Source of the DNA: a bacterium | Lineage (GTDB): Bacteria; Patescibacteriota; Minisyncoccia; Phycocordibacterales; Zambryskibacteraceae | Reading direction: 5' to 3' | DNA length: 64,000 nt | Assembly: GCA_030649135.1 (NCBI GenBank) | Contig: JAUSGI010000006.1 | Span: 43,534-107,533, forward strand | Part shown: positions 1-64,000 of the stretch, piece by piece | Layout of the letters: each line of letters starts with the position of its first letter | How positions within the stretch are numbered: position 1 is the first letter of the stretch | Made by a program: the position numbers and the translations under genes | The notes under the pieces: model-generated | The model's database searches: none | What the model was told of the DNA's origin: nothing | What the model saw: the letters and a program-made list of their open reading frames with translations, nothing else

Positions 1-1669
1 AAATCCTCAAACCGCTGGAACATCACCTCGGCAACTTCGTGCGTGGTATAGGTCTTATGCTTGATTTTCGTTTTCCATTGTGTCCGCACGCCGGTATCTG
101 CTTCCTCAAACTCAACTGTCATATCCTCCACAGGAAGTTCCGTTGAAAGATCAACATAACCCTTTTTGAATAACTGATATGGCTTCTCCATTTTGTAAGT
201 TTCGGTGCGCGGCTTCGGATCGTACTCAATGTTCAGCAGTTCAAAATTAAATTCGGACGAGGTAACTGGAAATGTTGGTATTCGTTTTTCAAATTCCAAA
301 ACTTCATGGACAAGGTGTCGTATGTCATCCGCCCATCTATCATGATTGAAAACAGTTACTTCCGGTTGCGCGCCTTTCCAGCCGTCCGGCACGCGTAAGC
401 CGCGCCCAAGCACTTGAGCGATAAGCAACTTACTTTCAAACGCTCTTTTTTCGTGGGGGACAATTTGAAAAACGCGTTTTACATCCCAACCCTCGTTGAG
501 CATGGAAACCGACAAAATCCACTCGACCTTACTGTTTGCGTTGTTTACGCTTGCGAGGCGCGGCAAATCTGGTGCGTCGCTATGAATAACAAGCACCTGT
601 TCGTCAATCTGCTCTCGGCTTTTGCCGGTCTCTTCTTTCAAAAACGCTTTGAATTTTTCTGCTACATCTTTACACCCACTAATATCTTTCGTAACGATAA
701 TTGTAAGCGGGCGCAATTTATGCGCTTTCAATTTGCGCCTTATTTCTTCGTGGTGATTAAGTACCAACTGCCACTTTTCTGTTTCCGGTTGTCTCGTCTG
801 CGGCATTTCGGCAACATACTGCACTTTCTTAACAAATTTTTCTTCCATTGCTTGCCGCAACGAGTAACGATAAATCACATCGGAAAAATACTCGTTGCCG
901 AGATAGCAAGTGCCAGAAACGCCAATGACATAACGAAAGCCGTAATCTGGATCGGTCAAAAATTCCTTCCACTTTTTCGCTTTGCTCGCCACTTCGTTTG
1001 CGACATGGTGCGTCTCGTCGTTCAAAATGAGTGTCCTGTCTCCTTTGCCCTGCAGGCTGTCGCGGATTGACGAGCGCACATGAGCGAGAATTGCGTGATA
1101 GTTTTCTATACAAATACTGCCAGATACAATGCTTTCGCTCGCGTTTATGACGTGCGGAGCGTTCACTGCTGCGTTTGCGGGTAAAAGGTCGCGCAAGTCG
1201 GCGTTTCCTGCCAGTAGCTCAAATTTTTCCAGCAATCCGGTCTCTATCGTCGTGGACGGACACAACACTAAAACTCTATCAACCGCGCCCTCGGCAAGCA
1301 TGATCGCCGCAATGCCATACATCACATAGCTTTTGCCCGTGCCGGTCGCCAAATCAAGCGAGGCGGCGAGTTGGTCCGGCAATTGCAAATACCGTTCCAG
1401 ATTTCCGATTGAGCCGTATTTATCGCGCAAAACTTCGTTATGCTCAAAATTCTTTCCAGCCAAATCGCGCAAATCCCGATACTCGCCGCCGAGTAAATAC
1501 CGCGTAGCGGCGCGGATTGCGTCTTTTTGATACTCACGAATGCCGCAAAGCTCATCAAGAAACGCCTCGTACTTATTTTCGTCCCATTTGCGACGATCAA
1601 CCGAAGTGCTGACATCAAGCACTAGGTCTTCATTATGAAATCGTTTTGTTCCGTTTGTTCTTCTTGGCA
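1..1669 (-). CDS. res: Type III restriction endonuclease Res subunit (helicase-like), partial; its C-terminus lies beyond the window start
   Basis: Manual reverse-complement translation from the ATG at 1667-1669 gives MPRRTNGTKRFHNEDLV...DLATGTGKSYVMYG (Walker A)...LILNDETHHVAN (DExH motif II)...SMLNEGWDV. The frame stays open to position 1. This ORF is missing from the six-frame track, which appears to omit edge-truncated ORFs; the + strand ORF 414..1070 is antisense noise. It sits 3 bp downstream of the Mod gene on the same strand. Confidence 0.8.
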
Positions 1670-1672
1670 TAA

Positions 1673-3544
1673 TTATTTTTTAGCTTTGGCACGAAGCACT
1701 TTTGGTGTAATGACAATGCGTGATTCGTTGCCGTAAATATCCAAAAATACGAGCATGACATCACCTTTAATTTCTTTGGTGGGTAGCTCTATTTTCCACT
1801 TGTTATCTTTTATCGCGCTCGCGTAAAACGCTTTATCCAAATCAAATACCTTTCCGTTGTAATCGTAATCTACCATCACCATTGAAAGCGCGTCGTGCTT
1901 GCTAATTTTATCCTCTCCGCGCAGTCGCGCCTTGCTCTCAAACTTCTTTATTTTAACAGACACGGCTTGTTTCTTTGCGGCAAGCTCAAGCTCAACTACC
2001 GGCGGCTGGATAAAATCAAAACCCACCGCCTCAACGGTTTCGTTGATAGCCATTTCGTCGTTTGGCTGAACGAGCGCGGAAAATTTACGTCGGTGCAGTT
2101 CGTTGATAAAAGAATACGGAATACGAAGCGCGTAATATCGCACACCGTCCATTTCGAGATAATCCTCTTGGAAAAGGAACGCGCCGCGCGGAGCAATAAT
2201 AAAGCAACGATCTCCAACGGCTTTTCCAATGCTTGCGTGCAAGTCTGCTATTGTCTGCTGGCTAATCTGTCCTTCCTTAAAATGATTGAAAACATGAACG
2301 CTTGAACCTTGTCGCTTGCCATCCATTTGGAAGCCATGAATTTTGTGTGGCTCGTCTTTGCACTCAAAAAGCTGGAGCGCAAAAAATCGCCAATCTTCCC
2401 ACGGCAAATTTCTCAAATTCTCAAAATCATACAAACCAGCGTTATAAAGTGTGAACGGCTTGGCGGCAAGCGACTCACCAGTATTGCTGATATTTTTGCG
2501 TAAAGTTAGCATTCGTTTTTGAATGGTATAAACTGCGAGCTTACTTACATCAATTGCAATCCAGCGTCGCTCTAACTTTTCGGCTGTCGCGGAAGTCGTT
2601 CCCGAACCCGCAAAAACATCCATAACAATATCACCTTTATTTGAGGAAGCTTCAATAATGCGCTTAATCAATGCCTCTGGTTTCTGTGTCGGAAAATCAA
2701 CTCGCTCTTTTGAATCCGCCTCTGTACCTAAAGGATAAATATCTTCCCAAACATCCCTACATACAGAATTGTGATACCACTTTTGTTTGTCTTTATCGAA
2801 AAATTCAGGATATTTTTCACTAAAGTTATATTTCTTTTGCTGATACGATTTGTAGTATTGTGTGTTAAAAAGAAAATTACCGTTTTTTGCGTAGTAATAA
2901 ATATTATCGTGTTTTCTGGCAAAGAAATTTTTACTTACACCACCAGTCCTATAACTCCAAATAATCTCATTTATAAAATTTTGTTCTCCAAAAATTTCAT
3001 CCATTAAAACTTTTATGTAATGGCCTTTCCTATAATCAAGATGCACATAAATTCCACCATCATTTGCGAGTAACTCTTTTAAAAGAATAAGCCTCTTTCG
3101 CATAAATTCTAAAAATGCGCTGCCAGCAATTTTATCTTGATATGCTTTTTGATCTTGGCTTCCTTTGAAATCTCGCCGTGTTGAAAATGGTGGATCAATG
3201 TAAATAAGCCGAACGCCCGGCGTGCCGTCGGCGTTCACCAGCTTTCCATCTGCTTTCATTTGCAAAAGCGTCTTTATAGCCTGCAAATTGTCGCCAAAAA
3301 TAAGTTTGTTGTGCCAATCAACCCCGTTCTGTCCAAAAGTGCTGACTTCTTGAAACGGCACAGCCATTGTGTCGGCGAGAATTTGCTCCTCGGTTTCTTT
3401 GCCGTTGTAGACAAGTTCGTACTCGCGGCGTTCGGGCGGAAAAAACTCTCGCGCCCACTCTGCCGGAAGTTCCTCGCCGGTTTCGGTCAGCTTGAGTCCT
3501 CGTTTTAGCAACTCGTATATCTTTTCTTGACGACGTTTGTCCAT
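1673..3544 (-). CDS. mod: Type III R-M Mod subunit (beta-class N6-adenine DNA methyltransferase)
   Basis: 623 aa ORF. Motif IV IYIDPPFS (DPPF) precedes motif I VMDVFAGSGTT (FxGxG), the beta-class order typical of Type III Mod proteins. Immediately upstream of the res-like gene on the same strand. Confidence 0.85.
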   Translation of the reverse strand: MDKRRQEKIYELLKRGLKLTETGEELPAEWAREFFPPERREYELVYNGKETEEQILADTMAVPFQEVSTFGQNGVDWHNKLIFGDNLQAIKTLLQMKADGKLVNADGTPGVRLIYIDPPFSTRRDFKGSQDQKAYQDKIAGSAFLEFMRKRLILLKELLANDGGIYVHLDYRKGHYIKVLMDEIFGEQNFINEIIWSYRTGGVSKNFFARKHDNIYYYAKNGNFLFNTQYYKSYQQKKYNFSEKYPEFFDKDKQKWYHNSVCRDVWEDIYPLGTEADSKERVDFPTQKPEALIKRIIEASSNKGDIVMDVFAGSGTTSATAEKLERRWIAIDVSKLAVYTIQKRMLTLRKNISNTGESLAAKPFTLYNAGLYDFENLRNLPWEDWRFFALQLFECKDEPHKIHGFQMDGKRQGSSVHVFNHFKEGQISQQTIADLHASIGKAVGDRCFIIAPRGAFLFQEDYLEMDGVRYYALRIPYSFINELHRRKFSALVQPNDEMAINETVEAVGFDFIQPPVVELELAAKKQAVSVKIKKFESKARLRGEDKISKHDALSMVMVDYDYNGKVFDLDKAFYASAIKDNKWKIELPTKEIKGDVMLVFLDIYGNESRIVITPKVLRAKAKK

Positions 3545-3792
3545 TCAATTCATCATACCCCAAAACATCTCTATTCGTCTTGCATTGCCAATATATGTAT
3601 TATCTATCCTCATACTGTCATTGTGGCTTGCTGTGGTCCTCTGGGGCGCGAGTTTTGTGCTATTTTGTAGTTACGCCTTGTTGGCCCGAAATCTCACTAT
3701 ATTGCCCTAAAGCACACGTTCTAACTTCGTTCAACATGCGGAGCCAGTCAGAATTTGGCAAGGTTTTGGGAAAAGAAAAACTTTGAACTACA

Positions 3793-4149
3793 ATGGACGA
3801 AAAAGCAGAAAATAAAAATGATAAGCCGATTCTGTCGAAGACGAAAAAGGTTATCATATTGGCTCTTGCCATAACTTTTTTTGTATTCTCCATATTCAAT
3901 GTATATTTAGAAATTCGCAGGCAATTTATGTGTAGTCAGATGGTACTTCTTAATGCACAAATCCCGCCCTCCGACATTGATAGTTACATCTTGAGAAAAG
4001 AGGCTTTTGAAAATGTTTGCCTTGAAAGAACTGGACTTGGAAGTTACTTTTGGGCATTCGCTAGTTTCTGGTTTCTCGGCTATGTGATAACTTTTTTCGG
4101 CAAACATCCAGAAAAAGTACAAGCTAAGGATAACGGCATTGCTTCTTGA
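3793..4149 (+). CDS. hypothetical small membrane protein
   Basis: 118 aa ORF with two hydrophobic segments; no recognised motif. Confidence 0.35.
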   Translation: MDEKAENKNDKPILSKTKKVIILALAITFFVFSIFNVYLEIRRQFMCSQMVLLNAQIPPSDIDSYILRKEAFENVCLERTGLGSYFWAFASFWFLGYVITFFGKHPEKVQAKDNGIAS

Positions 4150-4179
4150 CCTTTCATCTGATAAGCGTATCGTAAGTTT

Positions 4180-4626
4180 ATGAGAAAATATGTCTTTATT
4201 GCGCTTTTTACATATACATTCATCCCATTAGCAGTCAGTGCCCATCCTGGCAACACAGCTTCTGATGGATGCCACTATTGCAGGACAAATTGTGATAAAT
4301 GGGGTGTCGCATGGAATGAAAGGCATTGTCATGCTTCTAAGGGTGTCCCCCAACCTACGGAACCTATAAGAAGTATTCGGGGAGAGGTTAGAGGAACTGC
4401 GGTACCGGCACCTGAGTATCAGACCTATATACCTAAGGCTTCCATTCCTGTTAGTGAGCCAGCCAAAGCTTTAAAGGAGATTAAAACTCAGGTACAAAAG
4501 AAGACATCAGCACCAGTTAATAATCAAGTAGTGGGAACATCAACGTCGTCCAAAGATATTGTTCCAATATCTCAACCGAAGCCACAACAGAAGAAAAGCT
4601 TTTGGGCTAGATTCTTTGGCAGGTAG
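4180..4626 (+). CDS. hypothetical secreted protein
   Basis: N-terminal signal-peptide-like MRKYVFIALFTYTFIPLAVSAHPG, Cys-containing N-domain, Pro/Gln/Ser-rich low-complexity C-terminal half. Confidence 0.45.
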   Translation: MRKYVFIALFTYTFIPLAVSAHPGNTASDGCHYCRTNCDKWGVAWNERHCHASKGVPQPTEPIRSIRGEVRGTAVPAPEYQTYIPKASIPVSEPAKALKEIKTQVQKKTSAPVNNQVVGTSTSSKDIVPISQPKPQQKKSFWARFFGR

Positions 4627-4774
4627 TATATTTATCTACTGCTTGGGTTGAAATTCATTTTTTAGCTTTCCTTAAACTTTCTCAGCTTCTTCCACTTTTC
4701 TCATAGCTCTAATTAACATTAACCTTTGAGCCATTTGTTGCATATATTCTCGGTTTAAAAGGAGCGGTATATGA

Positions 4775-5200
4775 ATGCTATACTTGGGGAGCCCGAATAA
4801 AATGTCTTACCCTAGAGGATATATAAATAAGGAATTAGAGAAAGAGATCGATAGGTATGGTGATGAAAGTCCAAATAGTCATTTGGGACCTTCCTACTAC
4901 GCAAGAGCTTCACTTGGATTAACTGAATTAGAAAGAAGGAGCACAAAGAAAATAAATATGTTCTCTCTTTCTATAAGTACGCTTGCCTTAGTCTTTTCAT
5001 TTTTAGCAGTTAAATACTCGGCAGAGCAAGCTGAATATTCAAGAATTCAAAGCGGTCCAGAACAAGTAAATCTGGCTCGTGCCATAAAACAGGCATTAGA
5101 ATTTTGTAAGAACCAAAGAGAATGGGAACCTACAAGTCTGATGAATACCTCATCAGGAGAACAGATGACGTGTTCAGAAGTGTTAAAATCATATAAATAA
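4775..5200 (+). CDS. hypothetical protein with one predicted TM helix
   Basis: 141 aa ORF; its stop overlaps the next start (TAAATG). Confidence 0.35.
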   Translation: MLYLGSPNKMSYPRGYINKELEKEIDRYGDESPNSHLGPSYYARASLGLTELERRSTKKINMFSLSISTLALVFSFLAVKYSAEQAEYSRIQSGPEQVNLARAIKQALEFCKNQREWEPTSLMNTSSGEQMTCSEVLKSYK

Positions 5201-5584
5201 ATGAAGACAATCTTAGTTGATGCTGTAGATTGTTTCGTTTCAGATACAGGAGAGATTTATAATGAAATGCACGATCTTCTTGAGACCTACCCTAACAAGA
5301 AGATTATTCTTACTGGTGCAAATGATGAGCAATTTCAGAAATTCGGCTTAGACAAGATGCCTTATGAGGTATTTACCCTAAAGCATAGTCCTGAAAAAAC
5401 AGACCCTTCCTATTATGTAAAGATGCTTGAGAACTTTGGATTAGGTAAGGAAGAGGTTATCTACTTTGAACACAACCCTGAAGCAGTTAAGAGCGCTCAA
5501 TCTGCTGGAATAAAATCTTATTTCTTTGATTACGATAAGAAGGACTTGGCAAGCCTAAAAATATTCTTAGATAAAGACCTGTAG
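5201..5584 (+). CDS. HAD-superfamily-like small hydrolase (possibly degenerate)
   Basis: Pattern ILVDAVDCF...ILTGAND...YFEHNPEAVKSAQSAG resembles HAD motifs I-IV, with substitutions at the catalytic Asp positions. Confidence 0.35.
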   Translation: MKTILVDAVDCFVSDTGEIYNEMHDLLETYPNKKIILTGANDEQFQKFGLDKMPYEVFTLKHSPEKTDPSYYVKMLENFGLGKEEVIYFEHNPEAVKSAQSAGIKSYFFDYDKKDLASLKIFLDKDL

Positions 5585-5590
5585 ATAATA

Positions 5591-5893
5591 ATGGGATATC
5601 TAATTCTTATCTTTTTCTTTGGAATCATACCGTCTATATTGTTATTGTATTTCGCGAGAAATTATTTTAATTGGAAAGCATTCGGCATTACAGTCTTTAT
5701 AGTATTTGTAGCGGCTTTTATCAGTGACTATATCGGAATTGAGAAAGAACTGTGGACCTATGGCATCAGTGGTACACAAACAATTGGTAAAACCGTCTTT
5801 GGCGTCCCAATAGAAGATTTAATATTCTTCCTCACAATTCCCCCATGGATTATTGGTAGCTACGAGTTATTGAAAGCTAAGTTTTCAAGATAG
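5591..5893 (+). CDS. hypothetical membrane protein (3 TM)
   Basis: 100 aa hydrophobic ORF. Confidence 0.4.
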   Translation: MGYLILIFFFGIIPSILLLYFARNYFNWKAFGITVFIVFVAAFISDYIGIEKELWTYGISGTQTIGKTVFGVPIEDLIFFLTIPPWIIGSYELLKAKFSR

Positions 5894-5999
5894 ACAGGTT
5901 TAATAAATACCCTTGCATGGTAATCGAGACCCATGGTCGCTGATTAATTTGACTTAATTTTATAATGTGTTATCGTCTACCCTAGAAAGGGGTGTCCGA

Positions 6000-6368
6000 A
6001 TGCCTAAGTCAGCAGGTAGAGAAAAGAAGCTGGTAGTGTACGGGCAGACCTTGCAGAAAGCTCGACTCTCCTCAGGCATACTCAACCAAAAGCAAGCAGC
6101 CTCCCGCCTAACAGATGGTGGGCTACAGTGCTCTCAGCCTCTTATCGCTCAACACGAGACTGGCCGGATAGTGGATCCTTCGCTAAATTTTTTGAAGGCC
6201 ATTGCAGCTTTGTACGAAGTTGACTACCGAGACCTGGTCGCTGTACTCGTGATGGATAAGTACGGTGTCGATTTCACCTCTGGAGAGAAGCCTCGGAACT
6301 TGCTGATCCAGCTCGTGGAAAAAAATCTGGAGGAGTTGCAAAAGGAGCTTGCCAGGCTCAAGAAATGA
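6000..6368 (+). CDS. XRE-family helix-turn-helix transcriptional regulator
   Basis: MPKSAGREKKLVVYGQTLQKARLSSGILNQKQAASRL...SQPLIAQHETGR fits the HTH_XRE pattern. ATG at 6000 follows a purine-rich aaagggg. The track's longer ORF starts at GTG 5967. Confidence 0.6.
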   Translation: MPKSAGREKKLVVYGQTLQKARLSSGILNQKQAASRLTDGGLQCSQPLIAQHETGRIVDPSLNFLKAIAALYEVDYRDLVAVLVMDKYGVDFTSGEKPRNLLIQLVEKNLEELQKELARLKK

Positions 6369-6388
6369 GTGTGGATGGGAAAATAAAG

Positions 6389-6430
6389 AACCGCTTACCA
6401 CAAAACTGGGGAGGCGGTTTTGTGTTTTAT
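6389..6430 (+). terminator. rho-independent terminator after the XRE regulator gene
   Basis: aaccgc...gcggtt stem followed by ttttgtgttttat. Confidence 0.5.
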
Positions 6431-6574
6431 ACGGAACTAAACCTCATAAGCTCTAAGCCTCGCACTATATTAGGCAAATTAAGAGTCCTGAACTGCTCAA
6501 CTAGAGAGTTCTGAACCCCGCCTGCCAGGCCCGGCGGGCAGGTCGTCCAATCATCGGAGCCATGATGGGAGCAC

Positions 6575-7267
6575 TTGGGATATAATGGGAGCATGATCGA
6601 TCAGATTAAAAAATGGAACCAAAGTCATACTGAAATTCCTAAAGATAAAAGTGTTTCTCAATATGCTATTGAAAGAGAGAAAGATTTTACAAGAAACTCA
6701 TTTGTCTGTGAATTGGGAGGAGGAACGGGAGCTGATGCCATTTATTTTTTGCAACATGAGCATAAAGTGGCTTTAGTTGATATTTCAGACTATGCCTTAA
6801 AAATAGCTTTGGAAAAAGCAGAACAACTAAGTTTAAAGTTGGAAACTCACAGGGTAACCTTAGGAAAAGATGCAATACCGTTAGAAGATGAGAGTATAGA
6901 TGTCGTTTATTCTAGACTCGCCCTGCACTATTTTGATTGGCAAACTACAGTCAACATTTTTAAAGAAATTTATCGCATAATGAAAAACGGAGGAAGAGCT
7001 TACATTACGGTCAAATCCCCCGATGATTATGAAGAAATGAGTTTTCTAAGACAAACAGCGGTAGAAAAAGATAAAGGTATTTTTATGGATAAAGGCGATA
7101 TCAAGAGTAGGTTTACAATAGAACAACTCGAAGCAATTTTAAGAGAAGCAGAAATACGCTCATTTGAGGTCAAGTCTTACTCTGAAAATTTCGGTACCAG
7201 GGTGGATAAAGTTAAATCTGGTAATACCCAGACGATTCTCAATGAGATACAAATTTCAAAAGTTTGA
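6575..7267 (+). CDS. class I SAM-dependent methyltransferase
   Basis: Motif I VCELGGGTGADAIYF (GxGxG) and a downstream acidic motif LVDISDYAL. 230 aa. Start uncertain; an alternative ATG is at 6593. Confidence 0.7.
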   Translation: MGYNGSMIDQIKKWNQSHTEIPKDKSVSQYAIEREKDFTRNSFVCELGGGTGADAIYFLQHEHKVALVDISDYALKIALEKAEQLSLKLETHRVTLGKDAIPLEDESIDVVYSRLALHYFDWQTTVNIFKEIYRIMKNGGRAYITVKSPDDYEEMSFLRQTAVEKDKGIFMDKGDIKSRFTIEQLEAILREAEIRSFEVKSYSENFGTRVDKVKSGNTQTILNEIQISKV

Positions 7268-7421
7268 CTATAAAGAGAATTTTATGGTCGCGGAGCCAAG
7301 TATTGACTTTGGTATCCGATTGTGATTGAATGTTTGAAGAAAGCACGGGGGACCCGATTTCGTCGTGATGTTTCTGCTTCAAAGTGTACGCATTTAGAGG
7401 CGCTAAGGAGGGAAACTGCTC

Positions 7422-7670
7422 GTGACGAACAATAGACCGAACGACATACACTGGGGTGCGTATCCGAAGGACGCTGTGCAGTGCGACGGCTGCGGTGGCC
7501 ATGGATGTGACGTCTGCGGCAACAGGGGCTGGTTGCCTGCTGGCCACCCTCAAGGAAGGCGATGCCGACGGGAAGGATGCAGGGAGCCGATTGCGCCGCC
7601 GCATTTCGGTGTCTACTGCACTCAAACATGCGCCTTCTTAGACAAGTCACGGACTCAGGACAGAATGTGA
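7422..7670 (+). CDS. small Cys-rich zinc-finger protein with two CxxCxGxG repeats, in a GC-rich island
   Basis: GTG start at 7422, 9 nt after the RBS aaggaggg. Contains CDGCGGHG and CDVCGNRG (DnaJ CR-type finger pattern) plus further Cys pairs. Followed by a strong hairpin terminator. Local GC is much higher than the flanks. Confidence 0.45.
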   Translation: MTNNRPNDIHWGAYPKDAVQCDGCGGHGCDVCGNRGWLPAGHPQGRRCRREGCREPIAPPHFGVYCTQTCAFLDKSRTQDRM

Positions 7671-7678
7671 CCGCCACC

Positions 7679-7736
7679 GCCGCGGGACGCGAGAAAAACC
7701 TCTCGTCCCGCGGCAGAGGGGCGGCTTTTCTTTTTA
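7679..7736 (+). terminator. rho-independent terminator
   Basis: ccgcgggacgcgaga / tctcgtcccgcgg 13-15 bp GC stem followed by cttttcttttt. Confidence 0.6.
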
Positions 7737-8067
7737 TACATAGATTCGAACATCCTCAACCCAGCCAAGTGGTATGAACGACAAAAAAGCTATTGAAATA
7801 TTAATGGGGATAGACCACAGGTATAAATTAAGCGACAAAGAAAAAGATGCTATTTCTTCAGCCATTGGCATGCTCAGCTAGTCTTCACTGACTCAAAGCA
7901 GACTAGAATCCAAGAAAAGAAAGCGAGACTAAGAATCACTCAGGTGGTGCCAAGCTATTGAACCTATACGTAACTATTGACAGAATATATTATATATGCT
8001 AGACTAGATAAGTAGCCAAATTCCACGCTAATTTCAAGACCACTTGGGATAGCTAAGGAGAAGAGAG

Positions 8068-8535
8068 ATGGCACAGCTCTTTGTAGTTGATCAGAACGGG
8101 CACGTGCTCAATAACAACGTAGCCAGCATCATCAACCTCCGGGCGCTCGGTAAGAACATCGATGCCGAGAAGAACGGATGGGTGTACACGTGGCAGGAGG
8201 TATTCACCAGCGGGACGTACAACCTGCCGAAACCAATCTGCCCCGAGGTTCTCACTTTCGGCACGGCGCGGGCCTACCTCCACGCAAGCAATGGAATCGG
8301 AGGACTGCGGGTCACGGCCCGCATCGAGTGTACGGACCCTGCGGTGCTGGAGAAGGCAATCGAAATCGTGGTCAAGTACGTCGGTGGAAAGGTCAGCACG
8401 TTTGACCTCAACCAGCCGGCGCAGCCGAACTCCTTTGTCGATGGAGTTCGGAATGACCTCAAGCGTCTCTGGCACTGGGTTCGGTACAACGCCCTGCTCA
8501 TGAGACGGCGCATCCTGCTCCGCCTCAGCATCTAA
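8068..8535 (+). CDS. hypothetical protein in GC-rich island
   Basis: 155 aa ORF with a strong RBS (taaggagaagagag then ATG). Upstream AT-rich promoter-like ttgaca(17)tagact with a TG extension. Several overlapping ORFs in other frames were judged artefacts of the high GC. Confidence 0.5.
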   Translation: MAQLFVVDQNGHVLNNNVASIINLRALGKNIDAEKNGWVYTWQEVFTSGTYNLPKPICPEVLTFGTARAYLHASNGIGGLRVTARIECTDPAVLEKAIEIVVKYVGGKVSTFDLNQPAQPNSFVDGVRNDLKRLWHWVRYNALLMRRRILLRLSI

Positions 8536-8557
8536 TCTGGAACAACAAGTAGTATCC

Positions 8558-8620
8558 GGCTCCACAAACGATTGGCTCTATACAGCCCGCCGTGTGTGGA
8601 GCCTTTCGTTTTCATTTTTA
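8558..8620 (+). terminator. rho-independent terminator
   Basis: ggctccacaaacg...cgtgtgtggagcc stem (one mismatch) followed by tttcgttttcattttta. Confidence 0.5.
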
Positions 8621-8657
8621 TACAAATTATTTTTCTACTTCTGATATACTTTCTGCC

Positions 8658-9287
8658 ATGGAACATCTGACCAATCTGTTCAAGCTTATGGAGTTAACCA
8701 GGTCTCAACCACAGTATGGCTATGCTTTGGCTGGCATTCAACAAGACGAATTAAGTAACCTTGCGGAGCACCACTACTTAGTCACTTTTATAGCGTGGCA
8801 ACTAGCTTCGCAGGTCAAGAAAGCCGGTGCCAAGATTGATATACGGAAAGTCTTGGAATTTGGACTCATTCACGACCTTGGAGAATTATTTGGGGGCGAC
8901 ATATCGATGCCATATGCTCGCGCCAATCCAAAGGCAAGAGAATACGCCAAAGCATTCGAAGAAGAGAATCAGAAATTCTTATCAAAATTTTTCGGCAATC
9001 AGTCCGAATACTTTAAGGAACTTGGGCATGAGATATTGGACGCAAAATCTGATGAATCTCTCATTGCCAAGATAGCCGATTATATCGAAGCAACTCACTA
9101 TAAGCAGTACGTAAAAGTATTCTCCAAATTCGATACAGATTTAATAAAACCAAAACTTGCGTCAATGGTCGAGAAAATGACCGACCCCATCGCCAAGAAA
9201 GAGTTGGGTAAATTTATCAATGACTGGACCAGCGATATTACAAAGAAAGAAATTCCCGAAATTCTGTATGAAAATACCGAGAAGTAG
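8658..9287 (+). CDS. HD-domain phosphohydrolase (YfbR-like 5'-deoxynucleotidase family)
   Basis: H...HD metal-binding pattern: EHHYLVTF ... GLIHDLGELFGGD. Start taken at ATG 8658 (MEHLTNLF); the track ORF begins at 8592 inside the upstream terminator. Confidence 0.65.
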   Translation: MEHLTNLFKLMELTRSQPQYGYALAGIQQDELSNLAEHHYLVTFIAWQLASQVKKAGAKIDIRKVLEFGLIHDLGELFGGDISMPYARANPKAREYAKAFEEENQKFLSKFFGNQSEYFKELGHEILDAKSDESLIAKIADYIEATHYKQYVKVFSKFDTDLIKPKLASMVEKMTDPIAKKELGKFINDWTSDITKKEIPEILYENTEK

Positions 9288-9474
9288 CAATAAACAATGT
9301 GGTTGAATCGAGGTAGAGATCCCAGCATTGCCGTGCGCAGCCCTTATGCTTACGGTTTTGTAAAAAGCATATTTTTTTTCATATAATTCGACCCCCCTAA
9401 ATCGATGACGGTCAATCTGTTTATAAGTAGATTTACCCAAAAAAGATAGTGGTGTATACTGAAATTGAACAATT

Positions 9475-10209
9475 ATGATTTCGTCTATTAACTGGAGCGT
9501 AGAAAATTTCTTTGGTCTTTTCGCCCTTACCATGGGCTTACTTTGTAGTATCTACTTTTTCTATGAATGGGTCAGGCATTACAGAAAACAAAATTACCTC
9601 CTCTTGTGGTCCATTAGCTTAGCGCTTTTTTATGTATTTCTGATTCCGTTCATTCAAATAAAATTTAGCGAGATAATTATTCTTACTGATTGGACAAATT
9701 TTTTCATTCCAACAGTTCCCTTTATATTTTTGGGCTGGGTACTTATCTATTGGACCATAACTCAAATAAAATCGTCCGTAACGGATAGAAAATCAGCCAG
9801 ACTTAAGGTATTTCTTTTGTTTTGGGTCCTTGCATCTTTTATTTTTTATTTTTTCAGATTTTCTTCAACAGAAAACGGGAAGTTATTGTCAATTATCGGT
9901 CTTTTAATTTTCTTTATCACTATACATGTTTTCATTCTCTCAGCGTTATGGAAGTTATTTAAAACGGAACGTTGGCAAAAAAACATGCGGGTAAATGCTG
10001 GCATTATTTTTATAGCGAGCGCAATTATTATTTCTATCGTAAGATATCTGTTTCTTCTTAACAGCCTTATGAGACTTCCCGGAGATTTTTGGTTTTTGTC
10101 GATAGCATCGTTTGATTTCGTATTTATTTTAAGAAGTGTGGTTGTTATTCTATTAACTATTGGCTTTGTCCTGATACATAAGCACTATCTTCTCAAGTCT
10201 AGGATATAA
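9475..10209 (+). CDS. hypothetical polytopic membrane protein
   Basis: 244 aa with about 7 hydrophobic helices. Upstream extended -10-like tggtgtatact. Confidence 0.5.
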   Translation: MISSINWSVENFFGLFALTMGLLCSIYFFYEWVRHYRKQNYLLLWSISLALFYVFLIPFIQIKFSEIIILTDWTNFFIPTVPFIFLGWVLIYWTITQIKSSVTDRKSARLKVFLLFWVLASFIFYFFRFSSTENGKLLSIIGLLIFFITIHVFILSALWKLFKTERWQKNMRVNAGIIFIASAIIISIVRYLFLLNSLMRLPGDFWFLSIASFDFVFILRSVVVILLTIGFVLIHKHYLLKSRI

Positions 10210-10261
10210 ATATACTCCTTTTGTTTCTGTGTAATGGTTCTAACATCACTCACGGTGCGAA

Positions 10262-10489
10262 TTGGCTTTCAAACAACGTCTCAGGGAGAACTTGAGGGAC
10301 AAATTAGATGGAGACGAGGGTATGTATGAGCGTGAAACTGTAGTAAAAGATTTCGATGCTACTCGCGAGATACTTCTTAAAATTGGACCGATTGAAAATC
10401 AGATTTATCGTCTGAAAGGACTGGACGACAGAAATTACACTAAACTTACCTTCTCCGAACAAATAAAGCGCGCAGAAAACAAATTTTAA
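10262..10489 (+). CDS. hypothetical small protein
   Basis: 75 aa ORF, charged; no recognised motif. Confidence 0.3.
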   Translation: MAFKQRLRENLRDKLDGDEGMYERETVVKDFDATREILLKIGPIENQIYRLKGLDDRNYTKLTFSEQIKRAENKF

Positions 10490-10506
10490 TACAAAACAGT
10501 TGGCGG

Positions 10507-10543
10507 AATAGAAAAGGAAGTCGTAGAGTCACCTACGACTTCC
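10507..10543 (-). terminator. rho-independent terminator for minus-strand transcripts
   Basis: Perfect 11 bp stem ggaagtcgtag/ctacgacttcc with a 6 nt loop. On the minus strand it is followed by ttttctatt. Confidence 0.55.
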
Positions 10544-11289
10544 AAAAACAATGTCGGGCACATCACTACACTCTCGGGAGCCACCCGAGGAGGGATTGCA
10601 AACTCCATCCCATGTGAAAACTCACGAGCGAAATCGCTATCACGATGATTACGAAGACGATGGTCCAGTCATAACTGTAGCTAGGCTTAGGCGTCGCCTT
10701 CGGTCTCTCGACAATCCAGAGTAAGTTATGAAGGTCATCCCTCTTTCGCATTTGCTTTCTCCTACCGTGCCTAGCGCTTGGCACATCTGGTTGTGAGAAC
10801 AATCGCAGTGCCATCCCCATTGATGACAGCGGAGGAAGTAACTTGCTTGCATCCGGCGGTGATGTAGAGAGTCATTTCTTGTTCATTCAGCACCCTCTTA
10901 AAGTCTCTGGGCGCGAGATTCTCCGAAGTGCTGACCTTCCGGCTGATGACTTGCACCTCCTCTAGAGGGGGAGCATTAGCGCCTACAAATGACCATGCAG
11001 ACATCACCAGCAACACCGCCACTAGCACCTCTACCATCACGCCCTCCTTCGTTCTCTGCGTTTTGTTCGGTACGGAGAATTACGATTGAGAACGGCGCAC
11101 CACGCAGCGCCGTCCTTTCCCGCTTCTACATTTCCTGCGAGAAACACATGACCCCCAACGAGAATGTCTTCCGAACCTACGTCATCGACGGGATGTTTAT
11201 CACATCGCCTCGGACTCATCGTACGCGGATCGAAGTCATCGCCCAGACATACGGGGCACACTTCAGCAACCCCTGCCATGTCTACCATG

Positions 11290-11556
11290 TCAGACCTCCA
11301 TTGTCTCGAGAAGTGTGCTTCTATCCAACTCCTGACGATTAGCACAACGGCAGACCTTCTCACTTCCCGGTACCTTAAACTGCAACCACAAAGTGCTGTT
11401 GTACCAAACCCTGATCTCGTACCAGACGTACCAGCAGTGATACGGGACTCCATCTTCAGTAAAATGGTACAGTTCATCTTCCATCTTGCACCATCCATTT
11501 CTTGTATCGAAGAGCTCTCCTACCTTCATTGTACCCCTCATACAACCATCTTTCAC
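11290..11556 (-). CDS. hypothetical small protein with an aromatic Gly/Trp/Tyr-rich repeat-like segment
   Basis: Strong RBS (ctaaggagggg, 8 nt, ATG) on the minus strand. GWCKMEDELYHFTEDGVPYHCWYVWY is reminiscent of YG/cell-wall-binding repeats. Other overlapping ORFs in 10566..11500 are unresolved. Confidence 0.4.
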   Translation of the reverse strand: MKDGCMRGTMKVGELFDTRNGWCKMEDELYHFTEDGVPYHCWYVWYEIRVWYNSTLWLQFKVPGSEKVCRCANRQELDRSTLLETMEV

Positions 11557-11657
11557 TTTTGTTATCCCCTCCTTAGTACGCCCCCATTTTACGATATAAT
11601 TATAGGCAGAAACGATCTTAGTTCTAAATAAAATCGTCGGAGAGAGGGAGGGTTACC

Positions 11658-12401
11658 ATGTACTATCAGCTTCTCTTGGTGTTCGGTGTCGCAATGCTCT
11701 TGTCACAAGTGGCCGTGCTCGCGACGACCATCCAACTGCATCGTGCCGCAACACATGCAACGCTTGGAGGGCTCGTCCTCGATCCGAAGGTTGCATGGGC
11801 ATGCAATCTCATCCTGTGGATTACCACTGGTCAGAGGAGGAGGCAGTGGGTGGCCGTGCACCGCAAGCACCACGTCTTCACAGACAAGGTGGGTGACCCG
11901 CACAGCCCACGCGTGCTCGGCTTCTGGCATGTCCAACTCGGCAACGTCTTTTACTATGTGTGGGCGCTGAGGGAGAAAGATATCCTGGACAAGTACGCTC
12001 CCGATATCCAGGAAGACAAGTGGGACCGGTGGCTCTTCAACCACGGCAAGCTTGGTCTCCTGCTAGGAACGGTAGCACTCTGCTCGCTCATGGGCATGTG
12101 GTGGGGACTGCTCACGGCACTAATTCATGCCGTGACATACATCTTCGTCATCGCCTCCTCCATCAACGGCCTGTGCCACACCTACGGCTACAGGAACTTC
12201 GATAACACAGCGACTAATCTGCGTCTCCTCGCGTGGATCACCGGAGGCGAAGGGTTGCACAACAACCATCACGAATACCCAACTCGTGCGAAGTTCAGTT
12301 TCTTCCCGGGCGAGTGGGACCCAGGGTGGTCGATCATCAAGCTTTTGATCAGAGTCAACCTGGCCACCATGAAGAAGACCCTTTGGACAGTCCCGAGGTA
12401 A
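11658..12401 (+). CDS. membrane fatty-acid (acyl-lipid/acyl-CoA delta-9-type) desaturase
   Basis: Three histidine boxes in order: HRAATH, HRKHH, HNNHH, with hydrophobic N-terminal helices. 247 aa. Local GC is clearly higher than the flanks. Confidence 0.75.
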   Translation: MYYQLLLVFGVAMLLSQVAVLATTIQLHRAATHATLGGLVLDPKVAWACNLILWITTGQRRRQWVAVHRKHHVFTDKVGDPHSPRVLGFWHVQLGNVFYYVWALREKDILDKYAPDIQEDKWDRWLFNHGKLGLLLGTVALCSLMGMWWGLLTALIHAVTYIFVIASSINGLCHTYGYRNFDNTATNLRLLAWITGGEGLHNNHHEYPTRAKFSFFPGEWDPGWSIIKLLIRVNLATMKKTLWTVPR

Positions 12402-12435
12402 GGATAACGGAAGGGCAAAACCTTCCTTCGACCCA

Positions 12436-12471
12436 ACCCTGGGCGCATAGCGCCCAGGGTTGTTTTCATTC
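12436..12471 (+). terminator. rho-independent terminator after the desaturase gene
   Basis: Perfect 12 bp stem aaccctgggcgc / gcgcccagggtt with loop ata, then gttttcatt. Confidence 0.7.
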
Positions 12472-12552
12472 ACCACCAAGAGTTGTGCACATTCTGTCAA
12501 CAGGATATCCACCAACTTATTCTGATGACATTGTTGTGTTAGAATCACTCAC

Positions 12553-13098
12553 ATGAAGAAAGTGGTAGTCATCTTGGTTATCATCGGGGCGGTTGCACTT
12601 ATATACACCATGCGCAATGGTTCTGCCACAACAAGTAACGTTCCGACAGTAAGCGATAAGGGTATCTTCCGTCCCGACCCGTCGGGCGCCACTTTCACCT
12701 TCGACGACGAATCGGTTACTCTGTCGGCAGGACGAAATGAAACAACCATTACCCCGGGAAGTGCGCTAGTAGAAGAAACAGCCTTGTTGGACCAATTTGC
12801 CTACGGGGATATCAATGCGGACGGCAAAGAGGACACCGTCCTACTTTTGGCCCGTTATGGTGGCGGTTCAGGAACATTTATATATTTGGCGGCCTTTGTT
12901 TCCGGGCCAGTCACTTACCGCGGGTCGGAGGCCACTTTTATCGGAGATCGAGTGTCTCCCCAATCTCTTTCTATAAATAAAGGCGTTGTGACCATACAAT
13001 ATTTAGACCGTAAAGCGGATGAATCTTTTGCTGCCGAGCCGACCGTGCCGGTATCAAAGCAATTTGTTTACAAAGCCGGAGGATTTGAAGAAAGATAG
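12553..13098 (+). CDS. hypothetical membrane-anchored or secreted protein
   Basis: N-terminal TM/signal MKKVVVILVIIGAVALIY; 181 aa. Confidence 0.5.
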   Translation: MKKVVVILVIIGAVALIYTMRNGSATTSNVPTVSDKGIFRPDPSGATFTFDDESVTLSAGRNETTITPGSALVEETALLDQFAYGDINADGKEDTVLLLARYGGGSGTFIYLAAFVSGPVTYRGSEATFIGDRVSPQSLSINKGVVTIQYLDRKADESFAAEPTVPVSKQFVYKAGGFEER

Positions 13099-13121
13099 AA
13101 AATGTGTTTTAATAGCCACTT

Positions 13122-14909
13122 ATGGAAATAAGGAATATAGCTATTATCGCGCACGTCGACCACGGTAAAACCACTCTTACCGACGCTTTGATGCGAGAGA
13201 CGGGAATGACGGGGGAGGGGGTAACGATGGACTCAAACGCTCTAGAACTGGAACGTGGTATTACCATTTATGCCAAAAATACCTCCATTTTTTACAAAGA
13301 TACGAAGATAAATATTGTCGATACTCCCGGCCACTCTGACTTCGGCTCGGAAGTGGAACGCGTCTTGCGCTCCATAGATACAGTCCTTCTGGTTGTAGAC
13401 GCGCAGGAGGGACCGATGCCTCAAACTCGTTTCGTTCTGAAGAAGTCACTCGAGCTCGGTTTGAAACCAATCGTAGTGATAAATAAAATTGATAAGCCGG
13501 CGGCCCGGCCGGAAGTGGCACATGAATTGGTGCTTGAACTCTTCCTGGAGCTGGGTGCCAACAATGAGCAGATTGAATTCCCCACCGTTTTCGCTATCGG
13601 TAGAGAAGGTGTTGCAAAGAAAAAGTTGACCGACGAATCAAAAGACCTAACCCCCCTACTCGATACTATTCTCGAACACGTGCCGCCCGCCGAGCAGAAA
13701 CTTGATGCACCTGCCCGTTTACAACCCTTTAACCTCGCTTACGATAATTTCCTCGGGCGTCTTGCTATCGCACGTATTTACGAAGGCACGTTGAAAAACG
13801 GCCAAAAAGTTTTTGTGAAAAAGCCGGATGGAGAAACTTACGCGGGAAAGATAAGCAAACTCTACACTTTCGAAGGCCTGAAAAGGAAAGAAGTTGCTGA
13901 AGCCGTGGCTGGAGATATTTGTATGCTCGCAGGACTGCCACAAATTTATATCGGTGACACTATCACGGCAAGCGAGGATACTCCGGCTCTGCCGGCTATT
14001 TCGGTCGATGAACCAACTATTTCTCTTAATCTTGTGGTAAACGATTCCCCTTTCGCCGGTCGTGTCGGTAAATTCGTCACCGGTCGCCAGATCCGTGAGC
14101 GCCTTGAACGCGAACTGGAAGTTAACGTTGGACTCAAGATAGATTTTTCCTCCAGTGAATTCATGACCGTCTACGGTCGGGGCGAACTTCATCTTGCTAT
14201 CCTTCTTGAGAATATGCGCCGCGAAGGATTCGAACTCCAAGTTTCGCAGCCGCATGTTTTGGAAAAAACAGAAAACGGCAACAGACTTGAACCCTTCGAA
14301 GAGGTGCTGATAGATGTGCCGGAACAAATGTCGAGTGCTGTTATCTCCAAGCTAACGGAGCGACGCGCCAGTCTTATGGATATGAAGACGGAAAATGGAC
14401 AGACTCGTATTACCTTTGAGGCGCCTACCCGCGGACTATTGGGGTATCGTAATCAATTTATTATTGATACTAAAGGTTTGGGCATTCTTTCCTCTCGCTT
14501 TACCGCGTTTAAACCATATGCCGGAGAGATGAAACATGAGAAGGGTGGCTCAATGATATCTATGGAGAACGGCAAAGCGCTCGCTTTCTCGCTCGATAAT
14601 CTACAAGACAGAGGGGTATTATATATCAAGCCAGCGGAGGAGGTATATGAAGGACAGGTTATCGGTAATACCTCAAAGGGTGAAGACCTTTATGTTAATC
14701 CAACTAAAGGTAAACAGCTCACCAACATGCGCGCTTCTGGTTCTGACGAAGGTATTTATCTGACCCCCGCTTACAAACTTGATATAGAACGAGCCATGGA
14801 GATTATGGGTGACGATGAATATATAGAAATTACTCCGGATGATGTCCGTCTCCGAAAAATCCTTCTGACACAACAGGCACGTTCAAAGGCTCAAAGAAAG
14901 ACTGTATAA
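13122..14909 (+). CDS. typA: translational GTPase TypA/BipA
   Basis: [24 protein letters not shown] (G1), DTPGHSDF (G3), NKIDK (G4). 595 aa, the typical BipA length and domain order. Confidence 0.9.
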
Positions 14910-14916
14910 TATCCCT

Positions 14917-15681
14917 ATGGCAAAACTTGATACGGGACCCTACAAAGGCGTCAGGGATTTTTATCCCGAAGATATGGCTATCGAGAACCATATCTTCAAA
15001 ACTTGGCGAGAAGTCGTCGAGAAAGCAGGATACCAAGAATATAGCGCTTCTATCCTTGAACCTACCGAAATTTATACCGAGAAATCGGGCGTAGAGATAA
15101 TCAATGAACAGACCTTCACTTTCACGGATAGAGGCGACCGGTCAGTTACTTTACGTCCAGAGATGACCCCTACTCTTGCACGCATGATTGCCGCGCGTCG
15201 TAGAAATTTGAAATTTCCCCTACGTTGGTACTCGATTCCCAACCTCTTTCGTTACGAACGTCCCCAGCGCGGCAGAAAGCGCGAACATTGGCAATTAAAT
15301 TGCGACCTCTTGGGTATCACCGGCATTGAGGCAGATATAGAAATTATCTCCCTTGCTTATAAAATTATGAAAGAATTTGGAGCCAAGGATGAAAATTTTG
15401 AAATCAGAATCAATAATTCCAATACAGACGACTTGAAAGAAATCGGGCCAAACATAGTCTACGACCCTACTTTGGCCAGAGGACAAACTTACTACACAGG
15501 AATAGTCTTTGAAATCTTTGATACTAACAAAGAAAACGGGCGTTCTATAGCCGGTGGCGGTCGATATGACAACCTCCTGGAAATATTTGAGGTAGATCCT
15601 ATACCGGCAGTTGGTTTCGGTATGGGCGATATAACCATTAACGACTTCCTCGAGACACATAAGTTAGGTCCTTATGCGTAA
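14917..15681 (+). CDS. histidyl-tRNA synthetase catalytic core without anticodon-binding domain (HisZ-like architecture)
   Basis: N-terminus MAKLDTGPYKGVRDFYPED; motif 2 FRYERPQRGRKREHWQLNCDLLG; motif 3 AGGGRYDNLLEIF...PAVGFGMG. Ends at 254 aa right after motif 3. Confidence 0.7.
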   Translation: MAKLDTGPYKGVRDFYPEDMAIENHIFKTWREVVEKAGYQEYSASILEPTEIYTEKSGVEIINEQTFTFTDRGDRSVTLRPEMTPTLARMIAARRRNLKFPLRWYSIPNLFRYERPQRGRKREHWQLNCDLLGITGIEADIEIISLAYKIMKEFGAKDENFEIRINNSNTDDLKEIGPNIVYDPTLARGQTYYTGIVFEIFDTNKENGRSIAGGGRYDNLLEIFEVDPIPAVGFGMGDITINDFLETHKLGPYA

Positions 15682-16249
15682 AATAGTTTTTGATATAGAA
15701 ACAAAAAACTTCTTCCAGGAGGTCGGTAAAAATGACCCATCCCTCTTGGACCTCTCCTTGGTTGCTATCTATGATTCCCTGACTGACTCGTATTCTTCGT
15801 ACTTGGAAGAAGAGCTGGGAAAACTCTGGCCGATACTCGAGCGGGCCGACATGCTCATTGGTTTTAATTCAGACCATTTCGACATTCCCCTACTTAATAA
15901 ATACTACCCGGGAGATTTGACAAAAATAAAGAGTCTAGATATTTTAAAAGAAATCAAAGACTCTTACGGACGCCGGATGCGCCTCGACCAGTTGGCGGAA
16001 GGAACACTTGGTAAAAATAAATCAGGCCACGGCGCAGATGCTACGGACTGGTGGAAGGCAGGCGATGTGGAAAGAGTCCGCGCCTATTGCCTAGATGACG
16101 TCAAACTCACTAAGGGACTCTACGACTACGCTCTTGCCAACAACAAACTTATATTCAAAGAAGGAGGTGCCCTCAATGAAATTAAACTGGACACTTCCGG
16201 ATGGGAAAAAGCCAACGACCACAAACTCACTTTCTCTCTGCCATTTTGA
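15674..16249 (+). CDS. DnaQ-like DEDD 3'-5' exonuclease
   Basis: Exo I FDIET, Exo II GFNSDHFDIPLL, and a C-terminal H...D/Y...D segment. Start overlaps the previous gene by 8 nt. Confidence 0.65.
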   Translation: MRKIVFDIETKNFFQEVGKNDPSLLDLSLVAIYDSLTDSYSSYLEEELGKLWPILERADMLIGFNSDHFDIPLLNKYYPGDLTKIKSLDILKEIKDSYGRRMRLDQLAEGTLGKNKSGHGADATDWWKAGDVERVRAYCLDDVKLTKGLYDYALANNKLIFKEGGALNEIKLDTSGWEKANDHKLTFSLPF

Positions 16250-16278
16250 ATGCTATAATATTTACTTAATAAAAAACG

Positions 16279-16965
16279 ATGGAATCAACACCACAAAATA
16301 AATACCTTATCCCTTTAGCTATCATAGCCGCGGGCGGTTTGGTCGCAGTCGCCATTTACTTCGGCGGTTCGACAAGCTCACCGCAAGCGGTCGTAAATAA
16401 TACAGGCCCAGAAATTGACCTCCCTCCTGTCACAGAGAAGGACCACATCATCGGCAGCAGGAACGCCGACTTGGTGATAGTCGAGTATTCAGATACCGAA
16501 TGTCCTTTTTGTAAAACCTTCCACAACACTATGAAAGAGGTGGTACAAACTTACGAGGGAAAAGTGGCCTGGGTTTACAGACATTTCCCAATCGTCCAAT
16601 TACATTCCAAGGCGCCTAAAGAGGCGGAAGCCACAGAGTGCGCAGCAGAACTCGGAGGTAATCAGATTTTTTGGGACTACATCGATAAACTTTTGGAAAC
16701 TACCAAATCCAACGACTCACTTAACCCAAGCGAGTTGCCGAAAATAGCAACATCTGTAGGGCTTGATGCGACTGCATTCACTACATGTCTCTCAAGCGGT
16801 AAATATACCGAATTGGTACAAAAGAGTGTGGAAGAAGCAATTAAGGCCGGCGCCCTGGGGACACCTTACTCCATTATCGTCACCAAAGATGGTCAAAAAA
16901 TAGTGATAAACGGAGCCGAACCGCTTAGAGACGTTAAGCTGAAAATTGACGCCCTGCTTAAGTAA
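16279..16965 (+). CDS. DsbA-like thiol:disulfide oxidoreductase, membrane-anchored
   Basis: N-terminal TM helix followed by a thioredoxin-fold CxxC active site (YSDTECPFCKTFH). Confidence 0.7.
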   Translation: MESTPQNKYLIPLAIIAAGGLVAVAIYFGGSTSSPQAVVNNTGPEIDLPPVTEKDHIIGSRNADLVIVEYSDTECPFCKTFHNTMKEVVQTYEGKVAWVYRHFPIVQLHSKAPKEAEATECAAELGGNQIFWDYIDKLLETTKSNDSLNPSELPKIATSVGLDATAFTTCLSSGKYTELVQKSVEEAIKAGALGTPYSIIVTKDGQKIVINGAEPLRDVKLKIDALLK

Positions 16966-16968
16966 CTT

Positions 16969-18510
16969 CTAAACTCTTTCTTCAAGATACTTGAGGATAG
17001 CATACATCGCATAAGTATCTAAGCCGCAGTATTCTCGAAGATCATCCATTATTTTCTCTTTCTTATCCGAGTCTTTCCCGCGTAAAACAGTTTGCATCCA
17101 GACACGTTGTGCTTGCCCGCCTTCGGAAATATTGAGCTTTTTATAACTGAATTCCGGGAGAAGCGCCGGCAAGACCGACTTTATTGAAGCCTTGCCGAAG
17201 AAGTCTTTATCTACAAACCACCCTTTGGAAAATGGAATCATCAGGTCAACCATCCTTTCATTGACTCCCGCCAGAAACTTTTCATATTTGGGATGCATTT
17301 TCCCCATCTCTGTGTTTCTAGCTTTTTCAAAAGTCATGTACCAGGAAATGACAGAGCCTTTGGCATCCCGCCTGCTAGCGCCTGAGCTTAGCGATGGCGG
17401 GCAGGCAAAATCATTTTGGAGGTGTTCCAGGAGGGCCGGCACCGGGTCGGAATTATCCGTGTGCAAATACTCCTTCTGTCTCAGTTCCCCACCCGGTTTA
17501 TCCAGAATATGCAGAGAATATTGGAAAGGCACTTGCTGATATGGCCGATAACCATCAAAGGCCGGTATCACGCTTGCAAGAGTCTCATAATCCAAAAAAT
17601 ATAATGGGTACTCTAAATCGTTGAGAAAGGCTTTAATCTCTTCCTTGTTTATATGTTGTGTCCCGGACTTCATGGCTTCGACTTGCCGCAATTGTTTTTC
17701 CGTAAGAGGCCCATCAAGCGGAATGTCATCGAGAAGTTCTATGCCATTGTCTTCGAGCCACGCAATAGTCTTTACATCGGGACCGGCGAGTTTATAGATG
17801 CTGTACTTAGGAAACTCTCCTTTTATAGCTTGTACAATACTAAGCCACTCTTCTATCACGCCTGCATTCTGTTTGAGATGGCGCGGGGAGAGGTCAGGCA
17901 TCTTCTTTTCTTTCAATATCTCAAATGCTTTTTGGATATTCTCTTTTGTTTCCTCAATTATTTCTCGTACTTCCTCGGTCACATCTGTTTTTTCAGAAAT
18001 CAGAGCGGGATCAATCTCGCCCTGTCTTACATATTTATTATTGACATGCAGGACAAACATCTTGCGCACAGAAAGTCCCGCGCTCTCTAAAACGATAGTC
18101 TGGAACGCAAGGTCTGGGATATGTTCAGGTTTGACGCTGGTGGAAGATTTTATTTCGTAAAGGTCATAAGTTTTATCACCTGTTTTTTCCAAGACATCGA
18201 AAATAGAAGTAATATTATCGGCCTCTACCCTACCTTGTAGTATTACTTCCGTTCCCTTCTCAATTTCCTTAGCTGTAAGCTCCGGCAGAGCATAATACTT
18301 AGTGCCGCTGAATTCATTATCATTCTTGTAACCAAGCTTAGCCGCTTTAGGGAAAAGTTTTTCGGCATACTGTTCGAATAGAGACCCTTCGTCGAAAAGT
18401 GCCTGTAGACCCTCGTCCGGCACCGGCAACTTTTCTTTATCGAATTTCTTAAGCCACAACCACGCCGGGTGCTTCAGAAACATCATGAATTCTGATTTGG
18501 AGATAACCAT
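16969..18510 (-). CDS. protein with N-terminal PD-(D/E)xK-like and C-terminal DEDDy-like nuclease motifs (possibly DUF2779-like)
   Basis: N-terminal D...DLYEIKSST (D, ExK pattern). C-terminal YFLDYETL (DxE) and CGLDTYAMYAI (Yx3D). 513 aa. Confidence 0.5.
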   Translation of the reverse strand: MVISKSEFMMFLKHPAWLWLKKFDKEKLPVPDEGLQALFDEGSLFEQYAEKLFPKAAKLGYKNDNEFSGTKYYALPELTAKEIEKGTEVILQGRVEADNITSIFDVLEKTGDKTYDLYEIKSSTSVKPEHIPDLAFQTIVLESAGLSVRKMFVLHVNNKYVRQGEIDPALISEKTDVTEEVREIIEETKENIQKAFEILKEKKMPDLSPRHLKQNAGVIEEWLSIVQAIKGEFPKYSIYKLAGPDVKTIAWLEDNGIELLDDIPLDGPLTEKQLRQVEAMKSGTQHINKEEIKAFLNDLEYPLYFLDYETLASVIPAFDGYRPYQQVPFQYSLHILDKPGGELRQKEYLHTDNSDPVPALLEHLQNDFACPPSLSSGASRRDAKGSVISWYMTFEKARNTEMGKMHPKYEKFLAGVNERMVDLMIPFSKGWFVDKDFFGKASIKSVLPALLPEFSYKKLNISEGGQAQRVWMQTVLRGKDSDKKEKIMDDLREYCGLDTYAMYAILKYLEERV

Positions 18511-18511
18511 T

Positions 18512-19720
18512 CTAATACCCCCTTAGCCTGTTTATTTTTTCGTGCTGGCGGATTTTTTCGTGGGCTTTGGCTTCTATTTGGCGAATACGTTCACGAGTGA
18601 CGCCGAAAACTTTTCCCACTTCTTCGAGCGTGTGAGTATAACCGTCGACCAGCCCATGACGCATCTCCAAAATTTTCCTTTCCTTAGGAGGTAAGTCACC
18701 CAAGATTTCTTTCACCTGGTCAGAAACAATACGCCGTGAGGAGTCCTGGTCCGGGGACAGAATCTTGTCATCGGCCAAGAAATCCCCAAGCTTGCTCTTA
18801 TCGTCTTCGCCGTCATTGCCCACCGGACTCTCAAGTGATACCGTGGACTGGTCAATTTTTTCGATCTGATAAATTTTCTCAACATCCAAATTCATCTCCA
18901 GAGCAATTTCTTCCTGTAGCGGGTCTCGGCCGAGGTCCTGCGTCAGGCGCCTAACTACTTGTTTATATTTGGCGATAGTCTCCACCATGTGCACCGGTAC
19001 GCGGATAGTGCGAGACTGGTCTGCCAGAGCACGAGTGATGGCCTGTCTAATCCACCATGTCGCATAGGTTGAAAATTTAAATCCTTTGGTCCAGTCAAAC
19101 TTCTCTACCGCCTTATGCAACCCCAAATTTCCTTCCTGAATAAGGTCAAGCAGAGTAAGATCGGGACTACGATTGGCGTATTTTTTGGCAATTGAGACCA
19201 CCAGACGGAGATTGGCTTTCATTAAGAGGTTCTTGGCGTCCTCGTCTCCGCCTTCGATTCTTTTGGCCAGCTCTTTTTCCATCGCACCGGCAATGAGAGG
19301 ATACTGGCCGATTTCCCTAAGATACATTTGAATGGAATCGTAGGATGAGTCACCTCTTGAGTAGGCGTAGTGCTTACCGGTTTCTGCTTCCGGCATTTCC
19401 AACAACCCTCCCCCTTCAAGAATATCGACACCCATGACATGCAACTTTTCATACAACTCATCCAGAAACACAATATTGGTCTCAATATTCGGAAACTCTT
19501 TCAAAATTTCATCGTAGGTGACAAAACCACGGTCTTTGCCGCGCGAGATAAGACGTCCCATCTTGGAGGCCTCCTCCATGTTCTTTTTAGATATGGGCCT
19601 GGCTTTCGCTTTGCGCTTCTTTTTCGTCTTATGAGTCTTGGAGGCAACAGACCTTTTGTTGGGCTGTTTTTTACTCACCTTTTTGGATTTCTTAATTTTA
19701 TGTTTTTTATTTTTTTTCAT
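18512..19720 (-). CDS. rpoD: RNA polymerase sigma-70 factor RpoD
   Basis: Region 2 DLIQEGNLGLHKAVEKFD and YATWWIRQAITRA, plus region 4 HTH. Lysine-rich basic N-terminal tail of about 45 aa. Confidence 0.9.
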   Translation of the reverse strand: MKKNKKHKIKKSKKVSKKQPNKRSVASKTHKTKKKRKAKARPISKKNMEEASKMGRLISRGKDRGFVTYDEILKEFPNIETNIVFLDELYEKLHVMGVDILEGGGLLEMPEAETGKHYAYSRGDSSYDSIQMYLREIGQYPLIAGAMEKELAKRIEGGDEDAKNLLMKANLRLVVSIAKKYANRSPDLTLLDLIQEGNLGLHKAVEKFDWTKGFKFSTYATWWIRQAITRALADQSRTIRVPVHMVETIAKYKQVVRRLTQDLGRDPLQEEIALEMNLDVEKIYQIEKIDQSTVSLESPVGNDGEDDKSKLGDFLADDKILSPDQDSSRRIVSDQVKEILGDLPPKERKILEMRHGLVDGYTHTLEEVGKVFGVTRERIRQIEAKAHEKIRQHEKINRLRGY

Positions 19721-19781
19721 GGTTCGACTTTACTCACCATGACCCTGAGCTGTGTCGAAGGGTCATCAAATATGCCTTATC

Positions 19782-21398
19782 TTACAACATTTTCTTCTTT
19801 TCCTCGAGAGCCCTCATTTGACCGTGAACTTTTTGAATCCTCACGGTTAAGCTCGCAATCAATTTGCCGTCTTTGGACACCTCTGCCTGCGTAAGCTCGG
19901 AGAGCAGATGACTTAGATTATCGCGCAACACAATACCAGAGAGATTGTCCGAGAGTTCCGCCTCTTCTTTCTTAAGTACGACAAGCTCTGGAGCAGACTC
20001 CGGTAACTCTTTCTGCCAAAGTCTCATTTCAGCCAGGCGCTCTTCGATTTGCTCTCGATACGATGGCGGAAGTATTTTCTCGGCCTCGTCACCGAGAGCC
20101 AGCTTGGAGTCGGGCATCGGAGCGACATCAGCCCGTTTGGCTTTCTTCAAATCTTCCCAGAGTATTTCTTCCTTAATGCCTGTGCGCTTGGCAAGCATAG
20201 AAATAAAATAAGACTGTTCAATGGCACTTCCGATAATTTTTACCAGAGGCAAAATTCTTTTTTCGACCAATTTGCCGAGCTTTCTCGGGTTCTTTTCTTT
20301 CTCTTCAACTTTGTTGAAGAAGAACTCCACTGCCGGCAAAGATTGCCTAAGAATATCTCTCCATACAAGAGGGTCCTCTTGTGCTATTTCCGCCGGGTCA
20401 CGGCCCGATGGCACATTTGCCACTTTTACTTCAAGACCCAAGGCTATTCCAAGTATGCTTGCCTTCTCCGCCGCTTTTTCTCCCGCAGAATCACCATCAA
20501 AAGCAAGGATTATCCGAGCGGAAAGACGTTTGAGACGCTCCAGATGTGTGCGGGTAAAGGCAGTCCCGGAGGAGGCGACGGTGTTATCCACTCCGGCCTG
20601 ATGAGAAAGGACCAAATCCATCTGTCCTTCCACAAGCACCGTATAATCCTTCTTGCGTATATGGTCCTTGGCCTTATCCAAACCGTAGAGCACTTCGCTT
20701 TTGGTGAAGAGAATCGTATCAGGACTGTTGAGATATTTTGGTTCTGTCTCTTTCGCGAGAGCCCGACCGGAGAAAGCGATAATCCATCCGTTCGAATCGG
20801 CCATGGGGAAAATGATGCGGTCGCGGAAAACATCATAGGGTTCTTTAGTGGCATTGGCGTCGCTGGTCTTCGCCAGACCAGCCCTGGAGATAATTTGTCT
20901 GTCATGTCCAAGAGCCTCCAGATGGTTAAAAAGCACGCGCCATTCGGCTGGTGCATAACCGATACGCCATTTCTTGACGGTCTCATCGTTTATCCCTCTG
21001 GAAGCCAAGTAACTTTTAGCCGGTTCATTCCCGGCTAACTCCTTTTCAAAGAACTGTGTGGCATCTTCCAAAACTCCAAGAATTTTATCCTTCTCTGTTT
21101 TTGACTCACCACCACGATATTCAATCTCCACACCGGCTTTCTCCGCCAAGAGCTTCAAAGCTCCCCGAAAATCTAAACCCTCTACTGTCTCTACGAAAGT
21201 AAAGATGTCTCCCTTGGCCCCGCAACCAAAACAGTAGAAACTCTGGCGCACGGGTGACACGAAGAAAGACGGGGTCTTCTCGGTATGAAACGGGCAACGT
21301 GCTTTGAGACTAGTCCCCGCTTTCTCGAGTTTGACATATCCGGAGATAACTTCGGCTATGTCTAACCTTTCTTTGATTGTGTCAACATCGCCTCGCAT
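19782..21398 (-). CDS. dnaG: DNA primase DnaG
   Basis: CHC2 zinc finger CPFHTEKTPSF...CFGCGAKGD, then a TOPRIM region (EGQMDLV...DGDSAGEKA). Confidence 0.9.
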   Translation of the reverse strand: MRGDVDTIKERLDIAEVISGYVKLEKAGTSLKARCPFHTEKTPSFFVSPVRQSFYCFGCGAKGDIFTFVETVEGLDFRGALKLLAEKAGVEIEYRGGESKTEKDKILGVLEDATQFFEKELAGNEPAKSYLASRGINDETVKKWRIGYAPAEWRVLFNHLEALGHDRQIISRAGLAKTSDANATKEPYDVFRDRIIFPMADSNGWIIAFSGRALAKETEPKYLNSPDTILFTKSEVLYGLDKAKDHIRKKDYTVLVEGQMDLVLSHQAGVDNTVASSGTAFTRTHLERLKRLSARIILAFDGDSAGEKAAEKASILGIALGLEVKVANVPSGRDPAEIAQEDPLVWRDILRQSLPAVEFFFNKVEEKEKNPRKLGKLVEKRILPLVKIIGSAIEQSYFISMLAKRTGIKEEILWEDLKKAKRADVAPMPDSKLALGDEAEKILPPSYREQIEERLAEMRLWQKELPESAPELVVLKKEEAELSDNLSGIVLRDNLSHLLSELTQAEVSKDGKLIASLTVRIQKVHGQMRALEEKKKML

Positions 21399-24300
21399 AT
21401 CAATTTTTCTTTGAAGCCTCCTTTGAAGCTGGTACCGGCCGGGATAAGACGACCGATGATGACGTTTTCTTTTAATCCCACCAGATTATCTTTGGCGCCC
21501 CGAATAGCTGCCTGAATCAACACGCGAGGCGTATGCTGGAACGAAGCGGCGGAGAGGAAGCTCGAACGCGAGAGCGAAACCTCCGTAATACCCATGACAA
21601 CCGCATCGGCGACTGCCTCCTCTAAACCTCGCTCCTTCATGCGGTTATTGATTTCCGTTAGTTCGGAAACTTCCACAATATCTCCACGAGTCAAGTGGGT
21701 GTCTCCGGCATCTTTAATCTTACGACGGGCAAACATTTGGCGTACGATTAGTTCGATATGTTTGTGAGATACGGCGGCGCCTTGAAGCTCATAGAGTTTA
21801 GAGACTTCGTGAATAACGTAGTTTTCGGTTTTTTCTCGGCCGGCATAACGGAAGAGTTCATCGAGGTCCACCGAACCGTCCGTTATCACATCACCCTTTT
21901 TGACATTCTGCCCAACCTTCACCAGAAGCGTCCTGGAAGCTTGGACTGTGTACTCGTTGTCGAGTTTTTTCGTTTTCGTTTCGCCCGCATCAGGTGTGAC
22001 CACTATGAGCTTATCGTAACCAAGCACTTTCACTTCTGTCACCATCCCGTCAAGATGACTGATGACCGCGGGGCTTTTGGGTTTGCGTTTCTCGAATATT
22101 TCCTCAACACGTGGCAGACCGGCAGTAATGTCACCGCCAGCCGAAGCAATACCACCCGCGTGGAAGGTGCGCATGGTCAGCTGTGTTCCAGGCTCGCCGA
22201 TAGCTTGAGCAGCCACCGTACCGACCGCTTCTCCCAATTCGACCGGCTTGTTGTTACCAAGGTCAACACCATAGCACTTGATGCAGACACCATGTATAGA
22301 TTTGCAAGCCAGAGGCGAACGAACGTTTATAGACTCAATCGAAGTTTTGTCTACCGTTTCAGCGTCACTTTTGGTGATGAGATGCCCTCGTTTGAACAAG
22401 AGTACGCCCGCGCCATCGGATAGGTCACTAGCCAGAAATCTGCCTTTAATCTTTTTGGAGAGCGGAATCTCAATACCAGAGGCGGTTTTCTTATGGATAA
22501 ACGTGCCGTCCTTGGTACCACAATCTTCTTCGGTCACAATCTCGTCTTGTGCGACGTCAAAGAGGCGACGAGTCAGATAACCGGCCTTGGCGGTATTGAG
22601 AGCCGTATCGGTTAAACCCTTGCGACTGCCGTGAGTGGTGATGAAATATTCAAGGGGGGTGAGTCCTTCTTTGTAACATGACAAAATTGGAAACTCGAGA
22701 GATTCGCCTGAAATAGATGCGATGATACCCTTCATACCGGCCATTTGGTTAAGGTTACCGAGGGAACCTCTGGCCTCCGAATAGGTCATATCGTAAACGG
22801 AATCATTGATGCCTAAAGTACCCGGGATGAGCTTCTCAACCTCGGCTTTAATACCCTGCCATATTTCGACCGATTTAGTAATACGTTCATGTTCGGAGAG
22901 AAGACCTTCTCTGTATTGACCGACCACCTCACTCACGGCTGCGCGACCTTTATCAATAATAACTTTCTTGCCTGGAGGAATCTTGACATCTCCAAGCCCC
23001 CAAGTTACTCCGGAAATAGTGGCGTAGCGGAAGCCGAAATCTTTAATCTTGTCCATGATCGGGGGCAAGTTATCAATGCCGTAGCGTTCAATCAAATCGT
23101 CGACCAATTCCGACATCTTCTTGCGGCTCATTTCGTGATTTAGGAACGGATAGTCCTTGGGCAAGATACCGTTAAACAGAAGCCGTCCGACGGACGTTTC
23201 GAAGACTTTTCCTTCAAACTGTTTATATCTCTCCGTATTGGTCGGGAGAATAGAAATTTTAGCGCGTAGACTGACTGCCCCAAACTCATAAGCGGTCACG
23301 GCACTATTCGGACTGGAGTAATATCTGCCCTCTCCTTTCTCACCGACAAGTGTTCGGGTTACCCAGTAAGTACCGAGCACGATATCAAGGAGTTTTGCCG
23401 AAACTACCGGTTCACCGTTACCGGGCTTTAGAATATTTTTGTCTGCGGCCATAATCAGGCGAGCTTCAGCCTGAGCTTCTTCGGAGAGAGGCACATGGAC
23501 AGCCATCTGGTCACCATCAAAATCGGCGTTGAAAGCGGTGCAGACCAGCGGGTGAAGTTGGATAGCATTGCCCTCAATCAGTATTGGCTGGAAGGCTTGG
23601 ATACCCAAACGGTGTAACGTTGGAGCGCGGTTCAAGAGCACATACTTGCCACGAATAACTTCTTCAAGGATAGCCCAAACTTCCGGAATAGCATCTTCGA
23701 TAAGACGGCGAGCGCCGGGAATATTGAAGGAAAGTTCGCGTTTCAATAGTTCAGAAATAATGAATGGCTTGAAAAGTTCCAGAGCCATATGTTTCGGCAA
23801 ACCGCATTGATGAAGCTTCAATTCCGGACCAACCACAATTACCGAGCGACCGGAATAGTCCACGCGTTTCCCCAACAGATTTTGTCTGAAAAGACCCCTT
23901 TTGCCCTTGAGATTGTCGGAGAGTGATTTGAGCGGCCGGCGCTGAGATTGGTTGCCGGAGACACTCGAATGCCTGATGGTGTTGTCGATGAGGGCATCGA
24001 CCGCTTCTTGGAGAATTCTTTTCTCGTTACGTAAAATGACGTCTGGAGCGTTAATCTCTTTAAGTTTCTTGAGACGATTATTGCGATTAATAACGCGACG
24101 ATAGAGGTCATTAACATCAGAGGTGGCGTAGCGTCCGCCATCCAGAGGCACCATCGGTCTAATAGCCGGCGGAATAACCGGAATGCGTACCAGAAACATC
24201 CATTCCGGCCTATTACCGGAATTAATCATCCACTGGACAGTCGAGATACGTTTGTTCAGGCGGACAATCTCCGTCGAAGGCGCGTGCTCAAGTTCTATCG

Positions 24301-25018
24301 CAAGCTCCTTCAAAAGTTTCCCGAGGTCAAGACCTTTTAAAATATCGTAAATTGCTTCTGCCCCAATACCCGCCTCAAAAATAGTCGGATATTTAATGGA
24401 CGAGCGGTGATACTCGATTTCATTGAGCACTTGCCCGGGTACCAGAGACTCAATATCACGCCGGGTGCTAAGCGCCAGTTCCTTGAGCGCGAGTTTGCTT
24501 TTATCATCCTTTAGGGACTTGGTTTTAGCTTTAAATTCCGATTCTAAATCCTTGAGCACACGAGCCTTTTCCGATTCCGAAACACTAGTGACAATATAGC
24601 CGGCAAAGTAAATAACCTTTTCAAGTTCCGAGACAGGAATACCCATTACCAAAGAAATTCGCGATGGCACGTTTTTTAAAAACCAGATATGGGCTACCGG
24701 GGTGGCAAGCTCTATATGACCCATGCGATCGCGCCGCACAATAGAACGCGTGATTTCCACGCCGCACTTCTCGCAAACAATACCTTTGTATCGAATACCG
24801 CGGTATTTGCCGCAATAACACTCGAAATCCTTATCGGGCCCAAAAATCTTTTCGTCGAAGAGGCCGTTTCTCTCGCTCCTTTGCGTGCGGTAGTTAATAG
24901 TTTCCGGTTTGGTAACTTCGCCATGCGACCACTCCTTGATGCATTCCGGAGATGCCAGCCTAATGCTTATCGCATTAAATTGTTCCGCGTCGTTCACTTT
25001 TATTTTATAATTATGCAT
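21362..25018 (-). CDS. rpoC: DNA-directed RNA polymerase beta' subunit
   Basis: 1218 aa; catalytic NADFDGDQMAVHVP motif; zinc-binding Cys clusters at the N-terminus. Confidence 0.95.
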   Translation of the reverse strand: MHNYKIKVNDAEQFNAISIRLASPECIKEWSHGEVTKPETINYRTQRSERNGLFDEKIFGPDKDFECYCGKYRGIRYKGIVCEKCGVEITRSIVRRDRMGHIELATPVAHIWFLKNVPSRISLVMGIPVSELEKVIYFAGYIVTSVSESEKARVLKDLESEFKAKTKSLKDDKSKLALKELALSTRRDIESLVPGQVLNEIEYHRSSIKYPTIFEAGIGAEAIYDILKGLDLGKLLKELAIELEHAPSTEIVRLNKRISTVQWMINSGNRPEWMFLVRIPVIPPAIRPMVPLDGGRYATSDVNDLYRRVINRNNRLKKLKEINAPDVILRNEKRILQEAVDALIDNTIRHSSVSGNQSQRRPLKSLSDNLKGKRGLFRQNLLGKRVDYSGRSVIVVGPELKLHQCGLPKHMALELFKPFIISELLKRELSFNIPGARRLIEDAIPEVWAILEEVIRGKYVLLNRAPTLHRLGIQAFQPILIEGNAIQLHPLVCTAFNADFDGDQMAVHVPLSEEAQAEARLIMAADKNILKPGNGEPVVSAKLLDIVLGTYWVTRTLVGEKGEGRYYSSPNSAVTAYEFGAVSLRAKISILPTNTERYKQFEGKVFETSVGRLLFNGILPKDYPFLNHEMSRKKMSELVDDLIERYGIDNLPPIMDKIKDFGFRYATISGVTWGLGDVKIPPGKKVIIDKGRAAVSEVVGQYREGLLSEHERITKSVEIWQGIKAEVEKLIPGTLGINDSVYDMTYSEARGSLGNLNQMAGMKGIIASISGESLEFPILSCYKEGLTPLEYFITTHGSRKGLTDTALNTAKAGYLTRRLFDVAQDEIVTEEDCGTKDGTFIHKKTASGIEIPLSKKIKGRFLASDLSDGAGVLLFKRGHLITKSDAETVDKTSIESINVRSPLACKSIHGVCIKCYGVDLGNNKPVELGEAVGTVAAQAIGEPGTQLTMRTFHAGGIASAGGDITAGLPRVEEIFEKRKPKSPAVISHLDGMVTEVKVLGYDKLIVVTPDAGETKTKKLDNEYTVQASRTLLVKVGQNVKKGDVITDGSVDLDELFRYAGREKTENYVIHEVSKLYELQGAAVSHKHIELIVRQMFARRKIKDAGDTHLTRGDIVEVSELTEINNRMKERGLEEAVADAVVMGITEVSLSRSSFLSAASFQHTPRVLIQAAIRGAKDNLVGLKENVIIGRLIPAGTSFKGGFKEKLICEAMLTQSKKG

Positions 25019-28000
25019 TATTTTGAGGATTATCCGGTTTCTTCTTTAACTCCACATCAAGTGCCAGGCCGCGAAGGTTATTTAAAAGCACATTAAACGA
25101 GGCCGGCAGATGCGGTTCCGGAATCTGCTCTCCCTTAACTATTGCGTCAAAAGCCGCGCTGCGACCTAAAATGTCGTCAGACTTGATAGTCAGCATCTCG
25201 CGGAGAGTATAGCTTGCTCCGTGGCCGAGAAGCGCCCAGACTTCCATCTCCCCGAAACGCTGGCCACCATTCTGCGCTTTACCTCCCAGAGGCTGTTGAG
25301 TGATGAGGGAATACGGACCGATGGAACGCATATGTATTTTGTCTTCGACCATGTGGTGAAGTTTAAGAATATACATGTAGCCGATAGCAATCTCTTGATT
25401 GAACGACTCGCCGGTGCGACCGTCGAAAAGTTTAACTTTGCCGGATTCTTTAAAGTTTGCCTTAACGAGTTCCTCCTTAATCTCATCCTCGGTCGCACCG
25501 GCGAAGGGCGGTACAATCGCTTGATAGTTAAGGGTATGCGCCGCAAGGCCAAGATGCATCTCCAAAATCTGCCCGAGATTCATACGGGAAGGCACTCCGA
25601 GAGGGGTCAGAATCACATCGATAGGAGTACCATCGGCCATATAAGGCATATCTTCAACCGGTAGAATTCTGGAGATAACACCTTTATTGCCGTGGCGACC
25701 AGCCAGTTTGTCGCCTACCGAGACGTTTCTCAATTGCGCCACTTGAATATGAATTTGTTTCAGAATCCCCGAATCGAGCTTGTCCCCTTTCTCGCGGGTA
25801 AAGACTTGTACCGATATCACCCGGCCCCGCTTGCCTCCTTCCATGCGCTTGGAAGTATCTTTGACATCGCGGGCTTTCTCACCGAAAAGAGAACGGAGCA
25901 GACGTTCTTCCGGAGTCAGTTGGGACTCGCCCTTGGGAGTAATTTTACCTACCAAAATATCGCCGGAACGAACTTCGGCTCCAACTCTGATGATGCCATC
26001 TTCGGCCAAGTTTTTGAGCTTGGATTCTCCAACATTCGGGATATCGCAAGTGGTCATCTCCGGCCCCAATTTAGTATCTCTGACATTTACAGTAAACTCC
26101 TCGATATGAATAGAGGTAAATTTGCTTTTCTCAACCAGGCGCTCGGATATAATGATGGCATCTTCGTAATTAGCTCCGGACCATGACATGAATGCCACCA
26201 AAACATTCTGCCCAATGGACATCTGCCCATTGGATGAAGAAGACGTGTCGGCCAAAACGGACCCTTTCTTCACCTTCTGCCCCAACTCGACTGAAGGTCT
26301 TTGGTGAAAAGTGGTAAAACCATTGGTCATGGAGAAATTTACCAAAGGAAACTTGTGGCTATTCCCCTTGTTGTCTTTTACCACCACCAACTTGCCATCC
26401 ACATAAGACACTACGCCATCTACGTTTGAGAAAACAATACGGCCGGTATCACGAATCGCTATTTCCTCGATACCGGTGGCCACCAATGGCACCTCCGGGA
26501 CAATGCAGGGTGTTGCCTGCTTCTGCATATTTGAACCCATGAGCGCGCGATTGGCATCATCGTGATTGAGAAACGGAATCATCGAGGTTGCAATCGAGAA
26601 GGCCTGGTTGGTCGCCACGTCCATAAAGTCAACATCATCGCGAGAACGGGTCTGAGGAGTGCCTTTGACGCGCACTTCCACCATATCGCTCACTATTTTA
26701 TCCGCCTCGATGGGCGTAGCTGCATGGGCAATAATCGAGTTTTCTTCCTCTAGGGCATTGAGATATTTAATTTCTCCGGTAATCTTGCCCGCCGAGACTA
26801 CTGCATAGGGAGTCTCAATCATACCGAACTCGTTGATGCGGGCGTAAGCGGCTAAACGCAGGATGAGACCAATGTTTGGACCCTCCGGAGTCTGAATGGG
26901 GCAAAGGCGACCATAGTGCGACGGATGAACATCTCGTACTTCGTAACCGGCGCGAGCACGATTGAGACCACCCGGACCAAGAGCCGAAACGGTACGGAGA
27001 TGTTCGAGTTCTTCAAGTGCATTGGTCTGTTGCATGAACTGCGAAAGTTGGTTGGTGGTGAAAAACTCTTTCATCCTGGCCTGGAGTGGTTTGGGGGAGA
27101 TGAATTGCACGGGCAAGGTGACGTCGGTATCGATGGTAGACATCCGATTCTGAATATTGCGTTTAATCTGGGCCATACCGACACGAATCTTCTGTTGGAA
27201 AAGTTCTCCCACGAGACGCACTCTTCGGGAACCCAAGTGGTCGATGTCATCTTCCTTCACACCCGGGGTGACATTGAGATAAATAATATGCGAGATGATA
27301 GATACCATGTCAGAAAGGGAGAGCGTGCGGCGTTCAATCTCTTTGGCGGTTTCTTTGATACCGAAACGGTTATTGAATCGAAAACGACCAACGCGAGAAA
27401 GGTCATAACGCTCCTTGTCGAAGATGGAGCGGACGAACTCACGGGCATTTTCCGCTGCTGCCAAGTCACCATCGCGCAAACGTTTGTGGATTTCTATGGC
27501 GGCCTCGTCGATAGTGGTTGTGTGGTCCTTGGCCAAAGTCTTCTCAAGATGATGCTTGGCGCCGGCCACGCCTTCAAAGAGAGCTGCAATCTTGTCGTTT
27601 GAGGTCACACCGAAAGCGCGTAGAAGAATAGTAATGGGAAATTTTCTCTTGCGGTCAATACGAACATAGATGGTGCCGTCCAAGTCGGTTTCCAGCTCAA
27701 TCCAAGCGCCGCGACTTGGGATAATTTTGGCACCGAAAGTTTTTTTACCTTTCAACTCTTGAGCTGTAAAAGAAACTCCGGTTGAACGAGCAAGCTGTGG
27801 CACCACTACACGTTCAATACCGGAGATGATGAAGGTGCCGTGCGTTGTCATGAGCGGAAAATCCGCCATGAAAATTTCTTGCTCCTTCTCGGTACCCATA
27901 ATCAGATTCTTGAGCCGTACTCGCACTTTCAAAGGTGCCTCGTAAGAGAGCTTTCTATCCTTGGCTATGTACTCGTCAAATTTCGGCTCTGCCAATTCAA

Positions 28001-28229
28001 AACTAACAAAGTCCAGCTGAAATTTTTTCTCGGAAAAATCTTTAATGGATGAGAATTCTTCGAAAACTTCTTTGAGACCTTTTTCAATCAACCACTTGAA
28101 TGACTCCACCTGCGAGACTACCAGATTCGGTGTCTCGGCTAAGGGTTTCCTAAATCGACCGAAATATTTTTTCGGTCGTACGGTTGGATTGATTAAGTTG
28201 GCAGATTTTCCCGATGGGGGTGTATCCAT
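25011..28229 (-). CDS. rpoB: DNA-directed RNA polymerase beta subunit
   Basis: 1072 aa; conserved beta-subunit blocks (PKKYFGRFRKP N-terminus, GEMEVWALLGHGA, GGQRFGEME). Overlaps rpoC by 8 nt. Confidence 0.95.
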   Translation of the reverse strand: MDTPPSGKSANLINPTVRPKKYFGRFRKPLAETPNLVVSQVESFKWLIEKGLKEVFEEFSSIKDFSEKKFQLDFVSFELAEPKFDEYIAKDRKLSYEAPLKVRVRLKNLIMGTEKEQEIFMADFPLMTTHGTFIISGIERVVVPQLARSTGVSFTAQELKGKKTFGAKIIPSRGAWIELETDLDGTIYVRIDRKRKFPITILLRAFGVTSNDKIAALFEGVAGAKHHLEKTLAKDHTTTIDEAAIEIHKRLRDGDLAAAENAREFVRSIFDKERYDLSRVGRFRFNNRFGIKETAKEIERRTLSLSDMVSIISHIIYLNVTPGVKEDDIDHLGSRRVRLVGELFQQKIRVGMAQIKRNIQNRMSTIDTDVTLPVQFISPKPLQARMKEFFTTNQLSQFMQQTNALEELEHLRTVSALGPGGLNRARAGYEVRDVHPSHYGRLCPIQTPEGPNIGLILRLAAYARINEFGMIETPYAVVSAGKITGEIKYLNALEEENSIIAHAATPIEADKIVSDMVEVRVKGTPQTRSRDDVDFMDVATNQAFSIATSMIPFLNHDDANRALMGSNMQKQATPCIVPEVPLVATGIEEIAIRDTGRIVFSNVDGVVSYVDGKLVVVKDNKGNSHKFPLVNFSMTNGFTTFHQRPSVELGQKVKKGSVLADTSSSSNGQMSIGQNVLVAFMSWSGANYEDAIIISERLVEKSKFTSIHIEEFTVNVRDTKLGPEMTTCDIPNVGESKLKNLAEDGIIRVGAEVRSGDILVGKITPKGESQLTPEERLLRSLFGEKARDVKDTSKRMEGGKRGRVISVQVFTREKGDKLDSGILKQIHIQVAQLRNVSVGDKLAGRHGNKGVISRILPVEDMPYMADGTPIDVILTPLGVPSRMNLGQILEMHLGLAAHTLNYQAIVPPFAGATEDEIKEELVKANFKESGKVKLFDGRTGESFNQEIAIGYMYILKLHHMVEDKIHMRSIGPYSLITQQPLGGKAQNGGQRFGEMEVWALLGHGASYTLREMLTIKSDDILGRSAAFDAIVKGEQIPEPHLPASFNVLLNNLRGLALDVELKKKPDNPQNNA

Positions 28230-28235
28230 AAAGTA

Positions 28236-28270
28236 AAAAAATTCAAAGCACGCCGTGACTATCCGTGCTT
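28236..28270 (-). terminator. hairpin plus U-tract between trmD and rpoB (terminator or attenuator)
   Basis: aagcacg / cgtgctt stem. On the minus strand it is followed by gaattttttt, which sits immediately 5' of the rpoB ATG at 28229. Confidence 0.45.
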
Positions 28271-28331
28271 ACCAAAAAATGATTAATCTATACTGAAACT
28301 CTTTCTACTGGCCGTAACTCAATCGTTCGGG

Positions 28332-29006
28332 CTATCTTACTCCAGTACCCTGTTTCCTGTCAAGCCCCCGTCTACCTTTTTTCCACACATCTATCTTGGC
28401 ACGGTGGCCGGAGAGAAGAACCTTGGGCACACGATATGATTTACCTTTGTATTTGAAAACTTCTGGACGTGTATAGACTTCGCTAGATGATATGCGCCTC
28501 TCCTCAACAGAATCAAAATTGCCCAAGACGCCTGAGACCTGGCGACTCATAACATCTACAATAACCATCGCCGGCAGTTCTCCTCCCGTCAGTATAAAAG
28601 GTCCAACTGATATTTCATCCATCTTGAAAATTTTCTTCACCCGAGCATCAATACCTTCATAGCGCCCACATACAATAATCACATTTTTATACTTCTTAGC
28701 TACTTTGGCTGCGTAAGTATTAGTAAATTGTGTGCCACTCGGGCTCAAAAATATTATTTTAGGCTTACCTCCAGCTTTGGCGACGGCTGAAGCAATAGCT
28801 TTCACCACCGGCTCTGCTTGGATAACCATTCCTGGGCCGCCGGCATATGGAGGCCTGTCTATTCTCTTGTTTTTATCCTTAACAAAATCCCGCGGGTTGT
28901 AAAAAAAAACTTTAATTTTTTTATCTTCTATGGCGCGCTTCAAAATCGACTCGCCTAAATACGAGTCAAATGCTTTAGGAAAAAGGGTGATGATGTGGAA
29001 ATGCAT
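28332..29006 (-). CDS. trmD: tRNA (guanine37-N1)-methyltransferase TrmD
   Basis: MHFHIITLFPKAFDSYL N-terminus; SPOUT-class TrmD motifs; 224 aa. Confidence 0.9.
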   Translation of the reverse strand: MHFHIITLFPKAFDSYLGESILKRAIEDKKIKVFFYNPRDFVKDKNKRIDRPPYAGGPGMVIQAEPVVKAIASAVAKAGGKPKIIFLSPSGTQFTNTYAAKVAKKYKNVIIVCGRYEGIDARVKKIFKMDEISVGPFILTGGELPAMVIVDVMSRQVSGVLGNFDSVEERRISSSEVYTRPEVFKYKGKSYRVPKVLLSGHRAKIDVWKKGRRGLDRKQGTGVR

Positions 29007-29037
29007 GAGTTAGGTTCTAGGGACTTGGGACTAGGTA
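29007..29037. repeat. left imperfect inverted repeat flanking the two-gene cassette
   Basis: gttaggttctagggacttgggactagg matches the reverse complement of 30340..30370 (gctaggttctagtggctagggactag) at about 24/27 positions. Confidence 0.35.
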
Positions 29038-29403
29038 CTAGCTTTTAAGATCTAGTTTCTTTACTAGACCCATGGTCATCTTAGAGACTTCAGCAAGAAG
29101 CCCGTTGATTTCAATATACTTCTGTTCAGGAAGAAAAGAAAGCTCCTTAGCAATCTCAATCTGAGTTTCCAATTCTGATGCCGAACCTAAAGCAATGCTG
29201 AGAAAATGCAGAAAATCCTTGGTCGTATGTCTACTTCGACCTTCTGCTATATTCGAAGGGATGGAAACGGCGGAACGGCGTATTGGAGAAGTAATCCCAT
29301 AAATCTCTGATTTGGGAAAATTTTCAGTTACCTCATATACGGCCTTGCAGAGTTGAATTCCTTTCTGCCAAACTGTTAAATCTTTATGAGAATAAATTGG
29401 CAT
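29038..29403 (-). CDS. four-helix-bundle protein of the 23S rRNA intervening-sequence / DGR Avd-like family
   Basis: Hallmark SNIAEGRSRHTTKDFLHFLSIALGSASELETQIEIA. 121 aa. Confidence 0.8.
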   Translation of the reverse strand: MPIYSHKDLTVWQKGIQLCKAVYEVTENFPKSEIYGITSPIRRSAVSIPSNIAEGRSRHTTKDFLHFLSIALGSASELETQIEIAKELSFLPEQKYIEINGLLAEVSKMTMGLVKKLDLKS

Positions 29404-29407
29404 TTGG

Positions 29408-30337
29408 TTAAGCTAGATTTTCCGGTCTTTTAACCTTCACTCTCTGTTGACCGAAAAAAGGACTATAACTTGTTATCTCTTCTGATATAGAAAATCCCAG
29501 AGTTTTTACTATTTTTTCTATCTCATTAAGCGAATCGGCACTAGCGCTTATCTTCGCAGCTCTATCAAGCAACTGTAAATCAAGCTCAGGAAAATCATTC
29601 TCTGCTTTATCCGCAATGCCCCAGTAGTCCCAGGGTAAAGCTTCCCACTTATATAGGGCGGAGATATCACGAACTACGCTTCCTCGTACAAACCACTGAC
29701 CTTTAATATCAATACTTGAGACCCCAAACTTATCTGGATCAGTTCCATGACGAATCATTTTCCACGCTTCCCCCGCAACAATAAATTTATCATATGGGAT
29801 ATTTAGTGGGTTAAGAGTGATCTCATATTTCTTGACTACCGTTTCATCAAGATTAGCATCCACTAGAATCCATTTAGCCTGTTCACTGTCCCAATATTCA
29901 CAAAGCCAATGATCATCATAGAAGTCTTTTTTAATTCCAAAATATTGGTCAAAACCACATCTCAAACGTGCTGGAATATTTTTATGGCGAAGCATTGAAC
30001 AGAGCACTATCGCATAATCTCGGCAACTTCCTACAAAGCGATTACCTGGGTCCCTAATCTGATCGAGAGGTCGATTGTCTCTTGCCATAAGTCGTCCAAG
30101 AATAGTCTCAACATACCGCGTATCAACATCTTTCTGCTTTTCCTCATTTAATGTTTCGCCATAAAGTTCTAGGAAATCTTTATCAATAACAAGATCTTGA
30201 ACTATTTTCACAAGTTCTGGTATAGCATCCGGCAAAACAGCAAAAAGTTTGCCAAACTTACCTGGTTTAGTAACCAAGCTTTGGCTTAAATATATTTCTG
30301 GTATTTCCATGTTCTTCGAAATCAGAACCTGTCTCAA
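29408..30337 (-). CDS. transglutaminase-like cysteine-protease-fold protein
   Basis: Candidate Cys-His-Asp triad in the expected spacing: GSCRDYAIVLCSML ... DDHWLCEYW ... WILVDAN. 309 aa. Confidence 0.55.
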   Translation of the reverse strand: MRQVLISKNMEIPEIYLSQSLVTKPGKFGKLFAVLPDAIPELVKIVQDLVIDKDFLELYGETLNEEKQKDVDTRYVETILGRLMARDNRPLDQIRDPGNRFVGSCRDYAIVLCSMLRHKNIPARLRCGFDQYFGIKKDFYDDHWLCEYWDSEQAKWILVDANLDETVVKKYEITLNPLNIPYDKFIVAGEAWKMIRHGTDPDKFGVSSIDIKGQWFVRGSVVRDISALYKWEALPWDYWGIADKAENDFPELDLQLLDRAAKISASADSLNEIEKIVKTLGFSISEEITSYSPFFGQQRVKVKRPENLA

Positions 30338-30370
30338 GCTGGCTAGTCCCTAGCCACTAGAACCTAGCCA
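30338..30370. repeat. right imperfect inverted repeat flanking the two-gene cassette
   Basis: See the left repeat (29007..29037); the shared core is (a/c)taggttctag. Confidence 0.35.
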
Positions 30371-30721
30371 CTAGTCTAGATTCAAATCCTCCATAGCCTC
30401 ATCAAGGGTCTTGGAGGTATTAGGAGCAGGAGGAGCAATTGGTCCTCGCCTATCTTGCCAAGACTGTCCGCCCATACCGGCAGGTTCATTAATCTTGAGG
30501 TTGATGCGGGCATTATTTTTCATACCTACTACGCGTAGCAAAATCCTGATGGCTTTGGCGGTATTACCGGCTCGACCTATCACCTTACCCATATCGTCAG
30601 GATGAACGTCTAGGGACATGAGCACACCCATTTCATCGACAGTCCTTTTAATCTTAATGTCATCCGGATGTGACACTAATGCTTTCACAACATATTCAAG
30701 AAATTGAACATCATCAATCAT
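30371..30721 (-). CDS. KH-domain RNA-binding protein (KhpA/YlqC-like)
   Basis: KVIGRAGNTAKAIR (GxxG KH motif). Position between rpsP and trmD, as in the conserved rpsP-ylqC-(rimM)-trmD-rplS operon. Confidence 0.75.
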   Translation of the reverse strand: MIDDVQFLEYVVKALVSHPDDIKIKRTVDEMGVLMSLDVHPDDMGKVIGRAGNTAKAIRILLRVVGMKNNARINLKINEPAGMGGQSWQDRRGPIAPPAPNTSKTLDEAMEDLNLD

Positions 30722-30741
30722 GCTCTTTAGTTAAGGAATAA

Positions 30742-31104
30742 TCAGACGGCCTCTTCTGTAATCACAGGCTCTATTATATCATCCGCAACAGGTTTAACTT
30801 CTTCAACCACGGGTTTCTTGGTCTCGGGAGCTTTCTTGGACTTAGCCGAAACATTAATCTTTTTGGCACTGATGATTCTGTGTTTGACCAGAAGGTTGTG
30901 AATGGTGGGAGTTGGGCTAGCACCTTGAGAAAGCCAGTATTTAATGCGTTCAGTTTCCAGAGAATCCCTAGATTGACGAGGGTCATAAGAACCAAGAATT
31001 TCTTTAAAGCGACCACTCTTGGTGCTGTTCTTCGAGTCGGTCAAAACAAGTCGAAAGCTTGGTTCGTGCGTTCTCCCCACCCTCTGCAATCTGATTTTAA
31101 GCAT
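30742..31104 (-). CDS. rpsP: 30S ribosomal protein S16
   Basis: MLKIRLQRVGRTHEPSFRLVLTDS is the canonical S16 N-terminus. C-terminal Lys/Ala-rich extension. Confidence 0.9.
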   Translation of the reverse strand: MLKIRLQRVGRTHEPSFRLVLTDSKNSTKSGRFKEILGSYDPRQSRDSLETERIKYWLSQGASPTPTIHNLLVKHRIISAKKINVSAKSKKAPETKKPVVEEVKPVADDIIEPVITEEAV

Positions 31105-31140
31105 CTGAGCAGATTAACAAGAAAACACGCATCAGTCAAT
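31105..31140 (-). promoter_or_regulatory. putative sigma-70 promoter for the rpsP operon
   Basis: On the minus strand: TTGACT, 17 nt spacer, TAATCT, immediately upstream of the rpsP start. Confidence 0.3.
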
Positions 31141-31147
31141 TTAAAAG

Positions 31148-31173
31148 GAGGGGCGTCAGCTGACGCCCCTCCA
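31148..31173 (-). terminator. perfect 26-nt palindrome terminator after the GC-rich inserted gene
   Basis: ggaggggcgtcagctgacgcccctcc equals its own reverse complement. On the minus strand it is followed by ttttaaattg. Confidence 0.55.
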
Positions 31174-31197
31174 ACGCCAATCATCCCAGGCACCCAC

Positions 31198-31689
31198 CTA
31201 CGCAGAGACGACAGATAAGTCGCAGACACAGAGGAACACATCGTCCTCGTCCAGCTCGCGGTCGAAGCTTGCCAGATGGAAGCCGAAGCCTCCGCGCTCG
31301 AGAACGACGAGGTTGGGCACCTCGTACTTCAAGAGACGTTCCGGCTCGTCGAGGGAGGCATACCACCGGCCCTTACAGAGACTCTCCCTCCATTCTTCAA
31401 AGACGAGGGAGAGACCGGCAGATCCAATGAACACATTTCTTGCTTGCTTGCGACAGAACGCCACCCGCTCTGCGTACGTCGTCTTGCCTGGCATTACTTG
31501 CCCGAATACTCGAAACCACAGCTTGTCACCAGGCCTAGGAATGCGGGTGGGACGGAAATGCCGGTCAGACCTGGCTCTATCGTCGTAAACGAAGTAGCCA
31601 GCATTTTGCTTGCGGAGTGATGCTGGACGATAGTTCTCCGACACCGTGGTCACACCGAAATCATCCAGTAGGTCAAACTTAGTCATCAT
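31198..31689 (-). CDS. hypothetical protein encoded in a GC-rich insertion
   Basis: 163 aa ORF with distinctly higher GC than the flanks, Arg/Asp-rich, with its own terminator. Confidence 0.45.
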   Translation of the reverse strand: MMTKFDLLDDFGVTTVSENYRPASLRKQNAGYFVYDDRARSDRHFRPTRIPRPGDKLWFRVFGQVMPGKTTYAERVAFCRKQARNVFIGSAGLSLVFEEWRESLCKGRWYASLDEPERLLKYEVPNLVVLERGGFGFHLASFDRELDEDDVFLCVCDLSVVSA

Positions 31690-31744
31690 TTCGCCCTTTC
31701 TTGTTCAGGAAATTCTCGCTTGTCTGCCTAAATTATACACATCT

Positions 31745-32623
31745 CTAGAGAGATTGCTCGGCCTCAATAAATTCCTCTAAATTGCCGTTAAGAACTTTTT
31801 CGACATCGTGAACCTCAACATTGGTGCGATGGTCCTTGACCATCTTGTATGGATGAAGCACATAGGAGCGGATCTGGTTGCCCCATTCTATTTGAGTAGT
31901 TTTAGAAATATACATGCCCTTTTCTTTGGCCTTACGCTCGTCTTCGAGCAGTTTGTATAACTTCGCTTCAAGCAGAATTTGGGCTTTCTCTCTATTCTGC
32001 ACTTGAGAACGTTCGGATTCCACATGCACCGAGAGGTTAGTGGGTATGTGTACGAGACGTACTGCCGTTTCGCGTTTATTGACATTTTGCCCCCCGGGAC
32101 CGCTTGACTTCGAATACTCGGTCTTAATATCTTCCGGCGGAATTTTCACCTCGTCCGGTTTCTCAAATTTAGGAATAACCTCCACCATCGAAAACGAGGT
32201 GTGCCGAAGCGCTTTGGCGTTGAAAGGCGAGATACGCACCAGACGGTGAACGCCCGATTCATTCTTCAACGTGCCATAAACATTTTTGCCATTTATCTCC
32301 AGAGTGATATTTCTATAACCGCCATGGTCATTTTCATTTTTATGGATAATAGAGTATTGCCACTTTTGTTTATCAAAAAATTTCAAATACATTTCTAAAA
32401 GAATTTTGGAGAAATCCTCGGCGTCATCTCCCCCCGCGCCGGAGAAAATGGTCATGACAGCCCCACCCTTGTCATACTTTCCTGCTCCCATAAGTTCACT
32501 TTTCAGTGATTCATACTCACGGATAGTGGCTTGAGCCCTGTCTTTATCCGCCCAAAAGTCCGCCGAGCTCATCGCTTCCTCGATTGCTTCGATTTTTTGC
32601 TTTATTTCTTCCGGCTTGGACAT
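31745..32623 (-). CDS. prfB: peptide chain release factor 2, short form
   Basis: SPF tripeptide (RF2-type) and GGQ motif GPGGQNVNKRETAVRL. 292 aa. No programmed +1 frameshift is apparent; the start overlaps the upstream stop (TAATG). Confidence 0.85.
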   Translation of the reverse strand: MSKPEEIKQKIEAIEEAMSSADFWADKDRAQATIREYESLKSELMGAGKYDKGGAVMTIFSGAGGDDAEDFSKILLEMYLKFFDKQKWQYSIIHKNENDHGGYRNITLEINGKNVYGTLKNESGVHRLVRISPFNAKALRHTSFSMVEVIPKFEKPDEVKIPPEDIKTEYSKSSGPGGQNVNKRETAVRLVHIPTNLSVHVESERSQVQNREKAQILLEAKLYKLLEDERKAKEKGMYISKTTQIEWGNQIRSYVLHPYKMVKDHRTNVEVHDVEKVLNGNLEEFIEAEQSL

Positions 32624-33018
32624 TATTTAAACTGGATTTGAAAATTATACATCCCCATCGCGCAAAGTCCCTGTAGGGTCGAACCCGATTCTTGAGGGGG
32701 CAACTCTACCAAAGTCTCGCCTGACGGCGGCAAATTATTGCGGTAACCCAAACTTGGAATTACCAGTGCCGCCGAACAATCGAAGGTGCCCAGCGTATTG
32801 ATTTTGATAACCGTCGGTATGCCCGCTTCGGCGACCGTCATTTTAGGCGAATAGCCGCCCTTAGCACTAATTTCAATTATTTGTTTGCCGTCAGTCACAC
32901 TCACGTTATTAGCATCTTGTGGCGTAGTACCGTCTGAATCTTTGCGACTGCCAACAAGCATAATAGCTCCTCCAATAAGAACGACAGTAACCAGTATAGA
33001 TATAGCTGTTATTCTCAT
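32623..33018 (-). CDS. membrane-anchored cupredoxin-like small protein
   Basis: N-terminal TM helix. C-terminal beta-rich domain with Cys/Met/His residues (FDCSAAL...GLCAMGMYNF). Adjacent to the copper ATPase. Confidence 0.45.
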   Translation of the reverse strand: MRITAISILVTVVLIGGAIMLVGSRKDSDGTTPQDANNVSVTDGKQIIEISAKGGYSPKMTVAEAGIPTVIKINTLGTFDCSAALVIPSLGYRNNLPPSGETLVELPPQESGSTLQGLCAMGMYNFQIQFK

Positions 33019-33042
33019 AAGTTAGTACTTTAGCAATTTTAG

Positions 33043-34062
33043 TCAGAAATTAAAAATCGGCTGGATAATACCAGCGGCGGCCAAAACATTGACGAGGTTA
33101 AAGAGGCCGAAAAATATTACCACAAGACCTGCCGTTTTAAAGAATACCCCCGACTGCGCCTTCTTATGAATACCAAGCGAGCTGAAACTCAAGAGTGCCA
33201 ACACTGGCAGAGTACCCAACGCAAATGCCGACATAATCAACGCTCCGGCCATAAAACTTCCGGTTGTCAAAGTGTAAATCTGCATCGATTGGGTAAAGCC
33301 ACATGGCAAAAAGAATGTTACTGCGCCAATCAGGAGGGGGGTGAGGGTATGATTTAAGTTTTTGAGACCGTGAATATGTTTACCGACAAAACTTGGGAGA
33401 GTCGGCTGAAGTTTCTTGGCCCACGGGAAGACATCGAGGAGGTTAACGCCCAGAATTAACAAGACAAGCGCCACGGCCAAACTTAAAACTAAAGTGGCGG
33501 TCGCGCCAAGTTGAAATGCTGAGCCAAGCGCGCCGATTGCACCACCTAGCAGAAAGAAAGATACCAGTCGGCCGACATGGAACAAAACCTGCGGGCGCAC
33601 CTTGTCGCCCTCTTTGGCAAAATTCGTGGACATGGAAAGCACGAGACCTCCCACCACCGCCATACAAGTAGAGACGGAAGCAATGAGACCCACTACAAAC
33701 GCCGTGCCGTAACCAACCTCCGATGCCGTGATTAAATTCACAATGCCGAGCTTTTGTAAAATAATAAATAGAGCAATAAACGCTCCCGCGGCAGGAAGAG
33801 CAATCCGGAAATCAGACCACTTGACCGAGTGTCGCTGTTTTTCGACAGAAAGGGTGTAACCATGCGGTTTCAATATCACGCTCAAATCTCGCGCAATGTG
33901 TTCCGCTTCCTTGTCACCGAAGTCGCCGGTGACTTCAACATTAAAATGCTTAAGTGATGCTTTCACATTGGAAACTTCCGGTACCGCACCGAGTTCACTT
34001 TCTATAAGCACCGCGCATGAGTTGCAGTGCATACCGTTGACGTGAAATATACAGGTTTTCAT
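33043..34062 (-). CDS. heavy-metal-associated (HMA) domain fused to a polytopic CcdA/DsbD-like membrane protein
   Basis: N-terminal HMA fold with GMHCNSC. Multi-pass membrane domain with conserved Cys in TM helices (STCMA, LPCGF). 339 aa. Confidence 0.5.
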   Translation of the reverse strand: MKTCIFHVNGMHCNSCAVLIESELGAVPEVSNVKASLKHFNVEVTGDFGDKEAEHIARDLSVILKPHGYTLSVEKQRHSVKWSDFRIALPAAGAFIALFIILQKLGIVNLITASEVGYGTAFVVGLIASVSTCMAVVGGLVLSMSTNFAKEGDKVRPQVLFHVGRLVSFFLLGGAIGALGSAFQLGATATLVLSLAVALVLLILGVNLLDVFPWAKKLQPTLPSFVGKHIHGLKNLNHTLTPLLIGAVTFFLPCGFTQSMQIYTLTTGSFMAGALIMSAFALGTLPVLALLSFSSLGIHKKAQSGVFFKTAGLVVIFFGLFNLVNVLAAAGIIQPIFNF

Positions 34063-34066
34063 AGAG

Positions 34067-36358
34067 TTATAATGTTTTCGCTTTTATACGAAGTGAATTC
34101 GATACTACCGACACAGAGGACATCGCCATCGCAAACCCCGCAAAGACCGGTGAGAGAAGCCAACCAAAAATTGGGTAAAATAATCCTGCCGCCAACGGAA
34201 TTCCGACAATGTTGTAAATAAACGCCCAGAAAAGATTCTGTTTAATACCTCGCATAGTTAATTTGGATAACTTGACTGCTTTAACCAGTTTAGAGATATC
34301 TCCGCCAAGAAGTGTAATACCGGCGGTCTCAATCGCTACGTCAGTGCCAGTGCCCATGGCAATTCCCACGTCAGCTTGAGCCAGCGCCGGCGCATCGTTG
34401 ACGCCATCCCCCGCCATGGCCACCACTTTGCCTTGTGACTGTAAGTCTTTTATCTTTTCCAATTTATCCTGCGGCGAGACATGGGCGATGACATCGTCAA
34501 TACCGACCAGAGAAGCCATATGCTTTGCCGCTTTCTCGTCATCCCCCGTCAGCATGACGACCTTGATGCCCAGTTTATGAAGGTCGACAATCGCTTGTTT
34601 GGACTCTGTTTTAACTTCGTCCGCCACCATCACAAACCCGAGCACATTGTCTTGGGTTGCAAGAATGACAGGCGTTTTACCTTGCGCGGTGAACAAATCA
34701 ATTTTGGAAGCATCGAATGATACCCCGAGGTCTTTAATAAGTTTGGCATTACCGACATAATATGTCACACCATTGACTACTCCTTTCAGCCCTTTGCCTT
34801 GGATACTTTCGAAATCGGTGACACTTTCTGCATTTATATTTCTCTCCTGCGCATAATTCACGATTGCGTGCGCGATTGGATGTTCTGATTTTTTTTCAAG
34901 CGAAGCAAGAACTGATATGAGCTCGTCGCTCTTTAGGTTAGACATGTTTTGAATATCAACCAGAGTCGGCTTGCCGATAGTGATGGTGCCGGTTTTATCG
35001 ACGATAACCGTATCTACTTTATGGAGTTTCTCAAGAGTAGCCGCGTCTTTAATTAAAATACCTTCTTTGGCGCCCTTACCCACTCCCACGATAATCGCCG
35101 TTGGTGTCGCTAAACCAAGCGCGCAAGGGCAAGCGATGACGAGCACCCCCACAAATGACACCAGTCCGTAAGACAACGCCTGTGAGAATCCAAGCAAACC
35201 GGTACCGATAGAGAGCCAAGCCCCTAAGGTCAGAAAAGCGATGGCCAGAGTAATGGGTACGAAGACGCTTGAGATTTTATCGGCCAGAGCTTGAATCGGC
35301 GCCCTGCTTCCCTGTGCATCTTCCACCATCTGTATGATATGCGCGAGTAATGTTTCCGATCCGACCTTGGTAGCTTTAAATATAAACGACCCGCTGGTAT
35401 TTATCGTTGCGGCAACCACAGTATCTCCAACCTTCTTTTGAACTGGCATTGATTCACCCGTGACCATAGATTCGTCGATAAACGAAGAACCCTCCGCAAC
35501 GACACCATCAACCGGAATCTTTGCCCCCGGTTTGATAATAATAAGATCGCCATGCTTGACCTCACCTACGCCAACTTCTACTTCTTTTCCATCGCGCATT
35601 ACCAAAGCAGTCTTGGCTTGTAGATTCAGAAGCTTTTCGATAGCATCGCCAGTTTTTAATTTCGACCGGGCTTCCAAATATTTTCCAAGCGCGATAAAAG
35701 TAATGACGATAATGGTGACGTCATAATATGTCACACTAACGTCTATGAAAGGTTTGAGCACCTCCTCAAACGCAGTCACTGCCAAACTGTACAAGTATGC
35801 AGTCAGGGTACCGATACCAATAAGCGTATCCATATTGGCTTTGCCATAGCGGAGGAAACGATAGAAGCCGAGTAGGTATGGTTTTCCCACTACAAAAAGT
35901 GTATACGTCGCCATTAAAGGCAAAAGGTGATGAAAAAATTCACTAGTTACTTCACCCATTACCGGTGCTGCATTATATCGGGCCAGGATATCCCAGCTCA
36001 TGATAAAAATACTGACTGCAGCAAGCGGTATGGCCGACACCACTTTCGACCGCATATCCACCACTTCCGCAAGCTTTTCTTTCTTTGACTGATTAACGCC
36101 TAAGTGCGCGGCGTGTTCGTCTACCGACATCCCCATTTCTCGAGCAGTGGGTACGAGTAGAGAATATCCAAGCGGTTCAATCTGTCGGGAAAGAGCTTCG
36201 GGATTTGTCTTGGATGGGTCAAAAGAGACTTTGGCTTTTTCCGTGCCATAATTAACCTTAACAGACTCGACTCCCTCAACTTTTTTAAAAGTCTTTTCAA
36301 TCGTTGACGAACATGAGGCGCAATGCATTCCTTTCACCTGATAAGTCTCGGTGCGCAT
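34067..36358 (-). CDS. copA: copper-translocating P1B-type ATPase
   Basis: N-terminal HMA GMHCASC; CPC motif [12 protein letters not shown]; DKTGTIT phosphorylation site; [10 protein letters not shown] hinge. 763 aa. Confidence 0.9.
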
Positions 36359-36359
36359 A

Positions 36360-36635
36360 TTACTTTCTTTTAAGTTTATACACCTTGAGAATCTCCTCTG
36401 TCGCTTTGTGTGTCTGTCCGGACTTCACTTGGCGTAAGATGCAACTTTCCAAATGATTACCCAACAGTAAATCCTCAACATTCGAAAGACCTTGTTTAAC
36501 CGCCGATGTCTGGGTTATGACATTTATGCAATAGGTATCCTTTTCCACCATTTCTTGAAGTCCTCGGATTTGACCTTCCAGAATCTTGAGCCGGCGGACA
36601 ATCCGATGCTTACTTTTGCTTTCCATATATTTCAT
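36360..36635 (-). CDS. csoR: CsoR/RcnR-family metal-sensing transcriptional repressor
   Basis: Start taken at [29 protein letters not shown]. Conserved Cys...His...Cys ligand positions (CINVI...H...ESC). The track ORF extends to 36689. Confidence 0.65.
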
Positions 36636-36700
36636 GCAGGAATAGTATATACCCCCATGGGGTATAGTCAAGCCTCTACCTGTGGACAATACGCCCAGAC

Positions 36701-36776
36701 TGGAGCCGGAGGCGAGATTCGAACTCGCGACTTACCCCTTACGAAGGGGTTACTCTACCAACTGAGTTACTCCGGC
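36701..36776 (-). tRNA. tRNA-Thr (anticodon CGU), CCA encoded
   Basis: Manual cloverleaf: GCCGGAG/CTCCGGC acceptor, D-loop AGTTGGTA, anticodon loop TTCGTAA, T-loop TTCGAAT, then TCCA. Confidence 0.85.
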
Positions 36777-36826
36777 TTACTGCTCTACTTCACCCCGCCT
36801 AGCCCGGGCGGGGCAAGCTGAGCTAA
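36777..36826. repeat. about 50 bp element immediately 5' of tRNA-Thr(CGU), copy A
   Basis: ttactgctctacttcaccccgcctagcccgggcggggcaagctgagcta shares about 85% identity with 36940..36990 and contains the hairpin ccccgcc/ggcgggg. Confidence 0.6.
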
Positions 36827-36863
36827 GGTGGCACTACTTCGCCTAGGCTACGAAGTGCGAAGC

Positions 36864-36939
36864 TGGAGCCAGAGGGGAGAATCGGACTCCCGACCTCTTT
36901 CTTACCATGAAAGCGTTCTACCACTGAACTACTCTGGCT
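36864..36939 (-). tRNA. tRNA-Thr (anticodon GGU), CCA encoded
   Basis: Manual cloverleaf: GCCAGAG/CTCTGGC acceptor, D-loop AGTGGTA, anticodon loop ATGGTAA, T-stem GGGAG/CTCCC, T-loop TCCGATT. Confidence 0.8.
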
Positions 36940-36990
36940 TATTGTGCTCTACTTCACCCCACCTAAGTCAGGCGGGGCAAGCTGAGCTAT
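36940..36990. repeat. about 50 bp element immediately 5' of tRNA-Thr(GGU), copy B
   Basis: ttattgtgctctacttcaccccacctaagtcaggcggggcaagctgagcta. Confidence 0.6.
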
Positions 36991-37067
36991 CTTGGCAAAC
37001 AAAAGAATGGCTCTAATCTTATAGAGTTTAAAGCCCTTTTGCAAAATAGCGTCCGGATGACTGGTCG

Positions 37068-37952
37068 CTAATCGTCATCCTCCTCTCCTTCCTCATCTTC
37101 CTGCTTATCAAGCTTGTCTTCTACTTCCTCCAGACTTTTATCCGCCTGCTTCGCTAGTTGTTTGGCCCCTTGGTAATTTTCCTTTTGAAATAACTCTTTG
37201 GCTTGGGCCAGGAGTCTGTCAAATTTGGTAAAGAAACCCTGGGTCAGAACAACGCCATTCTTTTCAGCGTCGGCCAATAATTTTTGTTTCTCTGCCTCTG
37301 CTTCTCTGATGGCTTGTTCCGCGTCATCTTTCTTATCCAGTTCTTTCTCAATTTTGTCTTCTTCCTGTTCCATAGCTTTTTTCTGTTCGTCTTTTTGGAG
37401 TTCCAACGCCTTCTTCTGGCTATCTATATCAAGCAATTCTTTGGTTAAGGACTCCACCAGAGCGGTGTTGCCAGCTTGCCGAGCCTCTTGGATTTGATCT
37501 TTGAGTTCTTCCTTCCTGATTTTCAAAACTCGCTTCTGGTCTTTAAAAGACTGGTCAAGGGCACTTCGGGAAGCTTCAAATTGGTCATCAAGCTCTTTGG
37601 CAAGCTTACTGACATCTTTACCTTCGGTTTTTTCTTTCGTGATTATGTCGGAAACCCTGGCAAGGTGCGCGTCCATTCTGCTTTGGGCAACCTCAAGACC
37701 TTTGGCATCTATGCCGTCTGTTTCCAAGAGAATTTTAATCTCGGCAATACGTTCGGAAGCAAAACTAATCTGCAGACGAGCTTTTGCCTCTGGACTGAAA
37801 GCCAGAAACTCTTGTAAAGCCTCACCCAATTTGTCCAAGAAATAAAAAGAGTTTAGCGGAGTCAGTCCGGCATTCGGCAACTCTGGCTCGGCCTGGGCCA
37901 GCGAGATAAACGGAACCAGCAACAAAACCGCAAGATATTTTTTGGTCTTCAT
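37068..37952 (-). CDS. secreted coiled-coil protein with acidic C-terminus
   Basis: Signal peptide MKTKKYLAVLLLVPFISLAQA; long Lys/Glu/Ala/Leu heptad-like region; C-terminal EDEEGEEDDD. Confidence 0.5.
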   Translation of the reverse strand: MKTKKYLAVLLLVPFISLAQAEPELPNAGLTPLNSFYFLDKLGEALQEFLAFSPEAKARLQISFASERIAEIKILLETDGIDAKGLEVAQSRMDAHLARVSDIITKEKTEGKDVSKLAKELDDQFEASRSALDQSFKDQKRVLKIRKEELKDQIQEARQAGNTALVESLTKELLDIDSQKKALELQKDEQKKAMEQEEDKIEKELDKKDDAEQAIREAEAEKQKLLADAEKNGVVLTQGFFTKFDRLLAQAKELFQKENYQGAKQLAKQADKSLEEVEDKLDKQEDEEGEEDDD

Positions 37953-38026
37953 GAATAAGCCTAAAATATTAATACTTAGATTATACCATGGTGCGCTGGG
38001 TAGTGGACCGCGGAACTAGGATTATG

Positions 38027-38257
38027 CTATCTCCTTTCTATCACAATTCCAATACATGCGTTTCCCCCACCAGCATCAGGGCAAGAGCGGCCATCGGGTG
38101 TTTTGCAAGAATTATCGATTTTAATTCCTAAACAGTCACACTCCCTGTGGATATACCCCCACGCGTAATTCGTATAATCGCAAGATTTGGGATAAATAAC
38201 ATAACCAATAAGGACAAGCCCTGTTATTATTAAAATAATTTGAATAGTTCTTTTCAT
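38027..38257 (-). CDS. small secreted Cys-rich protein
   Basis: 76 aa, N-terminal TM/signal, 8 Cys. Confidence 0.4.
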   Translation of the reverse strand: MKRTIQIILIITGLVLIGYVIYPKSCDYTNYAWGYIHRECDCLGIKIDNSCKTPDGRSCPDAGGGNACIGIVIERR

Positions 38258-38259
38258 AG

Positions 38260-38333
38260 CGCGGTCAACCGGACTTGAACCGGCAACCTCTCCCGTGACA
38301 GGGGAGTGCTCTAACCAGTTGAGCTATGACCGC
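38260..38333 (-). tRNA. tRNA-Asp (anticodon GUC)
   Basis: GCGGTCA/TGACCGC acceptor, anticodon loop CTGTCAC, T-loop TTCAAGT, discriminator G. CCA not encoded. Confidence 0.85.
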
Positions 38334-38375
38334 AATGGATTACAAATTAGCAGATTTTCGCCACTAATTCAATTG

Positions 38376-38446
38376 TGCCGGTGAATGGAATCGGACCATT
38401 GTTTGAGGCTTATGAGTCCTCTGTTCTGCCATTGAACTACACCGGC
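38376..38446 (-). tRNA. tRNA-Met (anticodon CAU; initiator, elongator or Ile2/lysidine not distinguishable)
   Basis: GCCGGTG/CACCGGC acceptor, short D-loop AATGGCA, anticodon loop CTCATAA with an A-G at the 31-39 pair, T-loop TCCGATT. 71 nt, no CCA. Confidence 0.65.
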
Positions 38447-38584
38447 AATAGCCTTGATACTATATTATGAAATCTTGATTTTCTCAATAAAAAGCGTATG
38501 ATGGGCGGGACAGCGGGTTGGAGGAGTAGTACCTCGACAGGCTCATAACCTGTAGGCATCCGTGCAAATCGGGTACCCGCAACA

Positions 38585-39262
38585 CTAAATTACCTGGAAT
38601 TCTTTAAAGACCTTCTCGAAGAGAGCAACAACTCGTTTGGTTTCGCGTTCGCTTAATTGAAAGTCTCCCCCAGAATGTGCGATGGCATTTCTGACTTTGT
38701 GCGCCTCCCAAGCATCGTCAATGGTCAGAAATTCATTTTTATCGGCCGACTTGAGCATATCGCCTACAGATTCCCCCAGGTAGCCAATGGTGCGTAAAAG
38801 CGATTCAAGCATCACATCTGCCTCGATGACAGCCAGACGCCAGTCCGAAGCATTATTGGAATTTGCATACTTCAGAACTTGCTCCCATTTCTCGTTTTTC
38901 GGCTCTTTGACGGCATCTCCGTCCGAGACAGAGGTTTCGGGAAGAGGATTATAAATTTTATTTTCTTCAATATTGATAGCTCGCAGTTTCCAAGAATTAT
39001 AAATAATACCAGCGATGGCAAGCAAACTCACAATAGCCGCCACAATCTTCCAAATTGGCCAGATATATCGGAGGAAGTAATCCACTATACGGGCCCAGAT
39101 ATCATTAATATTGCCCGCCCCCAAACTTTCGAGATAGTCAACTAGGGCGGCAACTATCGCTGCGAGGAGGAGAAGTCCCGCCAATAGAAAGATGATGCGT
39201 TCAACAGTTTTTCTGTCGCTGTTATCTCCCGTGACTTTTATTGGTTTTTTCTCTTCTGCCAT
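38585..39262 (-). CDS. membrane-anchored protein with C-terminal HEPN-like Rx4H motif
   Basis: Two N-terminal TM helices. C-terminal helical domain with WEAHKVRNAIAHSGGD (R-x4-H). Confidence 0.4.
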   Translation of the reverse strand: MAEEKKPIKVTGDNSDRKTVERIIFLLAGLLLLAAIVAALVDYLESLGAGNINDIWARIVDYFLRYIWPIWKIVAAIVSLLAIAGIIYNSWKLRAINIEENKIYNPLPETSVSDGDAVKEPKNEKWEQVLKYANSNNASDWRLAVIEADVMLESLLRTIGYLGESVGDMLKSADKNEFLTIDDAWEAHKVRNAIAHSGGDFQLSERETKRVVALFEKVFKEFQVI

Positions 39263-39271
39263 AGCTATATC

Positions 39272-40708
39272 TTATTCCCCCAGAAATTCTTTACCAGCGA
39301 CAAATAAATTATCTTCTCGTCCCAGACCGGCAGTCAGTTCGATACCAAGCGGTAGGGCATGGTCAAAACCGGACGGAATAGACATGGACGGCAGTCCGGC
39401 AATGTTGGCTGGTACGGTAAAAATGTCGGCTAAGTACATGGCGAGCGGGTCCGCTGTTTTTTCTCCGAGTTTAAATGCCGGAGTGGGCGTGGTGGGAGTT
39501 AAAATGAAATCAATTTCTTCAAATGCACGGTTCAATTCCGCCGTAATCAATGCCTTCATCTTTAGAGCGCTTCCGTAGTATTCATCATAATAACCGGAGG
39601 AAAGCACATAAGTGCCCAGGATAATTCTTCTGCGCACTTCCCTGCCAAAACCTTCGCCACGGGTTTGGAAATAATCTTCTATCACATCCTTACCATCTTT
39701 ATGAAAACCGTATTTCACACCATCAAAGCGTGCCAGGTTGGAAGAAGCCTCAGCCGGCATAATGATGTAGTACGTCGCCAGAGCATATTTAATATGTGAC
39801 AGTTCAACATCTTTAATTTCATATCCCAACGATTTAAATTTGTCCAACGCTTCTTTAAAATTATTCCTGATGCTCTCATCTATGCCTTCGCCGTCTACAA
39901 ACGCCTGTGGAATCCCTATGACCCGGGAGAACTTCTTCCCAGAAGCATACGTTTCTTCTGTTATTGTCGTACTATCAAGAGCATCCCTACCCTTCAATAC
40001 ATCATATAGGATTTCAGCGTCACCAACTGTCTTTGTAAATGGACCAATTTGATCAAGTGAGGAGGCGAGTGCAATAAGACCAGAACGCGATACCCTGCCA
40101 TAAGTGGGTTTGAGACCGACAACACCACAGAAAGCTGCCGGCTGCCTGATTGAACCGCCGGTATCGGAACCGAGAGCGGCCAGCGCAAGGTTAGCCGCCA
40201 CAGCCGCCGCCGAGCCTCCGGAAGAACCGCCGGGCACCAGAGATAAGTCATGAGGATTTTTGGTTACGCCATATGCCGAACTTTCGGTGGAACTCCCCAT
40301 AGCAAACTCATCCATATTGGTGCGCCCCAGGATAATAGCGCCGGCGTCTTTAAGTTTTTTGACTGCAGTGCTGTCATAAGGAGACACAAAGCCTTCGAGA
40401 ATTTTGGAGCCGGCAGTAGCACGCTTGCCATCCATGAGCATATTATCTTTAATCGCGACGGGAATACCGAGGAGCGGAAGGTTTTCCCCATTGGCTATTT
40501 TTTTGTCGGCTAGCTCCGCTTGTTCTGAAGCGTCCCCGAAGACTTCAAGAAAAGCGTGAATGCCTGCCCGTCCCTGTCCGGAGGGCGGGTCACCATCTTT
40601 CTCTCTGATAGCATCTAAATAAGTCTGGGTCAAGTCGTGAGCTGAAAACTCTTTTTTCTCTAAAGCATTCCGCGCGCTTTTTATGGAGAGTTTGGAAATA
40701 TTAGGCAT
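39272..40708 (-). CDS. gatA: Glu-tRNA(Gln)/Asp-tRNA(Asn) amidotransferase subunit A
   Basis: Amidase signature GGSSGGSAAAVA and the Ser-cisSer-Lys context. 478 aa. Confidence 0.9.
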   Translation of the reverse strand: MPNISKLSIKSARNALEKKEFSAHDLTQTYLDAIREKDGDPPSGQGRAGIHAFLEVFGDASEQAELADKKIANGENLPLLGIPVAIKDNMLMDGKRATAGSKILEGFVSPYDSTAVKKLKDAGAIILGRTNMDEFAMGSSTESSAYGVTKNPHDLSLVPGGSSGGSAAAVAANLALAALGSDTGGSIRQPAAFCGVVGLKPTYGRVSRSGLIALASSLDQIGPFTKTVGDAEILYDVLKGRDALDSTTITEETYASGKKFSRVIGIPQAFVDGEGIDESIRNNFKEALDKFKSLGYEIKDVELSHIKYALATYYIIMPAEASSNLARFDGVKYGFHKDGKDVIEDYFQTRGEGFGREVRRRIILGTYVLSSGYYDEYYGSALKMKALITAELNRAFEEIDFILTPTTPTPAFKLGEKTADPLAMYLADIFTVPANIAGLPSMSIPSGFDHALPLGIELTAGLGREDNLFVAGKEFLGE

Positions 40709-40992
40709 CAGAGAATTTTCTTTACCTTAATATGGCCACCTTCCCTCGCCGGAGCTTGCGCTAGAATCTTCTCGGTATAGAGACCGGACTGGTGGGGCTC
40801 TCCGTCCTCCCTAAAAACATTAGACAAACCGACATTCTCCAGTTTGTTGGTTTGTTGGTCACCTGTCGCAGCCTTGACCTCGCCGACATAATCGAGGATA
40901 GCGCTAAACTCACGAGTCAGGTTCTCTGCCTCCTCGTCTTTTAACTCAATCCTCGCTAGTTTGGCTAGACTTAGTACTTTTTCCTTATCCAT
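40708..40992 (-). CDS. gatC: amidotransferase subunit C
   Basis: 94 aa with the GatC-like pattern LAKLARIELKDEEAENL, directly upstream of gatA with a stop/start overlap. Confidence 0.8.
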   Translation of the reverse strand: MDKEKVLSLAKLARIELKDEEAENLTREFSAILDYVGEVKAATGDQQTNKLENVGLSNVFREDGEPHQSGLYTEKILAQAPAREGGHIKVKKIL

Positions 40993-40996
40993 GTCT

Positions 40997-43021
<2,025 letters not shown>

Positions 43022-43465
43022 TTAATATGTAACGCGCAAGGCACGCTCCACTCGTCGAGGGCTCAATAGACTACAGGTATTATAACCCTTTGATTCAATT
43101 CTGGTGGTACCGGTGGGCCCTTTGTTAACCGTCACAACGACACAAAATGGGTCCGGACTGAAGTCGAAAGTAAATGTGGACGTGGCAGAACCGCCGACCG
43201 GTATGTTGTTCTGATTGTTGCAACTTATCCTAGAGCCGGTCGAGGCGGAGAAGGCACTTGAGCCACTAGGATTTTGAACGTCCCAAAAGAGAGCGCATTC
43301 CACGCCGGAGTCTGCCGCGTAAAATGCCTGCTGTGATTCTCGGCCAGAAGTGGATACGAGCGCCTGTCTGACCGCCAGACTTACTATCCCTGTAGCAATT
43401 AGAAGGAGCGTTCCCGCCACAATCATCGCTATGAAAAGTGTGAAGCCTTTGTTTTTCATTGCCAA
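43022..43465 (-). CDS. type IV minor pilin / pseudopilin
   Basis: Prepilin-type N-terminus MKNKGFTLFIAMIVAGTLLL (G|FTLxE-like cleavage/methylation motif). Confidence 0.6.
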   Translation of the reverse strand: MAMKNKGFTLFIAMIVAGTLLLIATGIVSLAVRQALVSTSGRESQQAFYAADSGVECALFWDVQNPSGSSAFSASTGSRISCNNQNNIPVGGSATSTFTFDFSPDPFCVVVTVNKGPTGTTRIESKGYNTCSLLSPRRVERALRVTY

Positions 43466-43983
43466 TTTAAAATATTTTCTCTAGCCATGAACTGTCTGTT
43501 CACGATACCCTTTGACCAATCAACTGTCACCTTAACCGATATTTCATTCGCATTTATCTGTGTCAGGACAACTTCCCTCCTGAAAACGGTGGCCGGCCAA
43601 GTAGAATCGTAGCCGAAGAACCCTGTGGTTGCATTCTGCCGAAGCATCGGGCAATTCCCCGGTCCGCCACCGCAACGAGCAGGAACCGGGCTCGCTACGG
43701 GGTCGACAACACAGGCATTGCCGAAGTAACAGGGGTCACTTGAATTGAGAGACAATCCAGTGAGCCAATTTTGACTCTTTAAACCGTTTTCGTCGCGAAT
43801 ATTTCGCACCTGCTCGAATCCTTCTTGAGCGAGATAGAAAGCAATCACTTGGTCCTTCGAGAAAATGTATGACGAAATGCCTGACTGTACGGCACTTGCC
43901 ACACCGGTAATCACAAGTACCAGGATGGCAATCGAGACAAGACTTTCTATCATGGTAAATCCTTTGTTCATGTTATATATCAA
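43456..43983 (-). CDS. type IV minor pilin / pseudopilin
   Basis: Prepilin-type N-terminus MNKGFTMIESLVSIAILVLV. Confidence 0.6.
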   Translation of the reverse strand: MIYNMNKGFTMIESLVSIAILVLVITGVASAVQSGISSYIFSKDQVIAFYLAQEGFEQVRNIRDENGLKSQNWLTGLSLNSSDPCYFGNACVVDPVASPVPARCGGGPGNCPMLRQNATTGFFGYDSTWPATVFRREVVLTQINANEISVKVTVDWSKGIVNRQFMARENILNWQ

Positions 43984-44494
43984 AAGTCCGCTGGGATACG
44001 AGGGTCTCTAAGGTAAAGTCCGACCGACTTTTACCCGCACCGACATGGCTCTTGATTCTGACAATTACCTTGGGTTGCAAGGTGTCGCCAGTAGCTGCGC
44101 CTAGAGTGTAGAAAATAAGGTCATCGATAATAATCTCCGGCGCGGTTACCGCTATGTAGCCGCCACTACCGATTCGTTTTTGCATCGTCTCCCCATTCAG
44201 ACGATAGGTAATCTGCGCGTTATCACTCGAGAGAAAACTCATGAGCGTACCACCAGTGTTGCAATTTTGCGGTACGGTGACATTGCCGGCACCGCAGTGA
44301 TAATTGGTACCAAAACGCATTTCTTTTGACATGCTCTCCATGGCCAGATTGAGGTTGTTGAGCACGGTTTTTAGAGACCTGGATTTGCGATTGGCATCAA
44401 AGACACCAACAATCGAACCCATGGAGATAGTCATCACAATGATAAAAATGGATATGGCGACCATCAATTCAATTAAGGTAAATCCCTTTTTCAT
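43973..44494 (-). CDS. type IV minor pilin / pseudopilin
   Basis: Prepilin-type N-terminus [20 protein letters not shown]. Confidence 0.6.
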   Translation of the reverse strand: MKKGFTLIELMVAISIFIIVMTISMGSIVGVFDANRKSRSLKTVLNNLNLAMESMSKEMRFGTNYHCGAGNVTVPQNCNTGGTLMSFLSSDNAQITYRLNGETMQKRIGSGGYIAVTAPEIIIDDLIFYTLGAATGDTLQPKVIVRIKSHVGAGKSRSDFTLETLVSQRTFDI

Positions 44495-45156
44495 TGGACT
44501 GATATTTGACCAGTACTGTAGACAGTAACAGACCTGGTTGACCCACCTGGGCTCTGAAGCACTATCTTAGCCCCAATCATGTTCGGCGGATTAAATTGTC
44601 CCCCGCTAGTATTAAAGAAAATAAGTTGAGTCTCGGTATCTGGACGAGCAAAACTAATGTCCACTCGTCGAGCGACACTGCAGTTATCTGCACCAGAGCT
44701 TCGGACGACACAGAGTGATTCTATGTAGTTACCGCGAGAAATATCCACTTTTCCCAAACACTCTGAAGAGCCGCCTACAGGACACGACCAGTCCCCGTCG
44801 TAGCTTTGATTGGGAAGTGCCGGACCTATTGGGTCACGGTCGGCAAAAGAAAGATAGGCAGTATTGGAATCGGAACTAAGGAGACTAAACGCGAGACCAT
44901 AGGAAGCGTCGAACTCGCCTGAACCGGGAGAGAATTCTTTTACCCCTATGCCATACGCCTGTGCTTGAGAAACCGACGAACTGATTTCATCAGCTAATCC
45001 CATAAGAGCGGCCCCGTCGGTATAAGTAGACTGATTTGAGACCACGACGGTAAGTATCACAGACACTATGGCAAGAGAGACCATGAGCTCAACGAGAGTA
45101 AACCCCGCCACAGGATCGGCGGGCAGGCCACGATTGTTTCTAAAATAATGCAACAT
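44491..45156 (-). CDS. type IV minor pilin / pseudopilin (longer leader)
   Basis: PADPVAGFTLVELMVSLAIVSV. Start taken at MLHYF; the track ORF extends to 45228, overlapping pilD. Confidence 0.5.
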   Translation of the reverse strand: MLHYFRNNRGLPADPVAGFTLVELMVSLAIVSVILTVVVSNQSTYTDGAALMGLADEISSSVSQAQAYGIGVKEFSPGSGEFDASYGLAFSLLSSDSNTAYLSFADRDPIGPALPNQSYDGDWSCPVGGSSECLGKVDISRGNYIESLCVVRSSGADNCSVARRVDISFARPDTETQLIFFNTSGGQFNPPNMIGAKIVLQSPGGSTRSVTVYSTGQISVQ

Positions 45157-45889
45157 GAAGAATATCGAGATGAAACACCAAAGACATCCAAGCGCCCAAG
45201 ATGATAGCCGGCGCAAATGGCACCTCACTCTTCATTGTAAGCTTTTTAGCATCTTTAAGAAAGCCCGACTTATTTAAAAACAGATAAGTTAGCGAACCGA
45301 ATGACCCAATCCAAAAGGCAAGGACAATAGCAGAGAAGCCCAACGGAGCGCCCAAGAGTAATCCGACAGAGAGTCCAAGCTTGGCATCGCCGAAACCCAT
45401 AGCCCGACCACGGCTTACAAGCCAAATTAGTCCAAAGAAGATAAACAAAACGGGCCCCGCCAGCCAGTCCAACAGACTGCCACCGGAAAAAAGTTTCAAA
45501 ACCAGAGCCAGCAAAATACTCGTATAGACCAAAGTGTCCGGAATAATCTTATGTCTGAAATCGTAGATAGTGATAACTACATAGATACAAAATACGGGTA
45601 TAAAAATATATGGAACAGTAGCAAATAAGAGACCAGTCCAAAGTTCAATCAGAGGATACTGCCAAGAGATTTTTGCCTGGCATCCTCGGCACCTCGCCCT
45701 AAGCAAGAAGAAGCTTACAATCGGCACCAGTTCTTGCCACCGGAGAACTTTTCCACAGGAAGGACATGCCGACCGACCGCCTAGATTAGAAAGAACCCCG
45801 CCACGGCGGGGCAGGTCCCAACGCAAGCCAACCACATTGAGAAAACTGCCGACAATGGCGCCTAAAACAAAAAGGATGACCGTAGTCAT
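45140..45889 (-). CDS. pilD: prepilin peptidase (A24 family)
   Basis: N-terminal CxxC...CxxC zinc-binding cytoplasmic loop (CPSCGK...CRGCQAK); polytopic membrane domain with conserved Asp positions. Confidence 0.8.
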   Translation of the reverse strand: MTTVILFVLGAIVGSFLNVVGLRWDLPRRGGVLSNLGGRSACPSCGKVLRWQELVPIVSFFLLRARCRGCQAKISWQYPLIELWTGLLFATVPYIFIPVFCIYVVITIYDFRHKIIPDTLVYTSILLALVLKLFSGGSLLDWLAGPVLFIFFGLIWLVSRGRAMGFGDAKLGLSVGLLLGAPLGFSAIVLAFWIGSFGSLTYLFLNKSGFLKDAKKLTMKSEVPFAPAIILGAWMSLVFHLDILHVALF

Positions 45890-45930
45890 CCTTTAAGTAT
45901 AGCAAACCCACAAATTTGCTCTTTGTTGTT

Positions 45931-47883
45931 TTATCGCGCCATATCTTTCAATATGACCTGCATCTGGTCCAGTACTGCTTTCATACTCTCGAGTGCTACG
46001 GCATATTGTTGAGTTGTCGCCTGAACACTGCCTCCACTACCACCCCCGGATGCTCCTTCCACTATACTAAACGGCGCATCACTTTGATCTGATTTCCCCG
46101 TTTTAGAATCAGTGAACACGACTACATATTGACCAGCTGGAATGGGGCTCCCATTCATATCATAACCAACTTTCCACAGGAAAGAACTCTTACCGAGTGG
46201 TATCTTTTTGACAGGCTCTAGGGTATACAGAATACTCGGCATCATGGGACACATCTGGGTTTTTGTATCGCAGGGCTGAATCCAATTTGTAAGTGTAATA
46301 TCACCATAGGTCATAATATCAGACGGCGAAGAAAACAAGTCAATGGCTCTGTGAGTATCTTTCTCCCACACTTCTCCTCCATTCGGCGAAAGAATAGTGA
46401 CGAGAGGAGGAGCGCTGACTGTAAACATGAAGGAGTTACTCATGCCACCTGAGTTTATGACGGAAACGGGATGAGAGCCTGGCACTACCTGCCAGCGCAA
46501 GAGAGACAGGATACACATGCGGTCAGGAGGACAAGTGTTTAAATCGCTAGGAAGTGTAAAAGTTATGGTTGTCCCATTTGAACTAAGCCCATGCAGATAC
46601 CCTGCGCCAAATGCAACGCTGTTATTGGTAGAAGTAAAGTTACTGCCAGTGATGGTAACGTTCGTACCGACCATGCCCGAGACAGGCTTGAGGGCGGTGA
46701 TGGAAGGAGGCGCAACAACAGAACTGCCTACGGGTACACTAAGCGTATGCTCCGCGCTTCCGCCACGGCAGTCATTGGCCGTCGCCTTCACGGTGTATGT
46801 TCCTGATGCCGCCCATGCGTGAGACCGCGTGAAATTCCAGTTTTGCTTGTTTTGCTGATGTGGAATCGAGCACGGTCCCACCGCTCCGGGTCCGTCTCCC
46901 CACGATATGTCCCATGCAAGATCGTCGCCATCGGCATCGGTTGCCGCCCAGCTGAATGAGACAATCTGACCAACTTTGATGTCCGCGGGAACTGCGGGAA
47001 ATCCGTTGATGACAGGATAAATATTCGGACCAGCCCAACCCACTATTTTGAATTCTCTGTCGCTTGAATCGCAGATGCTTGTGCCGGACTGGCAGACTTG
47101 AATAGTATAATAATCACCATGGTAGGGAATATCGTAGCCCAGTCCGTACTTACCTACCTCCCAGCTATACGAAGAACTAGACACACCGTTGGCAATCTGA
47201 TACGAGTCATGACGCGGGGTACAAGTATAGATGGACGGTTCGCAGTAGTCGGCTGCTATTCTGATGTCGTACAGCCGTGACGGGCAAGGTAGACCGATTT
47301 GGCATGTAGTGGTCATGTTGTCCTGCCACTTAATCGTCTGCTTCGTCTCTTTACTCCACGTCTCTCCCCCATTCGGCGAAAGTACTGTAATGGAACCGAT
47401 GATTTCCGATGGCGGAGTATGGCAGGCCGTAATAATCCTTGCGCGTGTCTGTGACCCCACCACGCCATATCCTGTTGTCACCGGACTCCCCGAAGAAACG
47501 ATGCCCTGTTTCGCCTGCCAGCGCTGTACCGCTCTTTCAGTAGCTACGCCGTAGTAACCGGTGATTAACCCTTCCGGATAGACCGTTGGGTCGACGGCCA
47601 AGATTTGCTGTAATTTAGTCACTTCTCCCTCTGATGCCGCATCATTTATGCCGCGGGAGAGGGTGTGTGTGAATACAGGACACACCGAAGGAACTTGGGT
47701 TGGCCGCGATACAGGTTGCAGTTCAGTCTGACTTAAGTTGATTAATTGTTGTTGCAGTACCTGAATCTGCTCTTTGATTGCATTAATTTGCGCCTGAACC
47801 TCTGCACTTGTAGCAGCGAAACTCAAACTAGGTACGGCAAGTAGAACTAGCGACAGGGAAAGTAACGTGTATTTTTTAAACAT
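45931..47883 (-). CDS. large secreted protein with peptidoglycan-binding domain and beta-rich (Ig/PKD-like) repeats, embedded in the pilus locus
   Basis: Signal peptide MFKKYTLLSLSLVLLAVPSLSFA; PG_binding_1-like segment LQQILAVDPTVYPEGLITGYYGVATERAVQRWQ; Gly-rich linker GGGSGGS. Start taken at 47883; the track ORF extends to 48030. Confidence 0.55.
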   Translation of the reverse strand: MFKKYTLLSLSLVLLAVPSLSFAATSAEVQAQINAIKEQIQVLQQQLINLSQTELQPVSRPTQVPSVCPVFTHTLSRGINDAASEGEVTKLQQILAVDPTVYPEGLITGYYGVATERAVQRWQAKQGIVSSGSPVTTGYGVVGSQTRARIITACHTPPSEIIGSITVLSPNGGETWSKETKQTIKWQDNMTTTCQIGLPCPSRLYDIRIAADYCEPSIYTCTPRHDSYQIANGVSSSSYSWEVGKYGLGYDIPYHGDYYTIQVCQSGTSICDSSDREFKIVGWAGPNIYPVINGFPAVPADIKVGQIVSFSWAATDADGDDLAWDISWGDGPGAVGPCSIPHQQNKQNWNFTRSHAWAASGTYTVKATANDCRGGSAEHTLSVPVGSSVVAPPSITALKPVSGMVGTNVTITGSNFTSTNNSVAFGAGYLHGLSSNGTTITFTLPSDLNTCPPDRMCILSLLRWQVVPGSHPVSVINSGGMSNSFMFTVSAPPLVTILSPNGGEVWEKDTHRAIDLFSSPSDIMTYGDITLTNWIQPCDTKTQMCPMMPSILYTLEPVKKIPLGKSSFLWKVGYDMNGSPIPAGQYVVVFTDSKTGKSDQSDAPFSIVEGASGGGSGGSVQATTQQYAVALESMKAVLDQMQVILKDMAR

Positions 47884-47888
47884 ATTGT

Positions 47889-48329
47889 TTACGGGCAGGA
47901 AATCGCTCCAAGAGCAAGATTGGCCGGAATCAGTTTGGAAGCACCGGTACTGTCTACACACCATGCTTCTCCAGTAGTGGATGTTAATAGTAACGCCGAC
48001 ACCGCGTAGGCAGTACCATCTGTGTGGCATGAGAGATCAGCACCAGTTGGGTAGTTAGCAGGGTCGGTATATTGAACCATACTAGAATCAGCATCCGTGA
48101 AGAAAGCATCGGAACATACATCTGCGACAGCAGCGCCATAATTACTATTAGAATCGAAGTAGACTTCGGCGGCAGCTCGAAGGCCGGAAAGTTGCGCCTT
48201 AACCTTAGCATCATTGCCCTTGCCTCGCGCAGTATTGAGGGATGCCAGCACCACCGATGAGAGAATGCCGATAATAGCGATAACTACCAGAAGTTCGATG
48301 AGGGTGAAGCCTCTTTCTTTTCTAACCAT
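47889..48329 (-). CDS. pilA: type IV major pilin (PilA-like), copy 1
   Basis: [47 protein letters not shown]; two C-terminal Cys. Confidence 0.75.
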   Translation of the reverse strand: MVRKERGFTLIELLVVIAIIGILSSVVLASLNTARGKGNDAKVKAQLSGLRAAAEVYFDSNSNYGAAVADVCSDAFFTDADSSMVQYTDPANYPTGADLSCHTDGTAYAVSALLLTSTTGEAWCVDSTGASKLIPANLALGAISCP

Positions 48330-48352
48330 ATATTCTTTAGGAAATTTAACTA

Positions 48353-48784
48353 TTAACAGCTAGTGGTAGTAATGGCTGTAGTCCTAGTTTTCGAACTACC
48401 GAGACTATCAACACACCAAGAATTTGTGCCTCCAACTCCTGGCAAGAGGGCAGAAACGGCATAAGCCGAAACGGATGACCGGCAAGTGAGAGTAGCATTT
48501 GTCGGGTAATTTCCTTGAGTGGTGTACTGCACCATGCCGGAAAGTGTGTCATTAAACATGCCCGCACCACAGCCTGGGTTGGAAGCCGGGCCGTAATTTC
48601 CGACAGTGTCGAAATAAATTTCTGCCGATGCTCGCAGGCCGGAAAGTTGAGCCTTAATCTTGGCATCATTGCCCTTACCTCGCGCGGTATTGAGGGATGC
48701 CAGCACCACCGAAGAGAGAATGCCGATAATAGCGATAACCACCAGAAGCTCGATGAGGGTGAAACCCTTTGTTCTTTTGTTCAT
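48353..48784 (-). CDS. pilA: type IV major pilin (PilA-like), copy 2 (tandem paralog)
   Basis: [47 protein letters not shown]. The N-terminal roughly 50 aa are nearly identical to copy 1; the C-terminal half has diverged. Confidence 0.75.
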
Positions 48785-48850
48785 AATAACTTTAACAATT
48801 TTATCTATAACTTATAAATCACCTATTTTGAGTGATAAGCCCATTATACC

Positions 48851-50059
48851 CTATAAGCCGGCGGAATTGGCAATGTCGTATATGGGGATAAGCACGGAAG
48901 CCAAAAGGACACCGACCCCAAGACCCAAAAGGACAATCATTACCGGCTCGATTAAGCTTACCAGAGTATCGACGGCATTTATCACTTCTCTCTGGTAAAA
49001 GTGAGCCATAGTGCCGAGGATTGAGCCAAGTTCACCGGATTCCTCACCCACCTTTATCATCTGGACAAGCATGCCCGGGATTTCCTCATATTGAGACAGC
49101 GACTGGGAAAACGAGCTCCCGCCTTTTACAGCTAGGAGGCTCTCCTCCAGAATCTGCCTATAAACGTCGTTACCAACTACGGAGGCGGTTACTTCGATCG
49201 ATTTAACCATAGGAATACCGGAGAGCACCATCGTGTTCATGTTGTCTGCAATGATGGAAAGATAGAGTTTCTTATAAAGAGAGCCGACATAAGGTACGGA
49301 GAGCTTGAAGCGGGCCAAAGCCGACCTGCCCTCGGCTGTGCGCGTGTAGCGCACGACGAAAAATCCGAAAATCACTAGAGCTACCGGTATGACAATGCCG
49401 TAGCTGATAAAAAAGTTACTGACAGCGAAAACGATTTTAGTATAGAACGGTATCGTCTGACCAGACTCGAGAATAATGAGACTGATTTTCGGAATAATCA
49501 CCGTAAACATCAGCACCATCACCGCGATAAAGACGGTGATAACGAAAGCCGGATAAATCAAGGCATTCTGGGCCTTGGAAACCACCTCGTAGTTGCGGTC
49601 CAGGTAATCGGCCAGATGATTGAAAGTCTCGTTTAATTTGCCGGTCTCTTCGCCGGAGCGAACCATGTTGACATAGAACTCGGAGAAGACAGCCGGATGT
49701 TTGGCAAGCGCCTTGGAAATACTGCTACCGGACTGGAGGTCATCCGCGACTTGGATTAAACTTTTCTTTAAAGTTTTATTTTCCATCTCGCTCGACAGGA
49801 GAGTAAATATCTTCAGGGCGGAAACTTGCGCCTCGAACAGGGTGGCCATCTGCCGCGAGAGTATCACCACTTCCTTATGCGAAACCCCCGAACCAAAGTG
49901 CATATTGGAGAACCACGACTCTTTCTCGTCCGGTGATATCTCGGAAATGATGAGTCCGCGCCTCTGGAGCGAACCGACAGCCACGTCAAGAGATACCGCT
50001 TCAATCGAACCGGCTACGCGTTTCCCAGAATTTTCCAGAGCTTTGTAGTTGAAAAGCAT
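48851..50059 (-). CDS. pilC: type IV pilus inner-membrane platform protein (GspF/PilC family)
   Basis: 402 aa, two GspF-like repeats, 3 TM segments. Confidence 0.85.
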   Translation of the reverse strand: MLFNYKALENSGKRVAGSIEAVSLDVAVGSLQRRGLIISEISPDEKESWFSNMHFGSGVSHKEVVILSRQMATLFEAQVSALKIFTLLSSEMENKTLKKSLIQVADDLQSGSSISKALAKHPAVFSEFYVNMVRSGEETGKLNETFNHLADYLDRNYEVVSKAQNALIYPAFVITVFIAVMVLMFTVIIPKISLIILESGQTIPFYTKIVFAVSNFFISYGIVIPVALVIFGFFVVRYTRTAEGRSALARFKLSVPYVGSLYKKLYLSIIADNMNTMVLSGIPMVKSIEVTASVVGNDVYRQILEESLLAVKGGSSFSQSLSQYEEIPGMLVQMIKVGEESGELGSILGTMAHFYQREVINAVDTLVSLIEPVMIVLLGLGVGVLLASVLIPIYDIANSAGL

Positions 50060-50064
50060 TTTGG

Positions 50065-51132
50065 TTACACCATACGCTCAAGCGTCTTGGGGTTAGAGGA
50101 GAATTGGAAAGCATTTTCCACCGTCACTTCTCCCTTTCTCACCAATTCAGCCAGACATCTGTTCAAATCAATCATCCCGTCCTCCGAACTGGTCTCAATG
50201 ACAGAACCGATTTCGTGGGTGCGTTTTTCGCGAATCAGATTGGCGGTAGCGTTATTATTAATGAGAAGTTCAAAGGCCGGAATCAATCCGCCGGAGATGC
50301 GAGGCAAGAGACGCTGGGAAAAGATACCCAAGAGACTGCTTGCCAATTGGATACGGATTTGGGTTTGCTGGTCAGACGGGAAGGAGTCGATAATACGGTC
50401 CACCGTCTGACCAGCCGTATTGGTATGGAGAGTCGATAAGACGAGATGCCCGGTTTCCGCGGCAGTCACCGCGGTAGAGATAGTTTCCGGGTCACGCATC
50501 TCACCAATCATCACAATATCGGCGTCCTGACGAAAGACTCCCTGCAGTGCAGTATGGAAATCTGGGGTATCAAGCTTGACCTCGCGCTGGTCGATAATCG
50601 CTTTCTTGGGTTCGAAAATGTATTCCACCGGGTCCTCGATGGTAATGATGTGTTCGAGCCGCTCCAGGTTGATGGTCTCCACCATAGTGGCAAGCGTAGT
50701 GGATTTACCCACCCCTACCGGACCCACTACCAAGAAAAATCCCTGCTGGCGCTTGGCAAACGTTTCAAGAATCGGCGGCAGATTGAGCTCTTCGAAACTT
50801 TTTACTTTGGTCGGCACCAACCTCATAGCTACGTTAAATCTGCCTAGTGAGAAGAAGGCGTTACAGCGGAAACGCAGTTTACCGACATGACTGTAAGCAA
50901 AGTTAGTCTCCTTGCGGGCCACAAATTCTTTGTTTGCTTCCGGAGAAAGAAAGACGGCGAGAAATCCCTCCATGTCCGCGCGCGTAAGTACGGGCATCTT
51001 CATCAGAGGAATCAAGAAATTAGAAACTCGAATGACTGGTGGCCGGCCTTCCGAAAGGTGGAGATCGGAAGCGCCCTCCTTGACCACCGTGTCCACAAGT
51101 TCACTTAAAAGTTTTTCCGGTGTGGCAGACAT
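50065..51132 (-). CDS. pilT: type IV pilus retraction ATPase
   Basis: Walker A GPVGVGKST, Asp box, Walker B and His box; 355 aa, typical PilT length. Confidence 0.85.
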   Translation of the reverse strand: MSATPEKLLSELVDTVVKEGASDLHLSEGRPPVIRVSNFLIPLMKMPVLTRADMEGFLAVFLSPEANKEFVARKETNFAYSHVGKLRFRCNAFFSLGRFNVAMRLVPTKVKSFEELNLPPILETFAKRQQGFFLVVGPVGVGKSTTLATMVETINLERLEHIITIEDPVEYIFEPKKAIIDQREVKLDTPDFHTALQGVFRQDADIVMIGEMRDPETISTAVTAAETGHLVLSTLHTNTAGQTVDRIIDSFPSDQQTQIRIQLASSLLGIFSQRLLPRISGGLIPAFELLINNNATANLIREKRTHEIGSVIETSSEDGMIDLNRCLAELVRKGEVTVENAFQFSSNPKTLERMV

Positions 51133-51133
51133 A

Positions 51134-51523
51134 TTATTTATTTTCCAAATTAGCGATTTTTAGGGCCTCCTCGACTACTTCCGAAGGGATAGTTGTCGCC
51201 TTAACGATATAGCCATTGATGCCGAGCGCTTTGGCCTGCTCGATCTTGTCCCGATCGCTTTCATTAGTGAGCATAATGACCACGGCATTGGGAACGAGTT
51301 TCTCTTTACGAATAATTTCCAGAAGTTCGATACCGTCGATGTCCGGCATGATGATATCGAGAATGAGGATGTCCGGTTTGGCGCCGCCGCGCAGTTTGAT
51401 AAGCGCATACTCGGAACCGACCACCACATCCACGACGGCACCTTCACTTTCAAACTTCTTGCGATACATGTCCAAGAGAAACTTGTCGTCATCCACTATG
51501 AGTACCGTGTATTTTTTCCCCAT
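51134..51523 (-). CDS. stand-alone CheY-like receiver-domain response regulator within the pilus locus
   Basis: YTVLIVDDDKFL, ILILDIIMPDIDG (phospho-acceptor Asp), conserved Thr/Lys downstream. Start taken at MGKKY. Confidence 0.7.
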   Translation of the reverse strand: MGKKYTVLIVDDDKFLLDMYRKKFESEGAVVDVVVGSEYALIKLRGGAKPDILILDIIMPDIDGIELLEIIRKEKLVPNAVVIMLTNESDRDKIEQAKALGINGYIVKATTIPSEVVEEALKIANLENK

Positions 51524-51530
51524 CACTCTA

Positions 51531-53120
51531 TTATAGCGTATTAATTTCCTCAAATGGAATGATTCGTTGGAAGGCCTTGAGGACGGCGTCCTCTTTCATA
51601 GAGAGCATCCCTTTGGCCCGCGCCACCTTGTGAATCTCGGTTTCGGTCGGATTTTTGAGAATGACCGCCTCGATATTCTTATCCATTTCAAGCACCTCTA
51701 TTACCGCCACCCGCCCGGAGGTGCCTTTGAGACATTCCGGCGTTTGTTCAATCTCGTAAACTTCTTTACCGAAAGCAATTTTCTTTCTGAATTCCGGGGG
51801 TAAATCTTCGAATTGCTTGTCAAGCATCAACTTGATGGAATCTTCGACAGCAATCGGTTTACCGCTATTAGGACAGAGCTTCCTAACCAGCCGCTGGGCC
51901 ATGGTTAGAATTAATGTCGGGGCTATGAGGTAGGGGTCTACGCCCATGTCTATCAGTCGCGGGATGGCGCCGATGGCGTTATTGGTGTGAAGAGTTGAGA
52001 ACACGAGATGTCCGGTCAGTGCGGCTTGGATAGCAAGCTGGGCTGTCTCCTTGTCCCGAATCTCCCCCACCATAATCACGTCTGGGTCCTGACGCAAAGT
52101 GGTGCGCAGACCGGTAGCGAAGGTGTAGTCTATCTCCGGATGAATTTGAGACTGCGAGACACCGTCTATCGAGTACTCCACAGGGTCCTCAAGCGAAAGG
52201 ACGTTCATGTGGTCCTTATCCACTTCATTAAGCATCGCGTAAAGAGTGGTTGACTTACCGGACCCTGTCGGGCCGGTGACGAGAATCAGACCATACGGAC
52301 GTTTGAAAGCTTTTCTTAGCAATGCCAGATTAGTTTCCGAGAAACCCATATCGTCGAGAGTCCTTAAACCTTGCGACTGGTCGAGAATACGCATGACCAC
52401 TTTCTCGCCATAATAGGTGGGGAAAGTCGAAACACGAAAGTCAATCTTTCTGTCACCCACTCTGGCGGAGAAACGGCCGTCTTGAGGTTTGCGCTTCTCA
52501 TCCAAACGCATATTCGAGAGAATTTTAATACGAGCCACCACCGCCGAGTGAACTTTGATAGGTAAAATAAGCGAGGTGTTAAGCTGGCCATCGACACGGA
52601 AACGGACGCGAATATTTTCATTCGTCGGCTCTATGTGAATGTCGGAAGCCTTGCCCTCGGAAGCATAGCTCAAAATAGTGGCCACGATTTTGGTCACCGG
52701 AGCATCTTCCACTATCTTGGCCTCGGAGAGCCCTTTTACCTCCTCACCCTTGGCTTCTTTGGGAATACTGACGGAAAGTTCCGATTCCAGTTCGGAAAGC
52801 GCTTTAGTCACCGTGCCGGAAAGTCCTTTATACTTTCCCAATATCAAAGCGAAGTCGTTCTCGCTGATGAGAAAAAGTTTATAAGGCATGCCGATGCGCG
52901 CGGAGATGAAGTTGAGCGCGTCGCGAGCCTCCAAATCATTCGGGTCTATGGCGCCCACTTCGAGCACGCCGTCTTTCACACCGATGGGCACCACCCGATA
53001 GTGTTCGGCCGATTCTTGCGGTATGTACTCGAGTATCTCGCCGGAGACTTCTATATCTTTGATACCTCTGGTCGGAATACCGGGTAGGGACCCCTTGCTA
53101 TTGGCAGGACTGGCCATCAC
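51531..53120 (-). CDS. pilB: type IV pilus assembly ATPase (GspE/PilB family)
   Basis: Walker A GPTGSGKST, tetracysteine-like region, GspE N-terminal domain. 529 aa. Confidence 0.9.
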   Translation of the reverse strand: MMASPANSKGSLPGIPTRGIKDIEVSGEILEYIPQESAEHYRVVPIGVKDGVLEVGAIDPNDLEARDALNFISARIGMPYKLFLISENDFALILGKYKGLSGTVTKALSELESELSVSIPKEAKGEEVKGLSEAKIVEDAPVTKIVATILSYASEGKASDIHIEPTNENIRVRFRVDGQLNTSLILPIKVHSAVVARIKILSNMRLDEKRKPQDGRFSARVGDRKIDFRVSTFPTYYGEKVVMRILDQSQGLRTLDDMGFSETNLALLRKAFKRPYGLILVTGPTGSGKSTTLYAMLNEVDKDHMNVLSLEDPVEYSIDGVSQSQIHPEIDYTFATGLRTTLRQDPDVIMVGEIRDKETAQLAIQAALTGHLVFSTLHTNNAIGAIPRLIDMGVDPYLIAPTLILTMAQRLVRKLCPNSGKPIAVEDSIKLMLDKQFEDLPPEFRKKIAFGKEVYEIEQTPECLKGTSGRVAVIEVLEMDKNIEAVILKNPTETEIHKVARAKGMLSMKEDAVLKAFQRIIPFEEINTL

Positions 53121-53122
53121 TT

Positions 53123-53416
53123 TTAATCTCGACCAATAATGTCGAATGGATTAGGTCTGCCGACCGTCTGTAGCGGGATAGTCACGCCAAAATCGGTTAA
53201 CAATAGGTAGCCTGCGGAAGAGAATACCGCCCGGTCCAAGGTTACCGCCTGCAGTTCGTCATATATTTTAAGAAGGTCGTCTCCAATGCTTGAAGCCGAT
53301 AATTCGGCAGGTTCGGAGGTAGTATCCGATTTCCAGAAAAGATTGTAGAGAAACATGGCTGCGATAAAGACCGCGATGATGGCCAGGATGCCTTTGTTTT
53401 TGGTAAGTGTTTGCAT
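53123..53416 (-). CDS. small pilus-locus membrane-anchored protein
   Basis: 97 aa, one N-terminal TM helix. Confidence 0.35.
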   Translation of the reverse strand: MQTLTKNKGILAIIAVFIAAMFLYNLFWKSDTTSEPAELSASSIGDDLLKIYDELQAVTLDRAVFSSAGYLLLTDFGVTIPLQTVGRPNPFDIIGRD

Positions 53417-53417
53417 A

Positions 53418-53960
53418 TTATTTGAGCCAGTATGTTTCGGCTACTATTTTATAGTCATAGAGATTAGACTCGCCTACCCGAAACGAGATAGATTTGATAT
53501 CCATAATGCGCAAACTTCTTTCTATGTCGGCGAGTAGTCGCGTGAAGTTCGCGTAGGTGGCGATAAAGCCGAAGGAGACCGTCACTTTCTCGTAGACATT
53601 CTCGTTTCCCGGCAAGACGATGAGAGTGGCGTCTTCACTTGTGCCGGTGACCGCCTGAATATCTTTGATAGAGATGCCGTAGCGGGCGGCCATGCCGTCG
53701 AGGTCAAGCGCCAACCGCACGGTATCGATATTATCCGGTAAAGATTTATTGATACGTTCGATTTCTGTCTTGGGAAACGTTTCGTACGTGACGAGTAAAC
53801 GGTCTCTTAACTCGGTAATGGCGGATACGTTTTGCAAAACATTTTGATACTCATTGGACAGAGCATACATTTTTTTCACGTCTTGGTATTGGGCGTTGGT
53901 AAAGGTATAGAAAATCCCCACGGACAGGAGTAGCAAAACGATGGCGGTGTTGTGTTTCAT
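53418..53960 (-). CDS. PilO-like pilus assembly protein
   Basis: N-terminal TM helix then a coiled-coil/periplasmic domain; position between the PilN-like gene and pilB. Start taken at MKHNTAIV. Confidence 0.45.
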   Translation of the reverse strand: MKHNTAIVLLLLSVGIFYTFTNAQYQDVKKMYALSNEYQNVLQNVSAITELRDRLLVTYETFPKTEIERINKSLPDNIDTVRLALDLDGMAARYGISIKDIQAVTGTSEDATLIVLPGNENVYEKVTVSFGFIATYANFTRLLADIERSLRIMDIKSISFRVGESNLYDYKIVAETYWLK

Positions 53961-53967
53961 TTTGGTT

Positions 53968-54627
53968 CTAGGTTGAGGTGGCCGTACTGGTGGCGGTAGG
54001 TCCCGCTGTCGGCACAATCACAGGCGCGCCGAGACGTTCCACCTCCCTCTTGTATGACACCAGAGACGAATCGACCACCGCCTTGAAAGAAAAATTGACA
54101 TCCCCCTTGGCATTTAAATTCAAGTCGGAGAAAATGGCGTTTTTAAAATACTGACTCTTGCTGAACATATCGGCAAGGAAAGCGAGCGCCGCGTACCCGC
54201 GTGCTTCGCCTCTCAATGTAAACTCCAGACCTTGTTCGGTTCTTACATAACTAAAGTCGTTGAAACGCACCGTCTTGGGAGTAGAGACCTCCAGAAACTC
54301 AAACAAGGGGGTGAGGATACTGTGAGCCGCGATTAAATCTTTGGTCGAGATAATACGGTTGTCCAGACGAGTCAATTCACGAATAGTGCCCGGCGACAGG
54401 GTGGCGCGGGCCGCTTCCAAGGCCACACCCATCTGGTCAATGCTGTATTTGAGATAAAACTTATAGCCGAACACTCCCGCCGCCGCGACAATAGAGACAA
54501 TAAAAACGGCTAAAGCCAAAACAGCCAGTAAACTTGTATCTTTGGTCTTGGGTCCCATGGATACGCCGGGGACAGGAGCTGCGAAGGGACCTTTGGGGAT
54601 AAAAGACGATTGAAATTTCGGATCCAT
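53968..54627 (-). CDS. PilN-like pilus assembly protein
   Basis: N-terminal cytoplasmic segment, single TM helix, periplasmic domain; directly downstream of pilM. Confidence 0.5.
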   Translation of the reverse strand: MDPKFQSSFIPKGPFAAPVPGVSMGPKTKDTSLLAVLALAVFIVSIVAAAGVFGYKFYLKYSIDQMGVALEAARATLSPGTIRELTRLDNRIISTKDLIAAHSILTPLFEFLEVSTPKTVRFNDFSYVRTEQGLEFTLRGEARGYAALAFLADMFSKSQYFKNAIFSDLNLNAKGDVNFSFKAVVDSSLVSYKREVERLGAPVIVPTAGPTATSTATST

Positions 54628-54686
54628 TTAGTTGCATTATACAACGGAAAGCAATTTACTGACACACAAAGAGTGTTTATAACTAT

Positions 54687-55832
54687 TTATTCCCCTTCCG
54701 CGAGTTTACGCAGAGCAAGACCGATGGCCACGGCAAATTCCGGACCGGTTTCCCTAAGAATATTTTCAAGAAAGGCCGGGGCGGAAACTTTGTTGAATGG
54801 GTTGGCGATGACCACATCTGTTTTGAAATTATCTTTGGCTAGGTCCGCAAGTCCTTTGAGCGCGGAGCCGCCACCGACCAGAATCACCTTGGAAATAGTC
54901 TTGTTGTGCTTCTTCTCGAAGGCCAGAATGGCGTTATTGACCTCGGCAAAGATGTGGTCAAGGTTTAAAACGATGAGGTCGGTCAAATTTTTATCCTCAC
55001 CCGTTGCTCCCACTTGCCGTTTCATCACTTCCGCGCGTTCGAGAGTAAGTCCGAGTGATTTCGAGATGGTGGCGGTGAGGTCTTGGGAACCGCGATTGAC
55101 CGTATGCGAAGAACGGATAACTCCGCGCTCGACGACATAGAGTTTGGTCGAGGCGGCACCCATATCTATAATCATCACCGGTCGCAGCGCTTCGTCGAGC
55201 ACGGCGCGCATGGTACTGAATATCTCGATTTCGAAAAAGCCGGCCTCCAGTCCGCTTTTGGCCACAATCTCCTGATATCGAGCAATCGTTTCATTGTGTA
55301 TCGCCACAATCAGCACATCAACTTTGGCAAGCAGAGACGGCACCCCGGCTCCTTGCTCATTTGAAGGCCGTTCGTCCGGCGCGACATATTCCGAAGTATC
55401 TTCCGCCTTGACTTCACTTTTGGGAATAACAGACCAGTCAATCATCACTTCCGAAATAGGCACCGGGATATATTTACGCGCCTCAAGTGGCACCATGACC
55501 GCCAGTTGTTTGGGGCTAACATCAGGCATTTCAATCACCGACATGAGAGAGGAAGCAAACGGGATGGAGATACCGCATTTCTTTGTGGTGATGTTGACCT
55601 CCTTCTCTTTCATTAAGTCCGCGAGCGCTTGGGCAATTTTGTCCGGCGCAAGCGCCACCGCCTGACCCACACCGAGACCGGCATAAGGACCGAGGGCCAA
55701 TTCGCCATATGTCTCAAGTACGGCTTGGCTGTTTTTCTTTTTTATTTGCACTACTTTGATGGCCGAGGAACCGATGTCCACACCCAATGCCGAGGATTCG
55801 GCCTGATTGAAAAATTTAGAAAAGAATGCCAT
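54687..55832 (-). CDS. pilM: type IV pilus assembly protein PilM (actin-like ATPase fold)
   Basis: ALGVDIGSSAIKVVQIKKKN phosphate-1-like motif; 381 aa. Confidence 0.8.
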   Translation of the reverse strand: MAFFSKFFNQAESSALGVDIGSSAIKVVQIKKKNSQAVLETYGELALGPYAGLGVGQAVALAPDKIAQALADLMKEKEVNITTKKCGISIPFASSLMSVIEMPDVSPKQLAVMVPLEARKYIPVPISEVMIDWSVIPKSEVKAEDTSEYVAPDERPSNEQGAGVPSLLAKVDVLIVAIHNETIARYQEIVAKSGLEAGFFEIEIFSTMRAVLDEALRPVMIIDMGAASTKLYVVERGVIRSSHTVNRGSQDLTATISKSLGLTLERAEVMKRQVGATGEDKNLTDLIVLNLDHIFAEVNNAILAFEKKHNKTISKVILVGGGSALKGLADLAKDNFKTDVVIANPFNKVSAPAFLENILRETGPEFAVAIGLALRKLAEGE

Positions 55833-55858
55833 GTGTCTTATAATATCATAATCTTTCC

Positions 55859-56554
55859 ATGCACTTTCTCTCCCGTATTAGAGATTTGTTTACCGACTTT
55901 CTTTTCCCGCGAAGTCAGAAGGTGTTGGCACTGGAGGCGCTTTCCGCCGGAGCGCTCGTTGACATTTTGCCGCCTGCCGAACATTCGGAAGACCCGCCTG
56001 CTCCCGACGCAGGAGGGCGGGCAGGCAAAAATGTCCTGGCGCTCTTCGATTACAGTCACCCGCTTGTCAAGGAAATTATTTGGGAACTGAAATATGGCGG
56101 TAACGTGCGCATAGCGGATAAGCTCGGAGAAATTCTCTACGACCACATACAGCACGAACTCCAGGACCTTACCTATTTTGAAAAATGGAGTAAACCAATA
56201 TTATTAATGCCCATACCCATTTCAGGTAAACGGCGGTTTGAGCGCGGCTGGAATCAATCCGAACTCCTAGCTGAAGCGATTATGAAGCGTGATAGCCAAA
56301 ATTTATTTAGATACTTACCAAGGCAACTCGTCAAAGCGCGAGAGACCGAGAGTCAGACCAAGACTGCGTCGAGAACCGAGCGTTTGGGAAATATTACGAA
56401 TTCGATGAAAGTTTTGAATGCAGAGTCGGTCGGGGGAGAGTGCGTGATCGTTTTAGACGATGTGACTACCACCGGTTCCACTTTCGCCGAAGCACGAAGA
56501 GTACTCCGCGCCGCCGGCGCGAAAAAAATTTTATGCGTAGCAGTCGCGCATTAA
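55859..56554 (+). CDS. comFC: ComF-family competence protein (phosphoribosyltransferase-like)
   Basis: C-terminal PRTase motif CVIVLDDVTTTGSTF; divergent from pilM. Confidence 0.75.
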   Translation: MHFLSRIRDLFTDFLFPRSQKVLALEALSAGALVDILPPAEHSEDPPAPDAGGRAGKNVLALFDYSHPLVKEIIWELKYGGNVRIADKLGEILYDHIQHELQDLTYFEKWSKPILLMPIPISGKRRFERGWNQSELLAEAIMKRDSQNLFRYLPRQLVKARETESQTKTASRTERLGNITNSMKVLNAESVGGECVIVLDDVTTTGSTFAEARRVLRAAGAKKILCVAVAH

Positions 56555-56556
56555 CC

Positions 56557-56973
56557 CTAACGAGTACGCAGTAGAGTATTTACCAACACCACACCCATAA
56601 TATCGTAGTCGGCCCACTCCGGCACCGGCACCGCGCTGTCCGGTTTAATGGTCCCCGTCACAGCGATAGTATCTTCCGCCTTGAGATCAGAATTGACATC
56701 TTGGATGCGGCTGATATCGAGAGCGTAATGGAGGCCGTCGCGGCTTTTGACACCGAGCGTGCATGTTTCAAGAGCAGGCGTTTCGATTCCATCTTTGAGC
56801 GGCAGACAGCTGAATTTGCCGGTAATGGTAACCATGCTGTCAATCTCGTCATTAACAATCTTGTCCCAACCCTTGAACAAGAGGAAACCGAAGACCGCAA
56901 GCGCGACCAGCACAACTAGCCAGATGGCATTACTGCGAAAAAAGCCTCTTTCATCAAAATTTCTCATATACAT
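56557..56973 (-). CDS. hypothetical membrane-anchored protein
   Basis: 138 aa with an N-terminal TM helix. Confidence 0.4.
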   Translation of the reverse strand: MYMRNFDERGFFRSNAIWLVVLVALAVFGFLLFKGWDKIVNDEIDSMVTITGKFSCLPLKDGIETPALETCTLGVKSRDGLHYALDISRIQDVNSDLKAEDTIAVTGTIKPDSAVPVPEWADYDIMGVVLVNTLLRTR

Positions 56974-57020
56974 GAATTATATCAGTACCCCAACTTTTGG
57001 CAAATACCAGAGATATTGCC

Positions 57021-57161
57021 TTATTTGCCCCGGATGAAACGCAGAAGAATCACAATAACAGCCACCACAAGTAGGATGTGAATGAGGACACCTGCAACAG
57101 GAAAAATGATAAACCCAAAGAGCCACAACACCAAAAGCACAATTCCAATAGTTACTAGCAT
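57021..57161 (-). CDS. small (46 aa) hydrophobic membrane protein resembling the lmo0937-type family
   Basis: Manual translation MLVTIGIVLLVLWLFGFIIFPVAGVLIHILLVVAVIVILLRFIRGK. Below the track's length cutoff. Confidence 0.45.
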   Translation of the reverse strand: MLVTIGIVLLVLWLFGFIIFPVAGVLIHILLVVAVIVILLRFIRGK

Positions 57162-57216
57162 GATTTTTATTAATTAATATTTACAGCTTCCATTATACCT
57201 TCTTTACAGTTAAAAA

Positions 57217-57834
57217 CTAACGAGGATTAATATACTTCTGATAATGTGGATCATCCTTACTCATGTGTTTAGCAATGATGTCTCTGATAAATTCTGATTT
57301 GTTCATTTTGTAGTAAAAACTCGCCCAATCTAAATAATTTTCTATTGCTTTACTGAATATAATATTGAATTTAACAGTAGGGCTAGCGCTTTTGCTTAGA
57401 AAATGTGCAAGTATTCGCTTAATATCTTCTTTACTAGAATATCTTGCTATGGTGAGAAGTGGTGATTTTATTCCATTTATAAAAGAGTTTTGTAGTTTAT
57501 TCTTCTTGTCTGACCCGTCATTATAAAGAAGTACCAGTACCGGCTTATTTTTACTTAAGGCCAAAGTCATTTGATGTCCAATGCTAAAACTTGATACCGT
57601 TCCTTCTATTATAACGACGTCCGACGCCAATATAGACTCGATGGCTTTATTGTAGATTGCTACTCTGTCGATTTTGATTTTCCCCTTTTTATAGTCGCCC
57701 AAAGTTGCAACGGCGTTATCAATCCAATCCCTTGTTATGGTATGGCCCGTATCCCTAACAAGATTACATATATCCACGTAATTTTTGCCATATACCTCTA
57801 GCTCAGAAGTAGAGCATGCAAAATGTATCTTCAT
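57217..57834 (-). CDS. Rcl/nucleoside 2-deoxyribosyltransferase-fold domain fused to a C-terminal ribbon-helix-helix-like domain
   Basis: KIHFACS (compare KIYFxGS) and SDVVIIEGTVSSFSIGHQMTLALSKNKPVLVL (compare Rcl ADVVVAEVTQPSLGVGYELGRAVAFNKRILCL). The expected catalytic Glu aligns to Gln. C-terminal KFNIIFSKAIENYLDWASFYYKMNKSEFIRDIIAKHMSK has a beta-alpha-alpha RHH pattern. Confidence 0.45.
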   Translation of the reverse strand: MKIHFACSTSELEVYGKNYVDICNLVRDTGHTITRDWIDNAVATLGDYKKGKIKIDRVAIYNKAIESILASDVVIIEGTVSSFSIGHQMTLALSKNKPVLVLLYNDGSDKKNKLQNSFINGIKSPLLTIARYSSKEDIKRILAHFLSKSASPTVKFNIIFSKAIENYLDWASFYYKMNKSEFIRDIIAKHMSKDDPHYQKYINPR

Positions 57835-57884
57835 AGGTATAACGATACTATAATTTGCGTATTTTGTAAATGTCTCATTTCTAC

Positions 57885-57923
57885 TTGACTTCTATGTATG
57901 GCATATGTAAATATGTATGGTAT
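57885..57923 (+). promoter_or_regulatory. promoter TTGACT(17)TAAATA overlapped by a tandem direct repeat (putative operator)
   Basis: TTGACT at 57885..57890 and TAAATA at 57908..57913. Repeats TATGTATGGCATA (57893..57905) and TATGTATGGTATA (57911..57923), 18 bp period, overlap the spacer and the -10. Confidence 0.4.
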
Positions 57924-57962
57924 ACATACAACATTACAAATATCACAAATCGCCAACTAATT

Positions 57963-58718
57963 ATGTACACAAAAATTGAACCATTTGGATATGCTGTGTA
58001 CGGCGAATTAATTGGAAGCACATGGCTAAGTCTTGTCGAGGCTGTGGTTAAAAATGGCCAAATAACAACGGACGAGGGTAGAAAAAGATACTCTCTTCAA
58101 AATATACGAGTAAGATCAGCCACTTCGGCTAGAACAGATCCGCTAATAGCTAAATATGCAAACCAGCAAAATATTGCGGAGATAGTGAAACTCACTTTTA
58201 ACAAAGATCTTATGTATGACATAGACGTAACTCCGTCATTTACTCCTGGGGCGCAAAGTTATTACGCCAGAATTAAAAATTGGAAAATGCTTGATTTCAT
58301 TGTGGGCAGGCTCACAGAAATACCGGAATCAAAAAAGGCGGTAATGTCTTTTATCAGAGAGGAAGATTATATTAAGGTTTTAAAAAACCCAAAAGATGAC
58401 TATTTGCCATGCATTACAACCATACAGTTTAGATTATTAAAAATAGATAATGAAAAAGGGTACCATATGAATATCATTTTTAGTGCCAGATCTATGGATG
58501 CCTACCAAAAATCTATCGGTAACTTGGTAGCCATTGCCATACTGGGGGAAGAAGTGGCAAAACGACTGAAAAAAAATCTGGGGGTTCCCGTCTGGGAAGG
58601 AAGCATCGATGGACTAATAACTGATGCGCATATTTACGACAACACAATAGACGAAGCCAGAAAACTATTAGAATCCTACAAAAAAATAGAGAGCAATGAG
58701 TCACATGAAAAAGCGTAA
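57963..58718 (+). CDS. thymidylate synthase (ThyA)-fold enzyme, divergent (thymidylate synthase or a pyrimidine-deoxynucleotide hydroxymethylase)
   Basis: Aligns to ThyA blocks: YLPCITTIQFRL (compare LAPCHAFFQFYV, catalytic Cys kept, His replaced by Ile); IFSARSMDAYQKSIGNLVAIAIL (compare [21 protein letters not shown]); ITDAHIYDNTIDEA (compare GDTHLYSNHMDQT). N-terminal folate/dUMP-binding blocks are poorly conserved. 252 aa from ATG 57963. Confidence 0.65.
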   Translation: MYTKIEPFGYAVYGELIGSTWLSLVEAVVKNGQITTDEGRKRYSLQNIRVRSATSARTDPLIAKYANQQNIAEIVKLTFNKDLMYDIDVTPSFTPGAQSYYARIKNWKMLDFIVGRLTEIPESKKAVMSFIREEDYIKVLKNPKDDYLPCITTIQFRLLKIDNEKGYHMNIIFSARSMDAYQKSIGNLVAIAILGEEVAKRLKKNLGVPVWEGSIDGLITDAHIYDNTIDEARKLLESYKKIESNESHEKA

Positions 58719-59283
58719 GAAAGTAGTAGTATTTGAAGGAATTGATGGTTCGGGAAAATCGACCCAAGCTCGCTTGCTATATTTTGCTCTTAAAAAAAGA
58801 AATATTTCTGCAGACTTATACCACTTCCCATCGGAGGGTATCATAGGAAAATTTGTTAGGAGTCTTTTGGAGAAGGAAGAATTTGACACTTTGGATTCAA
58901 AATCCCGTGCACTACTTACTGCTTCAGACTTTTACAGCCAATATCACAGGAGCAATAATGATTCGGATATGATTATATTTGACAGATATTTTCATTCCAG
59001 TTATGCATCTAACGATGCCTTAGACGAAGAGTGGATTAAGGCAATACATCAATATGCGCCAGACCCGGATATTGTTTTCTTTTTGGACGGAGAACCGAAA
59101 TCAATCAAAGAAAGGGATGGCATTGATTCCGGTGCAAAAAATGAAGCGAGGCAAAAAATGCTCAGCATTAGATATAAAAAGATATTTGAGAATATACCCA
59201 ATATCACCATCAATGCCAACAAAGATATTGAAACAACGCATCAAGAGGTGCTACAGACCGTTATTAAAAAATTAAATATATGA
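58696..59283 (+). CDS. tmk: thymidylate kinase-family (d)NMP kinase
   Basis: P-loop VVFEGIDGSGKST; FPSEG...IGKFVRSLL (compare TREPGGT...LAEKLRSLL); DRY motif IFDRYFHSSYA; LID-like region. Overlaps the upstream gene by 23 nt. Confidence 0.8.
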   Translation: MSHMKKRKKVVVFEGIDGSGKSTQARLLYFALKKRNISADLYHFPSEGIIGKFVRSLLEKEEFDTLDSKSRALLTASDFYSQYHRSNNDSDMIIFDRYFHSSYASNDALDEEWIKAIHQYAPDPDIVFFLDGEPKSIKERDGIDSGAKNEARQKMLSIRYKKIFENIPNITINANKDIETTHQEVLQTVIKKLNI

Positions 59284-60161
59284 TAAACATAGAAGGAGAA
59301 CTAAAAATGGAAGACAAGGTAAATGAGGACATGGATTTATTAAAATCCCTTGATGACTTGTTTACTGTAAAAAGAGGCTTTGTGATAAAAATGCCGCCAA
59401 AGGGAGAATCGGTAGCTGCTTGTTTATCTGGTGGTATGGACTCGGTTACCAATATAGCAATGCTCATGAAAGAATATGGTTTAAAAGTGTATCCATTTTT
59501 TATTAACAGGGGACAATCCAATTATGTTTACGAAAAAAAGGCGGCCGATTATTTTAATTCCTTTTTTAAAGAAAAGTTTCCCGACCTATACAATGATTAT
59601 CTTGAAATTACAGTAATGACTCCCGGGGAAGAATATAAAGACTTGCTTCGCGATGCCAAGAGGCTGGTTGACCCCTTACCATTGCGCCACAATGTATCTT
59701 ACCCATCAAGAAACCCTATAATATTCTTAACAGGGATGGAGTATGCTTATTCCTTAAAAGCAAAGGGGGTTGAAATTAAAACAATGTTCGCATCTTATGT
59801 CTCTTCCGACTCATCTTATCACTGTGGTTTAACAAATACTCGTTTGATGAATGTGCTGATGTGTCAGATACTAAACGATTGGAATTGGCAATTTATTTCC
59901 ATCCCAATAGAGCGCGAACTGGGAAACTTTTTCGACAAAGACGTGTATGTCAAATGGGGTTACGAGAACAATATTCCCCTCCACTTTTCAAGGACATGCG
60001 TTAAACACTTTGATGTCGAGTGCGGAGACTGCCCGACCTGCTGGGACAGAAGAAGGGGTTATAAAGAAGCCGGTATTGATGATCCGACCCCATATAAATA
60101 TGAGATGTCCTCAGAATTCCCAACCTATTACGACCATGAAAAAGAAGAGCAGATGCAATAA
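59280..60161 (+). CDS. QueC-family PP-loop ATP pyrophosphatase with about 45 aa N-terminal extension
   Basis: PP-loop LSGGMDSVT; FINRGQS (compare FDYGQR); PSRNPIIFLTGMEYAYS (compare PGRNILFLTLASIYAYQ); C-terminal Zn motif CGDCPTCWDRRRG (compare CGxCxxCxxR). Start overlaps the tmk stop (ATGA). Confidence 0.7.
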   Translation: MINIEGELKMEDKVNEDMDLLKSLDDLFTVKRGFVIKMPPKGESVAACLSGGMDSVTNIAMLMKEYGLKVYPFFINRGQSNYVYEKKAADYFNSFFKEKFPDLYNDYLEITVMTPGEEYKDLLRDAKRLVDPLPLRHNVSYPSRNPIIFLTGMEYAYSLKAKGVEIKTMFASYVSSDSSYHCGLTNTRLMNVLMCQILNDWNWQFISIPIERELGNFFDKDVYVKWGYENNIPLHFSRTCVKHFDVECGDCPTCWDRRRGYKEAGIDDPTPYKYEMSSEFPTYYDHEKEEQMQ

Positions 60162-60165
60162 TAAT

Positions 60166-60729
60166 ATGAAAATAGAAACAGAAATTAAATTAGCAATAGA
60201 AGAATCCTCAATAAAAGACGTCATTGCTAGAATCGAACAAGAGTTCGATTGTAAAAAATCTGACCCTTTCCTCCAGACTACGCATCAATTCTTTTTCGAA
60301 GATCATACAAAACAAAAGGCCTTCCCAAGAATCCGTAACGAAGAGAACGGGAGCATTACTTTAACTGTAAAAGCCAAACTAAAAGAAACTAGTGAATTCT
60401 TTAAACGAATAGAGTTGGAAACGACTATTACTAATGCCGAGAAGGTTATCGACATGATGCCATTTTTTGGCTTCCCTAAAAAAATCTCCTGGGAGAAAAA
60501 GCGTCATTCTTTTTTAATGAACGGCGATACTGATGTATGTTTTTTCCTGGATGAGACTCCTATGGGTTGGTTTTTAGAAATTGAGGCGGAGGAAAGTAAA
60601 ATAGAAGAAGCTATTACTAAACTTGGACTACAAGAAGCCCAAAGAATTAATGGGGCTTATCTGGGTCTATGGGAGAAATATAAAAAAGAGCACAATATTT
60701 CTAGGGATAATATGATGTTTGGTGCGTAG
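60166..60729 (+). CDS. CYTH-domain (triphosphate tunnel metalloenzyme) protein
   Basis: N-terminal ExExK signature (MKIETEIKL) and an alternating charged beta-strand pattern. 187 aa from ATG 60166, 4 nt after the QueC-like stop. The track's longer ORF 59947..60729 overlaps the previous gene. Confidence 0.55.
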   Translation: MKIETEIKLAIEESSIKDVIARIEQEFDCKKSDPFLQTTHQFFFEDHTKQKAFPRIRNEENGSITLTVKAKLKETSEFFKRIELETTITNAEKVIDMMPFFGFPKKISWEKKRHSFLMNGDTDVCFFLDETPMGWFLEIEAEESKIEEAITKLGLQEAQRINGAYLGLWEKYKKEHNISRDNMMFGA

Positions 60730-60760
60730 TAGTTTTTGATAGGCACTACCATCGCACTCT

Positions 60761-61990
60761 TCACTTCTTTTTCGACTTAAAGTATTCTTTACCTTTTATT
60801 TTCTCGGGCAACAAGTCCTCTTTAGTATACTCTCCCGCCTGCCCTCCCGATTGGTCGGGAGCGGGCAGGTCGTACCCTTCGCCGTAGCCAAGGTCCTTCA
60901 TCAGTTTGGTCGGGGCATTGCGGATTTTAAGAGGAATGGGGAGATTGCCGTGTTCTTTAGCATCAGACATGGCTGCGAGATAGGCGTAGTAGCCACTCCT
61001 ATCTTTCGGCGCGAGCGATAGATAAATCACTCCGTGAGAAAGGTTGATGCCTGCTTCAGGATAGCCGATGGTTTCCACCGCCCGGAAAACAGCGTTGGCC
61101 AGAGGCAACGCATGAGAATCTGCCATACCAATATCTTCGCTGGCAAAAATTACCATTCGCCTCGCGATAAATTTAGGGTCTTCGCCAGAATCAATCATCC
61201 GCGCTAGATAGTAGAGCGCGGCATCTGGTTGGCTGGCGCGCATGCTCTTGATAAAAGCGCTAATAGTATTGAAGTGTTCATCTCCCTTTTTATCGTACCG
61301 AAGATGTTTTGATTGGAGCGTGTTCTTCAAGTTTTCTATAGTCACGTCGCCATAGAGTCTCTCGGTATTCTCAAGCATCGCGATGGCTTGCCTCGCGTCC
61401 CCTCCTGCCATACCAATGAGCCAGTCTCTGGCATCTTGGTCCATTGAAAATTTCGTGCGTTCGATAATCTCTGCCATTTCCGTATCGGACAATTCGTTTA
61501 AAACGAAAACGCGACAGCGTGATAAAAGAGCCGGGATAACTTCGAAGCTTGGATTCTCGGTCGTAGCACCGATGAGAGTCAATTTGCCTGACTCGACATA
61601 AGGCAGGAGAAAATCTTGTTGGGCTTTATTGAATCGGTGAATCTCGTCGAGGAATAAAACTTTAGGCCCCGCCTTCGCCAAGGCTTCGGCGGGTAAGGCA
61701 AAAAGAGTATTACCTGCTTTAGATTTCTTCTGTACATCTTCAACTATTTCTCGAATATCTTCTTTGCCCGCAGAGACTGCGGAGAGTTCGTGGTACTGGG
61801 CATTGAGAGCCTCGGCATAAATTTTGGCCAAAGTAGTTTTGCCAACCCCAGGCGGCCCCCAGAGGATGAAGGAGAATAAATGCTTTTTAGACACGGCAAT
61901 TTCCAAGGGTTTCCCCTTCCCCACCAAGTGTTTCTGGCCGATAAATTCCTTTAAATTTTTAGGCCTAATTTTAAACGCCAGCGGTTCCAT
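60761..61990 (-). CDS. rarA: replication-associated recombination protein A (AAA+ ATPase RarA/MgsA)
   Basis: Walker [10 protein letters not shown], Walker [11 protein letters not shown], sensor and MgsA C-terminal domains. 409 aa. Confidence 0.85.
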
Positions 61991-62116
61991 CCCTAAATTA
62001 TACTCCTAAGTTAATGTGTGGGCGGTGATCTCGGGTTAAGTGCCTCACGAGTGAGGCTTTGTAAGCGTATTCTAGCATCTTTAGAATCTCTAGATTGAGG
62101 TACTCGGGTCGGGGGT

Positions 62117-62386
62117 CTAATTTTTGCGATAGAGAAAATATTGGACGAGCGTTATGCCCCACATAATAATTCCCACTGCAAAGGAAACCGATGGTAGATA
62201 GGCACCAGTTGCAAGAAAGAAAGCGATTTGCGAAGCATAGAAACCAAGAGCAATAAGTATGGTGAGGATGGGTTGCCCCGAGCGTCTCTCGCGATAATTT
62301 TTTACTATTTGAGCAGGAATTCCGATAAGCACCAAAGCGAGTGAAAAAATACTAACCAAAATACTAAGAGTAAATACTATGTCCAT
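62117..62386 (-). CDS. small 3-TM membrane protein (PQ-loop/SemiSWEET-like?)
   Basis: 89 aa; GIPAQIVKNYRERRSGQ after TM1 resembles a PQ-loop motif. Confidence 0.35.
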   Translation of the reverse strand: MDIVFTLSILVSIFSLALVLIGIPAQIVKNYRERRSGQPILTILIALGFYASQIAFFLATGAYLPSVSFAVGIIMWGITLVQYFLYRKN

Positions 62387-62609
62387 ATATCTATTATATC
62401 TTTTGGCGGTGACGATGTCCGGAAGTTTGAACCGAAAACATGGCTCAAATTCAAGGATATTGATGAAAGTATACGTGAATTAAGGGCAATCTACAAAGTT
62501 CATCCCCAATGGTTTGAAGTACCAAAGCCAAAGTCAGATAAGGGACGAAATGCAGTAGATTATTCTGTCTAGCTTAAAATATGCAGGCTACTCAGGTTGG
62601 TTCACTATT

Positions 62610-63605
62610 CTATTCTGCGGTAAACATTGTATATGGCCCCGATTCGCTAATAGATATACCGCGGGACTTTCTATGGTCTTTATAATTGAAGTTCTTTGTC
62701 AGCTTTTCCAAGTGTATCTTATCCTTTGCTATTGCACATTGGTGGCTATTTGAGAGTATCAATGAATTTATATTCCTGACCTGTCCCTTATCCAATTTCA
62801 TGTAATACTCTGCTTTTGATTTCATGCTCGGTTTTATGTAAAGACAGATATCTGGTCTCAAAGGAAAATATACCGTTGAGTGAGGAGATAAAAGACCATT
62901 AAATTTTGATGTCGATACTGTAAAACAAGGACTATCTGAAGTGATGAAAGAACTACCTTCAGGAGCTACAAGAAATAACCATTGCATTTCAAATATCTTC
63001 TCGGCGTGTCGATCTACTTTGAGAAGGCCTTTTGAGTGACCTGTCTTTGTAAGACCGATTCTGACCGTATCACCATGTATCGCCTCAAAAATCTGCGAGT
63101 TTATTTCTTCCTGCGTCATTTTACTTATCACATCCAGAGCATCACTCTCCATTTTATTCTGTGGGTTATGTTCGAGTATTTTCTCTTTGGACATATGCAC
63201 CTTATCTGGTGATGGAAGGTCTTTTCTCATAAAATGTCGGGTAGTGGCTTCGATCAATTTGTTTGTTTCCTCTCTGTGTCGCGGGGTTCTTGTGTACTGC
63301 AATGCCGTATAAAAAGCCACACAACTCCTGTCCATACCTGATAATAATTCTTCGCTTGCAGTATTTATTTTCCTGATAACTTCAATACCCTTTGTATCAA
63401 TAATTGCTGTAATTTCCTCTGGGAGGTAGGACTTCTCACCGTCATCTTCAAGGACATTAAAATCATCTCTCCAAAAACCCTTCCATCCCGGTCCTCTTTC
63501 TATAATCTGGTTTTCTTCAATAACATAAATATTGAGCTGATTTTCTGTTCCGCTTTTTCTCCATTGAGTAAGATATTTGTCTTGAACGATGTGATGCTTT
63601 GCCAT
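62610..63605 (-). CDS. DUF4238-like protein
   Basis: N-terminus MAKHHIVQDKYLTQW matches the HH(I/V)PQ.YL..W start I recall for DUF4238 family members. 331 aa. No other recognised motif. Confidence 0.4.
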   Translation of the reverse strand: MAKHHIVQDKYLTQWRKSGTENQLNIYVIEENQIIERGPGWKGFWRDDFNVLEDDGEKSYLPEEITAIIDTKGIEVIRKINTASEELLSGMDRSCVAFYTALQYTRTPRHREETNKLIEATTRHFMRKDLPSPDKVHMSKEKILEHNPQNKMESDALDVISKMTQEEINSQIFEAIHGDTVRIGLTKTGHSKGLLKVDRHAEKIFEMQWLFLVAPEGSSFITSDSPCFTVSTSKFNGLLSPHSTVYFPLRPDICLYIKPSMKSKAEYYMKLDKGQVRNINSLILSNSHQCAIAKDKIHLEKLTKNFNYKDHRKSRGISISESGPYTMFTAE

Positions 63606-63661
63606 GACCTTGTGGATAACTTTATTTGTATACTTTCTATTTATTTTCTATACTAACATAT

Positions 63662-64000
63662 ATGCTTACAAAAAAACAAACACAAGTCCTCGATTTTATA
63701 AAAATATATATGGTAAAGCACAGCTACGCCCCCTCCCTAGAGGAGATCAAGCGCAAATTTAAGCTTGCTTCTGTTTCTACCGCCCATTATTATTTAAAAA
63801 AACTACAAGAAGCCGGGCAACTCAAAAAGGAATTTAATCAGCCGCGCGCTGTTTCTACAATAGAGGCAAAACAAACCATCGAAATTCCCATTCTGGGAGC
63901 AATAGCTGCTGGACAACCGATTGAGGCGATAGAAATTCCAGACGAAACTATCACGATTACAAGAGATGAAATTGGAAAGCAGGGCAAACACTATGCTTTG
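63662..64000 (+). CDS. lexA: LexA repressor, N-terminal part (continues beyond window end)
   Basis: Manual translation MLTKKQTQVLDFIKIYMVKHSYAPSLEEIKRKFKLASVSTAHYYLKKLQEAGQLKK is the LexA winged-helix DNA-binding domain. Not in the ORF track because it is edge-truncated. Confidence 0.7.
   Translation, partial: MLTKKQTQVLDFIKIYMVKHSYAPSLEEIKRKFKLASVSTAHYYLKKLQEAGQLKKEFNQPRAVSTIEAKQTIEIPILGAIAAGQPIEAIEIPDETITITRDEIGKQGKHYAL

Follow-up and report, generated by a model that had tools for sequence, protein, structure and literature searches.

The segment at 7268-8625 of the window, by which we mean the whole analysed stretch of 64,000 nucleotides, probably carries two independent, self-contained units inserted into a mosaic stretch: ORF82, which would be a phage-derived, moron-like gene, and ORF155, which would be a relocating cassette with a hairpin in its leader. 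Insertion appears to have taken place in a variable part of a Parcubacteria-like genome, which is mosaic in composition and spans ~1.7-12.5 kb of the window. ORF82 would have landed here together with a strong ribosome-binding site and a terminator. The ORF155 cassette would move between Patescibacteria genomes, or repeatedly relocate within them, and would stay GC-rich wherever it is placed. In Patescibacteria, genomes are tiny and the majority of lineage-specific genes lack an assigned function; to our knowledge, gene exchange among them is poorly understood.

Composition, setting and assembly of the segment

The GC content was 51.6% in the segment and 45.8% in the window, with a standard deviation of 5.2% among 400-bp windows. 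ORF82 (7422-7670) reached 59.4% and ORF155 (8068-8535) 58.1%, ranking first (z = 2.7) and second (z = 2.5) among the 64 genes of the window, compared with 43.1% in the spacer between them (7671-8067), 34.9% in the flanking methyltransferase gene and 41.1% in the flanking HD gene. The GC-rich island that the first-pass annotation had seen rising above its flanks was thus recovered, its contrast being exaggerated by flanks that are low-GC outliers in their own right, beside a core of ~47-50% GC. The GC content at third codon positions (GC3) of ORF155 was 0.769, the highest of the 64 genes (z = 3.2; window mean 0.47), and its codon usage was the least native among them (z = -3.1). Taken whole, however, the 1358-bp segment was no tetranucleotide outlier, with 26% of windows lying equally far from the window mean. 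The expected compositional deviation therefore holds for the GC content of both genes and for the codon usage of ORF155, but not for the block.

The host is a tiny-genome, groundwater-type, Parcubacteria-like (Patescibacteria/CPR) bacterium. In relatives with 65% RpoC identity, rpoC and thyA enclose the HD gene, which has no adjoining methyltransferase gene, and the site itself is not conserved. Since the HD gene is placed elsewhere in these relatives, the flanks of the island were themselves rearranged or imported. The HD proteins nearest to that of the window (P0024-P0033) share 89-95% identity with it.

Over 12,784 bases that include both GC-rich blocks, an independent Logan assembly showed 0 mismatches to the window, and the blocks are not an assembly artefact. 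Alternatively, the blocks might be something other than resident protein genes, either chimeras created in assembly or binning or structured non-coding RNAs: public gene finders did not call ORF82, long ORFs occur on both strands of each block, and structured RNAs are often behind GC-rich islands in AT-richer genomes. We regard this explanation as scarcely credible, because besides the agreement of the assemblies, the two blocks sit on one contig, parted and flanked by AT-rich sequence, both genes have homologues at the protein level, the + strand follows a GC3 > GC1 > GC2 pattern (ORF155: GC1/2/3 = 0.59/0.39/0.77), and AlphaFold returned a confident model of ORF155 on the family alignment. 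No Rfam family matched the segment, for which reason a non-coding RNA reading of it was dropped. The AT-rich spacer holds a 35-codon ORF (7774-7881, + strand); neither the spacer nor this ORF had a match in the sequences compared, and the ORF had none in Pfam or NCBIfam.

ORF82 and its phage-associated relatives

ORF82 (+ strand) starts with GTG at 7422 behind the Shine-Dalgarno (SD) sequence AAGGAGG (7405-7411) and encodes an 82-aa protein with eight cysteines, in agreement with the GTG-initiated, cysteine-rich protein with a good ribosome-binding site that had been described before. Its intrinsic terminator (7671-7735, + strand) consists of a hairpin at 7671-7724 followed by CTTTTCTTTTT (-42.2 kcal/mol, z = -6.6). 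That of ORF155 (8558-8619, + strand) has a hairpin at 8558-8603 with a T-rich tail (-26.5 kcal/mol, z = -4.7), so that each gene does end in a strong terminator of its own, as first proposed. The three most GC-rich genes of the window each precede one of its three strongest hairpin-plus-T-run sites. Upstream of ORF82, a candidate promoter with an extended -10-like element (TTGACT, 17 nt, TGaTTGAAT; 7303-7331, + strand) was recognised by eye and did not pass the promoter scan at its -10 element. ORF82 might just as well be transcribed by read-through from the methyltransferase gene, as 7267-7421 contains no terminator.

The cysteines of ORF82 are spaced C-x2-C-x4-C-x2-C and then C-x4-C-x12-C-x3-C. 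Two CxxCxGxG repeats had been claimed, of which the first (CDGCGGHG, C21-G28) is strict, but the second (CDVCGNRG) reads CxxCGxxG and varies across the family (CDTCAGQG, CSACGKRG and CEKCKQRG). The label "DnaJ-type" that had been attached to them reflects motif resemblance only, as the Pfam profile DnaJ_CXXCXGXG matched 0 of the 4 family members tested. Five relatives of ORF82 were found (45-61% identity), and from the invariance of all eight cysteines in the six sequences the protein is likely to bind zinc, most probably in two Zn(Cys)4 sites.

These relatives came from phage or short metagenome contigs of 55-67% GC. One of them, P0002, lies on short contigs of 66-67% GC, and three more lie on IMG/VR contigs of 55-63% GC. 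One IMG/VR contig with an ORF82 relative has genes for a terminase (PHROG E = 1e-80) and a portal protein, and the terminase on one viral contig with such a relative was closest to those of Roseobacter and Paracoccus phages (Alphaproteobacteria). On phage contigs the relatives are packed within tight gene runs, with start/stop overlaps on L001 and L002. Among the Patescibacteria sequences found there was no relative of ORF82; all relatives were on phage or high-GC contigs. A collection of 15 billion proteins did not contain the exact protein, so that ORF82 counts as unannotated. No similarity to PHROG families was detected, the best match (E = 0.024) being to a family of unknown function. Neither ORF82 nor ORF155 had a significant match in Pfam, NCBIfam, PHROGs or PADLOC, and no hit came from tblastn searches with both proteins in 50,697 phage records.

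ORF155 and its family of single-gene cassettes in Patescibacteria

ORF155 (8068-8535, + strand) encodes a 155-aa protein from an ATG at 8068, preceded by the SD sequence AAGGAG (8055-8060). A sigma-70-type promoter, TTGACA-17-TAGACT with an upstream TG (7977-8005, + strand), scored 10/12 in the scan and lies in the spacer of 43.1% GC. Both the AT-rich promoter-like segment and the second GC-rich gene with a strong ribosome-binding site had thus been read correctly at first sight.

Searches with HMMER recovered 20 relatives of ORF155 (E-values 6e-17 to 4e-4). The family is rare, with ~21 clusters among 1.84 billion representatives, and a metagenome scan yielded only one extra locus. Its hosts are Patescibacteria, including Saccharibacteria and Parcubacteria-like genomes, of 45-54% GC, and every full-length relative with a named source belongs to this group; one family contig encodes a sigma-70 that is 73% identical to that of the window. 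The viral contigs searched held no match to the family. No known domain and no significant fold match were found for ORF155. AlphaFold run on the family alignment gave a pLDDT of 84.9, compared with a poor model (pLDDT 51) from the single sequence, and predicted a long basic helix at the C-terminus, preceded by an alpha/beta domain.

Nine distinct family loci were read. Where the flanks are readable, the cassette has a constant layout of sigma-70 promoter, 56-92-nt leader, SD sequence, ORF of ~150 aa and intrinsic terminator. An equivalent promoter lies at the matching relative position in seven other loci, which makes 8/8 of those with readable upstream DNA, the contig of L008 being too short upstream for a promoter call. 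A hairpin-plus-T-run terminator follows the gene in 8/8 loci with enough downstream DNA. No neighbour gene is common to the nine loci, and only rpsJ recurs, in two of them: the L025 cassette lies between rpsJ and rplC, and the L006 cassette directly after rpsJ on a contig that ends soon after. Further cassettes lie inside a suf cluster, adjoining ClpB and beside a tRNA.

This distribution bears on the donor. An actinobacterium had been suggested as a source, and an island derived from such a high-GC host bacterium would fit the nearest ORF82 relatives, which lie on DNA of 62-67% GC, and a match of ORF155 to a Microbacteriaceae MAG (L009; E = 4e-5 among candidate stretches only). The latter covers residues 94-133, lies within an ORF of 70 codons and owes its detection to the search pattern itself; as a 40-residue fragment it was set aside. 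Viral contigs account for the high-GC relatives of ORF82, the terminase on one of them being nearest to those of Alphaproteobacteria phages, and the full-length ORF155 relatives of named source are all Patescibacteria. The argument from epibionts living on Actinobacteria does not transfer either, because the host is Parcubacteria-like and not a member of Saccharibacteria. We therefore consider an actinobacterial or other high-GC bacterial donor very unlikely.

The same loci bear on whether the genes are foreign at all. Family genes were richer in GC than their own contigs in 9/9 loci, by 5.7 points on average, and this consistent excess may stem from an intrinsic constraint and not from recent transfer. 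Both genes might accordingly be long-resident and native, their GC content following from constraints on each gene, for instance those of amino-acid composition, mRNA structure or expression level; the window also holds other GC-rich genes (a fatty acid desaturase gene at 56%; 31198-31689 at 55.5%), and no mobility gene lies nearby. We judge a native origin unlikely, since the excess in ORF155 falls mostly on third codon positions (0.77 versus 0.47) and goes with the least native codon usage of the 64 genes, ORF82 has relatives only on phage or high-GC contigs, and the ORF155 family occurs in unrelated contexts with flanking direct repeats at some loci. The earlier proposal of horizontal acquisition is supported by foreign composition, self-contained units and patchy relatives in unrelated contexts, but GC content alone is a weaker argument than it had seemed, given the family-wide excess. 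For ORF82 and ORF155 alike we infer horizontal transfer, and the reading with two separately inserted units is the one followed below. Nucleotide identity to the relatives was only 68-80%, over coding cores only, so that none of them points to a recent donor.

A conserved hairpin in the ORF155 leader

The 5' leader of ORF155 (8008-8067, + strand) is an end-to-end match of covariance model R1. Within it, a bulged hairpin (8028-8052, + strand) is formed by CUA, a bulged A (8031), UUUCAAG, the loop ACCA (8039-8042), CUUGGGA and UAG. The same 10-bp hairpin, its purine bulge and ACCA loop included, lies just 5' of the SD sequence in seven family loci, and two further loci have a shorter variant. 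Covariation statistics were computed on seven sequences, leaving out the variant leaders L023 and L008, which could not be aligned by MAFFT. All 70 of the 70 aligned hairpin cells were paired, compared with 31-46% in slid controls, and compensatory changes on both sides were seen in 6/10 pairs. The covariation score was 0.743 versus 0.297 in shuffles, none of 500 shuffles reaching the observed value, and RNAalifold independently recovered the same hairpin.

In a scan of 266 kb, R1 matched nowhere but upstream of family genes. Rfam searches gave no match overlapping the leader, with E allowed up to 5 for the window and up to 1 for L006, L007 and L022, and the DNA pattern of the leader was not found in viral contigs. 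As a further candidate, GAGCACTTGGGATA upstream of the methyltransferase gene was rejected as leader-like, having no 5' arm and a pattern at chance frequency. The literature on a Patescibacteria RNA motif, and that on the putative zinc motif of phenylalanyl-tRNA synthetase (PheRS), yielded nothing usable. The leader hairpin, supported by covariation, appears to be a previously undescribed RNA motif.

The hairpin may act as an RNA operator that controls translation and would most plausibly be bound by the protein of the cassette itself. As part of such control, an upstream UCCU (possible anti-SD TTCC at 8021-8024, + strand, in the ORF155 leader) might sequester the SD sequence of ORF155, whose pairing probability was marginally raised (0.71 versus 0.56 in 16 window genes, P = 0.053).

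Direct repeats and the question of mobility

A direct repeat pair of 15-16 nt, TTTTC-TTTTTATACA (7726-7740, + strand) and TTTTCATTTTTATACA (8609-8624, + strand), brackets the spacer and the ORF155 cassette; the shuffle test (P ~0.045) makes it suggestive only. Among the short flanking repeats there is also the 9-nt repeat ATACAAATT, and most repeats within 5500-10800 are at chance level. In the family, L018 and L020 have flanking direct repeats of 40-43 nt; those of the window and of L022 measure 13-16 nt. Within ~6 kb of the segment there was no integrase, transposase or phage gene, and no tRNA was found near it. A Y1 (IS200-type) transposase is encoded 3.5 kb from the cassette in L025; none was called in the other family loci read or among the window ORFs scanned.

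These observations could be taken to mean that the hairpin acts as DNA, for example as an end used in recombination or transposition or as an operator bound by a repressor, and that the cassette is a non-autonomous element mobilised in trans in the manner of the palindrome-associated IS200/IS605 elements. The many contexts of the cassette, the direct repeats that flank some loci, the Y1 transposase in L025 and the presence of a hairpin near each cassette end would all suit such a role. We hold it to be improbable. In seven distinct loci the hairpin lies in the transcribed leader, between the promoter and the SD sequence, and the flanking repeats are outside the promoter and terminator and not at the hairpin. 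Its G-U pairs allow pairing on the + strand only, which rules out a double-stranded palindromic operator, though not single-stranded DNA, and the Y1 transposase is particular to L025 among the loci read.

If the hairpin acts in RNA, a wider and more tentative proposal can be made: the ORF155 family may be a new autonomous single-gene element of Patescibacteria whose promoter, operator leader, ORF and terminator travel together into intergenic sites, including the one between rpsJ and rplC in the S10 ribosomal operon, and whose protein binds its own leader to set its level, making it a self-regulating selfish or conflict gene with a fold new to solved structures. We put this forward as doubtful, with a clear step down in confidence from the two-unit reading that it extends.

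Significance

ORF82 would represent a phage-type gene in a Parcubacteria-like chromosome that standard annotation missed. The ORF155 family offers a testable system, combining a compact unit, a new hairpin with covariation support, a structure that is predicted with confidence and has no significant known relatives, and repeated placement at unrelated sites, the S10 operon among them. Should the hairpin be bound as an operator by the protein that the cassette encodes, the two would form a new RNA-protein regulatory pair, which could then also serve as a marker for tracing gene flow among uncultured bacteria. Caution is due in the use of base composition, as the GC contrast owes one part to the gene family and another to the low-GC flanks, and is uninformative on the donor.

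Comparison with known systems

Phage morons, a concept reportedly due to Juhala, Hendrix and colleagues, are autonomous transcription units in temperate phage genomes. The units described here resemble them as single small genes of deviant composition with their own promoter and terminator (the ORF82 promoter having been recognised by eye only), and the relatives of ORF82 are phage-encoded. They differ from morons in that no prophage or phage hallmark surrounds the window genes, in that the ORF82 relatives sit in packed phage gene runs instead of standing alone, and in that the ORF155 family has no viral relatives.

With the DnaJ zinc finger (PF00684), ORF82 shares one strict CxxCxGxG repeat (CDGCGGHG) and a second CxxC...G motif directly after it. 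The Pfam search gave no match, however, at E up to 1 for ORF82 and up to 10 for four family members. DnaJ has four CxxCxGxG repeats in two interleaved zinc centres, whereas ORF82 has one strict repeat and its other cysteines follow Cx4Cx12Cx3C; the DnaJ domain sits in Hsp40 between the J domain and G/F region and the C-terminal domains, whereas ORF82 is a stand-alone protein of 82 aa without a J domain. The best profile match in the PDB was the CxxC-x4-CxxC-x3-GW segment of the bacterial PheRS alpha subunit (PDB: 4p71 and 2rhq), to which VQCDGCGGHGCDVCGNRGWL of ORF82 aligned with E = 0.0036. This match is of marginal significance and covers 22 residues that form an insertion in a 338-aa enzyme of unrelated context. 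Ogr of phage P2 and Com of phage Mu are small phage zinc-finger regulators of 60-80 aa with Cys4 sites. A functional parallel may be drawn to them, as the ORF82 relatives are likewise phage-encoded, of similar size and with predicted Cys4 sites, although ORF82 has no detectable similarity to any PHROG family.

Like integron cassettes, the ORF155 cassette is a single-gene unit that ends in an imperfect palindrome and occurs in varied contexts with repeats at some boundaries. Unlike them, it carries its own promoter, and its 3' hairpins are followed by T-runs as in terminators; the hairpins contain no RYYYAAC...GTTRRRY cores as in attC, and no integron integrase gene is nearby.

The operator of the MS2 coat protein is a bulged-A hairpin with an ANYA tetraloop, and the leaders of ribosomal-protein genes provide further protein-binding translational operators. 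The ORF155 hairpin departs from such operators in excluding the SD sequence and start codon and in having no Rfam match, and its bulge lies 7 bp below the loop instead of 2 bp as in MS2. It agrees with them in having one bulged purine and a conserved four-base loop, where ACCA fits ANYA, in adjoining the ribosome-binding site, and in a stem whose sequence varies while its pairing is kept.

Composition and anatomy of the two-gene island

The segment at 7268-8625, between a methyltransferase gene and an HD-hydrolase gene, had been described in the first-pass annotation as an island rising above its flanks in base composition. This holds at the gene level: among the 64 genes of the window, ORF82 (an 82-aa Cys-rich protein; 7422-7670, + strand; 59.4% GC, z = 2.7) and ORF155 (a 155-aa protein; 8068-8535, + strand; 58.1% GC, z = 2.5) rank first and second in GC. 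ORF155 also tops this set in GC3 (0.769, z = 3.2; mean of the set 0.472), and its codon usage is the least native of all (z = -3.1). The GC of the window is 45.8% (standard deviation among 400-bp windows, 5.2%), and the 51.6% of the segment averages the two GC-rich ORFs with an AT-richer 5' stretch (7268-7421, 44.8%) and spacer (7671-8067, 43.1%). Outlying in gene GC and in ORF155 codon usage, the 1358-bp segment is not a tetranucleotide outlier as one block, 26% of equal-length windows being as far from the window mean. The genes on either side are low-GC outliers in their own right (methyltransferase 34.9%, HD hydrolase 41.1%, membrane protein at 9475-10209 33.2%; core 47-50%), which exaggerates the local contrast. 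A compositional island as such is an ordinary finding.

The expression signals ascribed to the two genes were also verified. ORF82 starts with GTG behind AAGGAGG and ORF155 with ATG behind AAGGAG, each gene is followed by a strong hairpin and T-run (-42.2 kcal/mol, z = -6.6, for ORF82; -26.5 kcal/mol, z = -4.7, for ORF155), and the AT-rich segment before ORF155 holds a promoter-like site, TTGACA-17-TAGACT with an upstream TG (7977-8005). When the entire window was scanned on both strands, the top three hairpin-plus-T-run sites fell after ORF82, ORF155 and a fatty-acid desaturase gene (11658-12401; 56.3% GC, GC3 0.73), the third most GC-rich gene of the window. The desaturase hairpin, ending at 12462 (-28.3 kcal/mol), is the strongest of that scan, and gene and hairpin look like a third GC-rich stand-alone unit. 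Between the two cassettes, the AT-rich spacer contains a 35-codon ORF, MNDKKAIEILMGIDHRYKLSDKEKDAISSAIGMLS (7774-7881), which matched none of the sequences compared.

It is highly improbable that an artefact or a non-coding RNA explains the GC-rich blocks. Homologues were found for both proteins, no Rfam family matches the segment, and across 12,784 bases including the island the window agrees without a mismatch with a Logan assembly of run SRR13727527, which makes a one-off chimera unlikely. The GC1/2/3 pattern of ORF155 on the + strand (0.59/0.39/0.77) marks the long opposite-strand ORF as a by-product of composition. NCBI lists ORF155 as hypothetical, under a MAG with no label beyond 'bacterium'. 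Public annotation has missed ORF82, whose exact protein does not occur in a collection of 15 billion predicted ones.

ORF82 belongs to a phage-associated cysteine protein family

A word-indexed search of 5.8 billion proteins returned a single relative of ORF82 (P0002, 61% identity), encoded on two short contigs of 66-67% GC in a series of small genes, with start codons overlapping the stop codons of the gene before. Scans of IMG/VR added three further relatives, each on a viral contig (96 kb, 62% GC; 18.6 kb, 63% GC; 70 kb, 55% GC). The 18.6-kb contig encodes a portal protein and a large terminase (PHROG E = 1e-80) closest to those of Roseobacter and Paracoccus phages (34-36% identity). Nucleotide identity of ORF82 to its relatives is 68-76% over the coding core only, and thus no recent donor is identified. 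At L004 10219-10773 and L005 7390-7977, on two of the phage contigs, the ORF82 relative lies beside or less than 2 kb from a CxxCxxCC-type protein (phrog_9155), which may be a conserved partner of these proteins within phages.

All six family proteins share a first block, DAVQC-x-GCGGHGC-xx-C-xxx-GW, and a second, C-x4-C-x-KP...YC-x3-CA, with eight invariant cysteines in total. Two CxxCxGxG repeats had been proposed for ORF82, of which the first (CDGCGGHG) is strict and the second (CDVCGNRG) is instead CxxCGxxG. The 'DnaJ-type' label was rejected as motif resemblance rather than membership, as the Pfam DnaJ_CXXCXGXG model matches no member of the family. Among solved structures, the best profile match (E = 0.0036) covers 22 residues of bacterial PheRS alpha, a CxxC-x4-CxxC-x3-GW segment. 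We interpret ORF82 as a phage-derived protein that probably has two zinc sites.

ORF155 is a member of a Patescibacteria protein family

The word-indexed search with ORF155 found only ORF155 itself. A full HMMER pass through 1.84 billion representatives gave 20 relatives, 140-218 aa long and 29-48% identical over the matched stretches. Conserved in their alignment are W42, an RIES motif, GG at 106-107 and NSFVxGVxNDLxRL. The AlphaFold model built on this alignment (pLDDT 84.9) predicts a strand, two short helices, four strands, a helix and a long basic C-terminal helix; there was a weak match to a TBP-like fold and no significant fold match. The named source genomes are Patescibacteria (one Saccharibacteria MAG and one 'Patescibacteria group' MAG), and a further member is encoded 3.6 kb away from a sigma70-dnaG-rpoC cluster, with 73% identity between the sigma-70 of that cluster and the sigma-70 of the window. 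No member was found among 2.9 million viral contigs. A 70-codon ORF in a Microbacteriaceae MAG (L009, JAHEGG010000004.1, 7950-8159) contains KPNSFVDGVRNDLDRS, near-identical to the most conserved motif of ORF155; the rest of the family sequence is absent there, and the ORF may be a remnant or a chance match. That contig has 55.7% GC, seemingly low for Microbacteriaceae.

The family gene occurs with a promoter and a structured leader

Nine distinct loci of the family were compared. A TTGACA-17-TAnAAT-type promoter is present in all eight with enough upstream sequence (the contig of L008 is too short upstream), followed by a leader of 56-92 nt, a GGAG Shine-Dalgarno (SD) sequence and the ORF itself (about 150 aa). 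In 8/8 loci with enough downstream sequence, the cassette closes with a GC hairpin and T-run. The leader is recognisable in DNA despite proteins only ~30-40% identical, and it matches nothing in Rfam.

Seven loci have a common leader hairpin (8028-8052 in the window), composed of a 3-bp lower stem, one bulged purine, a 7-bp upper stem of free sequence and an ACCA loop with a G-C closing pair, ending 2-10 nt before the SD. In a MAFFT alignment of these seven sequences built without structural reference, all 70 pair positions are paired, and 6 of the 10 pairs show two-sided changes (15 cells). The covariation score was 0.743 versus 0.297 in shuffles, a value reached by 0/500 shuffles, and pairing falls to 31-46% when the partners are slid by 1-3 columns. 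RNAalifold independently predicted the same hairpin, plus an outer helix in which a UCCU farther upstream pairs with AGGA in the SD. Within the 266 kb searched, every match of a covariance model from the seven sequences lay upstream of a family gene. Read directly from sequence, L023 and L008 have a shorter variant, a 6-bp stem UCCRGC...GCYGGA with an AAA or ACA loop. The hairpin is very likely a genuine RNA structure maintained by selection. Its action at the DNA level, within a trans-mobilised element, is improbable, since G-U pairs occur at 4 of the 10 positions and the structure therefore forms on the + strand only, which fits RNA. Mean pairing probability of the SD is 0.71 in the family leaders versus 0.56 in 16 window genes (P = 0.053), weakly supporting SD sequestration.

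Signs of cassette mobility

The loci share no neighbouring genes, with rpsJ the one exception (L006 and L025). The cassette lies between rpsJ and rplC of the S10 operon in L025-L027, directly after rpsJ in L006 (where the contig ends soon after), inside a suf cluster in L018, near ClpB in L008, ~100 nt from a tRNA in L007 and next to an HTH_38-domain protein in L023. Between L006 1-318 and L025 5135-5503, S10 is 83% identical, but the cassette proteins only 38% over 101 residues; either divergence at a fixed site is very fast or a hot spot received repeated insertions. In one Patescibacteria-like genome the S10 operon is interrupted twice (L025/L026/L027 5503-6616 and 9294-10815), between rpsJ and rplC by a 66-aa ORF and the cassette, and between rplB and rpsS (L025) by a 182-aa ORF and a Y1 (IS200-type) transposase.

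Direct repeats flank the cassette in L018 (7776-7815 and 8480-8519; 40 nt, each a whole terminator hairpin, the loop of one copy being the reverse complement of the other's), L020 (7846-7888 and 8501-8543; 43 nt), L022 (13 nt) and the window (TTTTC(A)TTTTTATACA, 7726-7740 and 8609-8624; 15-16 nt, shuffle P ~0.045); L025 and L007 yielded none. One copy of the 9-mer ATACAAATT stands at the 3' end of the methyltransferase gene (7247-7255) and a second just after the ORF155 terminator (8620-8628), so that the pair brackets the whole island; this is suggestive only and could reflect target duplication or chance.

The family gene exceeds the rest of its contig in GC at 9/9 loci, by 0.5 to 12.4 points (mean 5.7). 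Possibly the cassette moves faster than its composition drifts hostward, or possibly its composition is itself constrained; under both readings the excess is a family trait and no fingerprint of an actinobacterial donor. Such a donor, proposed in the first-pass annotation, is very unlikely, and the homology searches point elsewhere, to Patescibacteria for ORF155 and to viral or short 66-67% GC contigs for ORF82. That both genes are native with an intrinsic GC bias is also unlikely.

A rearranged neighbourhood

The HD protein (8658-9287) has relatives in Candidatus Zambryskibacteria and other Parcubacteria; it is 85% identical to that of a Zambryskibacteria MAG and 85-86% to those of Zambryskibacteria-like genomes (L010-L012 and L015-L016). 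Core proteins of the window are far less similar to the same MAG (sigma-70 71%, RpoC 65%, DnaG 51%). The order in these relatives is rpoB-rpoC-HD-thyA-dnaG-sigma70, in 38% GC DNA, while in the window dnaG directly follows rpoC, with neither HD nor thyA between, and the HD gene is 10 kb away. The HD gene thus appears to have been moved, or else gained again from a low-GC relative, and the island flanks are themselves relocated or re-acquired. As the first 12.5 kb of the window is moreover a mosaic of low-GC and high-GC genes, mostly without recognised domains, plus a DNA methylase, comparison of synteny with relatives cannot give an empty site at this evolutionary distance. The methylase (N6/N4, 623 aa, Pfam E = 1e-46; 1673-3544, - strand) marks the edge of the variable region, which also holds a 133-aa XRE-type HTH protein (5967-6368) of unusual codon usage (z = -2.6). 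A five-tRNA cluster (36701-38583; Thr-CGT, Thr-GGT, Asp and two Met, one on the opposite strand) is unrelated to the island.

Origin and possible function

The above results indicate that two independent imported units probably make up the island, which lies in a variable stretch of a Parcubacteria-like genome. Of these, ORF82 would be a phage-derived, moron-like zinc-finger gene, and ORF155 would be a copy of a cassette wandering among Patescibacteria, its leader hairpin acting as a cis-regulatory RNA. The earlier proposal of horizontal transfer is supported in part, its actinobacterial source is not. Three results give the island its interest: a phage-type gene that lacks annotation, a protein family for which no fold match was significant, and a new leader motif, supported by covariation and linked to a cassette able to sit inside the S10 operon. 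The cassette and its leader lie within 7268-8625, yet outside what was originally claimed for it.

By analogy only, ORF82 may have a role resembling that of other small phage zinc-finger regulators. For the leader, the mechanism we tentatively prefer, itself rather doubtful, is an operator bound by the cassette's own protein; the idea draws on the position of the hairpin beside the SD, the weak TBP-like match, and the analogy with ribosomal-protein leaders and phage coat-protein operators.

Follow-up and report, generated by a model that had tools for sequence, protein, structure and literature searches.

The locus analysed here raises the question of what a GC-rich block, holding a membrane fatty-acid desaturase gene and a stretch of short overlapping reading frames, represents in the genome of a bacterium thought to be poor in lipid metabolism. 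The gene could be a recent import or an old resident, and the short frames could be the wreck of a longer gene, partners of the desaturase or genes in their own right. The best joint explanation, and probably the correct one, is that two independent units stand back to back: a desaturase cassette (des) and a divergent operon of small genes. The window, i.e., the whole 64-kb stretch of DNA that was analysed, belongs to a Zambryskibacteria-like Parcubacterium (CPR), since the best named matches of its TypA are those of Candidatus Zambryskibacteria / Parcubacteria (89% identity); this agrees with the reduced-genome lineage supposed in an earlier, sequence-only reading of the same DNA. That reading had also described the block as richer in GC than its flanks and the desaturase as atypical in composition, and both descriptions hold. 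The two highest 1-kb GC bins of the window are 11001-12000 (0.521) and 12001-13000 (0.520), against a window mean of 0.458; the lead in bulk GC is modest, with other bins reaching 0.50-0.516, and the contrast is sharpened by a gene of GC 0.30-0.37 just upstream (9.3-10.4 kb). At third codon positions, des has the highest GC (GC3) of 61 ORFs (0.734; mean 0.474, sd 0.090, z about +2.9), and the small genes g1-g3 lie at 0.57-0.68 as compared with 0.46-0.48 for p181 and typA, the two genes that follow des. A large non-coding RNA in the ORF-poor stretch was considered and dropped, because Rfam 15 gave no match in 10150..12600 even at E <= 5; at the gathering score, the window contains tRNAs only.

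The des gene (11658..12401, plus strand) encodes a predicted short membrane di-iron fatty-acid desaturase of the DesA/SCD1 type, 247 aa in length. Its His boxes (HRAATH at residue 28, HRKHH at 68 and HNNHH at 201) follow the three-box pattern of the superfamily (HX3-4H, HX2-3HH, HX2-3HH) and, together with a further motif, N170-x3-H174, are invariant among 40 homologues. PF00487 matches residues 7-210 (E = 3.8e-14; 53.5 bits versus a gathering cutoff of 29.7), and the 247-aa three-His-box desaturase first read from the sequence is therefore confirmed by its ORF, its boxes and its domain score. At the family level, the best match is NCBIfam NF049918 (DesA_fam_desat; 174 bits, E = 5.5e-51), which aligns over model positions 11-242 of 385; the score stays below the equivalog cutoff of 400 bits and the C-terminal region of the model is left uncovered, so that des is, by profile comparison, a relative of the DesA family and no equivalog of it. 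A sequence search with des found SCD1 (E = 2.6e-10), whose structures were the only solved ones matched, and the AF2 model of des (pLDDT 76, pTM 0.76) gave significant fold matches in the PDB only to the SCD1 entries 4ymk, 6wf2 and 4zyo (TM 0.68, probability 1.00). The match to the mammalian enzyme (4YMK, 6WF2, 4ZYO) spans HRxHH, N-x3-H and GEG-HN-HH, and N170 and H174 align with the 'NSAAH' motif of SCD1. On this sequence and model evidence, the predicted des product belongs, as a short form, to the DesA/SCD1 branch of the membrane di-iron desaturases. Homologues of about 244 aa number in the thousands, and those in JGI are labeled delta-9 desaturases, a label that reflects annotation only. 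A scan of genome contigs with des alone, whose 8-mers are poorly conserved, returned only 24-29% identical relatives in Myxococcota and Bacteroidota.

Comparison with the two best-known relatives indicates how the enzyme may work. Like Pseudomonas aeruginosa DesA (NF049918), the des product is colinear with the model from the N-terminus and has one transmembrane helix before box 1, three His boxes and a transmembrane hairpin; unlike the Pseudomonas type, it stops ~140 residues short of the end of the 385-position model, and it comes from a CPR bacterium that presumably lacks fatty-acid synthesis. The helices predicted for des are a single hydrophobic N-terminal one (residues 1-27) and the hairpin at 130-175, that is, three in total, whereas SCD1 has four, two of which precede box 1; the single helix before box 1 agrees with the alignment of the DesA model from position 11. 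The des product and SCD1 share about 20% identity, and SCD1 uses acyl-CoA with cytochrome b5, whereas the des product has no known partner. CPR bacteria are believed to obtain membrane lipids from other cells. Zhu et al. (2006, as cited in PMC4273635) reportedly found that the acyl chains on which DesA works are those already built into phospholipids, a mode that would be suited to a lipid scavenger. The scanned ORFs of the 64-kb window include no Fab/ACP genes, and complete lipid biosynthesis has been reported missing from CPR genomes (PMC7242380). By analogy, the des product most likely acts on the acyl chains of membrane lipids, and it is reasonable to infer that a lipid-scavenging host desaturates acquired chains in this way; substrate, regiospecificity and O2 use are inferred from the same analogy. 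The predicted O2 dependence of the enzyme is hard to square with the anaerobic life usually ascribed to CPR bacteria.

Among the competing explanations, the one that survives best is that des encodes a di-iron membrane oxygenase that is not a delta-9 acyl-lipid desaturase, having instead another regiospecificity, a hydroxylase activity or another lipid as its substrate. Such a reading would account for the score far under the DesA equivalog cutoff, for a weak FA_hydroxylase match (E = 0.007), and for the missing C-terminal extension and the three helices in place of the four in SCD1; moreover, no biochemistry of the short ~244-aa subfamily was found in the literature searched. On the other hand, both the spacing of the His boxes and N-x3-H conform to the SCD1/DesA (delta-9) type, SCD1 is the only PDB match by structure as well as by sequence, and the delta-9 annotation of the homologues, which is no test, points the same way. 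An activity other than delta-9 desaturation is unlikely on these grounds, albeit the most plausible of the alternatives weighed here, and a delta-9 acyl-lipid desaturase is the reading retained.

The des gene is equipped with predicted control elements of its own. A promoter-like site (11573..11600, plus strand) consists of a -35 element TTAGTA (11573-11578), a 16-nt spacer and a -10 box TATAAT (11595-11600); it is kept as TTAGTA...TACAAT in the sister genome L001, and with TATAAT in other lineages. Eight nucleotides after the -10 box lies a leader motif, AGAAACGATCTTAGTT (11608..11623, plus strand; consensus AGAAANGATYTTNGTT), which occurs once in the window and which, among 97 fetched loci, was found only upstream of CPR des genes (10 loci); in L001 it is broken by an insertion of ~11 nt. 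RNAalifold gave no consensus structure for eight des leaders, for which reason a riboswitch or thermometer was dropped in favor of a DNA site, and the motif, judging from its sequence conservation, is probably an operator that lies close to the transcription start or on it. Its location immediately downstream of the -10 box resembles that of the FabR/DesT-type operators of Shewanella desA and Pseudomonas desB; in Shewanella desA, the predicted +1 is the first position of an 18-bp FabR-like motif (PMC4273635). AGAAANGATYTTNGTT does not resemble that motif in sequence and is only a weak inverted repeat, and no TetR-family gene adjoins des. Downstream, an intrinsic terminator (12434..12462, plus strand) forms a stem of 13 bp, 10 of them G-C, that is closed by a 3-nt loop and has TTTTCATTC behind it (dG = -27.4 kcal/mol); the terminator read earlier as a perfect 12-bp stem is present, with one pair more than was counted. 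Relative to L001, it shows two compensatory pair changes (A-T to G-C and T-A to A-T), and a GC-rich hairpin, differing in sequence, stands downstream of des in all nine lineages.

Nine lineages, out of 28 related ones, share the order des-p181-typA, with des directly upstream of p181-typA in, for example, L061, L067, L076, L068/69, L072, L084/86 and L090; one more (L077/78) has a decayed remnant, and des is absent in about 17. In L001, the identity to the window is 78% for des, 80% for p181 and 93% for TypA, with 80% DNA identity over 3.5 kb. The identity matrices of des and p181 are closely correlated (r = 0.87, Mantel p = 0.0002), and the GC3 of des exceeds that of its neighbors in all 10 CPR lineages examined, tracking the GC of each genome. 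It is likely, from this comparison of loci, that the cassette has long occupied the slot immediately upstream of p181-typA in this clade, being inherited mostly vertically and lost repeatedly, and is not a recent import. The GC3 excess, the patchy distribution (9/28) and a des copy located right after tRNA-Asn in L054, which the des tree places with that of L090 (bootstrap 95), leave room for an old acquisition or for movement within the clade.

The sequence-only reading had regarded the gene as horizontally acquired, and a recent arrival of des, perhaps with g1-g3, as an island from a high-GC donor must be weighed. The nearest non-CPR homologues occur in soil bacteria with 65%-GC genomes, in which the GC3 of des is 0.85 and identity reaches 60-63%; des stands far above the window in GC3, and g1-g3 also exceed p181 and typA. 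In addition, des is missing from the close relatives L052 and L053 (TypA 90-92%), and the region from tRNA-Asn to p181 is hypervariable in relatives. However, a recent island should be absent from the syntenic site and discordant in phylogeny, whereas des occupies that site in nine lineages, leaves a remnant in a tenth and co-varies with p181. Since the GC3 excess is found in every lineage and follows the genome's own GC, it does not date the arrival of the gene. The CPR genes have a clade-specific leader motif in common, the identity of the window des to any non-CPR sequence is at most 59-64%, and NJ trees, the backbone of which carries no usable support values, place the CPR sequences outside the clade of the soil bacteria. 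Hallmarks of mobility are likewise lacking, as no tRNA lies near des in the window and the neighboring genes show no integrase or transposase matches. A resident gene had been expected to combine ordinary composition with syntenic orthologues; the orthologues are syntenic, and the composition stays atypical. Recent acquisition is largely refuted by these observations and is quite improbable, and long residence of the cassette is preferred in what follows.

On the opposite strand, a predicted promoter-like site for g1 (11628..11599, minus strand) overlaps that of des, and the small genes run away from it. The first, g1 (11541..11290, minus strand), encodes a predicted soluble protein of 83 aa with the conserved pattern HFT-DGV-HC...FKxPxS..CxC, the invariant residues H26, H35, C36, C64 and C66, and a window-specific aromatic insert, WYVWYEIRVWY. 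Its start is placed at the ATG at 11541, which is kept in L001, whereas the GTG at 11556 is not. Homologues in L001 and L055 are 44-47% identical (dN/dS = 0.44), and an all-against-all search of 1.84e9 representatives returned only these; a 552-aa match from the representative search was discarded as a repeat protein that matched the aromatic segment only. Next comes gX (11288..11037, minus strand), a candidate ORF of 83 aa within a window-specific, in-frame 252-bp insert that is absent from L001 and flanked by the direct repeat ATGGTAGA. It starts 1 nt past the g1 stop (TGAcATG), and its stop overlaps the g2 start (TGATG). The predicted protein has a zinc-ribbon-like CPVC-x15-CDKH and a basic tail; its frame is the best of six by a codon model (+6.9 bits), with GC1 > GC2 > GC3. 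Protein-collection, related-locus, viral-contig and sequence-database searches gave no gX homologues, and gX is taken to be protein-coding from its frame statistics and junctions. Plus-strand ORFs across the insert (10989..11342 and 11164..11631) were rejected, having worse frame scores and an antisense-like GC1/2/3 pattern.

The third gene, g2 (11037..10771, minus strand), encodes a predicted protein of 88 aa, the N-terminal segment of which is hydrophobic and would be either a signal peptide or an anchor (...VGA|N); two Cys of the C-terminal part are conserved. It is 53% identical to its L001 counterpart (P0121), outscores the five other frames in the codon model (+16.4 bits), has only two members among 5.8e9 proteins and is annotated by NCBI as hypothetical protein Q7R69_01850. 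The last gene, g3 (10751..10566, minus strand), is preceded by AGGAG 8 nt upstream of its ATG and would encode 61 aa with one transmembrane helix (~24-52) and a conserved C-terminus, MGWxLQxL..LPRV; it shares 55% identity with the L001 orthologue (dN/dS = 0.33). The operon ends at a terminator (10516..10543, minus strand) with a 12-bp stem and a 4-nt loop, followed by TTTTCTATTC (dG = -18.7 kcal/mol), and its place is taken in L001 by another hairpin with a T-run. Searches of Pfam, NCBIfam, PHROGs, PADLOC and PDB sequences yielded nothing usable for g1, gX, g2, g3, p181 or a 75-aa ORF; a SecE match of g3 (E = 0.006) and a designed-Kelch match of gX (E = 0.011) were judged to be due to chance. 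Scans of viral contigs with g1, g2 and gX found no relatives, which leaves a phage origin without support. By these searches, g1, g2 and g3 are orphans, present in 2-3 genomes among billions of proteins, and the small genes are lineage-specific orphans of a hypervariable region, with predicted products that are most likely associated with the envelope.

The possibility that g1-g3, with or without gX, serve the desaturase as accessory partners, either as a metal-binding electron donor, as rubredoxin does for AlkB, or as a membrane sensor or regulator, is suggested by several features. Both units share a divergent, highly conserved promoter region in the window and in L001, g1-g3 have raised GC3 like des, the invariant His and Cys of g1 and the Cys/His pairs of gX could bind a metal, and the window offers no other donor: neither ferredoxin, flavodoxin, cytochrome b5 nor rubredoxin was found among its scanned ORFs. 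However, g1-g3 are missing in the eight other lineages with des, and in L055 no des separates the g1 homologue from the p181-like gene next to it. The searches of Pfam, NCBIfam, PHROGs, PADLOC and the PDB revealed no similarity to a known redox protein or regulator, and the AF2 model of g1, built from 3 sequences, was uninformative (pLDDT 47). The distribution of the genes argues that g1-g3 are not functionally tied to des, and a partnership has little to recommend it.

Least credible of all is the idea, raised in the sequence-only reading as a frameshifted or recently decayed gene, that the minus-strand ORFs of 10566..11556 are the remains of a single longer gene or an assembly error: the stretch does lack a single long ORF and has several overlapping frames, as that reading had correctly noted along with the aromatic and N-terminal hydrophobic segments, the 252-bp segment is exclusive to the window, and g3 and gX are absent from the gene calls of the public protein collection, but the three ORFs recur in L001 with unchanged starts, stops and junctions (47-55% aa identity), the indels between the two are in-frame overall, pN is below pS throughout (g1 0.35/0.56, g2 0.32/0.76, g3 0.27/0.55), the genes meet at typical signals of translational coupling (TGAcATG, TGATG, and SD plus ATG), an identical sequence was independently assembled in a Logan contig (SRR13727527), and searches of 5.8e9 and 1.84e9 proteins found no longer homologue. 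A lack of conservation of the ORFs in every frame, named in that reading as a refuting outcome, is not what the sister genome displays. By comparative sequence analysis, g1-g3 are genuine, separate small genes with predicted products.

The model favored here is that des forms a self-contained cassette with its own promoter, a leader motif that would act as an operator, the 247-aa ORF and a private hairpin terminator. Its product, with nine conserved positions that would serve as metal ligands, an N-terminal transmembrane helix and a transmembrane hairpin, would take O2 and an electron donor and, by analogy, introduce a cis double bond, probably at delta-9, into the acyl chains of membrane lipids. 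In a CPR host unable to make fatty acids, des may adjust the fluidity of scavenged lipids, and a DNA-binding protein at the motif downstream of the -10 box probably gates its expression. The translationally coupled g1-(gX)-g2-g3 unit would diverge from the des intergenic region and end at its own terminator, giving a soluble protein containing Cys and His, a protein with a signal peptide or anchor, and a single-pass membrane protein. It is also tempting to speculate, though this extension is tentative and perhaps more doubtful than probable, that Zambryskibacteria-like CPR bacteria use an ancient, O2-dependent and separately regulated cassette to rework lipids acquired from their hosts, that the deepest diversity of the ~244-aa family lies in the Parcubacteria with the high-GC soil clade derived from it, and that the motif is the site of a CPR fluidity regulator.

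These observations imply that a conserved, syntenic and apparently regulated desaturase cassette in a CPR clade may provide a clonable candidate for lipid remodelling in situ, for which the 16-nt leader motif could serve as bait for its regulator. They also call for caution, in that a GC3 outlier resembling a fresh horizontal transfer can prove to be a lasting feature of a gene that is resident. Furthermore, the small-gene operon would add three orphan micro-proteins, predicted from sequence, to those of this lineage.

The desaturase gene (des; 11658..12401, plus strand) encodes a 247-aa protein with the His boxes HRAATH, HRKHH and HNNHH at residues 28, 68 and 201, the three-box membrane desaturase recognized in the sequence-only reading, plus N170-x3-H174. 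The protein passes the Pfam FA_desaturase profile, and its closest family is DesA of NCBIfam, which it matches over positions 11-242 of the 385-position model; the score of 174 bits is far under the 400-bit equivalog cutoff. SCD1 structures are its sole PDB relatives both by sequence and by fold (TM 0.68, probability 1.00; AF2 model, pLDDT 76, pTM 0.76). From hydropathy and the model, three TM helices are predicted (one N-terminal to box 1, two in a hairpin at 130-175), compared with four in SCD1. More than 6,000 homologues are mostly 239-246 aa long; thus, the short length characterizes a family rather than a truncated protein. On these sequence and model comparisons, the protein is placed with the DesA/SCD1 branch, as a short relative; it belongs to an already known kind of desaturase, and the NCBI annotation is already fatty-acid desaturase. 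Its regiospecificity, substrate and electron donor are putative: the enzyme would form a cis double bond in the acyl chains of existing membrane lipids, presumably using O2 and a reductant.

In the Zambryskibacteria-like clade, des is an old, mostly vertical and often lost cassette. The sister genome contig L001 has the same gene order as the window (g3-g2-g1 / des - p181 - typA, in which g1-g3 are small minus-strand genes divergent from des and p181 is a conserved downstream gene), with 80% DNA identity over 3.5 kb and protein identities of 78% for des, 80% for p181 and 93% for TypA. A metagenome scan with the p181 alignment yielded 42 further loci, which with the window make up 28 distinct lineages. 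In nine of these (the window, L001, L061, L067, L076, L068/69, L072, L084/86 and L090), des lies on the same strand directly upstream of p181-typA; one (L077/78) retains a remnant of ~100 aa, one (the L054 group) has a distal copy, and about 17 lack des in the available flank. The remnant is direct evidence for loss by decay at the slot upstream of p181; it lies at L077 66-362 and L078 1768-2064, spans residues 68-167 only, and contains an 80-codon ORF with a GC3 of still 0.75. Across the nine lineages, pairwise identities of des are strongly correlated with those of p181 (r = 0.87, Mantel p = 0.0002). Outside the CPR, the closest homologues (59-64% identity) group tightly in one clade; they come from 65%-GC genomes and occupy a different context (DUF1015-SerA-SerC-des-PcnB-PolA). 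In NJ trees, the backbone of which is without support values, the CPR sequences branch outside this group. Transfer of des within the Zambryskibacteria-like clade is possible, because the L054 copy groups with that of L090 (bootstrap 95), and the p181 proteins of these two are not especially close.

Horizontal acquisition of des was proposed in the sequence-only reading, and an island looked plausible before the wider scan, since the close relatives L052 and L053 are without des and the Zambryskibacteria contig L054 carries a 244-aa des ~6 kb upstream, directly after tRNA-Asn. However, synteny in nine lineages, covariation with p181, a GC3 excess in every lineage and a common leader motif indicate long residency, and recent transfer is not supported. 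The higher GC noted earlier is confirmed: the two GC-richest 1-kb bins of the window are 11001-12000 (0.521) and 12001-13000 (0.520) against a mean of 0.458, but the margin is small (other bins reach 0.516), and the visible contrast is largely due to a membrane-protein gene of 0.30-0.37 GC at 9.3-10.4 kb. At third codon positions, des is a true outlier (GC3 0.734, top of 61 ORFs; mean 0.474, sd 0.090). In each lineage, its GC3 is higher than in p181 and typA, by 0.04-0.25, and shifts with the GC of the genome concerned. Between the window and L001, synonymous sites approach saturation (typA dS about 1.45); des dS is 0.64, under that of typA, and the excess is nevertheless kept. Expression-linked codon bias as its source is ruled out by the GC3 of S16 (0.45) and RpoB/C (0.51-0.53).

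The gene has a private promoter-like site (TTAGTA-16-TATAAT, 11573-11600, plus strand), followed 8 nt downstream by a clade-conserved 16-nt leader motif, AGAAANGATYTTNGTT (11608-11623, plus strand), and a Shine-Dalgarno sequence, GGGAGGG. TATAAT followed by the motif is common to all CPR des copies, a further point against recent transfer; the motif occurs once in the window and, among 97 fetched loci, solely in front of CPR des genes. RNAalifold found no structure in the des leaders, and AGAAANGATYTTNGTT is a candidate operator on which a DNA-binding regulator might sit, as precedented by the FabR-like operator starting at +1 of Shewanella desA (PMC4273635). In L001 (9940-9985), the motif is split by an ~11-nt insertion (CAGAAA-aggtagagaca-ATCTTAGTTC); thus, regulation of des may differ between these two closest relatives. 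The terminator reported earlier is present (12434..12462, plus strand; 10 GC, 3-nt loop, then a T-run; dG = -27.4 kcal/mol), its stem counting 13 rather than 12 bp. Every des copy has its own GC-rich hairpin, and those of the window and L001 differ by two compensatory pairs.

TypA (13122..14909), the neighbour of des-p181, also shares 92% identity with the protein of another MAG and 88-89% with proteins named Candidatus Zambryskibacteria or Parcubacteria group, in agreement with the reduced-genome lineage proposed before, a member of the CPR. Other window content comprises housekeeping genes and a type IV pilus cluster, typical of CPR. Neither Fab/ACP genes nor a ferredoxin-type carrier were found among the scanned window ORFs. 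CPR genomes have been reported without complete lipid biosynthesis (PMC7242380), and our literature search found no papers discussing desaturases in CPR.

The p181 gene (12553-13098, plus strand) encodes 181 aa that include an N-terminal TM helix as well as a DINADGKED motif (FG-GAP/Ca-binding-like), has no Pfam, NCBIfam or PHROG match, and is always directly upstream of typA in the clade (40+ loci, 54-80% identity); it is a clade-specific conserved protein without family assignment. A conserved element precedes it (12480-12552), made up of CACAnnTnnnnnAACAGGATATCC, then TTATTC and TGTTAGAAT, an extended -10 box; within this element, ACAGGATATCC (12500-12510) contains the palindrome GGATATCC. 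In the window, ACAGGRTATCC is found a single time; among the 97 loci, it is nearly confined to sites upstream of p181 homologues, with or without des. In relatives, a hypervariable stretch extends from tRNA-Asn(GTT), located after VanY (L001 3678-3753; L052 67-142; L053 5118-5193; L054 616-691), to p181-typA; this tRNA is absent from the 64-kb window, the first 10 kb of which are accessory (DNA methylase, HAD hydrolase, HTH protein, methyltransferases, HD-domain protein).

The stretch 10566-11556 holds the overlapping short ORFs described earlier and no long one; Rfam gave no match there, even at E <= 5. On the minus strand, g1 (11541..11290) encodes a soluble 83-aa protein with invariant HFT, DGV, HC, FKxPxS and CxC motifs, in which the aromatic stretch WYVWYEIRVWY is an insert specific to the window; g2 (11037..10771; hypothetical protein Q7R69_01850 in NCBI) encodes 88 aa with an N-terminal hydrophobic segment ending VGA|N and two conserved Cys; and g3 (10751..10566) encodes 61 aa with a single TM helix and a conserved C-terminus. 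A frameshifted or decayed single gene, as suggested before, is rejected: alignment with L001 resolves the ORFs as separate (47%, 53% and 55% identity for g1, g2 and g3), the indels keep the reading frame overall, each of the three has pN < pS (0.35/0.56, 0.32/0.76 and 0.27/0.55), and an independent Logan assembly is identical in sequence. These comparisons indicate that g1, g2 and g3 are real orphan micro-genes. The unit has a promoter-like site (11628..11599) and a terminator (10543..10516), both on the minus strand, and its junctions TGAcATG, TGATG and AGGAG-N8-ATG read as coupling signals. Between g1 and g2, 252 bp bounded by the direct repeat ATGGTAGA are missing from L001 and hold an exactly fitting minus-strand ORF, gX (CPVC-x15-CDKH), whose frame is the best of six (codon model, +6.9 bits) with coding-like GC1 > GC2 > GC3; since no homologue was found in any collection searched, gX is a candidate gene only.

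Members of g2 number two among 5.8e9 proteins, and those of g1 three among 1.84e9 representatives. The third g1 (L055) is followed by a 71-aa tail-anchored protein; it is oriented divergently to a p181-like gene, and des is absent from between them. Relatives of the tail-anchored protein take up this divergent position in L052, L070, L073, L081 and L087. This family (57-71 aa; ..P.xEF[IV]S[KR]M..E.R...I[EK]RGI and a C-terminal TM; L052 5820-5993, L055 386-601) is found in lineages without des. In the eight other lineages with des, the genes upstream are unrelated. Thus, the slot upstream of (des)-p181 holds changing small membrane/secreted sets, and by sequence comparison g1-g3 are best read as one such set, not as des partners. 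Searches with g1, gX, g2 and g3 gave no family, defence, phage or structural match, and AF2 on g1 was uninformative; our best guess is that g1-g3 are envelope-associated accessory proteins.

Elsewhere in the window, a 75-aa ORF (10262-10489, plus strand; strong coding score of +26.9 bits, best of six frames) converges on the g3 terminator, with no L001 homologue, no family match and no exact copy in the public protein collection. A 100-aa ORF (5591-5893, plus strand) adjoining a HAD-like hydrolase matches the lycopene cyclase domain (PF18916, E = 5e-8) in this CPR genome. On the minus strand, a copper-handling cluster (32623-36358) encodes a 131-aa cupredoxin-like protein, a DsbD_2 + HMA membrane protein and an HMA P-type ATPase, and a 121-aa "23S rRNA-intervening-sequence protein" (29038-29403; PF05635, bAvd-like) lies between trmD and a transglutaminase-like gene in a low-GC patch (0.39).

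The odd composition of des is no evidence for recent transfer. What is added here is the conserved cassette structure and locus of des in a CPR clade, with a candidate operator, and the resolution of the neighbouring short ORFs into what appear to be orphan micro-genes.

What the first reader, a model, noticed from the sequence alone, without database searches (positions are those of the whole stretch)
14917..15681. Minimal histidyl-tRNA synthetase: catalytic core only (254 aa), no anticodon-binding domain, no hisG nearby
All three class II motifs and the His-binding loops align with HisRS, and the N-terminus even begins MAK as in E. coli HisS. The protein stops right after motif 3 and has a shortened insertion domain. 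This architecture equals HisZ (the regulatory partner of ATP phosphoribosyltransferase), but no histidine-biosynthesis genes are adjacent, and reduced genomes usually lack that pathway. Either this is an unusually minimal functional HisRS relying on acceptor-stem/G-1 recognition, or a paralog with another role.
Basis: partly seen in the sequence, partly recalled or inferred. Interest (0 to 1): 0.5.

Follow-up and report, generated by a model that had tools for sequence, protein, structure and literature searches.

The report
Domain-stripped histidyl-tRNA synthetase in Parcubacteria
This 254-residue gene is most likely the organism's own histidyl-tRNA synthetase reduced to its bare catalytic core, the end point of a natural series of domain losses in tiny-genome Parcubacteria; it is not the HisZ regulator that databases call it.

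Summary
The ORF 14917-15681(+) is real: 254 aa, packed between typA and an exonuclease gene with no room for a decayed domain. It is a HisRS-type class II core of the archaeal/eukaryal subtype. The roughly 85-residue insertion domain is replaced by a short linker and the anticodon-binding domain (ABD) is absent. All ATP, histidine and tRNA acceptor-end contact residues are invariant.

It belongs to a tightly conserved family (more than 100 clusters, 75-93% identity) in Zambryskibacteria-like Parcubacteria. PGAP names it HisZ, but it scores no better on the HisZ model than genuine HisRS does.

In 80 related genomes the homolog sits directly upstream of the same exonuclease gene. These homologs form an architecture series:
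- 407-438 aa: full length
- about 360-400 aa: shortened insertion plus ABD
- 285-330 aa: no ABD
- 253-277 aa: neither domain

The catalytic core evolves no faster in the reduced forms. Closely related genomes carry different architectures at the same locus.

Best reading (about 0.7): it is the cell's working HisRS and recognises tRNA-His through the acceptor end only.

Not testable here: whether a second hisS exists elsewhere in the genome, and what tRNA-His looks like. I found no prior description. It is a new variant of a known kind, of moderately high interest.

The parts
14917..15681 (+). Mini-hisS CDS: 254 aa, HisRS catalytic core only, with no insertion domain and no anticodon-binding domain
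14941..14958 (+). N-terminal YKGVRD segment. K10 corresponds to T. thermophilus R7, which contacts the tRNA 5' end and the C68 phosphate. K10 is invariant in the family.
15028..15063 (+). Motif 1 region (GYQEYSASILEP), the dimer-interface motif of class II synthetases
   Evidence: the motif assignment rests on general knowledge of class II aaRS
15127..15144 (+). DRGDRS, the counterpart of the T. thermophilus 71-RGGR-74 loop that forms the G-1 pocket from the other subunit. G73 is invariant. Position 74 varies (D/G/E) in reduced and full-length orthologs alike.
15226..15315 (+). Motif 2 and its loop (WYSIPNLFRYERPQRGRKREHWQLNCDLLG). R112, E114, Q117, R120 and R122 are invariant. K121 is one of the substitutions specific to ABD-less forms (L in ABD-containing orthologs).
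15412..15459 (+). Vestigial linker (NNSNTDDLKEIGPNIV) in place of the roughly 85-residue insertion domain
15472..15501 (+). HisA-type loop LARGQTYYTG. R188 corresponds to the catalytic R259 and Y192/Y193 to Y263/Y264. The 'RGQ[TA]YY' form goes with a short insertion, where orthologs with a long insertion have 'RGFDYY'.
15541..15588 (+). Motif 3 (RSIAGGGRYDNLLEIF), with R216 invariant
15613..15678 (+). GFGMGD strand plus the conserved C-terminal helix/tail DFLETHKLGPYA. The protein ends at the position of the catalytic-domain/ABD linker.
15674..16249 (+). Downstream RNase-H-fold (DEDD-like) exonuclease gene. Its ATG overlaps the hisS stop by 8 nt. It follows the hisS homolog directly in most of the 80 related loci and serves as the positional-orthology anchor.
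13122..14909 (+). typA/bipA, the upstream neighbour in many related loci and the second synteny anchor

Best explanation
The gene is the lineage's housekeeping histidine-tRNA ligase (a hisS ortholog) that has lost both appended tRNA-binding modules, the insertion domain and the C-terminal anticodon-binding domain.

Proposed mechanism:
- The 254-aa core, presumably a class II homodimer, activates histidine with ATP to His-AMP using the intact motif 2, motif 3 and HisA-loop residues.
- It then transfers histidine to A76 of tRNA-His.
- It recognises the tRNA only through the acceptor end (G-1:C73, C74, A76). The contacts are the conserved motif-2 loop (E114, R/K115, Q117, R120, R122), the N-terminal K10 and the trans-subunit RG(D/G)R pocket.
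- Extra positive charge acquired in ABD-less forms (L121 to K/R, X99 to K, E97 to S/G/N) may partly compensate for the lost binding energy.

Shown here: architecture, residue conservation, orthology, the architecture series, and interchange of architectures at one locus.

Inferred: catalytic activity, the dimeric state, acceptor-only recognition, and that it is the only HisRS in the cell.
For: 1. HisRS identity. The hisS equivalog TIGR00442 is the top NCBIfam hit at 255.7 bits against 176.3 for hisZ. PDB sequence hits and Foldseek hits are led by HisRS; HisZ ranks about 50th.
2. Functional residues. All residues that contact ATP, histidine or the tRNA acceptor end in the T. thermophilus HisRS-tRNA complex (PMC4357726) map to identical residues. 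They are invariant in 22 mini, 15 ABD-less and 44 ABD-containing orthologs.
3. Positional orthology. In most of the 80 GTDB-genome loci, and in every architecture class, the homolog lies directly upstream of the same exonuclease gene. The gap after the core is about 300 nt when an ABD is present and about 0-30 nt when it is absent. Pfam confirms HGTP_anticodon in the 359-438 aa forms and its absence in the forms of 334 aa or less.
4. The hisS-model score falls stepwise with the domains lost: 347, 297, 266, 256 bits. The hisZ score stays near 170 for all classes.
5. No relaxation of selection. Core identity is 65.5% between ABD-less and full-length forms and 67.4% among full-length forms. Against L001, the mini gene (85%) is about as conserved as the exonuclease (86%). 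That lies between TypA and sigma-70 (90-91%) and DnaG and DsbA (75%).
6. Interchangeability. By flanking genes, {window, L001, L003, L017} group at 98% bootstrap and {L021, L027, L074} at 100%. Within each group the HisRS architectures differ (254 against 288 aa; 266 against 312-321 aa). These groupings appear in 0 of 200 replicates of the HisRS-core tree. ABD-less genomes are never monophyletic by flanks.
7. No assembly appears twice among the best 80 loci, although full-length relatives down to 44% identity are included.
8. Experimental precedent. An engineered E. coli catalytic-domain fragment (Ncat HisRS) and smaller urzymes retain activity (PMC3060492). T. thermophilus insertion-domain contact mutants keep most of their activity.
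Against: - I could not search whole genomes of the carriers. A second, bacterial-type hisS elsewhere is not excluded, because the scan patterns were specific to this HisRS subtype.
- No tRNA-His gene was found in the window or in any fetched locus. Its G-1:C73 status is therefore unknown.
- Both modules that clamp the tRNA in canonical HisRS are gone, and no natural HisRS of this kind has been assayed.
- The AF2 model is only moderate: mean pLDDT 65.7, and below 50 for residues 43-121.
- One class-c homolog carries an in-frame TAG in motif 3 in two independent assemblies. This shows that a broken hisS at this locus can persist in some populations.
- Monophyly of ABD-less forms in the core tree is weak: 44% bootstrap, falling to 6% without the discriminating columns.
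Confidence: 0.7

Rival explanations
1. Neofunctionalised paralog. The carriers acquired a second, canonical (for example bacterial-type) HisRS elsewhere. The original hisS, freed from translation, lost its tRNA-binding domains and now uses histidine activation for another purpose, such as sensing, transfer to another acceptor, or dinucleotide-polyphosphate synthesis.
For: - Whole genomes could not be scanned. The genome scan used peptide patterns specific to this subtype ([RQ]D[FL]YPEDM, W[YF]SIPNLF) and would miss a bacterial-type copy.
- Losing both tRNA-binding modules is what one would expect of a protein that no longer binds a whole tRNA.
- A hisS homolog interrupted by a stop codon persists in two assemblies.
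Against: - Residues that matter only for the tRNA acceptor end (K10, E114, Q117, R120, R122) remain invariant.
- The core shows no rate acceleration.
- Architectures replace one another at the same locus in closely related genomes, including forms with and without the ABD.
- These genomes are small (complete chromosomes of 617-682 kb among the loci). From general knowledge, such genomes rarely keep redundant synthetases.
Confidence: 0.15
2. Core enzyme working with a trans-acting tRNA-binding partner. The partner could be a stand-alone ABD encoded elsewhere, or another tRNA-binding protein such as the co-transcribed exonuclease. HisRS would then in effect be a split or hetero-oligomeric enzyme.
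For: - The exonuclease gene overlaps the hisS stop codon and is linked to hisS in most of the 80 loci.
- The C-terminal tail DFLETHKLGPYA is strongly conserved.
Against: - An HMM of ortholog ABDs finds no stand-alone HisRS-type ABD in the 64-kb window or within 10 kb either side in 37 ABD-less loci. The only hits are ProRS C-termini.
- The three best of the 32 ABD-only 'proteins' in the public collection were inspected, and all three are fragments of interrupted full-length hisS genes.
- The hisS-exonuclease linkage is equally present for full-length HisRS, so it is not a compensation for ABD loss.
- The conserved tail overlaps the exonuclease start region, which may explain part of its conservation.
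Confidence: 0.08
3. HisZ. The protein is the regulatory subunit of a short-form ATP phosphoribosyltransferase (HisG), as PGAP names it.
For: - It lacks the ABD, as HisZ does.
- NCBI PGAP labels many members 'ATP phosphoribosyltransferase regulatory subunit'.
Against: - HisZ TIGR00443 gives 176.3 bits against a cut-off of 271.65. Genuine full-length orthologs give the same cross-score of 167-170 bits.
- All catalytic residues are intact.
- No hisG or other his gene is in the window ORFs scanned or in the annotated neighbourhoods.
- The gene descends in situ from hisS.
Confidence: 0.02
4. Decaying remnant: a truncated hisS pseudogene on its way to loss, or an assembly or gene-calling artefact.
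For: - It fails the curated hisS cut-off, 255.7 against 286.75.
- Interrupted hisS genes do occur at this locus in some metagenomes.
Against: - More than 100 clusters of 253-258 aa from many samples have an intact frame, a mean column identity of 81% and invariant catalytic residues.
- The same protein sequence is seen on up to 57 contigs.
- The boundaries are clean and the stop/start overlap with the next gene is conserved.
Confidence: 0.02

Closest known systems
Canonical archaeal/eukaryal-type HisRS (T. acidophilum 1WU7, Trypanosoma 3HRI/3HRK) and the full-length Paceibacteria orthologs (for example L041, 410 aa)
   Same: - Same catalytic core, with E=2e-62 to 1WU7.
- Same motifs 1-3, HisA loop and motif-2 loop residues.
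- Same genomic position as the full-length orthologs.
   Different: - It lacks the roughly 85-residue insertion domain and the roughly 100-residue HGTP anticodon-binding domain.
- It carries substitutions specific to ABD-less forms: L121 to K/R, X99 to K, E97 to S/G/N, F132 to L/M, V87 to L, G/D226 to V.
- The core net charge is about +3 higher.
HisZ (regulatory subunit of hetero-octameric ATP phosphoribosyltransferase; TIGR00443; PDB 1Z7M, 3OD1)
   Same: A HisRS-like class II core without an anticodon-binding domain.
   Different: - The HisZ models are far below cut-off, and their scores equal the cross-score given by true HisRS.
- All catalytic residues are retained.
- No hisG is in the context.
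- HisZ is a separate, old paralog family, whereas this gene descends in situ from hisS.
Engineered E. coli HisRS catalytic-domain fragment (Ncat HisRS, residues 1-320) and HisRS urzymes (Francklyn and Carter laboratories; PMC3060492)
   Same: An ABD-less HisRS core that still activates histidine. This is the laboratory precedent that the appended domains are not strictly needed for chemistry.
   Different: - Those are laboratory truncations with reduced activity.
- Ncat keeps the insertion domain.
- The gene here is a natural, strongly conserved form that lacks the insertion domain as well.
Natural pyrrolysyl-tRNA synthetases that lack the N-terminal tRNA-binding domain (about 270-aa catalytic-domain-only PylRS). 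This comparison is from my own knowledge and was not tested here.
   Same: A stand-alone class II catalytic core of about 250-290 aa that works on its tRNA without the usual appended tRNA-binding domain. PylRS cores appear as weak hits.
   Different: A different amino acid, tRNA and subclass. PylRS never recognises the anticodon, whereas canonical HisRS has a dedicated anticodon-binding domain.

Membership tests
Histidine-tRNA ligase (HisRS; class IIa; PF13393 / TIGR00442) | Class II motifs 1-3 plus the HisRS-specific histidine-binding and catalytic loops (R259/Y263/Y264 equivalents, LRPE loop) | tested here: met
   Alignments to 1wu7, 3hri, 4rdx and 1adj show R112, E114, R120, R122, R188, Y192, Y193, E199 and R216 present and invariant in the family.
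Histidine-tRNA ligase (HisRS; class IIa; PF13393 / TIGR00442) | Score at or above the curated hisS equivalog cut-off (TIGR00442, 286.75 bits) | tested here: not met
   The score is 255.7 bits. The shortfall tracks the missing domains: orthologs score 347.4 (full length), 297.3 (short insertion plus ABD) and 265.7 (no ABD).
Histidine-tRNA ligase (HisRS; class IIa; PF13393 / TIGR00442) | C-terminal HGTP-type anticodon-binding domain (PF03129) | tested here: not met
   There is no PF03129 hit. The protein ends at the linker, and no ABD ORF is in the window.
Histidine-tRNA ligase (HisRS; class IIa; PF13393 / TIGR00442) | Insertion domain between motif 2 and the HisA loop | tested here: not met
   About 85 residues of 1wu7 (167-250) have no counterpart. 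In the ortholog alignment the window 160-186 region holds 26 residues in the mini form and 84-109 in most full-length orthologs.
Histidine-tRNA ligase (HisRS; class IIa; PF13393 / TIGR00442) | Orthology with bona fide hisS (same locus, same lineage of sequences) | tested here: met
   The same exonuclease gene lies directly downstream in most of the 80 loci and in all architecture classes. The sequences nest among full-length Paceibacteria HisRS.
Histidine-tRNA ligase (HisRS; class IIa; PF13393 / TIGR00442) | Charges tRNA-His with histidine and is the cell's source of His-tRNA-His | not testable with these tools
   This needs biochemistry and whole-genome inventories. No tRNA-His was found in the reachable sequence.
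HisZ (ATP phosphoribosyltransferase regulatory subunit) | Score at or above the curated HisZ model cut-offs | tested here: not met
   TIGR00443 gives 176.3 bits against 271.65, and all PRK12292-type models are far below cut-off. Genuine HisRS orthologs give the same 167-170 bits.
HisZ (ATP phosphoribosyltransferase regulatory subunit) | Genomic association with a short-form hisG and the histidine biosynthesis pathway | tested here: not met
   No such genes are among the window ORFs scanned or in the annotated related neighbourhoods.
HisZ (ATP phosphoribosyltransferase regulatory subunit) | Loss of aminoacylation-competent active-site residues (this feature is taken from general knowledge of HisZ) | tested here: not met
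   All catalytic and acceptor-end residues are intact and invariant.
HisZ (ATP phosphoribosyltransferase regulatory subunit) | HisRS-like core without an anticodon-binding domain | tested here: met
   This is the only feature shared with HisZ.

The most novel reading that the evidence does not exclude
These Parcubacteria translate with what may be, to my knowledge (not tested here), the smallest natural stand-alone aminoacyl-tRNA synthetase yet seen. It is a 254-aa HisRS core that reads only the acceptor end of tRNA-His.

Related genomes preserve a complete natural series: full length, then without the insertion domain, without the ABD, and without both. The alleles replace one another by recombination at one locus. 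That would be in-vivo evidence that both appended domains of a class II synthetase are dispensable, and it offers a ready-made system for testing models of synthetase domain accretion and of tRNA-His identity.
Probability: 0.6. Interest if true: 0.75.

Novelty: new variant of a known kind. Interest (0 to 1): 0.62.

Why it matters
- **Minimal-enzyme biology.** If the 254-aa protein is the working HisRS, nature has done the experiment that synthetase biochemists perform by truncation. Graded intermediates (about 410, 360, 310 and 254 aa) are available for direct kinetic comparison. This bears on how much of a modern synthetase is needed for specific tRNA charging. It also bears on the primacy of the G-1:C73 acceptor-end identity of tRNA-His.
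- **Annotation and genome-quality scoring.** These proteins are misnamed HisZ by PGAP, which falsely implies histidine biosynthesis regulation in organisms that probably lack that pathway. They also fall below the curated hisS cut-off, so marker-gene completeness and phylogenomic pipelines that use TIGR00442 may score hisS as missing in this clade. That last point is my inference from the score and was not tested.

Tried and rejected
- **Second hisS or hisG in the window.** Pfam scans of about 40 ORFs, plus tblastn and HMM searches of all six frames, found none.
- **Stand-alone ABD (split enzyme).** An ABD HMM run against the window and 82 loci hit only ProRS C-termini. A database-wide ABD-profile search returned only 32 short proteins. 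The three best were interrupted full-length hisS genes, two with in-frame stops and one with a frameshift. That search listed no full-length HisRS at all, so it was not exhaustive.
- **tRNA-His.** ARAGORN on the window and all loci, and Rfam on the window, found none.
- **Extending beyond the window.** Exact-protein look-ups of the window's edge genes found nothing. The only indexed contig for this exact protein is 12.8 kb.
- **Single-origin story for ABD loss.** The NJ core tree suggested one clade. Bootstrap support is weak: 44%, or 6% without the discriminating columns. The flank tree contradicts it. I do not claim a number of loss events.
- **HisRS-exonuclease fusion proteins (P0306, P0103).** The sequences show a frameshifted read-through and an internal deletion. 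These are probably artefacts and not real fusions.
- **Structure.** The AF2 model from a shallow alignment is only moderate (pLDDT 65.7), so I used it only for fold assignment.
- **Literature.** Searches combining HisRS, hisS or HisZ with CPR, Parcubacteria or Patescibacteria found no description of this form.

Full report
**1.

ORF 14917..15681(+) encodes 254 aa. typA/bipA ends 7 nt upstream. The ATG of the next gene (15674) overlaps the stop codon (CTTATGCGTAA), so there is no space for a degraded C-terminal domain.

Pfam gives tRNA-synt_His at E=4.7e-42. The closest solved proteins are HisRS of Thermoplasma acidophilum (1wu7, E=2.3e-62) and of trypanosomes. Bacterial HisRS follows at about 1e-27 to 1e-31, and HisZ at 1e-17 to 1e-21.

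The alignment comes in two blocks: query 4-169 to 1wu7 4-166, and query 175-246 to 1wu7 251-322. The roughly 85-residue insertion domain is therefore replaced by a short linker. The protein stops where the linker to the anticodon-binding domain (ABD) begins. A Foldseek search with a moderate AF2 model (pLDDT 65.7) also returns HisRS first.

**2. It is HisRS-like, not HisZ-like**

The curated hisS model (TIGR00442) is the best NCBIfam hit at 255.7 bits, below its 286.75 cut-off. hisZ (TIGR00443) gives 176.3 bits against a cut-off of 271.65.

Orthologs that keep more domains score 347.4 (410 aa), 297.3 (363 aa) and 265.7 (315 aa) on the hisS model. All of them score about 167-170 on the hisZ model. 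The mini protein therefore fails the hisS cut-off only because domains are missing. Its HisZ score is the generic cross-hit that any HisRS gives.

**3. Functional residues**

I used the T. thermophilus alignment and the HisRS-tRNA-His structure paper (PMC4357726). The residues map as follows:

| T. thermophilus residue | Role | Mini protein |
|---|---|---|
| R7 | 5' end / C68 | K10 |
| E114 | A76 | E114 |
| R115 | G-1 / G1 | R115 |
| Q117 | acceptor backbone | Q117 |
| R120 | C74 | R120 |
| R122 | G-1 phosphate | R122 |
| R112 | motif 2 arginine | R112 |
| R259 | catalytic | R188 |
| Y263/Y264 | histidine binding | Y192/Y193 |
| R287 | motif 3 | R216 |

- In a 27-member family alignment and an 81-member ortholog alignment these positions are invariant in all architecture classes. 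The exception is position 115, which is R/K/Q/A in every class.
- The trans-subunit G-1 pocket 'RGGR' reads RG(D/G/E)R in reduced and full-length orthologs alike, so it carries no signal.
- The insertion-domain tRNA contacts are gone. The same paper reports that their mutants keep most of their activity.

**4. A conserved family**

More than 120 clusters at 90% identity, of 253-258 aa and 75-93% identical, occur in Parcubacteria/Zambryskibacteria-type MAGs. They are labelled either 'ATP phosphoribosyltransferase regulatory subunit' (PGAP) or 'Histidine-tRNA ligase'.

Between the window and locus L001 the protein is 85% identical. For comparison, TypA and sigma-70 are 90-91%, the exonuclease 86%, and DnaG and DsbA 75%.

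An exhaustive HMMER search of 1.84 billion representatives shows that almost all relatives among the best 150 hits are about 400-450 aa. Short complete forms are confined to very few clusters.

**5. Positional orthology and an architecture series**

A scan of GTDB species genomes returned 80 loci, all from different Patescibacteria assemblies. ORF extents, Pfam and alignment give four classes:

| Class | Length | Insertion | ABD |
|---|---|---|---|
| (d) | 407-438 aa | full | present |
| (c) | about 357-400 aa | shortened (about 35-75 residues in the window 160-186 region; 84-109 in most full-length forms) | present |
| (b) | 285-330 aa | present | absent |
| (a) | 253-277 aa | absent | absent |

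In most of the loci, and in every class, the same RNase-H-fold exonuclease gene follows directly. typA is often upstream, and dsbA, sigma-70 and dnaG are often downstream. The window gene is thus the positional ortholog of canonical hisS.

**6. No relaxation of selection, and interchange at the locus**

Core identity between ABD-less and ABD-containing forms is 65.5%. Among ABD-containing forms it is 67.4%.

A species-proxy tree from TypA, the exonuclease and sigma-70 conflicts robustly with the HisRS-core tree:
- {window, L001, L003, L017} has 98% bootstrap by flanks and 0 of 200 by core.
- {L021, L027, L074} has 100% by flanks and 0 of 200 by core.
- ABD-less genomes are never monophyletic by flanks.

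Pairwise numbers:

| Pair | Flank identity | HisRS-core identity |
|---|---|---|
| L017 - window | 90.2% | 78.3% |
| L017 - L027 | 72.0% | 81.0% |
| L012 (254 aa) - L024 (359 aa with ABD) | 84.0% | 67.0% |

So closely related genomes carry different architectures at one locus. This could arise by allele replacement through recombination, or by repeated losses. I cannot decide between them, because ABD-less monophyly in the core tree has only 44% support. Either way the forms behave as functional equivalents.

**7. Possible compensation**

Six core columns separate ABD-less from ABD-containing orthologs:
- L121 to K/R, in the motif-2 loop
- position 99 to K
- E97 to S/G/N
- V87 to L
- F132 to L/M
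- G/D226 to V

The core net charge rises from -7.3 to about -4.4. This is consistent with strengthened acceptor-stem binding, with a re-surfaced former ABD interface, or with both. That interpretation is inference.

**8. Rivals tested**

- No hisG, his genes or second hisS are in the window.
- No stand-alone ABD is in the window or the ABD-less loci.
- ABD-only 'proteins' in the public collection proved to be pieces of interrupted full-length hisS genes at the same locus.
- No tRNA-His was reachable.
- Whole carrier genomes could not be searched, so a second, bacterial-type hisS elsewhere remains the main open rival.

**9. Mechanism proposed**

- Histidine is activated to His-AMP by an intact class II active site.
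- tRNA-His is recognised through the acceptor end alone. From established knowledge of HisRS, G-1:C73 is the major identity set.
- Histidine is then transferred to A76.

Precedents:
- The engineered E. coli Ncat HisRS fragment and the HisRS urzymes (PMC3060492).
- Natural PylRS forms that lack an N-terminal domain (from my own knowledge).

**10. Novelty**

Six literature searches found nothing that describes HisRS without an ABD and insertion domain in CPR bacteria.

I rate it a new variant of a known kind:
- About 0.7 that it is the working HisRS.
- About 0.15 that it is a repurposed copy alongside another HisRS.
- HisZ and pseudogene are essentially excluded.

Noticed in passing
window 15674-16249 (+); also downstream of the hisS homolog in L003-L082: An uncharacterised RNase-H-fold, DEDD-like exonuclease gene (weak Pfam RNase_H_2 / DNA_pol_B_exo2 hits, no PDB sequence hit, no NCBIfam hit). 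It sits immediately downstream of hisS in most of the 80 Paceibacteria loci, often overlapping the hisS stop codon. The hisS-exonuclease pair may reflect a functional link, for example tRNA 3'-end processing.
   Followed up: partly
L084 and L085 (hisS at about 3-902 and 2-862); L087; L086: Full-length hisS homologs at the canonical locus that are interrupted. In L084/L085 an in-frame TAG replaces the invariant motif-3 tyrosine (GGGR*DNL), identically in two independent assemblies. L087 has an in-frame TAA (GAA to TAA). L086 has a frameshift in GFGMGD. Possible readings are a pseudogene, stop-codon read-through, or a population variant.
   Followed up: partly
hisS locus across L001-L082 (typA-hisS-exo): The tree of the flanking genes and the tree of the hisS core are strongly discordant (98-100% against 0% bootstrap for the same groupings). 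This suggests frequent allele replacement or recombination at this locus among related Parcubacteria.
   Followed up: yes
proteins P0306 (440 aa), P0103 (400 aa), P0308 (290 aa): Apparent mini-HisRS::exonuclease fusion proteins in public collections. The sequences show a frameshifted junction (P0306) and an internal deletion (P0103). They are probably assembly or sequencing artefacts made easy by the 8-nt gene overlap.
   Followed up: partly
window 38512-38583 (+): ARAGORN calls a fifth tRNA here (tRNA-Met, CAT), divergent from the tRNA-Asp/tRNA-Met pair. Rfam's tRNA model does not report it at the gathering threshold.
   Followed up: no
window 11658-12401 (+): A fatty-acid-desaturase-family membrane protein (PF00487, 3.8e-14) in a Parcubacteria-type genome. 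This is unusual for organisms thought to lack lipid biosynthesis. Among the related loci only L017 shows a homolog.
   Followed up: no
window 16969-18510 (-): A 513-aa protein with a Cas4/PD-(D/E)XK-like N-terminal region and DUF2779. It is conserved next to dsbA in many related loci and has the opposite orientation in some.
   Followed up: no
window about 4000-6000, 28000-30000, 58000-60000, 62000-64000: G+C content dips to 0.375-0.41 against about 0.46-0.50 elsewhere. A 623-aa N6/N4 DNA methylase lies at 1673-3544. These stretches may be acquired islands.
   Followed up: no
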